A stretch of 63,841 bases of DNA, the filler included, from Dugesia japonica (Eukaryota): NCBI GenBank assembly GCA_001938525.1. It is 6 parts of 6 records of this genome, joined end to end, with 100 filler letters (N's around TTAATTAATTAA, not from the genome) between each part and the next. Parts side by side here need not be neighbours in the genome. Positions count along the whole stretch, not along the records: positions 23,562 to 32,006 come from MQRL01221255.1; 5 more parts are not named here. One strand, given 5' to 3'. Below, one piece after another: positions 1 to 63,841 of the stretch; position 1 is the first letter of the stretch, and every line of letters begins with the position of its first letter. A model generated the notes under the pieces. It had not been told where the DNA came from, made no database searches, and worked only from the letters and a program-made list of their open reading frames with translations. The translations under genes and the position numbers were made by a program.

Positions 1-1187
1 TAGTGAACTGGGGGGACACTGAGGCGAAGCCGAAGGGTACCCCCTGGTCGCTAAAAAGTCTTTTTCCTATTACTCATAAAATATCAGTAAAATTTCCATT
101 TTCAAATTATTTGTCTAAATTCTTGACTAACAGCCTATTAGAATTTCACCTAGCAAATAATACACAATTCAAATTAGTAAATTTTATTAATGTAGTTTAA
201 TTTAATTTAAATGTCGGTATTAATACTTGTATAAGAATTTTCAATTTTTTAAGGTAGATCGAGTTTTTGATTTATAAAATTTTAATTAATAATAATTTCA
301 AATTTTTTAGATTTAATTTTAAAAAACTTAAATATATTAAATAAAGTTTAAAAGTAAAAAAATCAAATAGTGCTATTAGAGTGATGCAAAACTTGCGATC
401 CGCAACCAAAGTCCATGAGAAATTCAAAATACATTTTTTATAGTAATAAATGCTAGCTGCAAAATGATACTTTAACAGTGCTCTATTAAATTTCGAAGTT
501 ATATGTTAGGTAGTTGCATTAATTTTCGCTGTTATTTTTAATTAACTAACTTATTAAATATTTCATCAATAATTTAAATCAATCGGTAAGATTTTTTAAG
601 TATTTAAACTATTTTTAACCAAATTTTATTCGAACAAAAATATAATATAAATTTATTGTTTTTCTTGATTTTGATTTATTTTCTTGGATTTGATTTTCGC
701 TTTGAGGACAGACATAGTTAAATATTACAATATTTGTCAATCAATCTTTGATCTTTATTTTCCCAATTTTATTTCTTATGCTTAGAAGTTTCAATAACCT
801 GGGTTATACGATTTTCCAACAGAATTAATTTAATGTCCAATTTTCAGCGGTTGCCAAGAATCAGCAATTATATTTTTTAAAATTTCTGCATCGATAATTT
901 AATCTTTATTCATATTTTATAATTACAATTATTGTGAGAATAATTGTTGGACTTAACCATTGATCGGATTTGANNNNNNNNNNNNNNNNNNNNNNNNNNN
1001 NNNNNNNNNNNNNNNNNNNNNNNTTTATTTGTAAAACAAGTTCAAATAAATTTTGTTTTGTTTTGATCGAAGCCTTATCTTATTTTAATGAAATCTTTAT
1101 TCATATTATCTAAATATTTTTATTATTATTACTATAGAAATACGTGTGTGTATGTATTTATACACACGCACACACACATATATATGA

Positions 1188-1825
1188 TTACAACATATGA
1201 TTAAAACAAAGTTCTCTGAAATTTTTATCATTATTCTGATTACTTCTTGCTTTAATGAAATTGAGGTCTTCTTGAGTTGAATTCTCTTCTTCATGGTTTT
1301 TTATATTAGAGTTGAGAGAATGGGACTCTATTTCAAAGTGACAGTCGGCTAGCTTGGCTAACTGATCCAGAGTTTTAGTTTGGTATTGCACCAAATGATG
1401 TCGAATATTGATTGACACTGACTGCATAAATCTGTACATGAGAAGGTTTGAAGTTTCTGGATTTTCACCAGGCTGCATAATTTTGAAGCATTGTGTAAGC
1501 TCCAATAAAGTTTGAGATTGGGCCCTTAAATAATTCCATTTATGAATTCGTAAGTTGATCGATTGCCTGAGTAATTGACATTGACGTTTTCGCTAATATG
1601 GCTTGCTTTAGATTTTTATATGGATCATTGGAATGTGGATTCAAATCACAGGACTCCAAAATATCTGGAGGCAAACTGGTGAGAAATGAAAATCCTTTGT
1701 TTTGGAATTGCAAATGTTGGAAAGTTCGAATGCCGCATCTACTTGTGTGAACTAATTGATAGGATTCGGGAAATAATTTGGTATTTTCATCTGAACGTGA
1801 TTTTCTTCTTTTCTTCTGACACCAT
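1188..1825 (-). pseudogene. Ty3/gypsy-type gag remnant
   Basis: Frameshifted minus-strand translation reads KIPNYFPNPIN*FTQVDAAF...SLPPDI...DPYKNLKQAIL...LDQLAKLAD...LCFNH, a motif series typical of gypsy Gag. It ends in a (TG/TA)n tract. Confidence 0.75.
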
Positions 1826-2324
1826 TGTAGTCAAATATCGAATGACATAATTTGAATGTGAGGAATCCAAGCCATTTGAAAAGTATGTATTTCAATAAAA
1901 TGAATGATATGAACAAAATTAATTAAATATTTAATATATTTGATTAATTATTTTCTGATTAAAAATTATCAGACATGTGATTTTGGATGATGTGTGTTGC
2001 TCATGTGTTGCATCTATGTTGCATCCATCTTGCAATATTAATATTGTTTTGTATATTTTAATGGTTTGTGTAGTTTATAAAATTCACAGGCTCGTGATTT
2101 TGTGTGAATATGTGTTACAGCTGTGTTGCATTTACGTTGCAACCATGTTATAATTATATTTTTTTATTACTCATAAAATTTCTTTCTATTAAAAAATTAA
2201 TTAAAATTAATAAAAATTATTTAAATAAAATAAAAATGAAGCATTTATCCAAACAAAATTTATTTTCATAACAAATACAACCTAAATTTTTGAAGTCATC
2301 CGATATTTTTAGTATATTTTCTTT

Positions 2325-2764
2325 CAAGATATCGTATGGAACTCTGTTTTTGTTGAATTAGAAATCGAATTAAAGTTCCGAAATAAAATCTTCCATTATG
2401 AGATCAATGTTCTGGCTAAAACATAATCCTAATAATCTTTAGAACTCATATCTTTGGTTTCTTCTACAAAATATGGAAATTTTTCATTGACTACCTGTCT
2501 TGCTGATTCTAAAATAAAAGATTAAATAAAGATGCATTAAATAAATTCCTTACGTTTACAGTTATCTATAACTTCTTCATTAAACTCTTGTTCACTATAT
2601 TCATTTAGTTTCTGATTATCTTCAAATGGTTTCTGATTATCTTCATTTGGTTCTTGTTGATCACAATCGTAAGTCACTTCCATCTTTTGATTATCTAGTA
2701 TTTGTTGTTTATTAATTGTATTTTCTTCTTCTATTATTGCTTCAAGTATTTTTTCTTTATCCAT
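2325..2764 (-). pseudogene. Acidic Polinton-associated ORF with a probable 45-nt intron (2509-2553)
   Basis: E/D/Q-rich ORF 2537-2764. Removing GTAAGG...TTTTAG removes the in-frame stop and continues QSARQVVNEKFPYFVEETKD. It lies divergent from the Polinton core genes. Confidence 0.45.
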
Positions 2765-2934
2765 GTCTTCAATTATGTTTGTATTATCTTGACTTCGAAA
2801 AATATTTTTCCTAAAAAAAGCAGTCTCAAAGTAATTTTGAAAGGTAGAGATTTTTAAAAAGTGAATTTATTTTGAAAAGCATGTTCTATTTATATAATTC
2901 AAGTATCCAATCATATCAATTAAAAAAATAATAA

Positions 2935-3100
2935 GCATATCCAAATAATAGACAATTTCTGATTGAATCATTTCAAGATGCAACAAAAAAACCACATGGA
3001 TATATATTTCTTGACTTCACTCAACAATGTCCAAATGACTATAGAGTGTGAACTAATATTTTTAATCCAAACGGTATAACATTGTATAAACAATATATGT
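2935..3100 (+). pseudogene. Polinton/Maverick packaging ATPase, C-terminal fragment
   Basis: AYPNNRQFLIESFQDATKKPHGYIFLDFTQQCPNDYRV*TNIF fits the DAT..P.GY..LD......D.R.RTNIF C-terminus of Polinton ATPases. Confidence 0.8.
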
Positions 3101-3122
3101 AATTTTATTAATATTATATAAA

Positions 3123-3801
3123 ATGGCAAAATTTAAGAAAATAGTAGTTGATTCAGTTAGTGATGGTGATTTTAAACAACGAAGAAAAACCTGCTGTTAA
3201 GAAAAAGATAAAAGTTCGTATACAAAAATACAAAAAGTAAAAATTAAAGTACCTTATACAAGGGTAAATTATCATAATTTTCAATTTAAAGATGATATAT
3301 ACATATCCAAATTAGTACAATTAAATAAATCTTTGTCAAAAATTATTCTAAAATAATTTAAAAAATGTCTTATAAATGCAGATAAAAATTTTGAATTCGA
3401 GTTACAAGATGATGTAAAAGAAGTTTCATTTGATTATGTCTCGACAAGAACATTATGATTAGACAAACAACAATATTCTCCTACAGATATGAAAGGAAGT
3501 GAGTTCAAAGCTATTACTAAGTCGAAAATAATGAAGTTACATCAGCAAATGTTCATCTATAGTAGCCTTGTTGATCCTATAATTGTAGGTGATAGTAGTG
3601 TACCTTTGTTGAAATCAATATGAATAGAAAAGTATGAAATTGACAAAATAGTACAAACAATAATGGATAATCCAATGTATTTCCTATTACAACATCATGT
3701 ATAAACAATATAGGAATTAATATACGCGATGATAACGAAAAATTAATCGAGTTTCCAAAACATTCAAAAACTCATTTAACTTTACATTTTAGAAAACTTA
3801 G
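3123..3801 (+). pseudogene. Polinton minor capsid protein (PX/penton-like)
   Basis: MFIYSSLVDPIIVGDSSVPLLKSI...NPMYFPI...INNIGINIRDDNEKLIEF...LTLHFRK is the characteristic PX C-terminal pattern. Stops and frameshifts are present. Confidence 0.8.
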
Positions 3802-3844
3802 TAATAAATCCTGATATCTATTTCGATGTAAAGTTTTAGTCACG

Positions 3845-4227
3845 TAGGTGAAGAATTACCTTACTTTCTTTAAAACAGTATGAATCTGGTTGGTTGCAAA
3901 CAATTGGTAGATTTGCTTTGCCTATTCTTAAACGCATAAGTTAATTTGGTATGAAAACAGCTCAGGATGTACTAGAGAATAATGGAAAAATACTATCAAC
4001 ATTAAATTTCAATGCATTAGTTGAACTTGGTAATGTTATGCCATCATTACCTAGTGGCGTAACCAGTATAATCCCAAAAGTAGCAAACATATTACCGCAA
4101 AGTATAACAAATAAAATAACACACGAAATAACTAATATGCTATCAAATCAACCCAAAAGAATACCAATTCATGGGAAACGTCAAAAATCTCACTCATTGC
4201 GTATAAACAAACGGATGAGAGGACATG
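3845..4227 (+). pseudogene. Polinton PW-like (putative core) protein
   Basis: LPYFSLKQYESGWLQTIGRFALPILKRIS*FGMKTAQDVL, followed by a basic tail (KRQKSHSLRINKRMRG). It lies between the PX and PY genes. Confidence 0.6.
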
Positions 4228-4277
4228 NNNNNNNNNNNNNNNNNNNNNNNNNNNNNNNNNNNNNNNNNNNNNNNNNN

Positions 4278-5616
4278 ATCGACCATCTCTACAAGTTGTA
4301 ATTGAAAGTGATAGTTTTGATGATGTCTTTCCTATGAATTAAATTTCTGAATCCCAAAGTAACGTAGAGTTTTTATAAATGGATTTAAAACCGAATATTT
4401 GGATTTGAATGATACTTTATTGTATTTTAAAGTGAATGTGGTTGATAAGACAGGTAAAAATATGGCTGACAGTCATGATGCGGTTCCTAGTGACTATATG
4501 TTGCATACACTTTTTAAGGATGTTATTCTTTCTTTTAATAATTTCAAAATTAAATGTTGAAATGGATCTTTTCTTCACAAAGCATTAATTAAAACTATAG
4601 TAAATTATAATGGGGATAATAAAAATATCTGTCTTGCAACATTGGGGTTGGATCAGAAGCAGTTAGAAGAAAATCAATTAAAACATCAAACAAATTGTCT
4701 CTATATGATTCATTGTAATTTGATTTCATGAATCAACCGAAATACCATATTCCGTGTATTAATGTTCATATTCGATTGAAACAATCATCTTCTACTATTT
4801 CTTTGGAATCTGCAGGTAATGAACCAATTACATTTCAAAGTGGAGAACAATATAATTGTAATGATAAAAGCTCGAGTTAAACATTTCAAAATTTAGATGC
4901 AGTTTCTGTTTCCTTGACAAAGAAAACTGTTTACCGAGAAATATATACTCAAGATTTTGCAACATATATGCAATCTATAGTAAGAAATATAGAATATTTA
5001 GATAAGAATCTGAATTGTGGAATAACACTGTTAGTTTTATTTGTTTTTTTCATTTCAATCAACTAAAATAAGACTTTTAATTCAATACTTTATTTCAATT
5101 ACNNNNNNNNNNNNNNNNNNNNNNNNNNNNNNNNNNNNNNNNNNNNNNNNNNNNNNNNNNNNNNNNNNNNNNNNNNNNNNNNNNNNNNNNNNNNNNNNNN
5201 NNNNNNNNNNNNNNNNNNNNNNNNNNNNNNNNNNNNNNNNNNNNNNNNNNNNNNNNNNNNNNNNNNNNNNNNNNNNNNNNNNNNNNNNNNNNNNNNNNNN
5301 NNNNNNNNNTAATTATTAAAATTTTTTACTAACTATTTACATTAAAAAATTTAAACTAATAACATTGCATTAAATTTTAAAAAATTTGCAAATTTTTAAA
5401 ATTACCAAACAAACGCTTCGAGATTTTAAGGACAAATATCCTTTCTTTATATTTTTTCTTGCTCCACATTTTGATAAAAATCAGAGTCAATCACCTCAAC
5501 AAGGAAATCTGAGATTGAATATCAAGCTTGCCAAAGCTTTAACACAATCTGTATATGTTATAATGTTTGAAGTATTTAAAAATAAATTCAGATTAAAGAA
5601 AACGGAACAGTACTAG
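4278..5616 (+). pseudogene. Polinton major capsid protein (PY, double jelly-roll/hexon-like)
   Basis: IESDSFDDVFP...EYLDLNDTLLYFKVNV...LHTLFKDVILSFN...DFMNQPKYHIPCINVHIRL, and C-terminal GNLRLNIKLAKALTQSVYVIMFEVF. Internally deleted and spans an N gap. Confidence 0.8.
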
Positions 5617-5740
5617 TGTAAACAACATAATGTATAATCGATACATGTTATGAAGTAATAGTTATTATATTAATTATTTTTATTTTATTAGTTCTATTCA
5701 GATTGATCAAATCGCATCAAAGTGACTTGGATCAGCATCG

Positions 5741-5995
5741 TTAGATGTTTATGCGTTAGATAAACTTCCAAAATATATTCCAGTAAACTATGCCTTTATT
5801 TTCAATACTCATACATCAAATCTAGGTGGAGAACATTGGATAGTTGTTTACAACAAACCTGCTCAAATACTAGTATTCAATCCATTAGCATTTTATTATC
5901 CATCAATGTTGATATCGAAGTCAATAGTCTACAATAAAATCCGATATCAAGATCCATTTACAACTAAATGTGGTCAACACTGTTTATTATGGTAG
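5741..5995 (+). pseudogene. Polinton adenain-like (C5) cysteine protease
   Basis: VYALDKLP...FIFNTHTSNLGGEHWIVV...FNPLA...YQDPFTTKCGQHCL carries the catalytic His (GEHW) and Q...CG.HC motifs. Confidence 0.85.
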
Positions 5996-6133
5996 AAAAA
6001 ACAACATTGTACTTGACAATATTTATTTGTTTTTGTTGAAAAAAAATAAAATGTATCTAGTAAAATTATTATCATTTTTTTAAAATTATCATTTTATAAT
6101 ATTTAAATGCTAATTATTTCTTAAAAATGCAAA

Positions 6134-6325
6134 TTGTATAAAAAATATTGCGTAAACATGAGTCACAATAGTGATTGTCATAGTATCATGGAAGAATACT
6201 ATGGCCCATGGTTTTATGCGAAAAGGTATTTCGTATGTCTTAATTGTAAGATATTAGAATTCGGTGAATATCTAAATTTTTTTAAGATTTATATGCGTTC
6301 ACTAAAAATCAAAAACAACTATTAA
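6134..6325 (+). CDS. Small Cys-containing ORF within the Polinton module, unknown function
   Basis: ORF track entry (C...C...CLNC) located between the protease and the pPolB-like region. No family recognised. Confidence 0.25.
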   Translation: MYKKYCVNMSHNSDCHSIMEEYYGPWFYAKRYFVCLNCKILEFGEYLNFFKIYMRSLKIKNNY

Positions 6326-6379
6326 AATAGGTGACTCAAATAGGTATATAGATGTAGCAAATAAGAGAATTAAGTTAGA

Positions 6380-7118
6380 AGTTACAACTATTAAAAATGA
6401 ACCAGAAATTATAAATATTGAAGATCAACACTAAATTATTACCATCAAGGAGGAATTGGTAGAAGTTATTAAAATCGAGGATGATGAAGAAGCAATCAAA
6501 ATGAAACCACGAAAACCGGAAGAAAAATCTATCAACATAGTACCAGAAGGAGAAGCAATCAGTAATGAAAAAGATATAACATCAGAAGATTGGAATAATT
6601 TTGAAGTAATTGATGAATCAGACGAAGAAGACATCATAGTGCAAGAATTCATTGATGCAGAAGAAAGTATTTAAGTTGGTGGTGCATCAAATATAGGTGT
6701 TACAAACGATGATGTCGTTATAGAAAGGGATTTATATAGATGACACCAAATTATAAAAATCGACATATCAAATTGCAATACTAATCAAGTTATACTACCA
6801 GAAAATTTGATTATCCAACTGTTCAAAATAATAGAAGAGTTGAAAGAAGTAAAAATAAAATTTGGTCTCAACGTGAAAATCGTAAGGAATGAGGAGGTCA
6901 AAACTTGCCGAATATCAAATAGGGCTGTTCAACTAAGTGACAGTTTTTTTCGAAGAGGGTATTAATCAATTGAACAAAAATCTTTCCACAATGAGTGAGT
7001 TCCGTTCCAGCTGAATACTGAACAGGACTTTGGAAGTAAATTTCAAAATCACAAAGGCGGAAATTATAAGCAGACTGTCAGGACATAGTTATATAACGAC
7101 ACCAGCGAATTTGTTAAA
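6380..7118 (+). pseudogene. N-terminal region of a Polinton/adintovirus-type pPolB gene
   Basis: Acidic leader, then VKIKFGLNV...SEFRSS*IL...LSGHSYITTPANLL, resembling the GSGW...L.G.SYI.LP..L motif in the N-terminal part of these polymerases. Truncated by the non-LTR element. Confidence 0.6.
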
Positions 7119-7302
7119 GAAACCATCTTAAAAACCATAATGCGGTATTCCAAAGCTCTACTCCATCCAGAGTGCGAATTAGGAACTAGAACAAAGAAGA
7201 GTACTCCTGGGCTCAGCAAAAAATGGACACCACCTTCTAGAAATAGACTGCTCATCTAATACAGCAATTTGCAAATACTCAAAAAAGAATGGGAAAATGT
7301 CT

Positions 7303-7360
7303 AGTAGGGGGATAGAGGCGCACAATACCACCTTGTGTGCGAACCTCCCTCCTCCGATTA
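7303..7360 (+). repeat. Polinton-type terminus (AGTAGG...GCGCAC)
   Basis: agtagggggatagaggcgcac matches the terminus at 13231 at 17/21 positions. Confidence 0.5.
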
Positions 7361-7574
7361 GTAATTAAATTTGTGTGATTATGTGTAATTTGATAGTTAA
7401 ATCTATGATGTAATTACATCAGCGGAAATTTAATCCATCAATTAAATTTATTATGTATTTTTAATTGGTAATATGTTTTTAGGCTTTTTAGGCGGTAAAA
7501 CGTTTACTAATGATTTTAGTTGGCAAAACGTATGGGACTACATCCTGAGACCGTTACTCTTCTTAATGAGTTAT

Positions 7575-9592
7575 AGATAGATGTTTACTCTTCATACAAA
7601 TGTCTAGACATAACAACAAGCGATATCAAAATCATCAAAGGAGTCAAACAAAGAGGCCCTATGTCTTTGACGCCTTTTAGCCTGACTATTGATTTTATTA
7701 TTAGAGAAACCTCAATGGCATTTCCTCTAACTCTCAATGGTACAATGTTGCTATTTTAGCTTATGCAGATGATCTTGTACTTGTCTCCAACAATTACAAT
7801 CAGATGAATCATATGATAAACAAAATTATAAGCCTCACTGATATTAGCCATCTCAAGTTCAGACCAAGTAAATGTGGATTCTTCCAACTTAAAAAAAGCT
7901 CTAATGAAACTTGCAATATCAAAATTTACAATGAAGCAATTCCAAAAATTAATGAGGAAAACCTATGCAATTACTTGGAAGTACCATTTGGAGTAGCTAA
8001 GAAAAACAACCTTCAAGACATCATCAACAATACAAAAAAAACTTTAAAAAAAATCACAGAAAGCAATCTTCATCCATTACAAAAAATTCAAGCATACAAA
8101 ATGTTTATTCATTCAAGATTAATCTATGCTATGCGGTACAGAGACATTCTCTATATGACACTAAACAATCCTCATCACAAAGAAGTTGATGGCAGTACAG
8201 GCCAACCAGAATACGATCAAATTATCAAAAGATTAATTAAGAACATCATTCAAGCTTCAAATAGCAGTCACAATAATGCCTTCTCTACGTTCCATTTAAC
8301 CTCGGTGGATTAGGTTTACTGCCTTTAATCGATGAGTACTATATTCAAAGTATAGTAAATGCCTTCCGGATTCTCAATTATCGAAATAATTGTTTCAAAG
8401 GGTTTACAACAAGGGAACTTGAGAATACTGGGAAACACAGATTCAGAAACGATAGCACATGTTCGATTGAAAAAAGTCTATACTGGCTTAACAACACTAT
8501 TCTATCTCAAGATAAAGCGAATATTACTGCATCCTTGTGGACCAGAGTAAAGACGTCAATAAAAATACTGAAAGAAGATCAAAAACTAAAACTGCTCTTC
8601 TTTATTGAAGAAAATGAAATAACCCTGAAAATCACTAGACTGAATAATTACAATTACTCTTTCAATATACTGATCAATAACCGATCGAAGTCTAAGTTGT
8701 AGAATGTCCTTCATACTGAAATTGAAATGACAAATTTCAAAAATTGAAAAGCCTTTCCACACAAAGTTTTCTAGCAACCTGTCTAGCATCAGCAGACTAT
8801 GCTCAAAAATTTATGAAAAACATAAACCTTTCTGAAAGAAATTACCTCTTCATAGTCAGAGCAAGAAACAATCTTCTGAGAACTAACTACAATACATACA
8901 AACTGAAGAGCAACATGCCAATTCAATGCAGACAATGTAGTACTAAAGCTAAAATTTAAACACATATATCCATTCTACTGTAATCAATTTTTTTAATAAA
9001 AATTTCCAGTTTAATGAATTTTATTTTAAAAAATGTTCGACACTTATGAAATATAATATAAAAACCTAGTAAAATTATCATTTTATAATATTTAAATACT
9101 ACTATTACTTGTAATAATTAGCCATGATGAATCAAAAGTACAATAAACACAATCGTGTTATGGAAAAGATTACAGCTCAATTTAGAAAATGGAACTTTGA
9201 TGTAGAAATTGATTCATGTCCACAAGGTCTCGCAACGAAGCTTAGGTCTGATCTGATCATCAAAAGCCACAGGAATGCAAATATTCACATTCTTGACATC
9301 AAGGTTCCATATGATTCATTACAAGTTTAGAAGATAATAGGAAAAATATGAGAGCATCAGAGCCGAAATTAGCTCAAAGTTCCACAAAGAGGTTACACTT
9401 GATGCTATTGGCATTGGTACGTTAGACTCATAGGATTCCTTCAATCAAAAGAGTCTCAAACATATTGGTCTAACCTCAAATGAAATAAAGAAAATCTCGC
9501 AAATATCAATCGAAAGAGTAATCAAAGTGAGCCATCACATTTACTTAGATCATATGATCAATAAGGCTACATTTCCGTCAATTCAAAACTAA
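7575..9592 (+). mobile_element. Non-LTR retrotransposon, RLE-encoding R2 group (NeSL/R5/Utopia-like), decayed
   Basis: GVKQRGPMS, LAYADDLVL, FRPSKC, LHPLQKIQAYKMFIHSRL, YVPFNLGGLG, RARNNLL, CRQC, KHNRV, RSDLII...ILDIKVPYD: RT plus CCHC plus restriction-like endonuclease. Confidence 0.9.
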
Positions 9593-9819
9593 ACTCTGTT
9601 TATACTGAAAATGCCAAAAAGCTTAATCAAATTGAATTCATTCTGAATAAGTAAAATTAATAAATCAAAAATCTATGATCTCGGATTTATTCGAATCATT
9701 CAAAACTTATTTGGACTAGTCACCCACAAATTGAAATAAAACATCATAACCTAAAAATTAATTTTTTAAAGATAAAAAAAGATTGACGGAAAATAAAGAA
9801 GAAGAAAAGAAAAAATTTT

Positions 9820-10124
9820 TAAATTTGGCGCCAAGAAAATTTTGAATTTTCCACCAAAAAATTTACGCGAACACTAGAAACTCAGACGATTACTAATAAC
9901 TCACATGATAATAAGTAACTTACACGGTAACTAGTAACTTTTACGGTTGATATGAGCGCACTGGATCATTATGAGTTATCGAGATTTCCCCCCGCCAAAA
10001 TAACAGAGTTACTAATTTAAATCAAAAAATTCAAGATAACCAGTAACGAATAGTAACTCACTGTGTTTTGGCAAGGGGGGACTCTATGACTCATATTGAG
10101 CCAGTGCGCTCACATCTACCTACT
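9820..10124 (-). repeat. Polinton-type terminus ending CTACCTACT, with an internal ~180-bp inverted repeat
   Basis: The reverse complement begins agtaggtagatgtgagcgcactggctca (18/21 to 13231). 9945-10013 is an imperfect inverted copy of 10051-10120. TTGGCGCCAA occurs at 9825. Confidence 0.6.
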
Positions 10125-11789
10125 TATGACATTTATTGGATTAGTACAATTTTTCTTTAGTAATTTTAAATTAATTTGTTATTCATGAATGATTAAATTT
10201 GTTAAAAAGTAATATGCTGATCTGATAAATTAATTAATAAAATATTTTCAACAAAATTTCCATTAAAATTTATTAATCATAACAAATTTGCTACAAAAAT
10301 TATGCCTTCTTTTATCGTATTTTTGAAAAAGTATTCTTATAATATTTTAACTTTTTCAACCAATGTTAAATTAAAAATCATGATAATAAAGTAATTAAAA
10401 TTAAATTTAAAACAATTTCATTAAATTAATTTTAAAATTAAAATAAATATTAAAAATATTAAAAATAAAACCAAATAAACTTAAAGCTAATTATAAAATT
10501 TAAAACCCTTAAAAACATACTTTACCTGTTAATTTTTGAAATTCATTTTTAGACACTTGAATTTAATTCAGTAATTTTAATTTATAATCGATCTAGCTTT
10601 TATATTCAATAATAAAAGTGCAGTTTCGACACGTAAGTATGTAATTTTTCTCTATCTTCACAACATGTTCTTTTATTTTATTTTTTTATTGATTTAATTA
10701 ATTTGCGGCAAGATTATTTTTATTATTTACTTTTAATATAAATAAGACTGAATCACTTTGTGATTCAAACTTAAATTGTGTCTCAAACTCAAATTATCTC
10801 TCAGGCCACTTTAGATAAAATGCGAAAGTCAGCGGTCAACACCATTTCTGTAACTGACTGTAACACTTTTTGAATTTAGAACAATTATTGATCAATCCCA
10901 ATAAAATAAAATGAAATAATTTACATATAATATGTTAGATCATCAAAGTTTTAATAGTCAAAATGAGATAGGGATGTAATCATATAGTCATATCAAATAG
11001 TCAATTGATTTATTGAATCTGAGCTGATCTGGTTCTGGGAATATTACAGTCATTGATCTGAATCTGGAGAATCCAAGAATAATTGATACATGCGTATGTC
11101 TGCCTGTTGTATTTGTGCATGAAGGCATGTTTATATTTTAATTTTCGCGTTCTCCAACAACTAGTTAGTTTTTTACAATTCCAAAATTGATATGATCCAA
11201 TTGATTGTCTTTTAAAACTCTTGTAACTTTCATCCTTGTAAAGCTACCACCTTTTAACTAATATTTTCGATATTTATGTACTTTTTCTGATCATTAATTT
11301 TTTGTTCGCTATTTTTTCCGTGCTAAAAAGTCCTCTTTTCCTCCATATTTACTTTCTTAATGAATTTATATTTGTAGAATATTAAATCATTTAATTTTAA
11401 TGATTTTCTTCTCATAATAATAAATCATTTATTTTTTATTTTATTTTTTCTTAATTTATTAATTGGTTTAGTTCTTCTTTACATTTAAGCTAAAAATCGA
11501 TTTAATTTTAGCTTCCAAACTCCTGAATAATTTATTAAGTTTAATATTCAGCTTGTGAGGACATTTAATTAAAATTAAATGTTGCATAATTTAAATTTGA
11601 CTATGAGTTCAAATATTTTGTATGTTGTATAACAGGTCAATGTTTGTTTGCTGATTGAGGTATGTTGATTGTTCAAATGTTAATTACATAAATATTTATT
11701 CTTCCTTTTTAGATTGTCATTTAATAAATATTATAATAAAACAGACTTCTAACATAACGACAAGATATATGTTCAATTCGTTTGTTCCA

Positions 11790-13230
11790 ACTCCAAAACC
11801 TTCGATATTAAGACGACGTGGAAGATTTTTAATTGAGATAGCAAGATTTTATGAACTTACAATAACTCAAGGTTCTGTTCAAAGAACATTTATCAAAGCA
11901 TTTCTTTCCTCAGATGCTGTTAAAAGATATCAATCCTTGGATGATTCAATTGAAGATTATGCCCAACGATGCAGAAAAGCTTTTAAAAAACCAGCAAATA
12001 TCGGTAAATATTTATTATCTTCATTAAATTATCGAAACGGAAATGAATTCATAACTTTGTTTTTCAAAAAAATCGATGGTCTTGCAGAGAATATAATCAG
12101 ACATAACTTAACAAAGGAAAATCTCATCAATTTTCTTTTTGGCAAAATGCTGTTGAAGATATGGATGGTAAAAAAGAAATAAAAATAGTTGATCTATGAT
12201 AAATTTAAAAATAAATAATATTGTTACATCATGTTTACTTGATACTGAAGCTAAAATTAGTGTTATTAAATATGAATGATTAAAAAGAATAGGACATGTT
12301 TCAATAATTGATTCTGATATAAATGTCAAATGTGCGAATAATACTTGTTTATAAATTGTAGAAAAAGGATATTTAAATGTAAAGCTTAATGAAAAAATGG
12401 AGAATATTTGTTTTTATGTTGCTAAAGAAATCTCAATACCCGTTATTTGTAGAAAAAATCTATTGATTAAATTTAATATAAAACTCACCATTAATGAAGA
12501 ATCTGTTAATGTAATTAAATTTAAATCCAAAACACTAGAAATGGAAAATATTAAAGATAAAATGATATTGACNATTTTAGAAAAATATGAAAGCATTATA
12601 GTGAAACATAAATGGGATTTTGGAAAAACTAGTATTGTAAAACATGAAATAATAAACCAATTGCAATTAATTCTAGGCATCAACCTTATCATTTAATAGA
12701 TAAAATTGAGCAAAATATTAAAGAAATGGAAATAAATAGAATTATAAGTAAATGTGACTCCCCTTGAAATGCTCATTTGGTTTGCGTAAAAATACGAGAC
12801 AATAGATGAAGTTACAGAAAAACCACTTTTTTCTATTCCAAACACTGAGAAAATGATGAATATTTTATATGGAGCCAAATATTTTACTAGTATAGATTTG
12901 GGTAATGCTTATTATCAAGTAGAATCAACAGATGACTCAAAATGTAAAACTGCTTTTTCGACAAGGGGTGCACAATATCATTTTAATAGAATGCCCTTTG
13001 GAATCGCAGCTGCTCATTGCTACTTTTCAGAAATTGATGAATAAGGTTTTAGTTCCGTTAAATTGGAAAGAATTAGTAGTTTACTTAGACGATATATTAA
13101 TTTTCTGAAACTATTAAAGAACACTATAAGAGAATTGAAAATGTTTTGAAACGTATAAAAGAAGCCGGTTTAAAAATAAGTCCATCTAAATGTCATTTCA
13201 TGAAAAACGAAATAAAATTTCTGGTTCATA
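11790..13230 (+). mobile_element. Ty3/gypsy remnant (gag-PR-RT fragments)
   Basis: Gag-like FIKAFL...FKKP, protease CLLDTEAKISVI, RT FTSIDLGNAYYQV, TAFST, RMPFG, VYLDDILIF. It stops abruptly at 13230. Confidence 0.85.
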
Positions 13231-13560
13231 AGTAGGTAGATAGTAGCGCACTAGATCACTAAGAAATATTAGTCGCTTATAAACTACTTACAAATAGTAA
13301 GTAGCTAAATTAAATTAAATAATGATTATGAAAAATTTGTATGAATCATCATTTTTTTGTAACAAAGAAATGAGTCATGTTGATGAGTCATCGCCGGTTA
13401 GAACAAAGACCATGACTCATCGGATGACTCATAATTTTTTTCAAAAATTTTTCTTATTCAGAACAAAGACCCCCTCCCCTTAACAAAGAAAAATTTTCTA
13501 GATCATGACTCATACTTTTTTTCAAAGACAAAAAATGGAAAGAAATTGATCTGTGATGGT
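13231..13560 (+). repeat. Polinton-type terminus with ATGASTCAT/AACAAAG arrays
   Basis: Starts agtaggtagatagtagcgcactagatca exactly where the gypsy RT ends. Five ATGAGTCAT/ATGACTCAT and four AACAAAG follow. Confidence 0.6.
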
Positions 13561-13811
13561 AATGATTTTTTTGTAATTTTTATTAAACAATTTTCCATTA
13601 TAGTATGTACAAGAAAAGAAAAAAGTTGAGGAAAATAATGAAAAAACAGACCAACAAAAAAAAAGAAATAAGAACGAATATCGGTCCTCTTTAGGACCAC
13701 AATTATTGGTTGATGATGTTTTATTATTATTATCATTCGACTTTGATTTTATTTTGATTTTATTTGACTTTGTTTTATTTTGTTACTTTAAGTTATATTT
13801 AGTTTTTTTAA

Positions 13812-13911
13812 NNNNNNNNNNNNNNNNNNNNNNNNNNNNNNNNNNNNNNNNNNNNTTAATTAATTAANNNNNNNNNNNNNNNNNNNNNNNNNNNNNNNNN
13901 NNNNNNNNNNN
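13812..13911. other. Artificial contig-joining spacer N44-TTAATTAATTAA-N44
   Basis: Identical 100-nt structure occurs five times. The 12-mer puts stops in all six frames. Confidence 0.95.
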
Positions 13912-13984
13912 AGATTTTACCATATTTAATTCATTTTGCATATTCACTAAGTTAACAAAAAAAAACAAATTAATATTATCGGTA

Positions 13985-15630
13985 TCCCTAAGTATACTGT
14001 TCAGATAACAAAAACAGTTGAAGTAGAAGTGACTTTTGAAGAAACGAGAGAATATAGAAGAAATTAAAGAAACAATGACGTTGGTAGATAGTGTAGAGAA
14101 AAACAGAAATCAAGTTGATGCAGTTAGAAGTTATTCGAGAGTTACAAGTCAAAATTATCAGAAACCTGTAGATCATACCGTGAATAGACATACCGTGAAT
14201 AGACATGTGGATCAAACAAAAGAAAAACAAAATATTGAATGTTGGTTATGTCATAAGATCAATCATACTAAAGCAAATTGTCTGACGAAAAAAGTGGCAG
14301 AGTGTTAGACTTGTCAGAAAACAGGACACAGAAATCGAGATTGTCCAAATAAAAAACCAAGAAATTGTTTTGGCTGTGGAAAAGCTGGCCATATTAGAAG
14401 GTTATGTCAAGAAATTAGGTGTAAACGATGTGGTAATGGTGGACATAGGGCAGAAGAGTGCTACACAAATTTAAAAATGAAAAGAAGAATTGAGAAATCT
14501 ATGACTGCAAAAAGATCAAGAAACCGATATAATCAAGTGCATGCAATTGAAGATGAAGATGTCAATACAAACGATGGATACAAAAAAGTGTATGAAAGTG
14601 ATGCTGAAAGTTAGTATTCAAAAGACAGGGCTCCACTAGTAGAGAAGTTGGTTTGAGCCATCCATTGTAAATAAAGTGATTGATTATTCTCAAGAGGTCG
14701 AAAAATGGGATGATATCGGAAAGGTTACAGAAAAAGTATATAGGTTCTTAGAGAGTGAAATTTTGCGGATGATAGAAAATTAGATTGGGCTGAAACAATT
14801 GAAGCAGAACAGAAAACAAATATTCCGTATCATAAATTGCAAGGCAGACCAAGTGTTACGGTATCAATTCAAGGAAATAAAGTTGAATGTCTATTAGATN
14901 NNNNNNNNNNNNNNNNNNNNNNNNNNNNNNNNNNNNNNNNNNNNNNNNNATTTAAAAATGAGTGATGAAGATTGCGTTGTGCAAATAATAGTACACTTGA
15001 AATTGTTGGGAAAGTTAGAATAGAAGTCATAATTGATGAAGTTTGCAAAGAGATTACTTTCTTAGTTGCTGGAAGAGTTACACCAGATCTGATAGGAGGA
15101 ATAGATATGCAGAAGACTTTTAGATATGAGCTTATGCGAAAGGCCGAATCAATGGAGCCATGGTTTATCTTGATGGCATTCTGATATTTATGAAGAATAA
15201 ATATCAACACTATGAAGTAATTGAAAGAGTATTGACGAAAATAATGAAAGCTGGTTTAAGAATCAATCCAGAAAAATGTCAGTTACTTCAAAGCGAAATC
15301 AAATTTCTTAGACACATAATTAACAATAATAGTTTCAGAACTGATCCTACTAAAATAGAAGCAATAAGAACGAGTCATGAAAAAAGATACTGCATTACAC
15401 GAAAGGAATTATTGGCTGTGTATTATTTCTGCATGCATTTCAAACATTACTTTTACTCTTAAAACAGATCATAAAGCTCTAACTTTCATGATGAGGACGA
15501 AGAAACCAATTACGTCACAATTTTAGACATTGATTATTTATCTGAGTAGTCTAGACATGGCTTTGGAATATAGAAAAGGAATTCAACATGGTAATGCAGT
15601 TATGTTATCTAGACCAATATATGAAGTATC
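13985..15630 (+). mobile_element. Ty3/gypsy remnant (gag with CCHC knuckles, PR, pieces of RT and RNase H), internally deleted
   Basis: CWLCHKINHTKANC, CFGCGKAGHIRRLC, MVYLDGILIF, YCITRKELLAVYYF. Closely similar to the minus-strand copy at 32130-35812. Confidence 0.9.
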
Positions 15631-15639
15631 TGTACTATT

Positions 15640-16372
15640 AGTTAAATTCAAAGTCTCACAAGTATCCATAAATTGTTTATTGATTATTACAAGTCATTTC
15701 CGAGTTATTTTTTGGCCTCTTGAATTTTGTTTTGATAACTAAACTGCCTGTTCATATTTGTGTAACAGTCCTTTGCGTGAATTCTCGTCTTTTGTTGTTT
15801 CTGTTCTGTTGCATTCCTTCATTACGATTCGTGTTGAAATTTCTTTTTTCTGGGCTTCTGCGAACGGCATCTCTCTAGTTACGAACTACATTTATTTCTT
15901 CAATTTTTACTTCATCTTGAATGACTTCTCATTCTTTTATTGCTTTAAATACATCATTTACTTTATCTATTTTTCCTGATTTGATTTTATGTTTAATCTT
16001 TCTGTCGTTGTAACTATTCATTATTAGCCCTTTTGTTAAGTCCTCTTTGTTCCATTTATGAGCCATTAACTTTTCTACCAATCCTTCAATCTTCTTCTTA
16101 TAGATATTTATATGCTCTCCATTCCTTCNATAATTTAGAGCTTCCTCCATGTCTTTAATCATTGTTGATGGTCTAAAGAAAGCCTTTCTGAATCTTTCTT
16201 CAAATCCCAATGATTCGTCTTAATTTTCATAGATTTCGCGCAATTCTTTATCTATGAAAGCAACTACAAACAAACTCTTTTGACCTTTCTTTGTTCCGGT
16301 TATATCAAAATATTTCGTTGTCTTCAAAATAAATTTTTCGACATCATCGCCCGATTTGAAAATTCCAGGGTT
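15640..16372 (-). pseudogene. Ty3/gypsy gag fragment (second family)
   Basis: NPGIFKSGDDVEKFI...FIDKELREIYEN...GFEERFRKAF. Homologous to the gag at ~36390-36900. Confidence 0.7.
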
Positions 16373-16804
16373 NNNNNNNNNNNNNNNNNNNNNNNNNNNN
16401 NNNNNNNNNNNNNNNNNNNNNNNNNNNNNNNNNNNNNNNNNNNNNNNNNNNNNNNNNNNNNNNNNNNNNNNNNNNNNNNNNNNNNNNNNNNNAAATGATA
16501 AAGCACAATTCACAATATTCAAACAAATAATCTGAGAAATCTTAATAAATATTTTTCAAAAATATTCATTTGTTAAATTTCAAAATACTTTTATTTTACC
16601 TGTATCTTTAATTATTTTTAAACCTAATTTTACAAAATAATTTTTAAAGTTTTATAATTCAACATAATATAATATATAGAATTTATTCAATTAATTGGTA
16701 TTTTAAAAAACTTGTTTTATATTTTAAAAGTTTCAAAAAACCAATTTTAATATTATAAATCAAAATTAAAAAACTCAGATATTTGAAATCCATGAATCGA
16801 TACT

Positions 16805-17790
16805 TACATGTACAATGTCAAATGTCACATGAAGATGCCAAGAAAGGAAAGATTAAAACGAGAATACTGAACATAATTGAAAAGGAAAAAGAAGAACACT
16901 TAAACATGTCTGAAGAGACAGATTTAATCAAAAAAATAAAACTTTATGATGACAAAATACATTAGACAATAGAAGAAATACATAAATTATTATGTCATGG
17001 AAGAGTTGAGAAGGTGAACGAATACATGAGAAACAAATATATTGCCAAGAATTAGTGGAGACAAATACAGAAAATAAGTCGTAGTTGTGAAATTTGTCAG
17101 AAGATCAAAGTAGTGACGACAGCAACTAAAGAGAAGACAAGAGATTAGAAGCTAAAAATTTGTTTGAAGTCATATTCACAGATATATGTGGGCCAATGCG
17201 GGAAACAAGTGGACGAAAAAATACATTCTTGGAATAATCGACCAGTACAGTAAATATCTGGTTCTTATACCATTGCCTAGACAAGACGAAGAAACAAAAC
17301 GAAAAGCTATTTTAATTATGAGAAAGTTTGCACAGAAGCTAGATATTAAACTTTGCTTTTCCATATCACCATAATGCTAATGGACAAATTGAAAGGCAGT
17401 TCAGGAAAATTCGAGATTTAATTAATGCAACACTTCAGGAAAGAAAGACAACAGATTNGGCAGTTCTTGTACCGGGAATAGAATTTACAATGAACGCAAC
17501 AAAGCAGAAGACGACCGGAAAGAGCCCGGCTGATATCGTATTTGGGAAGAAGATTGCAGAGAAAGATGGTATTAGTCAGACCTTTCCGGTAAAACTAAAG
17601 AAAACACTTCATATGAAAATACGAATAGAGAATTCAAAGTGGGCGATTTTGTACTCAATTAGATAGAAACAAGAAATAAAAGTCAAGACAGATTTGAAGG
17701 ACCTTATCGAATAATTGAGAGAATTCATGAAAGACGCTATGCGGTATGGACAGCGATTAGAAAGAAATGTGGAAAAACTTAGAAGGAAAT
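16805..17790 (+). mobile_element. Ty3/gypsy integrase region remnant
   Basis: HKLLCH...CEICQ zinc-binding motif, DICGP, IIDQYSKY, HNANGQIERQF, FEGPYRI. Same family as 32130-33200. Confidence 0.85.
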
Positions 17791-19139
17791 AATTATTATT
17801 TAATATTTTTTAGCCAATAGAAAGTGAGTTNNNNNNNNNNNNNNNNNNNNNNNNNNNNNNNNNNNNNNNNNNNNNNNNNNNNNNNNNNNNNNNNNNNNNN
17901 NNNNNNNNNNNNNNNNNNNNNNNNNNNNNNNNNNNNNNNNNNNNNNNNNNNNNNNNNNNNNNNNNNNNNNNNNNNNNNNNNNNNNNNNNNNNNNNNNNNN
18001 NNNNNNNNNNNNNNNNNNNNNNNNNNNNNNNNNNNNNNNNNNNNNNNNNNNNNNNNNNNNNNNNNNNNNNAAGGAACAACAACAATTTTGATCTTTTGCT
18101 TTTAAAACATTTTATTTTAAATAAAATTGTTTATTCACTTATTTAAATCTTATATAAATATATACTATCTTTTAATTTATTTATGTTATGTTTCAATACT
18201 AATGTCTAATGAAATAAACAATACAATTGGTTTTTTTGAGTTATTGTTTACATATTTGTGTTAACATATTTACAATTTGACCAAAGTTTGAAGTTATTCA
18301 TTAAGAGTAATCTAAAGTATGTCGGCTTAACAAAAATTTCAATCGAAACATACTATCGCACTTTTATTTATGCGGAGCATCCATTTCACATGGAATCAAT
18401 TTACGCGAATGAATCCCGCGTATATAGAAATAATCGGTAAAAAAGAAAAGAAAAAACATCTATATTGGTAAGAAAATTTTATGTTAGTACAAGAAATATA
18501 AATTTATTACATTTATTTTAAAAACATTATGATAATAATGCACCAAATAAATGAAATTATAATCATAACAGTCAATCTTTTCTTCTTTATCGACAAAACA
18601 AGTATAGTAGTTAAGCAGTTAATGTTAAAGCTAATTTTTTCAGACCTTTTGTTCTTAAACTTATTAGTTGCTAAATTTTTATAGATTTCATGATATTCCC
18701 TGCAATTTTATTTTAATTTAGTTAAAATGTTTCAATATATCTAACATTTGGCTCAATGTTAACAACATGAATACCAAATTTTACGGCTTTATAAATGATT
18801 TCTTTGACAAATAAAACTTGTTCCTAAAGAAATGGCAAAACAAATCGAACTTATGATGAAATAAGAGAGGTTTGAGAAGAAAGATTGTCGAGAGTGGAGT
18901 GAAGTATATATCAACGGAGTCTCTTAAAAATTTTTATGGGATTCGGGAGCATCGGTGACCAGTTGCGCACCCAGGTTTCTCGTTTTGGGGACGCTCAAAT
19001 TAAAGAAAACAACAATAATAAAAATAGTCGAGTTCAATTTAAAGATTTTTGATATATAATACATGATTAAAATATTTTATATTCATTTTGGATAGGAAGG
19101 TTGACAAAGCCAGCAAATTTAATCAATTTTCGTTCATTG

Positions 19140-20035
19140 TTTGGGGGGAGCTCAGAATGTGCATAAATTATAGACAATTGAACAAGAGAACAAAAAAGTA
19201 TCTTTTCCAATGCCAGACATTTTATTATTGTTGGATTGCTTATCTGGTGCCAAAATATTCTCATTTATTGATTTGGGACAAGCATATTACCAGGTGGATT
19301 CAGCGGATACATTAAAAGATTCCACTGTATTTAGTACAGAAGAAGGTCAGTTCAAGTTCAAAACGATGCCGTTTGGATTAGCTACATCGTTGGTTACATT
19401 CCAGAAATTCATACCCTTTATACAAAGCAATTTCAGGATGCAACAAAGCTTTGATTTAGACAGAAGCGTGTCAGAGCAGTTTTCATAATTTAAAAAACAA
19501 ACTATACTGCCCATCAGTGCTAGAGTATCCAAGGGAAGATCGGGTGTTCATCTTGGATACAAATGCCAGTATCGGAGCTATCTGTGCAGTTCTTAGTCAA
19601 AGGTCAGAGAAAGGTATAGTAGTGATAGCTTATAGTTTTAGACACCTAACGGCTCTCAAACAAGAATTTTGTGTTACGAGAAAGTAATTACTGGCAATAC
19701 ATGAGTATGTGCAACATTTCAAACAATGCAAAAGGCAAAAATTAAGACTGAAATATATCAATGAAATTCAGCAAGAAACAAATATCATAGCAAAAATTCA
19801 ACAGGTTTAAAACATAGATTCCTTTATTCAAAGAAGATTTACAGCGTTGCCAAGGAAAGGGAAAGAAACAGAAAGACCCGATCAAGGAAATTATTTAGAC
19901 AAAAAGAAAAACGATTTGAAAATAGTCGATAATTTACTAGTGTTGGAAAATGGAAACAAAAATCTGATGGCGGTTCCGTCAAACATAATTGAGGAAGTGA
20001 TAAAAAAAGATTTATTATTATTTAATAAAATTTAG
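19140..20035 (+). mobile_element. Ty3/gypsy RT/RNase H remnant
   Basis: LRMCINYRQLN, FSFIDLGQAYYQV, FKTMPFGL, FILDTNAS...AVLSQ. Confidence 0.8.
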
Positions 20036-20194
20036 AAGGTAAGATATGTTGTTTTTTATTTTTAATTTAATTCATTTTAAATGGCTTTGAATAGTTACAG
20101 TATTGAGGTCATGGGTTTAAATAAACAATTGTAATTTGGCACCCAGAATAGTTTAAAGTTTGGACCCCTGACATAGTATAAAGAATTTCATTTT

Positions 20195-20591
20195 GCATCA
20201 GTACTATTTCAACAGGACAATGTTATACCGCATACATCAACAATAACGAAACGAAAAATTCGTGAGTTTTATTCCATAGAACTTCTTCATTATCCTGCTT
20301 ACTCGCCAAACTTGACCCCAGCGGATTTTTATCTATTCAGATCTATTGCATATTTCTTGCGTGGAAGAACATTTGTTAATCGGGAAAACTTTGAAATTGA
20401 ATGTCACAAATGCTTTGAGTCTGAAGAAAATGAATGGTATCGTCGTTGAATTGAGGAACTTGTACAATGTTGGATTCAATGTGTTGAACCTTATGGCGTG
20501 GTTTTTGAAATATAATGATTTTTAGTTGTTGAGTTGTATCTGTTAAAAGTTTTGATTAAATATATCCCCGAACCTATGATACACCCCAATA
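20195..20591 (+). mobile_element. mariner transposase 3' fragment with right-end TIR
   Basis: FQQDNVIPH...HYPAYSPNLTPADFYLFRS...IEELVQCWIQCV (YSPDLAP-type motif). The end TGATACACCCCAATA resembles a mariner TIR. Confidence 0.8.
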
Positions 20592-21144
20592 TTTCTAACT
20601 ATTACACAGACGAAAATATCAACGAAGTAGCAAGTCTTTCGTTTTGATAAAGGAATAAATTTAGAAAATGTTCAGAAATCATTTATTTTTTATGAATTAT
20701 TATTATAATTTATAATTTAAATTATAATTTATGAGATAAATAAATTTTAATGTTTTTCGTATTTATACGTATTATTGTATTCTTTATTGACTTTTCTACT
20801 ACAAAGTAAAAATAAATATTTAATAGTAACAATTTCAGATATTATATGAACACTCTGTCGTAGTTTTGGTATATATCACCCAGGTCAGTCCCTAACATTT
20901 TACACCCCTCTCACAACATTTTCATATTGTTTCGAAATAATTAGAGAGGAATATGTTTAAAAAATTATGAAACCGGTATCGGAATAAAATTGATTTGTGT
21001 AATTCATCCTGCTTAATAGAAACAAAATTTAAATTCTAGTTTGAGAGTTTCAAACTGTGTTGTCGGAACCGTATTACCGGTTAAAAAGTCTTTTTGCTAT
21101 ATTGATTTTCAGCAAATATAACACAGCAAAAAACACAAAATAAC

Positions 21145-21335
21145 CCACTATTTAATGATCCAGTTGATTTAGCTCTATCTCTTTCTTTATTTTTCATAAC
21201 TAAATCAATGAGATGACTGCTAATTTGTTCATATTGAATCTTGTTTGCTTCATCTGCTTGGATATTATTTTCTACTGTTTTCAATGCAATATCAGTTATC
21301 ATTCTTTCTAAATTCGAATCATTGATGGAATTATC
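21145..21335 (-). CDS. SLC16/MCT gene, exon 4 (central loop, 3' boundary uncertain)
   Basis: 56-nt intron upstream with AG at 21337-21336. In frame with ORF 21081-21302. Hydrophilic loop-like sequence. Confidence 0.6.
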
Positions 21336-21391
21336 CTTTATATATCAAACAAACACGATGATTTACATAATAATGATTATAATTATATTAC

Positions 21392-21663
21392 TGTAGGTTG
21401 TGTAAGGGTAATCTTTGGAGCTGGAGATTTCATCGGTCGAAATAATGCAGCAGCAATCAAACAATTGCAATTTAATGCTGCCAAAATCATTATACAACCT
21501 CGCCAAGTGTATAATTCAATTAGATAAGGAATGAGAACGCTGAATGCCGCAGCACCACATCCGCTACCACAAATGGCGATCCCAGTAGCTGTCGCTCGAT
21601 ATTTTTCAAACCATATAGCAATAATAGTACACCCAGGTAGATATATTAAACTATATCCAATAC
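21392..21663 (-). CDS. SLC16/MCT gene, exon 3
   Basis: 53-nt intron upstream. GIGYSLIYLP...WFEKYRATATGIAICGSGCG...YTWRG...ALFRP are canonical MCT motifs. Confidence 0.9.
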
Positions 21664-21716
21664 CTATGCATCAACATCCTGTGTCAAAATACTTTAACAA
21701 ATGTGTTTAATCTCAC

Positions 21717-21860
21717 CTCCACCAAGACCATAAATTAAAACAAATGCAGTGATATTATACATGTAAGAGCTGGCGAGTAGTGACACACTTGAAATAATTG
21801 ACCCCATCAATATCAGAACTCGGAATCCATATTGATTACTCAGAGCACTTGCCGCAGGAC
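21717..21860 (-). CDS. SLC16/MCT gene, exon 2
   Basis: AG acceptor at 21862-21861. GPAASALSNQYGFRVLILMGSII...IYGLGG continues in frame. GT donor at 21716. Confidence 0.9.
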
Positions 21861-22409
21861 CTATTTTAAAAAGAAATTAAAAATGAAAATATTAATTTTA
21901 CTATTATTATATTTATTATTATTATTTATTATAATTATTATTATTTTTATTGTTATTATTGTTTGTTAATTGTTGTTAATTATTGTTTTTATTGATTGTT
22001 AATTATTAGATAAAATTTGATAATAATGTATTACTGTTTTCTATTCAGAATCGTAAATTATAATTTATGAGAATTTCAAATTCATCATCGATATTGAATT
22101 GACCAATTAAATATCGTAAATCTGTTTTTCATATCATATCAAAATGTCTAATGTATTTTGAAAGTAACATTTCATGTAAAATGAAATATTATCTGGAAAT
22201 ATGCAAATCAAAATTTATGAAATATTAATTGAAAACTAAAAAAATTGATTGGATTTTATAAAACTGTTAGTAGAACAATATTCTACCAAAAGAATATAAA
22301 AAGTGACATAATATGCAAAAGTATTGTACCACCCTTGAATATGCCGAAAATGATTAGTTATGGAGGAATCTTATTTCAAAAAATCTATTTATTATTTGCA
22401 TTAACTTAC

Positions 22410-22752
22410 CCATTATAAGATAACACCCTGTAATCAATGAGCCAGCAAACATCATTTGCAGCTTGGGAACATTTTCAAAACTGTCTTCTAATGCATTCAA
22501 AAACAGTCCATAGGAAAGACAAATCCCATCAAGCAAAAACATTACTAAAAAACTACCAATTACTATCATCCATCCCCAACCTCCATCTATAGGTTGGATT
22601 GGTCCAACATTAGTGACATCTATTTCCACATTAACAGGATCTTTGGAACCAATTTCATCCCCATTAATTCTAGTCGATTGACCATTTACTGTGAGTCTAT
22701 TATTGTTCTTCTCCGTTAATAAATTCTCTTTCAATTGATTACTTTCAGACAT
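22410..22752 (-). CDS. SLC16/monocarboxylate transporter family gene, exon 1
   Basis: PIDGGWGWMIVIGSF signature (MCT TM1). GT donor at 22409. Confidence 0.9.
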
Positions 22753-23461
22753 TTTCTATAAGTAAATATTTATTAATCAAATNCAACGAAGTGGAACTTT
22801 TCAATGTTATCAAATTTAAATAATGAAAAATAAAATTTGGAATAATAGAGTGTATGTGAACTACGTTTTATCAGCCAATGATTGACAACGAAATATCGGT
22901 TGACATGGTAAATATTAGATTGAAAATTAGGAAAACGATTTATTTACAATAATTTAGTGTTCATAAATCTCTGTATTGATTGTCTATAAATTGTAATCCA
23001 TAACACTTTACTGCATCGCTCAATTTCATGAAATTTTAAGGACAGGTGGTTTCCGTATTTTAAATAAAATTTGGATTATACATGCACTTTTATTTGAGAA
23101 ATAATTGCGGAATTTTCCGTAAAGATAATTATAACACTGTAAAATCCGATTAATATAAATTAATTTTTATATTATCAATATTGGATCACAGTAAATTCTC
23201 TCTTATTTGCCAAAAAATTGAGATTTATAAATATTTGGCTGTTGAGAAAAAATGTATCGAATTTCAAATAAATTAAATAGAACAAAATAAATAATTGTAT
23301 AATAAAAAAATAATAATTTTATTAAATGCACAAGTATAACTCTGCTGATTTTTACCATTTAAAAAATCAATAGCTATGAAAAAAGTCAAGGTTAATTCTT
23401 ATTACAAATAATTTCTATCATTAATAAAAACAACATCCCCAATTTTTGTGCAATTTATGAA

Positions 23462-23561
23462 NNNNNNNNNNNNNNNNNNNNNNNNNNNNNNNNNNNNNNN
23501 NNNNNTTAATTAATTAANNNNNNNNNNNNNNNNNNNNNNNNNNNNNNNNNNNNNNNNNNNN
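23462..23561. other. Artificial contig-joining spacer
   Basis: N44-TTAATTAATTAA-N44. Confidence 0.95.
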
Positions 23562-25560
23562 TCGCAAAATTAGATGTTAATGGGAATAATTCGACTTTTG
23601 TTATTAATGATCCACCCAGGAGAGCAAATCTTGGGAAGGAAAAACTGGTGGTTGCCGGAGAGGTGATCAGGCCAGAAAATACCGTGGAAAAACAGGATAA
23701 TGAAAACAGCCAAGGATCAGATATTCTTGAAAGTTGTAAAAATATAATTGAATCCAGAACGGATTGTCAGGATAAATTAAGTGTTCAGTTAAGAAATTAA
23801 ACTAGCAATGAACTAGCTGGAGAAAAAATAGATGACATAGTATAAATGTTGTTTACAATCAGGCAAGAGAAAGCCTTTTTCAAACCAATTGCTGAAATAA
23901 GCAGAAAAATTGGTGGGAAAATGTATGATTGGGATCTAAAAGATGCTCAATCGGAAATACAACTGCCAAAAGGAAACAGTGTTACCTTTGAATTAAATTT
24001 TAAGGAACCAGTCGCCAAAATAATAGCACAATTGAAAAAGGTTAAACGCAGGAAATTTGATCTATATTTATACGACGAAAAATTAGAAGAAGGTAATCTT
24101 CTATTGCTAAGCAAAATTTTACCAGTAGTAAAAACCGATTTAAAGGCTAAAGAGAAAGTAGTGGAAGTAGCTACTATCAGCCCAGATAGCACATTCGCTA
24201 AAGAATATATGGAATTGGAGCAGTGACAAGACGCTCAATCTATTATACAAAAATTAGGAAACGAGTTATTTTCAGTTCCAAGAGAGGATGAAAACATTAA
24301 AAGTAAATTAAGTTGGATGTTGACAATACATATCACAACTGAAGTTCTAAAAGAGGTAATTTATTGATATTACCATTGATTGATAAACCAAGCAGTTATC
24401 AAAATGAAATTAGAATGTTAATTTAAAAAATGGGGAAGCCATAAGACATGATCCTGCCAGACAGACCCATCGTTGTTGATATAAGAGTACCCTGTGAAGT
24501 GGTACCACAAATAAAGATATATTTATGTTTCAAAAAGGTGTTAAAACTGAAAGCGGATATCGGAATAACGTACCCACAAACGTGCTTAGTAGTAATTTGG
24601 GGTAATCAAGTTGATGACGACGAATACTTAGTCGATGTTGGATGTTTACCAACTAAAACTACACTAGTCAATGTNNNNNNNNNNNNNNNNNNNNNNNNNN
24701 ATTGGACTATGTTGCGATTGCCAGAAGTATCCGAGTTTGTACAGAATCAAGAAGTACCAATAGGGCATGAGGAGGAAACGAATATTCCTCGACAAAATCA
24801 AGAAATACTTGTGGATTTGGATGATCCAGAACCGTTCAAGTTGCCAAATATACCACAAAAATATTCTCTGAGAAAGCAAGTAATATCAGAAATGTACAAG
24901 GTAACAATCTGGGAGCATCAACCTCCAGAGAACCAGCAGAGGGAAGACAACCAAGAGTTGAAAGGAGAGGTAGACCAAAATGAATACTACTATCGAGCCA
25001 GTGGACAAAACAGTTGCCAGAGAAATCCCAGCCAGGGCATTAGAAGCCATAATTGATGAAACTGATCAAGGAGATGTATGAAATGAACCAGCAATGTCAG
25101 ATACATGCTGTAAAATTCTGCAATTAATGAGAGTATTTAAACCTGAGTTAAAAATTGAACAAATTGGACGATGGGATCCAAGCAAATTAGCCTTGTCACT
25201 AAAGACCATCATTAAAAAGTTATCAAGGAAATTGCCTAATAAAATTACCAGGAATACAATTCAAACGTTAGCTGCTCAAGTTATCACAAATGGGCGAGCT
25301 TTGACAGCATTAGCAATGATTATTCGGAATTCATTACTAAGCGCAAATAACAATATTAGAAAATTGAAACAGAAAGTTGCAAAGCTATCAACAATATTTG
25401 ATAATGTATTTGAACAGTGGACAGTTAATTTCAACGAATAGAATGAACAGATTTATCAAAATAATGAAGCACCAATATATGAAATTAATATGGAAAATAA
25501 CGAAATGTCTGTCTTTGAATCAAGTACCACCTACTACAAGGAGAGGATTAGAGAATCCTA
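23562..25560 (+). pseudogene. Decayed coding region of unknown family upstream of the glycoprotein (probable N-terminal part of the same polyprotein)
   Basis: Continuous purine-rich, same-strand ORF fragments (23846, 24448, 25094) with few stops, running into the glycoprotein frame. Confidence 0.55.
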
Positions 25561-27549
25561 CTCAAATAATACTAATGATGTTGGGAATATTAATGCAAAC
25601 CAATGTGTTGATTGCTTACAATTGCCATAATCCGAGTCCAAGAGGAATTTATTCGCTAGTAGATGCAATGGGATGTAGAGAAGCGTATCCTACTAAATTG
25701 CAGGTTTTACAATCAGCTAGATATTATATTTATCATGAAATCGAGTATTATCGCACTAAAGTGAGAGAGTGTCGAGTACAGAAGGCAGTATTTGAATATT
25801 ATTGTGTAGTTCATAGTTGTACAACAGTGTTGTCAGCGAAACTCATACCAAGATCAGTCAATGTGCTACAAGAAGATTGTCAAGATGTTTTTAGAACGGG
25901 CAAGTTAAGAATAAATAATCAAGTTTCATTAAAAGCAAAAATCGGGAAAACACTGCCAGAAGCCATAACAATCGGTGGTCCTATTGACGCAGACAGAGAT
26001 TGTGTTGGACATACAAAAGTAAGACAGGGTACTACTGTTGATTGGGTAGTAGACATTGTAGACTACACTGTAGAATTTCTAGAATACGAGGGAGCATTCG
26101 ATGTCGAATCCGGTAGGATGGTGGGAAATCCCAATTGTAGTTCAAAATTCTCTAGTTGTACAACTGGATTTGCAACTCTTCTATATGTCAAACGGCGTGA
26201 TTTTTGTAAATTATCGTTACTAAAAGGCTTATCATTTACAAAAGTGAATGGAACTAGATTCAAAACTGAAGGGACAAGACCTAAATTGTTCAATAACCAC
26301 AAAGTAAAGACAATGACTAAACAACAAGTTCAAAACACTTTTAGACAAGTGGAAAAAGGTGAAATAGAGGAGGAAAATACTCCCGTGGTATTAGTATCTA
26401 TTGATCCTAACGATGCAATAAGGTTCGTTAGTAAGGAGCTGAAATTAAAGTGTGCTCACAGGGTATATGAAACTAACTATAAAGGGTTGTACTTAGCAAA
26501 AACTAGTGTTCCAACCGCAAAGCAGATAAATGCTCAAGATATAAAAACGACAAACTATGTAAATAATAAAGTCGATTATATATTTAACAATTTGCAATTA
26601 CTGATGAATGAGATGTACGAAGAAGTAATTACGAATAATTGCAAATTAAGCACAGAAATTATAAAAAATAGATTAGCAATTTCAGTAGTAAACCCTGATT
26701 TGGTTACTCAAATGTTGTTGGAAAAAGGAGTTTTTGGACGAATAATGAGCAAAGCCATTTATAGCTATCAATGTGCGCCTATAGAGGTGTCACTTGCCAA
26801 TTTTAATCAATGCACAGAGGAATCGCCGGTAATCTATGAGAATAAATTGAGATTCATGAGTCCGATAACTCATATGTTATTAAGCAAAAATGCGAAACCT
26901 CAGGAAGCTGTATGTAATCCGGCCATGTCACCATTATACATGGTGGATGACCATTGGATTTCATTACCTGATCGTAAACCGCCATCAAAACCAATACAAA
27001 CATTATATATTTCCAAATTGACTGATAATATGGAATTCAAACCTCTTAATGACTTCGCAAAAACGGGAATTTACACTTCTGAAGATATGGAACAATCAAG
27101 GAAAATGTTTTTCTACCCACATACAAAGAAACGAGGAATATCGGAAATAATTGGAATAGTATATCATCAAAATGATATACAACCAAATTATAACTTGTTA
27201 TTTAGGCCAGAACATAACAAGGAAGCTGCTAAAAATGTAGCACAAAATTTCTGGGGAAAATTTAGTGCATTTTGGAGTATTTCTCTCCGGATTAGCAGGA
27301 ATTTATGCTATTTGTGTAATTTTAAAAGTGGCGCTCACTCAATTGTTATCCATATATAGTATATTTAAAATAGGTGGATGTACTTGGACACTAATCATTC
27401 AGTTGTTTCTATTTTTTGCAAAATTCCTATTGTTTAAACATCCTCACAATCAAATTAAAATGTTAAAAATGAGACAAGGAAGCAATGATGATGACGATTT
27501 CGACGATGATACTGATATACCTACTAAACATGGTATAGATGAAGATTGA
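25560..27549 (+). pseudogene. Chuvirus-type (Jingchuvirales-like, class III/gB-like) fusion glycoprotein, env of a retroelement; one frameshift at ~27270
   Basis: Hydrophobic signal IILMMLGILMQTNV, then LIAYNC, YSL...C, QVLQ, CRV...YYCVVHS, CQDVFRTG, YVNNKVDY, QCAPIEV, CTEESPV.Y...FMSPITHML, GIYTSED, FWGKFSAF/GVFLSGLAG, then TM helices in the shifted frame. Confidence 0.85.
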
Positions 27550-28126
27550 TTTTCAAGAGCTTTGACTAAAGCTAAGAAAGTGAAAGTGGGAATTCTAATT
27601 AATAAACAGAGGAAACGAGATGTTATCCAGACCAACTGGGATGGAGAATTAAGATATACAGGTCGCGGACCGTATAACTCACCAATCAGTACTATATCCA
27701 ATCCACCATTGAAAGCAAGTGCTCCAACCGAAAATTCAATGTTACCACCACCAATGTACCCAACTTGGAAATGAGATGAACTAAGAGAGCACATAAATAA
27801 CTGGGATATGGAGAAAATCTTGGAATATGTGAACACTAAACCAGGATCACGAGGTTTAGTAAGCACTATATTTGAAAGACAAAGTGGTCAACAATTGCCT
27901 GGTGAACTATACTCAAGAAGATCTTGCAAAAGGATTTTGAAACTGGGAAAAAATGCAAACTAGATTAAGAAACTTATCAAATATGAACACAGAGAAAATT
28001 AGGCAAAACTCAATGAATCAAAACTATCAATTGCAGGAAAGAAGTGGCATGAATAATCAAACAGAACCAAATCTCGATACACAAAGAGAAAAAATGTTAG
28101 GAATTTCAACATTTATGTCAGATTAG

Positions 28127-28747
28127 GCTCACAAGCCAACGATTAAAATTATAATTAATAGACATGTGGTCTACGCTATGATAGATTCAGGATCAGATAG
28201 AACGATAGTAGAAGCCAATCTACTGAAAAAAACAGAAACGGAAAATGTGATTAAAGAACAATCAGACATTACTGCAGCAAACAGAGGAAAATTAAATATA
28301 ATAGTATATCTAGATTGTAATATAAAATTATGTGATCAAGACATAAAACATGAAATAAAAGTCATGAGGAGATGTCCAGTAGAATGCATACTAGATATGA
28401 ATGTATTAAAGAAGCTCAAAGTTGTGGTCTTTGATTGTGCTACGGGATAATTGGTAAAGCTAACTAGAAAGCGTAAAAAAGAATACAACGAACAATTAGC
28501 TTATATCAATAGACAGATCACAATACCTCCGATGGTAGAAACTGTATGTACTATCAATACTACACTCAAGCAGGAACGAGAAGTACTGTTTGAGTCAGAT
28601 GCTCTGTTAATGGAAAGATATTGTATACCGAGAACCTGTAACGTCAGCCAGGTTAGAGAGGGTAGATTTTCGATAAAATTGAGAAATTTAGACATCAGAC
28701 CTTGTTTCCAAATACAAATATTGGAGTTATATATATATACCAAATGA
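28127..28747 (+). pseudogene. Retroviral-type aspartic protease plus post-protease domain (start of pol)
   Basis: KPTIKIIIN...AMIDSGSDRTIV...ITAANRGKLNII...CILDMNVL, then ITIPPMVETVC...VLFE...IKLRN as follows the protease in many gypsy Pol proteins. Confidence 0.85.
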
Positions 28748-28876
28748 AGAGATAGTAGAGAAATCTTCAACATTATCTGTCATAGAACAACGAGATCCAA
28801 ATAAGGAATACTATGACGCACCATGTTGTGATAATAAAATCATAACTAGAAAAGAAATTATTCTCATGAATATGTT

Positions 28877-29380
28877 AGTAAGTATATACTGGCGCACTAA
28901 GCAACCCGACCACCGTCAAGGTCAAATTTGCCGGATATATTCTAATTTGATTGGTTAAAATTTTCTTTTCAAGGTCAAAGTGGCTCATTCTACTTAGTTT
29001 TGATTGGTTGAAATTATTTCAAGATCAAAGTTACTTCTTATAGTCGATTCTGATTGGCTGAACCATTTCAAGGTTGAGTTTTTAAGGTCAAAGGCGCTCA
29101 TTATACTCAATTCTGATTGGTTGAAATAATTCACGATCGAATTTTCAAGGTCAGATTGATTTAGTATACTCATTTCTGATGAGTAAAATATTTCAAGGTC
29201 AAATTAAAGTAGGTCAAGGTCATTTCCATAACAACTATTTATAGGTCAATGTCAAATATCATTCGGACAGGCTTAATAATTACTCTAACCTTTAATCATC
29301 GTGCAGACTTAACATTAATAATTCCCGTGCCGATTTAATATTAAAATTTCCTTGGCAGACTTAATATTATTAATCCCTGA
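28877..29380 (+). repeat. Polinton-type terminus with ~5 tandem 50-65-bp units (TCAAGGTCA + TGATTGG) and three 26-bp repeats
   Basis: agtaagtatatactggcgcac matches 13231 at 17/21. Repeated caaggtcaaa...tgattggttgaa units span 28916-29260. gcagacttaa.atta repeats span 29300-29378. Confidence 0.6.
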
Positions 29381-29473
29381 AAAAGTATTTAATACAGTAA
29401 TAAAGAAGAAATAAATTTAAATTTAAATGAACATTTATTTAATAATAAACTAAATTAAATAACATAAATTTAT

Positions 29474-30036
29474 TAACATTGTCTTTTATCAGACTCAGGA
29501 TAGATAGAATCGATAAATTTTTTCTTCAAATCTTTCTTCTTTCCAGAACAATATTCACAATTAATATCTTCTTTATGATATTCGTTGAATATATTCATAA
29601 CCTTTTTGATATCAACTCCGGTCAAATGTTTAATTTTAAACCATTACAATTCTGGTGCGCAGTATATTATTTCTTCGCTTAGTTTTGGATGATTAATTTC
29701 AAGTAATTCGATGAACAAATCTCAAACAAAATAATATAATTCAAATGAAATTAAATTAAACCTTTTTCGAATGTATTTGAAGATTTTTCTAAAAGCTCTA
29801 ATCCTTTTTTCAACTCTGCTTCCTCTACCATTTGTACATCAGATTCAATATTTTCTAAATATATTATTTTCTAAATAAATTATTATAAAATATCTTACCC
29901 GTAGCTTCAAAATATTTTCCTCTTCATCTGCTGTTGAAGGCTATTGTTTTTCACCATATTCTAAATTTGGCTGGACTTCTTCATTTTGATGATCGTCTTC
30001 AATATCTATTAATTTTCCAATAAATTCATATTACAT
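29474..30036 (-). pseudogene. Acidic, CxxC-containing ORF with two probable micro-introns, next to a Polinton terminus
   Basis: IDIEDDHQNEEVQPNLEYGE.../ENIESDVQMVEEAELKKG.../DLFIELLEINHPKL...YHKEDINCEYC. GT-AG segments at 29855-29898 and 29721-29761. Confidence 0.45.
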
Positions 30037-30213
30037 TTTGAAAATAAATGATTTAAAATTGTAATTCAAATATATAGGTTTTAACACCCAATCAAAATTA
30101 TTTCCATTTTTAACCAATCAAATTAAATTATTATTATTACATACATTCGTGAATATACACAGATATGTATATAAATTCATTATTTTCGAAAAATAATAAT
30201 TATTTTTAAAAAT

Positions 30214-30920
30214 ATGACTAAAATAAATACATTATCATTGAAACAAGAAGAAATGATTAAAAATATTAATATTTGTGTTCGTGATAATGAAGAGATTGAA
30301 GAAAAATACAAGAAAGAAATGGCTCTATCCCAAATTCCGAAAATTCTTTCATCATTAAATCCAAATACTGAGGATAAATACGTAAGATTGAATTTTATAG
30401 ATTTCTTATTCGATTGTAAAGCCAACAAATCAGAAAATTTAAAAAATGTTTACAATCTCTAAAAGTTCATGGACGCTTTTGAGGAGATTTTAAATAATGA
30501 GGTATTACTCAATCGACATAATTTTGAGAATAAACTAGAAGCTGGTTTACACGCCTTGATGGAAATTCAATTTTTGGATAGTTTGGTATTATTAAGAAAA
30601 GAAGAAAGCGTCAAAAACTAGATTTCAATATGGATTCATTAAAAAACATAAGTTTCCTAATGCATAATTTGGTAAAATTGTTTAATCTTGATCCACCAAC
30701 TGTAGCAAACCAACTTTATGAAGAAGATACAATAAAAGTATTAAATTGTTTAAATATTGACTTAGATTATAAAAGTCTTGAAGAAATAAACGAAATCAGG
30801 CTTGATATACCATTACAGACTCTATCCTTCACGTTAGGAAAACAATACAAATGTGACATTGAAAGAAAAACAAAAAGTGGTGGTAATACTTTTATTTTTA
30901 TTAATCAATATTTAATTTAA
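30214..30920 (+). pseudogene. Decayed ORF of unknown function (probable Polinton accessory gene)
   Basis: Consecutive ORF fragments 30214-30462 and 30630-30920. Preceded by two CCAATCA boxes and a TATA-like GTATATAAA. Confidence 0.35.
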
Positions 30921-32006
30921 ATATTAAGAAATAATTTGCCATACAAAATATTCCAAGAATCACAGAATATCGTATGACTAAAATGAAATTTGATCTTTAA
31001 ATGTTATTTAATAAATTTTGTTTAATAAATTTTGTTCTTATCATAGTTATTTTTATTTAACATTAATTATACAAATTTTAAAGTTGAGTAAATTTATATT
31101 TCAATAAAATACGAAATTAATTGACACTTGTAAAATAAAGGAATAATGATAATGATTTATGTCAAACTTGTGTAAATATGTATTAAAAATGAAATTACAA
31201 GTATGTGTATGCATGTGTATGTTTGAGTACTATCTGGAACGTTAAAATTGAGCAAATATAAATAAATAAAATATTAATTAATTAATTAAAATATTATATT
31301 ATTAATAAGCGGAAAGATAAACGAAAAAAGATTATAATAAAAAGAGAGATGGGGAGAAACATAAATTCAAGAGTTTAATTAGAAAAGGACAGCTGTAATT
31401 AGAACAAGATAAAAACGTGGGAGGTCAGAATAAACATAAGAATTATGTTACAGAAGAAGTAAAAAGGAGATAATTGAAAGTTGTCAAAAACTTGACAAGG
31501 AAAGCGAAATCAGAATCATGGCGCTAGAATCAAGCTATATAAGCAAACAAATGAAAGCCAAAATCAGAACTTAATAGGAAAGAACTTAAAAACTTTATTG
31601 AGCAAAAAAGAGGAACATAATAAAATTTAAGAGACTTTCAAGAACTATAAAAATTGTTTCAAGAGTGTTAAAAAGGGAAATCAAAGAGAAATTTAAGAAT
31701 CGGAAGTTTTCTTTGGAAATTAAAGAAGCGAAATAAAAAGGAAATTAAATCAATCAAGTTGGAATTGTTGAAATAGTAAAAGTTAGAGTTCTATTCAATC
31801 ATTACCTGTCAAATCAAGCACATTGGCTCAACTCAGACTAATCAAAACGTAACCGTCGTATTTGTGTATTATTTATCGTTGAAATTATTATTGAAAACCT
31901 ATGTTGTGATTTGTGATTATTTGAATTAACATTTATATATATATATATAAAATAAGAAAACGCAATTTCTTTAAAAAACATCTATTTTTAATACATGTTT
32001 CGGACA

Positions 32007-32106
32007 NNNNNNNNNNNNNNNNNNNNNNNNNNNNNNNNNNNNNNNNNNNNTTAATTAATTAANNNNNNNNNNNNNNNNNNNNNNNNNNNNNNNNNNNNNN
32101 NNNNNN
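32007..32106. other. Artificial contig-joining spacer
   Basis: N44-TTAATTAATTAA-N44. Confidence 0.95.
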
Positions 32107-32129
32107 AAAAAATATTAAAATTTAATTAT

Positions 32130-35100
32130 TTCCTAATTAGTTCCTCTTCTTAAGAAACTTCTAAGTTTTTCCACATTTGTTTTTAATCGCTTTCCATTTT
32201 CTTCTTGTACCGCATACCACCTTTCTTGAATTCTCTCAATTATTCGATAAGGTCCTTCAAATCTGTCTTGACTTTTATTTCTTGTTTCTATCTTGAATTC
32301 TCTATTTCTATTTCAATCTAAAATGTTTTCCTTAGTTTTATCTGAAACTTCTGACTCATACAATTTTTCTCTGCTAATCTTCTTTGCAAATAAGATCTCA
32401 GCTGGGCTCTTTCCAGTCGTCTTCTGCTTTGTTGCGTTTTTTGTAAATTCTATTTTCGGTAAAAGATCAGCCCTATCTGTTTTCTTTCTTTCCTGAAGTT
32501 TTGCATTAATCAAATCTCGAATTGTCTTGAACTGTCTTTTAAAGTGTCCGTTTGCATTATGATGATAGCGACTCGAAAAGCAAAGTTTAATATCTAACTT
32601 CAGTGTAAATTCTCTTATAATCCTGGATTCAAAAGCTTTTCCACAATCGAGTCTTATTTCTCTTGGACATCCAATTCTCAATATCTACTTTTCAAAAATA
32701 GCTTTTCATATTGTTTCCTCGTCTTGTCTAGGCAATGGTATAAGAACCAGATATTTACTGTACTGGTCGGTTCCAAGAATGTATTTTTTCGTCCACTTGT
32801 TTCATGCATTGGCCCACATATATCTGTGAATATGACTTCAAACAAATTGGTTGCTTCTAATCTCTTTGTCTTCTCTTTAGTGGTGTCGTCACTACTTTGA
32901 TCCTCTGAAAAATTTCACAACTACGAACTATTTTCTGTATTTCGCTCCACAAATTTTTCGCAATGTATTTATTTCTCATATATTCGTACACCTTCTCATA
33001 TCCTGCATGACATAATAATTTATGTATTTCTTCTATTGTCTCATGTATTTTGTTATCGGAAATTTTAATTTTCTTGATTAAATCTGTTTCCTCAGAAATG
33101 TTTATTTGGTCTTCTTTTTTCTTTTCAATCATGTTCAGTATTCTCGTTTAAATATTTCCTTTCTTGGCATCTTCATGTGACATTTGACATTGTACAAATA
33201 CCTCGCATCTTGCTCTAGATAACATATCTGCATTACCATGTTGAATTCCTTTTCTATATTTCAAAACCATGTCTAGACTACTCAAATGATTAATACATGT
33301 CTGGAATTGTGACGTAATTGTTTTCTTCGTCGTCATATGAAAGATAGAGCTTTATGATCTGTTCTAAGAGTAAATTTTCTACAGTACAAGTAATGTTTGA
33401 AATGCATACAGAAATAATAAACAGCCAATAACTCCTTTCGTGTAATGCAATATCCCTTTTCATGACTTNNNATTGAGTGTGATCCATAAGCAACAACTCT
33501 TTCTCTTCCTGCTTTATCTCTCTGTGACAAGTCTGCTCAAATTGTATCAAAACTGGCATCTGTATCTAATATAAATTCTCTGTTTATGTCTGGAAAAAAC
33601 AATATTGGTGCAGTCATTAGAGATTTCTTTAAGCCTTCAAAAGTATCGTTTATTTAATCTGTCCATTCTAATTTCTTGTTGCTTGGTCAACTACACAACT
33701 GTTCTAAGATTCTTGATTTCCTTGCATAGTTTTCTAAAGAATTTTCTGTAATAATTACAAATTCCTAAAAAACTTTGCAGCTTCTTCACACAGTTAGGTT
33801 TGCCAAATGTGTTCATTGCTTCTATTTTAGACAGGTCAGTTCTAACACCATCTCTGCTGATTATGTGTACAAGAAATTTGATTTTGTTTTGTAGAAACTG
33901 ACACTTTTCTGGATTAATTCTTAAACCAGCCTTCATTATTTCCATCAATACTCTTTCAATTACTTCATAGTGCTGATCTTTATTGTTCGTAAATACCAGG
34001 ATGTCATCAAGATAAACCATGGCTCAATTGATTCTGCCTACCACTTTTGTCATCATCTCTTGAAATGTCCCTGGTGCCGCTGCGATGCCAAATGGCATTC
34101 TACTAAAACAATATTGTCCATGCTTCGTTGAAAATGCCGTTTTTTCTTGAGATTTTTCTTCGAGCTATACTTGATAGTACGCATTTCCCAAGTCTATTGA
34201 ACTGAAATATTTAGCTCCATCTAACTTGTCCTGAATTTCATCGACATAAGGCATATGAAGGGCTTGTCTTTTCGTTACTGCATTCAATTGTCTAAACTCC
34301 AAGCATATTCTTATGTCCGTCTTTTCCTTTTTCCAAACACGAATAAGTTGGGTATTCCAAGGAGAGTTGCATTTCCGGATAATATTATTCTTGAAATTCA
34401 ATTTAAGAATCTAAGTTTATTGGTTGCCTGTACTGTTTTACATTGATTGGTTCAACACCTGTGATTATTTTGTGACTTTTCAGATGAGTGCGTCCTACAT
34501 CTCATTTATCTGCCATAAAAGCATCTTCTTTACTTCCAATTATTTTCAATAATCGCTGATCCTCTTTAACCTTAAAAATATTTAAGGCTCTTGTCAATAG
34601 CTCTCCTTTTTTAATTTGTCTTCCGAATTTTGCTTCAATATTGCAAATGTAATTTTCGACTTTTTCATCCAAAAATCTTCTGCATATCTATTCCTCCTAT
34701 CAGATCTTATGTTACTCTTTCAGCCACTAAGAAAGTAATCTCTTTGCAAACTTCATAAATTATAACTCCAGTTCTAACTTTTCCAACAATTTCAAGTGTA
34801 CTATCATTTGCACAACGCAATCTTTCATCACTCATTTCTAAATGAACGTTTCGTAATTTATTGAAACAACTCAAACTCGTCACGTTAATTCGAGCCCCTG
34901 TATCTAATAGACATTCAAATTTATTTCTTTGAATTGATACCGTAAAACTTGGTCTGCCTTGCAATTTATGGTACAAAATATTTGTTTTCTGTTTTGCTTC
35001 AACTGTTCCAGCCCATTCTACTTTTCTTTCATNNNCAAAATTTTCCCTCTTTAAGAACCTGTATACTTTTTCTGTAACTTTTCCTATATCATCCCATTTT

Positions 35101-35812
35101 TCGACCCCTTGGGGATAATTACTAACTTCATTTAACAATGGATGGCTCCAGCCAACTCCTCCACTGGTAGAGCCATGCCTATTGGGTACTGTCTTTCGGA
35201 ATAACTTTCATATACTTCCTTATATTCATCGTTTGTACTGATATCTTCATCTTCAATCGCATGTACTCGATTATATCGGTTTTTTGATCTTTTTCCAATC
35301 ATAAATTTCTCACTTGTTCTTTGCATTTTTAAATTTGTGTACCACTTTTCTGCCCTATGTTCACCATTAACACATCGTTTACACTCCAATTCTTGACATA
35401 ACCTCCTAATATAGCCAACCTTTCCACAACCAAAACATTTTGTTGGTTTTTTGTTTGGACAGTCTCGACTTATATGTCCTGTTTTATGACAAGTCCAACA
35501 TTCTACCACTTTTCTTGTCGGACAATTTGCTTTAGTATGACCGATCTTATAACATAACCAACATTCGATATTTTGTTTTTCCTTTCTTTGACCCACATGT
35601 CTACTCACTGTATGATTTACAGGTTTCTGATAATTTCGATTTGTAACTCTCGCGTAACTTCTAATTGCATTAACTCGATCTCTGTTTTTCTCTACTCGAT
35701 CGACTAACGTCATTGTTTCTTCAATTTCTTCTATATTCTCTCGTTTTCCCAAAGTCACTTCTTTTTCAACTTTTTTGTTATCTGAACAATATACTAACAT
35801 CTTTGCTACCAT
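32130..35812 (-). mobile_element. Ty3/gypsy LTR retrotransposon internal region, near complete but decayed (gag-PR-RT-RH-IN)
   Basis: Three CCHC knuckles, LLDTGA, SIDLGNAYYQV, VYLDDIL, LDTDAS, RKELLAV, RTDHKAL, HKLLCH, RLDCGKAF, in gypsy domain order. Confidence 0.95.
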
Positions 35813-36389
35813 TTTTTCTCAGTAAAATCTTTATTTGTAAATAATCTTTTTACTAAACCTTTAACATTTTTAAAATAAACTTGAATCTCTTCATTTCATT
35901 GTGGAACCTTCAGAATAGGCTACGATAATGAAAATTTTATTTCAAAGATAACAAAATATTTTGATTTATCGGTGACAGGTAGTTTTTAAAAGCATATTTA
36001 TTTTTTGGTATTTTGAGAAGGAATTTATTGAAATTAGTTTGGTAAATATTTACATAAGAAAATAAGATAAAATATATATAATGCATTTTTGAAATATATA
36101 TTGTAGAATATATATCACGTATTTTAAAAATATACATAATGTATTAGTTTGTTTAAATATTTAAATAAGAATATAAGATAAACTATATATAATGTATTTT
36201 GAAATTTGAAATTTCATAAATTATGGATAAATTAAAATAAGATACAAAATATAAAATTTATTTTCTAAAATTTGACATTAGATAAATTTGAAAATGTTTT
36301 GCAAATACTGATATTTGATGTTTTCAGTTTTGAATATGAAATTTTAAAAATTTGTTTGAAAAAAACTTATTAAGCTTATTGAAAATTGA

Positions 36390-38710
36390 TTTTCTAGATA
36401 AAGAACTACGAGGAATTTATGAAAATGAAAAGGAACCAATTTGAATTCGAAGAAAAATTATAAAGATATTGAAGAAGCTTTAAATTATTGAGGGAATAGA
36501 TAGTATGTGAGTATCTATAGGAAGCATATATAATGGTAGAAAAGTTATTCGCTTACAAATAGAACAAAGAAGATTTAACAAAGGAACTAATAATGAATAG
36601 TTGCAATGACAGAAAGATAAAACATAAGATCAAATCTAGAAAAATAGAAAAGTAGATGAACTCAAAATAATGAAAGAGTAGGACGCTGAAATATTTAAAA
36701 AATTAATGCAGTTTGTAACTACAAAGATGCAGTTTGGAAAAGTCCAGAACAAGGAAGTTTCAACAAAAGTCGTAATGAAGAGATACAGAAAGACAAAAAC
36801 AATGGACGATGATAAATCACGTGTTGAACCTGTAAAAAAATAGGTTGGTTATGCAGAGATTGTCAAGAAAGAAACATAAGTGTTATGCTTGTGGGTCTGA
36901 AAAACACTTAACAAGAGACTATACAAAGTTAGTTGCCCAAGATGCAACGAAAATGAACATAAATATGAACTGGCCGTTTAATTATCAGAATAGGAATGAA
37001 TATGTCAGAAAATAATTCGGATATTGCAAACAAAGATATTATCCAAACAAAACGAATAACAATACAAAAAGATATAGAGATTATGTTTAAATAATTGAAG
37101 AAAATGAAAGAGATTGTACAAGTAGAGAATATAAAGCATGTCGTTATAAGAAAGGAATGAATATGGATCAGATGAAATATCTGAATGGTTAAGCTCCAAT
37201 TGAAGTCGAGATTGTTGGAACGTTGAATTAAGTATCACCAAAAATTGCAATATCGTTAATTATAGTAAAAAATAGTGTATATAATAATAGAAATGAAGGA
37301 AAGGAAGATAAAAGAGTAGATGAGTTCAAGCATGAAGAAGAAAATGTTTACAAGTTTAATAAAAAAGAATTGTTGGAAGCAAATCAGAGATAATAAATGA
37401 TATAATCATATATGATAAAGATGGTAATAAAATTATTACTATAGAAGAAATGAAGTAGCAAGGTATAAACTATAACAAGATGCAACGTAAACCACGTGCA
37501 TAGAACGAGATTCAAAGAACAACAATTGACTGTTTGCTAGACATTGAGTCAAGAGTTAATATAAATAATTTAAAACTTTTGAAAGACTAAATGACGTCAA
37601 TATATTAAAAAGTGAAGATAATTTAAGATGTACCAATACATTGTAAGCCCTATAAAAATAGAAGTGGAATTCTAGAATCAATGCAAAACAGTTAAATTTA
37701 TTGCGGTAAAACAGGTTTAACCTAATCTAATAAGAAGAATAAAAAATAACAGAAATAGTTTAGGTTCCGACAATTGAAAACAATAAAAAATGAAGACAAC
37801 AATGTGTATCTGTGTAATATAGATGTGAGATATAGACGAAATACATAGGATGCAGAAAGAAAGCAGAGCATCAACAAAATAAATGAGAATTTGAGAACAT
37901 TATAATGATGCATAAAGGAATATTTTTTGGCAGAAAACTGCGATGGCAGAAATACGATGTTAGAACATCAAATAATAACAAATGGAAAACCAATAAATAA
38001 TAAAACCATGGAGACAACTAATGTATCTAGAGGATAAGATAAATGACGCTATCAAAAACCTGTTTGACAATGGCATTGATTTAAAGTATAATTCATAATG
38101 GAACATCATGCTAATGTGAGTATGGAAGAAAGATAATAGAGACGTTAAATAATGCCTAGATTTTTAGAAAGCGAATGCAATCACAGAAAGACAGACATTT
38201 CCGATAACTAATATAGACGAAATACTCGAAAATTTTAAAGGTCTAAGATATCTTAGTACGATTGATCTTGATAATGCATAATATCAAGTTTCTTTACGTA
38301 AAGATCAGCAAGAGAAAAAATCATTTTCCGCAAAGAATGACCAGAAGTGTCTTTCGATATAGCTGCAGCACCAGAAATGTTTCACGAATTAATGACAAAG
38401 ATTTTAGGAAAATTGAGAGGAACGATGGTTTATATGGATGATATACTGATATTTTCAGAAAAATTAGAGCAGCACTATAGAATATTGGATGAAGTGTTTA
38501 AGAGAATTCAAAAATCAAGGTTAAGAATTAATCTGGAAAATGAATTTATTACGAGCAGATATCAAATTTTTAGGAAATGTCATAAACAATAATAGAGTTA
38601 CAATTAGTCCGACAAAAATAAAAGTAATAAAAAAAATTTGAAAGACCTAAATGTGTAAAGAACTTGGGAAACATTTTAGGAATATGCCATTACTCCAGAT
38701 GGTTTATCAA
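36390..38710 (+). mobile_element. Ty3/gypsy remnant (gag-PR-RT), heavily decayed
   Basis: FLDKELRGIYEN, CYACGSEKH, CLLDIESRVN, STIDLDNAY, VYMDDILIFS, FLGICHY. Confidence 0.8.
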
Positions 38711-40379
38711 TCAAAGTATATTAAAATTTCAAGAAAAATTATTTGGTATTTTATTAAACATTTCTTTAAATGTCAATTTTAAAATTATTGATTAAAATTA
38801 TTATCAAAAATTTATAATTTATATTGTTTAATGATTTATTTTTCATTTCTTCAAATGTCAGTTTTGAGATTATTGATTAAAATTATAATTGAAAATTAAA
38901 ATTATTGAGTATATGTTAAAGTATATTTTTTGCAAAATATATTATGTACGATTTTAAATATTAAAATATTTAATTAGATTTATATATATATATATATATA
39001 CTTTATGTGTGTATAAATATTTGAATATCTAGTTTATTTTTTAAAACATCTTTTCATTAAAATATTAATGAGTAAATTTATTTGAATACTCTAAATATTC
39101 ATCTTCTTTAACTTTCAATAAAAACCAAAATAATTTGTGAGTAAATAAAAATTTATGGAAACTTTTGATATCGTTAACCAAAAAATGACGATGATGCGAT
39201 TATAATAAACTAAAAATTTTTTGGTGACAATATTCGTTCGTGGATCAAGCAAAAAGGTTTACGTCAATCGAGTTCTATTCAAGCCAACGAAACAAAACTA
39301 ATTTGGTGAACTCTTGTATTTTCTAGACAGAAATCACCAACACCACCGTCTAAGAAAAACTGATTAAATCAATGGCTGGGTTAGGGACTTTCTAAAAACC
39401 TGAAAAAAGAATTAAGACGATACTCTAGCAATTTGTGTTTAATGAATACTTATATATGAACCAATCCAAAAAATCTTAAATGTCAATTAAATGTTTAACT
39501 GGCTTTACCGCCACCAACAAATTCTTAATAAAGTTATTTTACATTAGTCATACCTTAGAAAGTTTTAGGTTGAAGGAATTCATTTAAAATTATTAAATGT
39601 CATCAAGTAAAGAAAGCATCCGATATAACACAAAGATTACTTTTGATTAAAAACCCTACATTCACGAATGCAATCAGATGTAAAGCAGGTAAACAAATTG
39701 TCACTTAAGCTTCATAAAAAGTTCTACAATGAGTGCATTTTCAACTTGAAAAATGCTAACGAAAGATTTTGAGATAGCCATTACATCAAGATCTCGTGAG
39801 GATCAGAAATGTGCATTACACTTATAATTGAACAAATGAACGTTAATGAAGTACACCAAATTTTATGAAAGAGAAAGATGTAAACCAATAAAAATGTGAA
39901 ATGATAAAAAAATATATTGTATTTTATCATCAATCAAAAGAAATCAATTGAAATAAGCGACGAAAATATTTTCTATTGTTCATTAAACACCTGAATTAAA
40001 AATAACATCTGTATACAGTCTTTTGAAGGTAAGCTGACTTTTAAAGTGAAAAATAAATTATTAAAAAAATTAAAATTAACATTTGAATTAATATAGTTTT
40101 ATAAATAAATTATAAATCAGTAAATATTAATTTATAAATGCATAAAACAATGAATATTCCATTACGTCACCATTATGCTAGTCTAAAAATCTAAATTATT
40201 GAAAAATTAAATAATAAATTGATGAAGAAAAAAATAAAGTTAACAGAGTAAAAAATATAAAATAAAAAGCATATTTATAAGAAAAATCCTCATTAAATTC
40301 TTTATCAGTTTTCAAATTAAATTTAATTTAAATTTAATTAAAATTAAAGGTAAACATCGGTTGAAATAATTTTAATTAG

Positions 40380-41753
40380 GAAACCTTTGGGCTTATATTT
40401 TAGTTTATAAACGTTATGTCGATAACATTTTTCTTGTTTTTGAAAATCGCTCTCAAGTATATCCGTTTTTGAAGTATATGAATAACTTGCATCCAAATAT
40501 AGGCTTTACAGTTGAAGAAGAGATCAATTCAACTATTCCATTTCTTGATTTACTAATTGAAAGAAAGAATACTTCATTTGAAACAGAGATATATAGAAAG
40601 AAAACTGATACAGGTTTGTTTGTTTACAAATCCTGCTAGTTCTTGTGACATAAAATATAAAAGTAACATGATTAAAGGACTTATTCGTCGTATTGGTCTT
40701 TCTCTTCTACTTTTATCAAAGCAGACAGGAGTCTTAAAAATTAATTGACTTACTTCATAATAATGGGTATTCTAAATTGTTTACGGACAAATTAGTTTAT
40801 GCAACTTTGAATAAACTTAATAGTGACTTGTCACGTGTTGATGCATCTGAGGTTGTAGAAACAGATCCTAAAATTGTTTTATCTTTTCCTTATTCTGAAG
40901 GCTTTAAAAAATTCAAACTTTCGATTGAAAATGCTCTTAAGAATATTTTAAATACAAACGTTGTAAATATTATTTTGTTTATTGTGAAAATTACACTTTG
41001 TGTAGTTATTAACTTTTATAAAATTTTTAACCATTGATCTGTGAAATAAAAAAAATTAAATATTTTCAAAATTACGAAAANNNNNNNNNNNNNNNNNNNN
41101 NNNNNNNNNNNNNNNNNNNNNNNNNNNNNNNNNNNNNNNNNNNNNNNNNNNNNNNNNNNNNNNNNNNNNNNNNNNNNNNNNNNNNNNNNNNNNNNNNNNN
41201 NNNNNNNNNNNNNNNNNNNNNNNNNNNNNNNNNNNNNNNNNNNNNNNNNNNNNNNNNNNNNNNNNNNNNNNNNNNNNNNNNNNNNNNNNNNNNNNNNNNN
41301 NNNNNNNNNNNNNGAAACATTTTTTTGAAACTTTTTTGATCTACGCCTAAGTTTATTTTCGTAATTTTGAAAATATTTAATTTTTTTGTTGTAAATATGT
41401 TTTTATCATATAAGGTTATAAATATGTTCAATAATAAATCTATAACCCCTTTAGGCTTGTACTCTGATCTAGTCTATCAATTTAAATGTAATGGGTGTAA
41501 CGTTACATATATTGGAGAGACTCCCCGCCTTCTCTGCACCAGAGATCAAGAGCGTAGTCGAAGTAGTGGTAATATTAATATTGTTGAGCATCGGAGAACA
41601 TGTAGAAAATCAATAGGGTGTTCTGATTTTAAAATCTTGTGCAGTGGATTTAATAATTTAAAGTGATGTGTGAAGCATTGTTGATAAGGATATTAAATCC
41701 TAAAATTAATGTTCAGTTGACGAATTCAACATCGCTCTTTAAAATATTTTATT
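40380..41753 (+). mobile_element. Penelope-like element (RT + GIY-YIG endonuclease), decayed
   Basis: YKRYVDNIF, NNLHPNIGFTVEEE...IPFLDL, IYRKKTDTG, NGY; then LVYQFKCNGCNVTYIGET.R.L..R..E...EALLI...NPKIN.Q. Confidence 0.9.
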
Positions 41754-41834
41754 AAATTTTTTTTATTGAGATTGCACAATTGAAATTATTTAGTCATTTA
41801 AACTTAGTAAAAAGTTTGTTTTGATATTCTTTAA

Positions 41835-41875
41835 TTGCATGATGATGACGGTTATTCCGTCAAAATTGGTCGCAA
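41835..41875 (+). ncRNA. Degenerate minimal hammerhead ribozyme at the 3' end of the Penelope-like element
   Basis: ttgc-aTGATGAt-gacgg-ttatt-ccgtc-aAAA-ttggTC-gcaa. Stems I and II are intact; two core positions deviate (C>A, G>A). Confidence 0.5.
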
Positions 41876-42199
41876 ATAAATATTTTAAAAAATGGTTGTC
41901 AATTATTTATTTAAAAAAATTACCATTATTTTTTGAGTTTTCATATTTTAGGTTTATATACATGTATTTTTGAATACATTATGTGTGTATCTAAATGTTT
42001 AAAATAAATTGTTTACAGACAATTTTTCTGATAATGTTGACAGATCATATAGAACTTGTGAAAAATAAATTATTCAAAATAAAAACAAAAAATTCAAGAA
42101 ATATTACGAGGAAAATCAAACTGATTACAATAAATAAGAAGAAAATACACTTTGGAAATAATAGTAAAAAATAAATTTATATAAGCCCATTGAATTGGA

Positions 42200-43022
42200 A
42201 TAAATGAAAGTCTGACGGTTCGATATCATAACTATAAGCAGGATGAAATTTGTCTCATTTACCTTTTCTTGAGTAACTATAGAAATATGAGGTCTTGGAT
42301 CATTGTGATGAATGATAACATATTTTCTATTTATAAATTCTAGGAATTCATTTTCAGTACTTCAGCTAATCAGACCAATTGTTGACCATAAATATCTGAG
42401 TTGATAATATGTCCATAATAAAATATCTCCATTTGCATATTTCCTTTCCAGTCATACCATTGCACAGCAGATATTTTTTGCGTTGATATTTGGTCTTGCA
42501 GTTGGAACTGAAATTTTTCTACTTGAAAGCCATTGACCATGACAATCAGGATTTTCATAGAAAATTCCACTTTTCATCAGAAGTCACAATTCTCTTCAAA
42601 AATAGTTCATTTTCATTTCTGTAATCATGATCCTTATTAACTTTTGCTCTTTCAACAATTTGTGTGGAAAGAACACATCAACTCGATATGACTTCCCAAT
42701 AACATGTAAATGGTCTCGTATGGTTTGTTCGTTAAAGTTTTGAGACTCTGTCATATCCTTAGCAGTTTACTATGAAGCCAATACAATTAATGATTTTAAA
42801 GCTTCATTGTTCGTCACCGATGATTGGCCACTTTTAGATGAAACTTGTTAACGTTTATCTGCGTTTATAAGCCAATTTAACCATTCCTTGTGCTGATTGG
42901 AACTCAGATTTTGGTTATAATAAATAACCGAAATCTTTTTTCAAACAGTTATTGCACTACAGCCTTGATGAAATTCATATATTAGACAATATCTTATGTG
43001 TGTCTTATTCAATTCTATAGTC
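42200..43022 (-). mobile_element. mariner transposase pseudogene
   Basis: HIRYCLIYEF, TIRDHLHVIGK, FPHKL (WVPHEL-like), FLKRIVTSDEKW, INSDIYGQQL. Confidence 0.85.
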
Positions 43023-46000
43023 ATAATTGAATAATTAATGACTCGAGGTAAAAATAAATTTTCAGATTATATGATTGGATTATTCATTAAATAAAATAAG
43101 TACATGAATTGATGGTGGTAAAAATTAATGAAATATAAAATAAAACATTATAAACATGAGTTTAACATATGGCCGGTATCTTTTCGTGACACAAAAAATA
43201 ATAAAATAAAATTAAACTTTGCCATCGTTTGTTTTGTGTTTCTTATTGTTAGATGAGTTTGGGATAGTTATCGTTGAATTCAATAGATCAACATTTTCCA
43301 TTTCAAAATATATTATAAATCAAGACTAACACATTTAAAAAACAAATTAAGAAAACAAGATAAACTTTTCTTAATTCTGACTGCAATTGATTATTTAAAA
43401 ATTATTTTTATTAAATATTTAAATTTAATAGATATTCCAAATTTTCATTTAAATCCTTCAGAAATTTGCAAGTTATCTATTAGAATAATATAAAATTATT
43501 TTTAAGCCTTTGAATATCACGTGCATCATATGTGGGTCACAATTTGTCTTATTTTCTTGGACAAAATGAAAATTAAATTGATATGTGATGTACAGAAAGT
43601 CTGAATAATAAAAAGTTTAAAATATTGCTGTGTGGTTCACGTAATTTGAACAAAATTATTACCGTAAATTTAAGATGATGAAAAGAATTTACTGTGTGAA
43701 AAGGCAAAGGTTTAAAATAAAAAAAACATCAAATACTATTTTTTTTAAAAATTACATTAAATTATTTATTTAAGCGTTTATTATTAAATTTATCAAACTT
43801 ATTCAATCATTAAATCTAATTTAAATATTAAATTTTAAAATTAATGCATCTATTGAATTAAATCATTAATATCAATTTAATTATTTAATTTTCAAATTTT
43901 TAATATTTTCTACTTTTATTTGGTGAAATTAATTAAATTATTTACGTTAACAACTTCAGTCGAACTTTCAAAAAATTTAACTGTCTCAATTCATTCTCAC
44001 AACATAAATAATTTTGAAAAATTGCTAGAGGGAAACCCCGTTTTTACGATTTTAAAGGTACTGATAGGAGGTTAGAAAATTAAAATAAAATTGTATTGTA
44101 AAAAATTGAACGCAATAATTCCAAGCTCGTAAAAATAGGGTTTTATTAAATTTTGTAAAACTAAATCTATAAATTTTGTAATAAATTAAAATGAATTGTT
44201 TAAAAATATAAATAAATAAACAGATTTTAAGATTGTGTACATTTTGCAAGTCTAAATATTATTAAGTAATTAAAGAGATGCGGAAATAATTTGACATGGA
44301 AATTAATTTTGATATTATTTTGAGATATTTTTCTATAATTAAATGTTTCTATAATAATTTCGGTAATGAAATAATTTAGAAAATAAAATAAATTTGATAT
44401 TGAAATGAATAATAAGACTTTAATTTTCATATTTTCTTTTCTATAATGTTTATCTTAATTTAATGGCTGCTGATAGCAGAAGTTTTGAAAATTTCATGTA
44501 AATTATATATCGTATTAGTAGGCAAAAAATTTGGCACCAGGCTCATTATCTTCAAAAATGCTTTGTAATGAGCAAATTTGACCCATGTTATCTTTATTTT
44601 TGTAATATAAAATATTTTCATATGTGTAGAGTTCTTTCTTACACCCTCAAACGCTAAATAATTAATAAATAAAAAATCTTAAATAACATTACCGTCATTA
44701 CATAAATTTTGTATTTAAGATTTGTATTATAGAAAATTAAATCTCCAAAAAATTCATTTCAATGTCGAATTTATTTCAATAAACACAATTAAGTACTCAA
44801 ATAATGTTCATTAAATATTATTTCTGTGCTTATTAAATACATTTTTAGGAAATTTCATTATTAATATAATTTTACTTAATATTTCTCTTTATGTAAGATA
44901 AGTGAAAATACTGGTTCAGTTTTCGTAGAAAAAAAGTTCGTGAAATATTATTTTAAATTAATCATATTTTCATGTAAAGTAACAGTAAATTTTGTAATTT
45001 GATTTCATAACAATAGAAAAAAAATCAAGATTTTCCTGTTGAACTGAAATGAACTTTACATTTGCGACAGAGCTATTTTTCTGACTAAATAACAATTTAT
45101 TAATCAGTTTTATTTGGAAACTTTAATATGTGAATGAGAAAGATTAGTATGTAAAGGAATAATAATCATTGTCTTAAAATATTCAATTATATTTCTGATA
45201 AAAAAAGTCACACGAAATACAGCAATAAATGTCGTTTTCATTAAAGCATAATGAATTTAAAGTTAGATAGTTTAATAACTGTTAGCAGTAGAGAAATGTG
45301 GCACAATACCTTTTTGTCGGCCCTTTCACCCCCCGAAAATCCTAAAACATAGTGATATAATAAATAGCAGTAGTTACAAAACTTTATCGGTCAAAGATCT
45401 TTTGCCAAGAAAACTATTAAATTTTTTTTGGAAGCAGAAAATCTTGTTTGTCTGGAGAACCATTTCACGCCTCTCGGTAAGTGGCGCCCAGGACATGATA
45501 GACCCCCTACCCTACTTGCTACGCTAATATGTGTTAGAATCAATCAAAATACTTCAGGTCATTGTAATTGATAAATATCTTATAACCGATTTATCAACAA
45601 TAAAATTTATCAAAATCTCAGATATTACAGCAAAATTCCATAGCATTGTAAAAAGCAAAACCAGTCTATGTGAAAAATAAATACATTTTTATTATTTGAG
45701 ATTTTTAATAATTCACAAAAACTTTTAAATTGCAAATTTTTATTTTTTTCTATTATTTATTTGCTTTACTGTTATTTTTATATATTATTTTGTACTTTTT
45801 CAATTTCACAATTTACACGCTAATACTTCTGTATAGAAAGGATTTCTATAATTGATTTATCATAAAAACTAAAATATCACTATGAAATACGATATTTTTC
45901 TGTTTTTCTTCTATGTAGCTCCTTATAAAATAAGGTATTATTTGCAATTATTCAAATATGAGAATCAAGTGTTTATAATTAAAGAAAAGAGTAACAAAAG

Positions 46001-46399
46001 ACCCATTAATATAATAAATATAAATATTAAGGCTCCATTATGTACACAAAAAATTTTATTCCAGAAATGGGAATTATACATAGAAATGAAAAGATTGCAT
46101 GTGGTTCAATATTGCTAATCAAATCTCAAAATTATTTTAAAATCTATCCCGATAAAAAACATTTCTAACTAAATTCGAAACTAATAAAACTAATAAACAA
46201 AAGCAACCAAATAAAAACATTAATTTAGTGTCAGCCAAAGTGTCAAAGTGATTACAACATCACTGATATATTCATTAAATTTTTTCTATTATTTAATGAA
46301 TTCGTGAAGTAAAAAAACAGCAACCTTTCTTATTTAAAAACTGTCTCAAAACCAAGTACAGCTACAATGTACTGTGTATTGGCCGCAATATTTCAAGAT

Positions 46400-46499
46400 N
46401 NNNNNNNNNNNNNNNNNNNNNNNNNNNNNNNNNNNNNNNNNNNTTAATTAATTAANNNNNNNNNNNNNNNNNNNNNNNNNNNNNNNNNNNNNNNNNNNN
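46400..46499. other. Artificial contig-joining spacer
   Basis: N44-TTAATTAATTAA-N44. Confidence 0.95.
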
Positions 46500-46800
46500 A
46501 AATACTGTCTGGCACATATTTTTCATATCCCAAAACTTTGACATCTTTGACTGTTATTTCATAATTTAAGCATATAATACATCTATTTCTTGTATTATCA
46601 TATAAATATTCGATACAAGTTTCATCTTCATCCAAACATTCTTGTTCACACTCATGTTGATCAGTTACTAATATGATATTATTTGTATCATCGAGATCAC
46701 ATTTTGTAGTAGGTATTTTTGATACAACAAACTTAATTTTCTTGTTTGCTTGAAGAAACGTCCGATTTATTAAAATAAAAATTGCAATGAAAATATTCAT
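46500..46800 (-). CDS. Secreted protein with PAN/Apple-like domain, 5' part (cut by contig end)
   Basis: Hydrophobic N-terminus MNIFIAIFILI, then C...ECEQECLDEDETCIEYLYDNTRNRCIIC in PAN-like Cys spacing. Open frame up to the contig end. Confidence 0.6.
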
Positions 46801-47508
46801 TTTACAGTCTTTTCATTTGTAAGATATTAATTTCATTTAAATAGTTTCAAATATGCAAATTTTTAGAGAAGAAGTTATTCAATTTACATTTTTGGTTATG
46901 AAATAATTGCGTCAAAATTCTGTTTATTATCTTTGATATTACTTTTTACCCAGATCATATACTTTTGCAGTCAGCACAATTAAAAGACTTTCGTTAATAA
47001 ATTATATTTTTTTATATTTCATTTGAGATATATGTTAAGAATATATTCTTTAATGTTTGTTTGTATTGATTAGGGGTTGTATTGCATATTGATATTATTC
47101 ATTAATAATTATATAAATATTTTTACAATTACAAGAATTATTGCGAGAACAATTATTGGACAATTAACCATCGATCGTATTTGAGATTTCATTAAATTAA
47201 ATATTTCGATGGATTTATTTCGTTTTTGATAGTATTTCGAATTTTCGACGTAGTCTTGTCAGGAATTGACTTTGTAATAATATTAATATTTATCAACACA
47301 ATACAAAATATTTATTTACAAATTAATTTACAATTTTTATAACTGGAATAAGAGAAAGATTATTTTTTGAAAATGTAAAATAAATTAATTCTAAAAATTA
47401 ATTTTAAATATATAAAAAATATTGAATAATAAAAAAATTATTAAAAATTAATAATTATTAGTTACTAAAATTAAAAATAAATCTTAAGAATAAGATTTTT
47501 AAAAGTTT

Positions 47509-48528
47509 TGTGGTGAAACATCCGATCATGGTGTAAACACATTCAGGGGCTCCAAAAAATGGGCAAATTAAAAAGAGCGGAAAGGTTTGGATCAGATTAA
47601 TTAATAAGCAAACCACACTTCAACAATAATCAGAAACAATAATTAAGAAGAAGATCTGGAATGCTATCATGACAAGAATAAAACGAACATTATCATAATA
47701 AAGCCAACGGCAAATAATTATAATTAAAAGAATTATAGTTTATTATCGGAAAATGAGAAAATTATCACTAAAAAATAATAGTTAATTAACAAGGAAAATT
47801 AATTAATTTTATTCTAAAAAAGATGTTTAATTGAGTGNAAATCTGTTTTTATGGAATATCTTCGCTCTGGAAGAGAATCCCAACAAGAAACGTTAGAAAG
47901 CTAGAATCACGGGCCAATTAAATTTTGCAACAAAAAAATCATACCATCTTCAAGAATGTCAGGAAAATGTTTTGAAGAATAAGCTAATGAGGGGCCAGAA
48001 AATAAACAAAAATCAAAGAGTTAAAAGTCACCAGGTGCCCTAAGAATAGGCACCAATAGAACTATCAAAATTCACAGAAAAAATCTACAAAACAGCTAAA
48101 GGGCCAATAATGGGCCATTCAACAAATCTAAAAATAAAGAGTCAATAAAGGAAAAATTTGGTTGTCAGAAGAAACCTATATAAGCCTCCCGAAAACTTAG
48201 TGAAATACCCTTAAAAACAAATTTTTCTACTTTTGTCTAATATCACGGCTCTGTAGCTTAACAATTCTACAACACTGTTATTACGAGGAAATCGATATTT
48301 GTTATTACCGTAACTTTATTATTACGTGGAAAAATTTACATCATTTGTCATCACCACTCGGCGATTTACTGGAAAAGATGAAAATCTAATTGGAGTATCT
48401 CAATCACTACCGTTGCAGAAAATCTTTACCGAATTTTTAAAAGTAATGTTATTGTTATTTTAATTCTGGTTGTTATTATTCAATAAAGAAAATTTATTAT
48501 CAAACCTTAATTATTTTTGTTTAGTGGT
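47509..48528 (+). repeat. Possible LTR-like sequence
   Basis: Begins TG after AT-rich DNA, has several GGGCCAAT boxes, CTATATAAG near 48176 and AATAAA near 48482. No partner LTR seen. Confidence 0.3.
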
Positions 48529-49729
48529 NNNNNNNNNNNNNNNNNNNNNNNNNNNNNNNNNNNNNNNNNNNNNNNNNNNNNNNNNNNNNNNATGTGATAT
48601 GAAAATTAACCACAATCATAAAAGATTCCAGTGATCTAGATTATAGGTTATTAATAGACATGAATCAGATGAATTAATTATTTTTTATTATCGACATAGA
48701 TATTTTCAGTCTCTAACTTAGATGTTTCAAATGAATTGTGGATGCATAATTAGATAATCTAGAAGTTTATCAGCAAATGATGGAGATGCAATATTCTTTA
48801 ATTTAATTTCTGCTTTCTACTAAATNAACAATTAATATACTATATAAAATTTAATGAGAAATTACTATAAGAGTATAAAATCTATAATATTCTTAGGCTA
48901 ATACCCGTAAATTCCATAATTTGTTGCACATAATAAAATTCTATGAGATTGAGAATTGCTCTAAGTGAATTTTGCCAATCGGTTATTCATTGCGTAAATT
49001 CTATGTAAACAGATGAATTGTAATCATCATTCAGCAGCCGTTAATGTCTCACACACTACGATGAATAACGATGTCGTAACATACGCATGTTATCTACACA
49101 CACCCGCCTGAAAAATTTGAGACATGCGTTGCTATGATTGGGTTATTATCACGGTGACATCGTCACTGAATCATCCAATTAAATAAGTAATTCTCGTTAC
49201 CATTATCAACCATTTTTTGGATCAAAAGGTGCAGATTGTCATCTCAATTAAAACGATGATCGTCTAGCTCGTTTTAGATTAATTAATAGTCTCCTAGGAG
49301 AGAGTTCTTTTACTATTTCTCGTAACTTTGTGATTAACTATTTGAACAGTGCTTGAATTAAAAACGGTATTTGCATAACTGATCATAGGAACTAACCTTA
49401 CACTGCCTCTTTCGGTATTCACTGCGCGGCCTTTGTTGCGAGTAACACTTTCCATTGTGTTTAGTATAAAGCTCATATTATCTCGTTTTCTGACGGAGCC
49501 CTCTCATTTGTGTGTCTATTTTCGTCGTATTCTCTTTCTGATCTGTCGTCGTATTCGTTTTTACATATTACTCTGTTAGGTAATTCGTCTCTGACTGTGT
49601 TTATGGTATTTCATCCATTGTTCCATCTTGATGTTTTGTTCTGTGTTGACCTTTCATCGTTTAACCCCATTTTCGTCTATTATACTCGGCCTGTCTTCTT
49701 ATTTGTTGAACCATTCCGTCTGACGTTCT

Positions 49730-50354
49730 ACATTTATTTTCTCGATGTACATTAAGTGTAAACTTTTGGCATTTTATCTTTGTGCAAAAACGCCTTATGT
49801 GTTTAGTCGATCTGCATCTGAAAAATTTCCTTATGGATGTCTATGGGCAGTCTTTTCTTATATGCCCCAGATTATTGCAACCGCAACATAATATCTTTTT
49901 TTGTTTGTTGTCTATCGGCATTGGATTTCTGCTTGTTTGATAATTCTCTCGTCGTTTGAACGTATTTTATTGTTGGTTATTTTTCATTAGTGCTCCTCTG
50001 TAACTGGGATACATTGTATTTATTGACTCTTTATCCTCAATTCTATCAAAGCTTCGTATCAGCGTAATAATACCGTCAGAATCTTTGATGTTTTGGATTG
50101 CTACATTTTTCTTAATTTCGCCGCTGTTACAACAATGCATTAGAAATTCTTTACGCATTTCTTCCTTATCGTTGTAAGTCATTAGTAAATCCATCATTTT
50201 ATCAATTTCTTCCACAAAGCTGTCAACATTCTCGTCTTGCCGTATGTATGACAATACGCTTTCGATATCCTTTACGAATGACTTTTCTTTGACGACTAAA
50301 CGTCTTAGTCTATTTTGTAACCCTGTCTTTCATCGGTTTTTCGAATCTTCTCCT
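49730..50354 (-). pseudogene. Ty3/gypsy gag fragment with CCHC knuckles
   Basis: SYIRQDENVDSFVEEID...FLMHCCN, CCGCNNLGHIRKDCP. Confidence 0.7.
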
Positions 50355-51128
50355 NNNNNNNNNNNNNNNNNNNNNNNNNNNNNNNNNNNNNNNNNNNNNN
50401 NNNNNNNNNNNNNNNNNNNNNNNNNNNNNNNNNNNNNNNNNNNNNNNNNNNNNNNNNNNNNNNNNNNNNNNNNNNNNNNNNNNNNNNNNNNNNNNNNNNN
50501 NNNNNNNNNNNNNNNNNNNNNNNNNNNNNNNNNNNNNNNNNNNNNNNNNNNNNNNNNNNNNNNNNNNNNNNNNNNNNNNNNNNAAGTCTAGTGAAAAATA
50601 TATTCTAAGACAAAATAGCAATAGTAAAACAATTAATTGTTTTAATTATTTTCTTCTTTTTTATTTGAAATTTCTTCAATTATTATTGCATAAAACTTTT
50701 ATGAAACTTTTCATAAAATTTGTATGTTGGATATTAAAACATCCTAACAAGGATCATAATCAATAGCTTATTCACCTGGAAGCTGATCAAATAGTAATTT
50801 GTTTTCCAATTCTTTGTGTCTTTGAATTGGAATGAGCTTTTGCATGATTTTGATACAAAAACGTTTTATTACAGATTATGCATTTTAAAGGTACATTAGT
50901 TGGATTACTACAAGTCGTTTAATTCAGATGTTTTTGTGATCCAACTTGAGAATTAAATACATCCAAACATTTTGGACATGTATGTTTTCTTCTCGTTGGA
51001 ATACAGCATGTGATGTAAGACCCACTTTATTTTTAAAAATCTTTTAACAAAGATCATTTGATCAAAAAAATGATTTGTTGTTGTCATTAATTTATAGGTG
51101 GTTAATTCTATTTTTTATTTCTTTTATG

Positions 51129-51215
51129 TTTGGTTTATCTTTAGCTATATTTGGTCTATGTTTGGTCTATGTTTGATCTATATTTGATCTGTGCTTGATC
51201 TATGTTCGTTCTATG
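51129..51215. repeat. 11-bp minisatellite (TTTGRTCTATG), about 8 degenerate copies
   Basis: tttggtctatg tttggtctatg tttgatctata tttgatctgtg cttgatctatg read directly. Confidence 0.8.
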
Positions 51216-52139
51216 ATTTGTGGGGTTATCAAAAAATAATAATTTACTTAATTGACTATCTCTATTTCTTGATCTACAAGTAGGCCACTATCACTATCAT
51301 TATTAATTGTTTTTCTTTATTTTCTTCGTGCTTGTTTATTTATATTTGATGTAGATACATTTATTATTCTTGAAGCTAAAATATTTCTTTTTCTGTTAAA
51401 CTTTCTTTCACTGGAACTTCTATTAATTCAAAAGAATTTGTTTTAACATTAAAAACATGATCACCATAATAATTGTTTATATATTGCTGAGAATTTTCGT
51501 CAAAAGAATATTTTATTCTAGGATATTTTTTTCTTTTTGGTTTTAAATTTAATTCTCTTAAATTTTTATTCAAGATCCGAACACTTATTTCCATTTCTTT
51601 GGCAATAAAAGAATTTTACATTTTGATCTTTAAAAACTAGCTCTATATATTTAACTGCTAAACACATCTTATGATATTTATTTAATAACCTTGAATCAAA
51701 GTTATTTGTTCAGTTAATATTATCAAAATCATTTTCACACAAATCCTTTTTGCTTTCTGTAATCATTTTCTATTTATACAAAATCAAGTTTATACCAACA
51801 CAAGTAAATGTGAAACGTCGTTTAGAGGCCAAGTAAATGCTTATACTAAATGTGCATTGATTTTTATTTTTACATTTATGGATTTTAGATTTCTGTTATA
51901 GTAGAATGGGTTTGTGTNNNNNNNNNNNNNNNNNNNNNNNNNNNNNNNNNNNNNACTGCTTTTTTTCTGTTGGGATAGCATTTTTAGTGAGATAGGATTT
52001 TTTTCTACTGAGAGAAGATTTTTATTATTTTTACCAAAGCCTTGTATGTGCAGAGATGGAGAGCCAGCCCCTGGCCTCTAAACGGCTTTTCCCATCTGTG
52101 TTTTGTATAAGAATCTATTTTGAATAATTAAAACATCTG

Positions 52140-53293
52140 ACACAGATATGTATCATTTCTATTATATGAAGCTCTTTTATCTTTTAATCCAAAAGTAATG
52201 CCTGTCATAATTTCCTAGATATTGTTTGCATTTAATGGATATATTATTGGATATATTATTACAGTCGGGCTCAAAATATCTTAATTTATGAATATAATTG
52301 TATTGATTGTGAAAATCATTTAAAACCTCACATTGGAAACAATTAGATTTTAGTTCATAATTAGAAATATGTAATGTTGAAGTTATATATCTTTTTTGGA
52401 GTGATAAATTATTTTCATTCTGTTTTAAATCTATTTTAAGGACATTTATTGAAATGTTGAATAATTTCTCCAGAATGTAAATTTAATTATCGTAAAATTT
52501 GTCTTTACTATTTGATTTACGTCTTTACCGTTTTTCATTAATGTGCCAGAACTTATTGCTTTAAAATAATTTGAATAATATCTATAATCACCCATATAAT
52601 GTGAGTTCTCTGGTTGAGAAAATAAATACGCAATTATATGTTAAAATACACAGAAATTATACTTTGTTTTTATATTCACAATTGAGTTGGATGTAAATGG
52701 AAGATTCAAAATATGACCTCCACGTAGAAATTTAACTCTAATTTGCTCTAATGAAATTTCTTTAAAACAAATTATTCTATAATTGCTTCCTTGGAAACTG
52801 TTCATCTTATCATCGAAAAAATTATTTAAACTTATATACATTTCTTCATAATTAATTCTACTATTATTGAAACCAATTAAAGGGTGCGGCTGGATTAATA
52901 TATCCTGTTCTAAAGAATTTCTATGTCTTTGTTAATTAACAGATCATATAAATAGATTATAAAAATATAAATCATNTAAATATAAATGGTGCAAGAAGAA
53001 AAAGAAAAAGATTTTAATTTTTTGTATGGACAATGTTCTATTTTATTATTGATTATATTTTCGAAACTGGATAAATATGTATTTATATTATCAGTTAAAA
53101 ATATACCATGAGATATAGTTTGTTTTAAATAATAACGGTGAACATTTAATCTATTAATTTCCCGTTTTTCTTTATTATATCTTCTTACTTCGTTTCGATT
53201 AAAGTGAGGAATAAATCTATTAGTTCTATTTATTATATTTCTCCTTATAATTGGAGGTAAATTAAGATTATTATTTCTTTGTAAACCCATCAT
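52140..53293 (-). pseudogene. N-terminal region of a Polinton/adintovirus-type pPolB gene
   Basis: FQGSNYRII...FLRGGHILNLP...SIVNIKTKYNFCVF and downstream HYFWIK match the GS.W..GG..I.LP..IN.KN.D..CF and HY.WIK motifs. Confidence 0.6.
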
Positions 53294-53370
53294 GTCTTTT
53301 TTATTATTAAATTAACTTTTTATTATTATTTACATTATTTTTTTAAAGTAATGTAAATTTATAAAAGTGC

Positions 53371-53607
53371 AGAAGTAGTTAAATAGGTAGGGTGAATCTT
53401 ATGGCGNNNNNNNNNNNNNNNNNNGCCGCTTTTACATAATTTTTAATTATTTAAATTTTTTTAATTTTTTGTTTTTCTTAAATTTATTAAACATCTTGGT
53501 TTTTCTTATTGTCAAAAACACAAAATTCTTAAAGGTGGTCATTTTAATGTTGGCGAAAAAATGAATAAATGTGATACAGGGTTCATCCTATTTATTTAAC
53601 TACTACT
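53371..53607. mobile_element. Short element with (AGT)n-type terminal inverted repeats (Polinton-like non-autonomous derivative)
   Basis: agaagtagttaaataggtagggtgaatct versus the reverse complement agtagtagttaaataaataggatgaaccc (23/29). No 6-bp TSD is evident and there is a small internal gap. Confidence 0.45.
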
Positions 53608-53972
53608 AATAGTAGGAAATTTCAAGGATGATAATTAGAGTAAAAAATATATAAAATGGGTGTTTCTGAGATGGAAATGTTACTGTCTCCTTAGTGAAAA
53701 GAAATCAATGACGGCTCAGGGAGCAGCATTGAAAGATATTGACTTAACACATCAGTCAGGTCATAATTGTTACAACAACAATAAATTGGTCTAAGTAAAC
53801 CATTTTANNNNNNNNNNNNNNNNNNNNNNNNNNNNNNNNNNNNNNNNNNNNNNNNNNNNNNNNNNNNNNNNNNNNNNNNNNNNNNNNNNNNNNNNNNNNN
53901 NNNNNNNNNNNNNNNNATTACTTTAAAAAAATGTAAATAATAATAAAAAGTTAATTTAATAATAAAAAAGAC

Positions 53973-54070
53973 ATGACGGGTTTACGAAGAAATAAAAATA
54001 GCTTTAACGAACAATGACGATAAAAGGATCAGCATACATAAAAATAACATAGCATACCACACGGAGACTA
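53973..54070 (+). pseudogene. Internally deleted pPolB: start fused to the extreme C-terminus
   Basis: MTGLRRN (same start as the 53293 ORF) runs straight into KIALTNNDDKRISIHKNNIAY(P)HGD*, the K..L...DDKR....P.G end motif of pPolB. Confidence 0.55.
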
Positions 54071-55141
54071 AACATTAAATACCATGTAAATTTTGACTCG
54101 TAATAAATAAGACTCAACTCCAATCGATAATATGTACATGTACTAATTTTATTTGTTTTTGAAATTATTTAATTTTATTATTCAGTAATCCCATAAAGAT
54201 TTCAATCAAACTAAATTCGAATGTATAGGTTGTATAAATATTGTGTAAATCTTGAATAAATATTGTTATTATGATTTCTGTGATCTATCTGTTCATGTAT
54301 TGTTATTACTGTTAATATTTTATGGGGGAGGAGAGAATGTTAATTTTAAAATTGCCCGGAGAGCAACAATTGCTAATATTGTTCAAGTGAAATTCACTTA
54401 ACAATTTAAAAATTTGGAAGGTTTGATTGATTTAAACAAAATCATTAATTTGACTTCATTTAAACAAGAAATCATTAAATTTAATTAAATTAAACAAAAA
54501 AGAAAAGAAAATTATGGCATCTTCGGCACACACTAAATTTCAAAATCTACAAAAAATCGAAAGCAAAAATCATTCGAGAAAAAATGTTTCCCGCCTAGAG
54601 GGGTGGGATGGGGTGCTGTGCATTCCTATCTACTTGTCTGAAATTTTAAAAAGCATTAAAATTTTGAAATAAAATGATTATTTTAATATCAAAAATATTT
54701 AAATTGAGCACTTTATTTTAATAATTTAATTATGTTTGTGAGAAAAATAAATAAGAATTTTTTTAATTTAAAAAATAAACAAGTTAATTTAATATTTACA
54801 TGAGTTCTTTAAATATTGTAAAATTGTTTAGAACAAAGTTTTTGATTTTTAAATTTTGTTGTGATTTACCAGAACCTAAATTTCAAGAAACATTAAGTTA
54901 GTTGTTATTTATTGATTAATAAAGAATACTGTTATTGTAATTATTTTGTAAAATTTTTCTCATCACTTTTGGTAATTAGGTTTTGTAATCGTTATTAAGA
55001 TTGTAATTATTTTATAAATATTTAGTAATTTATTTTGTCAAATAAATTTTGTAAATTATTAATAAATTTGTTATTCTATATATTTGATTTATTAATTTGT
55101 GTTTATTTTATTATTAATTATAATGATGAAACTGGATTTTA

Positions 55142-55241
55142 NNNNNNNNNNNNNNNNNNNNNNNNNNNNNNNNNNNNNNNNNNNNTTAATTAATTAANNN
55201 NNNNNNNNNNNNNNNNNNNNNNNNNNNNNNNNNNNNNNNNN
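55142..55241. other. Artificial contig-joining spacer
   Basis: N44-TTAATTAATTAA-N44. Confidence 0.95.
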
Positions 55242-56799
55242 ATCAATGGTTAAGTCCAACAATTATTCTCACAATAATTGTAATTATAAAATGAAGTATT
55301 GTTATTATTAAAAATCACAATAATATAACTTATCTATAATATTCAAATTGTTAAAATGCTACTATTATTATTACAACATTATCAGTGGTTAAACATTAAT
55401 ATATTTCAAATTAACATTATTATTAAGCAAAAGTTACATTATTAAGACATCATCATTAAAAAAACTTAATTATAATTATTATTTGTTTAAGTAAATATAT
55501 CAAATACATTTAGGTATTATTACTCTAATTATTGATTATTATATCACTTATTATTATTGATAATACTCTATTAACACTTATTACTTATCACATCAACAAT
55601 TATTAAAAAATGTAAAATACCTGCGGATCCGTTTGCTTTCGTATTAAATATACCCTTCTTGTTAATTATTTTGGTGAATAATGATTCTGGATAAAACTTT
55701 TGCGGAATAATTAATGGACTGTAATTCAATCTATCAGTATCATTTTCACTAAAATCTTTTATAAGTAATCCACATTTACAACTTTTAATAACAAGAACAT
55801 GATTGCATTCGATAAAAATAGTTTTCTTCAAGAATACAAATTTATACCCAAAATATGTTTCATTCTTGAAATGTATCAGTACTTTTAGAAATAATCTGAT
55901 AATTTAAGTATTAATAATCAGTATGGTACTTCTGGGGCCATGAGTAATATGGCTAAAAAATTATATCACTCATAACCCACAACCAGGATTTGATGCAATT
56001 GTCCTTTAATTGCTTTGATAGCAGCCCCGGTGACTTTTACCCAATTTTAAGAGTGCATGAGTGTACTACCCGTGTCTTATTCAGGTTTCATTTTTCATCG
56101 ACGATAGAAGTCGTTACAGAGGAAAACCAATAAATTAAAAACATGATACTTTCAATATAAATGTACAAATTTATACATGTAATGTCATTACAGAAATATA
56201 AATTGTCTTCTGAGAGGTCGATAACTACTTTAAGAATCTTTCTGGGTGGAGGAACTGATGATGAAGTTGACGATATGTTGGTTTACAGTCTGCTTAGGTT
56301 TACTTTTTTTTCTCGAAACCACTCCACTTCGGTCTCCAATTACATTATTCACATACTCTGGGCTTCATTCCTCCAAGTATATTCAATGTTTTGTCGCCTG
56401 CGTTGCGACATTTCAAATACCAGCATTGCAACATTGTCCTGTAATGCTTCTCAAACTCTGAACCAATTAGTTGTGGTGGTCAATTGACCGTTAAAGCTGA
56501 CATTAAGTTGTACTTTGACTCCGAATGTCCATCTGAGCAGCAGTTGAAATAAATGCTGGTTGACCACATTTTATTGAGCATTTTCGTTCATGTCTAAACA
56601 CATTAATTCGTTCTTAATCTAATCTGCATTATGCGATAATGAAGTATAACTGAATTTAGCGGAGATTCAATAGTAAATTGTTAGTAGTGGTGATCACTCC
56701 AGCGTTAATAGTGATAACATCAATGGTATTGGTAATTCGTTGTTGGCCAGGATTTTAGTGGTACTCGCAAAACTACGAAGCATTGACGATTAGCAATGG

Positions 56800-57360
56800 T
56801 AATAATAAACTGCTGATCGTACTAACGTTAAGTCGTTAGTAAACAATGGTAACAACAATAATAATATTGAGAATGATAATGGCAAACAACTGTAAGAATG
56901 GAACTCCTATTAGTAAATAACAATCGTGATGACCGTAATGTTAATAATACTGCGGATAACATCAATCATATTTTTAAAAAGCCTCACATACAAGTAAGGA
57001 CATTGATATTAAAGATTAGACTAAAAATGGTTCTGGTAAGGATGGTGATGATAATACTTATACTTATTAGCAGAGATGGTATTGGTAACTATAACCAAAG
57101 TAACAATAGTAACAATAATCACAATCATGATAATAATAAGCATAATGATAATGCTTATCGTAATAATTATAGGAGCAATAGTGATAATAATAACATTAAT
57201 ACTAAGCGTAGTAGTTATTATTATCAATAATTGAAACGATAAAAGTAATGGGNTGCCATCACAAGTATGACCGAATAATGATGATCAGTATAACAATATT
57301 AAAGATAACCTTTATCAGTAATAACTAGAGTGATGACGTAATAATAATCGAGTGATATTA
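56800..57360. repeat. Degenerate (AAT)n-derived low-complexity tract
   Basis: 3-nt periodic aat/aac/gat sequence, which produces spurious Asn-rich and Ile-rich ORFs. Confidence 0.75.
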
Positions 57361-58609
57361 ACTAAAATACGTAAGAAATAATAAAATGAGAACTGTTAAC
57401 ACTGATCCCCATAGCCGTCAACTTAATCAAAAAAAGAGAATTTCAACACTACTAGTATGTGTAAATCTATAAAAAAAACTCAGATAGTATGAGAATAAAG
57501 TAAAACGGTAATAGTATATAAACACACAATTGCCATTATTACGAGAATAATTGTTGTACATAACCATTGATCGTTTTATAGAATTCATTTAATATGAAAG
57601 CCTTGATCAAAATTTTGTTTTTTTTATTGATATTGGATAAAAATTCGATATCAATAAAGAATTTAATAATTGTTGTATAAAATGAATTTTGATCCAAGCT
57701 TTTATATTAAATGAATTATATATATATATATATATATATATAAATTAAAAATCAAAGTGGCATATCTGATGACTATGCGAAATTGGATTGAAAAATAAAA
57801 AATTTTGGCTTCCTTTAAATTTTCGAGCTGGAATGGATACTGACAATTTAGGAGAAGAATGGTATCATACAACAATAATATCAACAATTTAGATTCCTTC
57901 TCTCTTGTTTAAATAATAGATATTGAGCAATTAGCTACTAAAATCTTCGGAATTCAAATAGCAGTCGAATGTCAATCATGATGATTGAGGGAATATTTCT
58001 TGAGGAATTGTCGAGAGAAACTAGATAATAATTGTCAGCTTCAAAATAGTTGATCAATTTATTGGAGAATCTTTGAATTTAGATATGATTAGCCAAATTT
58101 TAATATTCCCCGTAGAGAGAATCCGGTTGATTTTTATTTTTATAGCGGGAAATTTTACTTGAGATATTAACTTTCTTCTAATGTAATTTATTGCTAAATT
58201 TAACTTCAAATCTCAAGAAACATTTTATTAAAATTAAGGGTGATTTGATCGAGTTTGCAGGTCCTTTTATACCCTTTTTTGTTAATCCATTCATTCCTGA
58301 TTGGTAGGTTTATCTGAAATAACTTGGTCGTTTTATTTATTTTGTTCCAAGTTTCTCACCAATTGGTTTTATTTACAGGCTAATTTATTTTTATTTTCTC
58401 GAGAATATGTGACACCTTTCATCATTTTGATATTTGAAGAGTATTTTTCTGGTGATTGATATTATTTTTGTTGATAGTATTCTTATTTTTCAGGTAATTA
58501 TTTGTTTTTTACCACTTTCTTTTATTAATTATAGCCACTATTTCCATTGATTTTAATCCTGTAAATATTATTTAAGTATTGGGTTCTGTCCCAACAGTAG
58601 AAGCAATTA

Positions 58610-58635
58610 TTTAATTATTATCATTAATATTGCTA

Positions 58636-58667
<32 letters not shown>

Positions 58668-58788
58668 GATTGATGATGATGATAATTATTATTTATTTAC
58701 ATTTAGGTGCGAAATATGGCATCAAAAGTGTGAAAATTCATACGTATAAAAACATTTTAATAACAATATTATTAACAATAATAAAAAT

Positions 58789-58843
<55 letters not shown>
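58610..58843. repeat. (ATT)n and (AAT)n microsatellites
   Basis: Perfect runs at ~58638-58667 and ~58791-58843. Confidence 0.9.
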
Positions 58844-59559
58844 NNNNNNNNNNNNNNNNNNNNNNNNNNNNNNNNNNNNNNNNNNNNNNNNNNNNNNNNN
58901 NNNNNNNNNNNNNNNNNNNNNNNNNNNNNNNNNNNNNNNNNNNNNNNAAATTGTAAAGATTCAGGTGTGAAAGTTCACACCATTTAAAAGTGCATTTAAA
59001 TAACAATATCAACAATGTTTTTTACTATTCCAATAAAAAAATAATTGAAAATGTTTTTGTTGTTTAAATTAAGGTGTGAAAATTCACACCTATTGTTGTT
59101 TATATTATAAGATGTAAAGTGATGAATGGAAACTCGCTTTCTTAGAGTGAAATATTGGTCAAAAAATTCATATTGAATCAATTATAAAGTTGTGCAACAA
59201 GAACAGCAAAAAAATATTACAACTACTATATAAAAGCATTGAGGATCGTAATTTGAAATCATAATTGAAAAAGTAAGACTTCTTCACTAGGTATAATTAG
59301 GATTATGATTAACGTCTTTCTTGAGGTTAGACCAAGAAAACCCATTTTAACGATGAAACTTTAATAAAAAATAATTTATATTAAATTTCTTAGAAATGCA
59401 TTATTAAATAGCTTTTTTTATAAAAAATATTTCATTTTTTAGTTCAACACCGTTTGACAATTCAAAATTTAATAAAACTTTGTTTTAATTCTTTAAGCAT
59501 TTTGAATTAATTCAATATACTTTTTTAAACCACTTTACAAACTCTTTGTTTTAAAATAA

Positions 59560-59970
59560 TATTTTTACTAAATCTTTTCCATTCGTAAAATGAACCTAAA
59601 CCTCTTCATTTCCACGCCTGTTGTTAATCAAATTTGAAGATCTTTCATAACATCTTTCTCTTTTCAAACATCAAACGTAAACGAGCCATAAACTCATGAA
59701 CCTTTTTTGACGTCTTCGCATACTCTTCAAACAAATCATCATCTAATAAACAGGATACTTATCTCTCCTGTTATTTCATCTGTGTAATGTTTTTAGATTC
59801 AAAATACAATTCATAACTCTTTATGAATTTTTTGATATAATTTCCTTTATATATAATACATTTAGTAATAATCTATCAGTAATAGAATCAGTATTTAACA
59901 CTACCACCATGTTGGATATATCTTTAATTGATGATTTATTTTCAAAGTCAGAACAATTATTTGTAGACAT
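59560..59970 (-). pseudogene. Possible gypsy gag N-terminal fragment
   Basis: VSCLLDDDLFEEYAKTSKKVHEFMARLRLMFEK resembles the other gag N-termini in this window. Confidence 0.4.
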
Positions 59971-60421
59971 TTATTTCATTATTAACATAGATAACTGATT
60001 AAATAAACGTAAGGAAATAGAAAATAAATTAATAGTAATTATTAATTANNNNNNNNNNNNNNNNNNNAAAGAACGAATATTTATTACATTTATTAATTAA
60101 TTCATTACATTTCATGATTAATTTAATAAAGTTTTTTAAGTATAGACGTTTCTCCTTTAACCATTGATGGTATTTGAGATTTGATGTTAAATTAAATGAA
60201 AAAGAACTTTTATTTCCATTTTTAATAAACATCTTAACGATAATTATTAAATTAAATTCGTTAAATAAGTAATCAATTTGAATGATAAAATGCTAAAATC
60301 ACAAAAGAAAAGTTTTTTATTATATGAAAATGCCTATAGTAGACATCCATTTATTAAATTAAGTATTTTAAATTTGTTCAAAAAAGTCATTTCTAATTTT
60401 AAAGTATATTATAGTATATAA

Positions 60422-62886
60422 CACAAGCGGTCAACAAGTCGATCGCGCAAAAACCGTCGGGTTACGAATTAAATCGGTAAAGTCCCTAAGTCATATCATT
60501 ATTAAAAATAATATAACGCAATATTATTAGCTAGTAACGCGCAATCCGCCAGCAATTTGCATGCTGTTATGACTCATAGAAAGACAGCCATTAGTTTTTT
60601 AAAATAAATATGAATATGACAATATTTGGTAGTGTCATACTGTAGCTTCTTTTCTTGAATATTAACAATATTATTACTATTAATCCATATAATCTACCAA
60701 CGATGACTATGCTAAATTTCAATTTTCTTCTGTTTAAATTGTAAATGCCTTTTCTTTATGCTTTAAGCTAACTTGTGGCACAGATGTCTAAGCGGAAGCC
60801 ATTAACACCAGTTCATGAGTTTTTAATTTTTTTGGAAAATATTTGATTCAATATTTTTTATGTATTTCCAATATTTAATTCATTTCAGATAAGTAAAGGC
60901 AAATAAAATTGTCATAAGTATTTATTTTGCATTTTAGTGTACCCATAAACATGAGTAGTAAACCAAAAAAATCGAACAATTATCATTTCAATGAAGAATG
61001 GTAATTCGATTACTTTTATTTCAATGGTAAATGATATATGTTGTTGCTTAATATGCCTTATGTCGATAGCCATTGCTAAAAACAGGTAATCAGGAGAGAC
61101 GTTTTTTAACTTTACATAACAAGTATCGAACAGATTATCCACAAAATAACGAATTGAGAAAACGTAAAGGAAGGGATCTTAAAAAGCAATTAACAAATCA
61201 ACGAAATATTTTAAAAAGTCAATATTGAAGTCACAAGCAGTAACTACTGGATCATTCAATGTTAGCTATCTCTTAGCACAAAAATGTAAGCCATTTTCCG
61301 AGAGTGAATTTTTCAAGGATGAGTGGCGATGTAAAAGAGCAGTTATATAATAATATTAATAAATGCTCTTGTTTTTCCCTTCAATGTGATGAATCGACAG
61401 ATTAAGTGATATAGCATAATTACTTGTTTTCATTCGTATCGGTTTAAGGACTTTACATCTAAAGTACCACTTTTTAAATTAATTTCAATAACAATGGATG
61501 GCGCAGCTGCAATGATCAGTTGCATAAATCGATTTAGATTCCCTATGTCAAAATGAAGACGACTTCCCAGATTTTTTGAGCTACCATTGAATAATTCACC
61601 AGCAAATGTTAACCAGCAAGAGGCTTAACACTAAAAAAGTTATGGGCATAACATTTAAAATTGTTAATTCAATTCGAGGAAGTTCCCTTAAACAGTGTCT
61701 CTTCCAAATGCAGCTTGATGGGGGCCAACCTGAATTATTAAAACATACTGACGTAAGACGGCTAAGTAGAGGTAAATTTCTGCAACGTTTTCGTGATTTA
61801 TTGCCTGAAATAATAGATTTTCTCTACGAGCAAGATAGAAAATGTGAAAATTTAAATGATGAAACTTGGTTTAGTGACTTAGCCTTTCTTACCAATTTTA
61901 CTTCAATATTAAGTCATTTTAATCTAGAATTACAAGGTAAAAAAAACAGTAATTGAAATGATTAGGTGCATAGATGCATATAAAACAAAATTTATATCAC
62001 TAATAGAAGATCTGCAACAAAATAATCTTAATCGTTTTCCAAATATGTCAGATCATTTACAAAAACATAAAAATATTAATTATAATATTAAAAATTAGTC
62101 ACAGAAATCCAAAAAGTAATTGAAAATTTGGAGGTACAATTCCAAGATTTTGAAAAAAATAAAGAAATTGTGGAATATATATCTTTTTCTTTTAAAAAAG
62201 ATTTGAATGTAACAGGGGCGGCAAACTTTTGCGTACATAAGATTTAGTTTTTATCGTATAGTTAACCAAAAAATTTCAGGCATATTTCATATGAAACAAA
62301 AGGCATTAGAAAGTGAAATTATAAATTTACAAACTGATTTAATCTTAAAAGCCAGGAAATTTAAAGAAGATTTTTGGAAATACGCTAAACGAGAGAAATA
62401 TACCAATATCATCAAATGAAGCGAATATATTTATTCTTGCTTCGGATCAACATACCTTTATGAATCAGCATTTTCGTATTTAAAGTCACGAAGATTAAAC
62501 AACGTCCTGCTCTCACTGATTCCCATATTGAAGATTCTTTATTATTATCTTTATCCAATTATACCCCTAATTATGATTCCTTGGTTAGAAAATTGCAAAC
62601 AGAGGCTTCTAATTAATGTAATCTATTTTATCTTCAGTAATCTGNTGATTTATATTGATAAATATTGTTAATAATTACACATGTTGTTCGAAAACCCTCG
62701 GATATGGCAGTTTGGTCCGTAAAATAATTATTTTATTGTTTACGGAGGTAGATATAAACATATTATGTACATTGTCTATTTTCTGAACTGCAGTATCCGA
62801 GAAACTAAAAAAGGGGCCCAAGTCGATCGCGACGCAACTATACGATACAAAGTAGATCTTATGTACGCAAAAGTTGGCCGCCCCTG
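60422..62886 (+). mobile_element. hAT transposon, Buster/SPIN (GTF2IRD2-like) family, both ends present, transposase decayed
   Basis: KPFSESEF, SLQCDESTD, ITMDGAAAM, IIHQQ, HTDVRRLSRGKFLQRF, DLAFLT, FGSTYL*ESAFS. Ends cacaagcggtcaac / gttggccgcccctg. 8-bp TSD gtatataa/ttatataa (7/8, nnnTAnnn). Confidence 0.9.
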
Positions 62887-63599
62887 TTATATAATATTAT
62901 ATGAATAAAAGTCCATTATAATAATTTAGGTTATCTTTATTTTAGTTGTTATTTAAATGAATAGTTTTAAAACATCATTAAAAATTATATGTAGAACCTA
63001 TTGGGAAACTGAATATAAACTGGAATATATATCAAAACAAAATGTTTTTTGGATGAAAGTGACTTATGTATCATTTATAGCATTAATTATGTTGACATGT
63101 TATACCATTCCAACAAGTAATAATATGTTGGTAGGAGATGTGGAAAAAGAAAAATCAAGAAGTAATTTTAAAATGATTTAGATCTACTAAATCATTTTAA
63201 AATTACTTCTTGATTTTTCTTTATATATATATATATATATACTATTTATTATATGCTTATACTATTTTTCTAAATTTGAAGAAAATGAATAATTTTTAAT
63301 TTGTAAAATAAATAATTGTTGTATAAAATGAAATTTGTACTTAATTCAAACGGCAAAGTGTAAAACTAAATATAAGCCAATATTATTCTTATTGTATAAA
63401 TAGTAATAAATTGCAATACATTAACATATAAAATAATCAGAGTATTTAATACTTATTAAGGATTTGTTTTAAAGGGTGCTACTGGATTGCTTAACATAAA
63501 ATGCACGTTATTAATTTTGTATTTCTTGCATATTTTCTTGCCTTTACAGATATATTTTAATAATACATTTTATTTTCATATATAATAATTTTACAAAAA

Positions 63600-63841
63600 T
63601 CTACAACATATAATGATAAATTATTACTAGAATACCTTTGGGTATCCAATTACAGAAACCAAATGCATTTGTGATGGTAGAAATTTATGCAATAAAACAA
63701 ATATCACTTATAAAATAACATGCACCTTTTGTAAGGATACATATATAGGAGAATCATTCAGAACCTGCCGTACAAGATTTAAAGAACATCTCAAACAGAA
63801 AGAAAGTGAAGTCTTCAAACACTTTCAAAACAAACATAATG
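63600..63841 (+). mobile_element. Penelope-like GIY-YIG endonuclease fragment
   Basis: YKITCTFCKDTYIGESFRTCRTRFKEHL...EVFKH, cut by the window end. Confidence 0.8.

Follow-up and report, generated by a model that had tools for sequence, protein, structure and literature searches.

Within the 63,841-nt window of Dugesia japonica DNA that was analyzed (assembly GCA_001938525.1; positions count along this whole stretch), contig MQRL01221255.1 (23562-32006) carries what is best explained, with a probability of roughly 0.88, as a decayed and truncated copy of a multi-copy family, likely of Burro-type Ty3/gypsy elements, in which a class III fusogen lies upstream of the protease and whose working members would make a single polyprotein. 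The copy is a fragment of ~5.3 kb on the plus strand (Table 1). As the contig starts at an assembly spacer (23462-23561) and the coding run stops at 28876, no gag, RT, RNase H, integrase or LTRs of the element are visible; a gag, an RT and LTRs would nevertheless be expected in the family to which this copy belongs. A gap of 26 N's interrupts the contig at 24675-24700.

Table 1. Features of the element copy and of the insertion that cuts it
Feature	Position	Strand	Remarks
Decayed coding sequence, start cut by spacer	23562..24370	+	stop-poor frame
Unnamed domain, shared with two polyprotein relatives, where it precedes env	24373..24672	+	
Polar low-complexity linker	24701..25056	+	open frame 24445-25056
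Likely Bcl-2-like domain (BH1-BH2 region)	25082..25441	+	broken by stop at 25439
Internal signal-like hydrophobic segment	25560..25622	+	directly before AYNC start of ectodomain
Predicted class III (chuvirus/gB-type) fusogen ectodomain	25605..27270	+	PF24664, model, Foldseek
Membrane anchor region of fusogen	27241..27435	+	next frame after ectodomain
Tail/linker, ~230 codons	27436..28126	+	four stops, one frame change
Retropepsin	28127..28450	+	PF09668 E 1.8e-8; RVP E 1.9e-6
Protease-to-RT spacer, at place of Burro dUTPase-like domain	28451..28876	+	
Unrelated inserted element cutting the copy	28877..30920	.	~55-nt short repeats, then small ORFs

The ectodomain matches Monjiviricetes_fusion (PF24664) with an E-value of 3.2e-54 (184.5 bits against a cut-off of 27) and falls in a stop-free frame of 663 codons (25368-27359), the longest such frame in 200 shuffles of 24701-28876 being 180 codons. 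A preliminary description of this DNA had proposed a cysteine-rich ectodomain open in one frame and a chain of chuvirus-type motifs. Both hold: all 14 family cysteines, each conserved across at least 94% of the aligned rows, are kept, and AYNC (25614), YYCVVHS (25797), YVNNKVDY (26556), CAPIEV (26772) and GIYT (27066) were found where described, all in a single frame. A model of the ectodomain (pLDDT 88.5), with a long helix at 315-362, gave chuvirus glycoproteins as the top Foldseek matches (E 1e-36, TM up to 0.70), and a comparison with herpesvirus gB reached E 2e-14, all rows shown being gB. Likewise, 33 of the 34 rows at E up to 1 in a PDB profile search were gB; a PDB search with the single ectodomain sequence returned no match, and a single-sequence fold (pLDDT 32) was not used. 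As the model matches both chuvirus glycoproteins and herpesvirus gB, the ectodomain has the class III fold that had been expected of it.

The signal-like segment in front of the ectodomain has a Kyte-Doolittle value of 1.72, and 8 of 12 polyprotein relatives show a comparable hydrophobic run at the corresponding position. Behind the ectodomain, the frame 27241-27549 continues the same profile (PF24664 positions 544-620, E 3.3e-6) with hydrophobic runs at 27259-27372 and 27361-27435, and the anchor is continuous with the relatives' sequence by tblastn. Hydropathy and the profile continuation thus bear out the signal-like segment and the TM helices proposed earlier. The same is true of the ~230-codon linker followed by an aspartic protease, which is recognized by PF09668, RVP and an IDSGS motif starting at 28181, with the Asp at 28184. 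The anchor lies 251 residues from the protease, compared with 98-344 in ten relatives, and the closest relatives of the retropepsin are P0006 and P0012 (E ~1e-11). The spacer behind it gave no dUTPase match and is homologous to the protease-RT stretch of P0012, P0006, P0002 and P0151. Six-frame, repeat and composition scans also agree with the earlier statement that no CCHC knuckle, LTR or AT-rich spacer separates env from the protease: neither a long pair of repeats nor an AT-rich gap separates the two, the six frames of 23562-32006 contain no CCHC knuckle, and the contig, whose start at 23562 is a cut end, gave no gag family match.

This copy is dead and cannot make a polyprotein, since it is disrupted by stops and frame changes and cut by another element at 28877. 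The four stops (27547, 27772, 27938 and 28124) and two frameshifts noted previously are all present, the frame changes lying near 27270 and 27870-27940. Beyond these, the frame also changes near 25520-25570, and additional stops occur at 25439 and 28448. No second end of the cutting element was found in the window and its ORFs match no family; contigs of other copies stop matching at 28876 in X1, X7 and X8. Retroelement fragments abound in the window; the fusogen-bearing copy itself matches no other part of it, either as DNA or as protein. As candidates for the missing continuation, RT fragments at 12.2-13.2 kb and 37.5-38.6 kb were rejected on account of this lack of a match and of their own degenerate protease (judged by eye), as was a compact gag-pol gypsy present as a pair (14-17.7 kb and 32-35.8 kb).

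In each of four sequencing runs, which carry two species labels, all 30 bins of 24701-28900 were covered. A contig joint from 27398 to 28082, linking the anchor to the region before the protease, was present in three of the four at a depth of 171-340; no assembled contig from the runs spans the copy in full. From end to end, the copy belongs to a single family, diverged and multi-copy. Protein searches by word matching gave no match to the ectodomain at 321-1,022 or 1,023-2,920 aa, which reflects a limit of sensitivity, as HMMER later found relatives; a scan of IMG/VR gave none. Twelve of the best 19 HMMER matches were at least 1,000 aa long. We scanned 16 relatives, comprising all 13 of at least 1,000 aa among the 150 listed and three shorter top matches. 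The protease follows env in the same chain and reading frame in 11 of them; RT and RNase H follow as well in five, and integrase in four, while a CCHC or Retrotrans_gag match precedes env in four. Cluster members P0151 (4,844 aa) and P0154 (3,003 aa) have the order env-PR-RT-RH-IN, and among the relatives a single chain can hold as many as seven retropepsin domains, their catalytic motifs intact. Env before protease, as first described, is therefore a trait of the family, held in single frames in relatives. RT or integrase lay before env in none of the 16.

The env identity of these relatives to the window's env is only 24-35%. In an env tree of 61 rows, a quick search in which the window branch is long (1.16), the window belongs to a set of 17 (SH-aLRT 99) that contains all 11 rows with env before protease, and stand-alone glycoproteins of 650 aa fall apart from this set.

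An alternative hypothesis is that chance made neighbours of an endogenous chuvirus glycoprotein gene and the protease of a retrotransposon unrelated to it. Such nesting would not be foreign to a window so full of retroelement fragments, and chuvirus glycoprotein fossils often lie among LTR fragments without capture (PMC10084718). However, the even cover of the stretch and the recurrent joint speak against it, strand skew is steady and a stop-poor frame persists all along, and env, anchor, protease and spacer are matched in the same order by the same relatives (tblastn). Given a single diverged family from end to end of the copy, and a protease behind env in one frame in 11 of the 16 relatives, we regard chance nesting as very improbable.

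A second alternative accepts the same element and order, with env and protease in separate or recoded frames in working copies, so that Pol is not fused to Env. Env, linker and protease of this copy do occupy three different frames, interrupted by four stops, and the text of PMC13524379 tolerates as much as 2,000 nt between ENV and POL without stating an in-frame fusion. The breaks, however, are spread evenly along the whole copy, including the inside of domains, and several fall where contigs of other copies differ from this one; moreover, 11 of the 16 relatives hold both parts in one chain, and env is given as in-frame for Burro in PMC6431247. Separate frames are thus improbable, and a single polyprotein is preferred.

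Upstream of env, the preliminary description had left ~2 kb of coding sequence without a name. This stands in part, as the region likely includes a Bcl-2-like domain, judging from a profile of relatives. The profile, built from the pre-env stretches of four relatives with the window sequence excluded, found its best match in six frames of the whole window at 25220-25420 (E 9e-4; next 0.04), and a profile from the same four relatives matches Bcl-xL structures (best E 0.0086). Pfam Bcl-2 reached an E-value of 1e-3 in relative P0004, under the cut-off; hhalign gave a probability of 3%, and direct Pfam, PDB and Atlas searches with the segment gave no usable match. Further upstream, 24373..24672 matches P0001 at 455-546 (phmmer, E 7.5e-7), to which jackhmmer added P0011 at 1003-1096; that it is a second copy of the protease-RT spacer was rejected. 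The linker at 24701..25056 gave no credible family match, and 23562..24370 had no fitting match in Pfam, PHROG or PDB, nor among the relatives compared. Within the latter, 23846-24226 looks ubiquitin/SUMO-like, by eye only.

In working members, the polyprotein would run Gag, accessory domains, Bcl-2-like domain, Env, protease, RT, RNase H and integrase. Guided by the internal signal segment, the ectodomain would enter the ER lumen and be cleaved by signal peptidase ahead of its AYxC start; at the anchor the chain would pass back into the cytosol, such that the Gag and Pol sides would both be cytosolic and tied to the membrane until freed by the retropepsin. We infer that this topology and cleavage could yield equal amounts of Gag, Env and Pol, together with enveloped particles that might fuse with another cell; infectivity and the membrane tethering of Pol are suggested in the same sense. 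In animals with de-repressed BURRO1, no infectious property was reported (data not shown there; PMC8532177). As a tentative and rather doubtful extension, these elements might be true enveloped flatworm viruses that pass a giant polyprotein through the ER like flaviviruses, enter by a gB-type protein only and carry the Bcl-2-like domain so that the producing cell survives. The family, found under two species labels, would then lie outside the six catalogued, and its relatives would add a so far unreported twist in their chains of up to seven retropepsins.

The same glycoprotein family is known from mosquito BEL/Pao elements (Anakin; PMC7642597), and a BEL/Pao element of Anakin type with a captured chuvirus glycoprotein was also considered. 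The likeness is that of one glycoprotein family inside an LTR element. However, according to the introduction of that report, known BEL/Pao env genes lie downstream of pol; the relatives here have pol of Ty3/gypsy type (gag-asp_proteas, RT_RNaseH, Integrase_H2C2) with no Pao-specific Pfam family, the protease of this copy finds its matches in retropepsin families and in relatives of gypsy type, and the flatworm elements are classed as Ty3/gypsy in PMC13524379. This is the least probable of the readings, and a Ty3/gypsy element remains favored. Troyka, which has no env, was rejected as a match. With Jingchuvirales glycoproteins and herpesvirus gB the likeness is the class III fold and PF24664; in the free viruses the protein has a gene of its own with an N-terminal signal, and sequence identity is 10-19%.

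The closest layout is that of planarian Burro (GYPSM1), for which PMC6431247 describes an env with homology to fusion proteins of mononegavirus type, set in frame after gag and before the protease, behind a BCL2-like domain. Shared with the copy here are this place of env between a (here likely) BCL2-like domain and the protease, a spacer domain between protease and RT, and many copies in an AT-rich host genome. PMC6431247 also likens the Burro env to gypsy/F-type proteins, whereas the fold modeled here is class III. Burro exceeds 25 kb with a polyprotein of ~5,000 aa; among the relatives here, env is in frame in 11 of 16, one of them 4,844 aa. The Burro gag, MATH, BIR, ankyrin, RT, integrase, LTRs and full size are not visible in this dead 5.3-kb fragment, and a candidate counterpart to the Ubi2/SUMO-like domain before BCL2 would be the look-alike noted above. 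Four Burro families are named, to any of which the copy may or may not belong.

PMC13524379 further describes GAG-ENV-POL Ty3/gypsy elements with a gB-type, chuvirus-like env in flatworms, nematodes and bryozoans, including six from Schmidtea mediterranea (Smed_errantivirus_1-6, Platyhelminthes C1a group). These share with our copy env before pol, the gB-type fold and, by eye, the cysteine pattern of domains I-II; the listed elements are intact, whereas this copy is broken. The nearest listed env, Smed_errantivirus_4, agrees at 121 of 225 residues (~54%; two gap-free blocks, hand count). As the env is identical to none of the six listed, this copy likely represents another family or another species. 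The unusual layout raises the question of how such elements process a gB-type fusogen that sits between Gag and Pol, and whether they spread from cell to cell; this question and the elements are already in print, with intact families listed. Of the gypsy-like env-PR-RT lineage first proposed, the class III fold, the order in relatives and the Ty3/gypsy pol of the relatives stand, and the novelty is not supported, the layout having been published (PMC6431247 and PMC13524379). Taken together, the layout is real and the copy belongs to a further family of a known kind, a broken fragment that contributes another such family, along with a class III model that was confirmed, rather than a new system.

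The contig carrying the element extends from 23562 to 32006, with an assembly spacer at each side. From 23563 to approximately 28870, one plus-strand frame shows few stops in nearly all 300-nt bins, a steady A-over-T skew and a G + C content of 29-42%, compared with about 20-30% for much of the window. The frame at 25368-27359 comprises 663 codons, a length that far exceeds chance (maximum among 200 shuffles, 180 codons). All of the motifs and all four stops named in the preliminary description are present, together with further stops at 25439 and 28448 and an additional frame change around 25520-25570; this copy is unable to produce a polyprotein. No CCHC knuckle was found on the contig (23562-32006). 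The 100-nt spacers joining the contigs of the window are all identical (44 N, 12 letters, 44 N), and thus the order across them is no evidence for linkage.

Coordinates of features in the window
Feature	Position	Strand	Remark
Signal-like run	25560-25622		followed by the ectodomain
Hydrophobic runs	27259-27435		after the ectodomain, before linker and protease
Retropepsin	28127-28450	plus	profile match
Small env-less gypsy element, gag(CCHC)-PR-RT-IN	14035-17746; 32208-35753	plus; minus	two copies, 84-95% alike
Decayed RT-bearing fragments	7705-8702; 11655-13230; 19145-19726; 36800-38700		no relation to the env element
Assembly spacers	13812-13911; 23462-23561; 32007-32106; 46400-46499; 55142-55241		

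The 663-codon frame matched PF24664 (E 3.2e-54), and profile positions 544-620 of this family were found in the neighboring frame. A structure model built from a 103-row env alignment (pLDDT 88.5, pTM 0.71) was searched with Foldseek: the top-ranked viral models were chuvirus and chu-like glycoproteins (TM up to 0.70; E 1e-36), and herpesvirus gB occupied all PDB rows shown (best E 2e-14, TM about 0.4). The profile of the same alignment matched the PDB weakly (best E 0.013), with gB in 33 of 34 rows, and all 14 family cysteines are retained. The proposed class III fusogen is borne out by the model, its Foldseek matches to chuvirus glycoproteins and gB, and the kept cysteines; as a predicted fold, the assignment stands.

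Upstream of env, four relatives carry a helical domain whose joint profile matches Bcl-xL structures (best E 0.0086). When a profile of these four stretches, with the window left out, was scanned against six frames of the whole window, 25220-25420 was the best match (E 9e-4; next 0.04), improving to E 6.7e-5 with the chimeric relative P0013 added. Since direct searches of the element's pre-env segment for a Bcl-2-like domain were blank and hhalign was weak, such a domain is likely here, not firm. The stretch 23846-24226 appears ubiquitin-like, as judged by eye only. A domain of about 95 residues (24373-24672) recurs N-terminal to env in relatives P0001 and P0011 and matched no Pfam or PHROG family.

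The glycoprotein and protease are parts of one element, not two. A HMMER search with env over 1.84 billion proteins gave 849 matches, and relatives were drawn from the best 150; 12 of the 19 best matches were at least 1,000 aa long. Among 16 relatives picked on length and rank and scanned for domains, 11 carry a protease C-terminal to env in the same chain (two below the Pfam cut-off), five also RT and RNase H, and four also integrase; a gag-side match precedes env in four, and RT or integrase precedes it in none of the 16. Of the remainder, three stop at or before the anchor (27241-27435 in the window), another is chimeric, and the fifth has an N-terminal env followed by no named domain. Two cluster members (4,844 and 3,003 aa) show the order env-PR-RT-RH-IN, and P0006 and P0012 align, in the same order, to four parts of the element in the window: env, anchor, protease and the protease-to-RT stretch. 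For an env tree, 100 of 151 proteins spanned enough, and the first 60 by id were used (61 rows in all, P0013 excluded). This quick tree places the window within a set of 17 (support 99) that includes all 11 env-before-protease rows; the window sits on a long branch, and the tree supports its membership of the set rather than a particular place within it.

Contigs of four sequencing runs, three under one species label and one under another, cover 24701-28900 in 30 of 30 bins, with none spanning the entire stretch. Most of the 73 to 1,184 aligned records per run are <95% alike to the element, which is therefore a diverged multi-copy family; read depth over it is no measure of copy number. A joint between 27398, in the anchor, and 28082, just 5' of the protease, occurs in three of the four runs (depth 171-340; shorter side 32 letters).

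In runs X1, X7 and X8, the match of other copies' contigs ends at 28876, past which the window holds short tandem repeats and then small ORFs; a different element interrupts the copy here. The inserted element (28877-30920), which may resemble a Polinton/Maverick end, begins with AG and has about seven TCAAGGTCAAA-type cores spaced 50-60 nt, with small ORFs on both strands matching no family. No second end matching it was found within the window.

Several env-bearing polyproteins contain multiple retropepsin domains per chain (P0151, seven; P0001, four; P0002 and P0003, three each), each with a D-T-G motif and some C-terminal to integrase; a thin literature search found no paper on duplicated protease domains. 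P0006 (HBK71150.1), an env-PR-RT-RH-IN gypsy polyprotein recorded under a Flavobacteriaceae MAG, is likely eukaryotic contamination in the bin.

A similar signal run occurs in 8 of 12 polyprotein relatives, and a single hydrophobic run follows the ectodomain in 10 of 12. On general membrane-protein biology, the signal run would direct the ectodomain into the ER lumen and be followed by a signal peptidase cut, one proposed anchor would bring the chain back to the cytosol, and retropepsin might free the Gag and Pol parts from membrane-tied precursors.

The preliminary description rested on a real observation, correctly read; the layout itself has already been described. PMC13524379 reports, for Nematoda, Bryozoa and Platyhelminthes, GAG-ENV-POL Ty3/gypsy elements whose env is gB-type and chuvirus-like, lists six for Schmidtea mediterranea, and gives 253 env hits in ENV-POL order in that genome. 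Other sources concern the Pao-type Anakin (PMC7642597), chuvirus fossils (PMC10084718) and BURRO1, expressed with signs of infectivity absent (PMC8532177); PMC12440569 and PMC11410931 contributed nothing decisive. By hand count, the window env shares 121 of 225 residues with Smed_errantivirus_4, one of the catalogued elements, in two gap-free blocks (93/185 and 28/40); identity is 31-38% in 11 of 12 published env pairs compared from PMC13524379. On this resemblance to a Schmidtea element, a planarian host is likely. The element, known here as a dead fragment only, is probably one further family, with an env distinct from those six.
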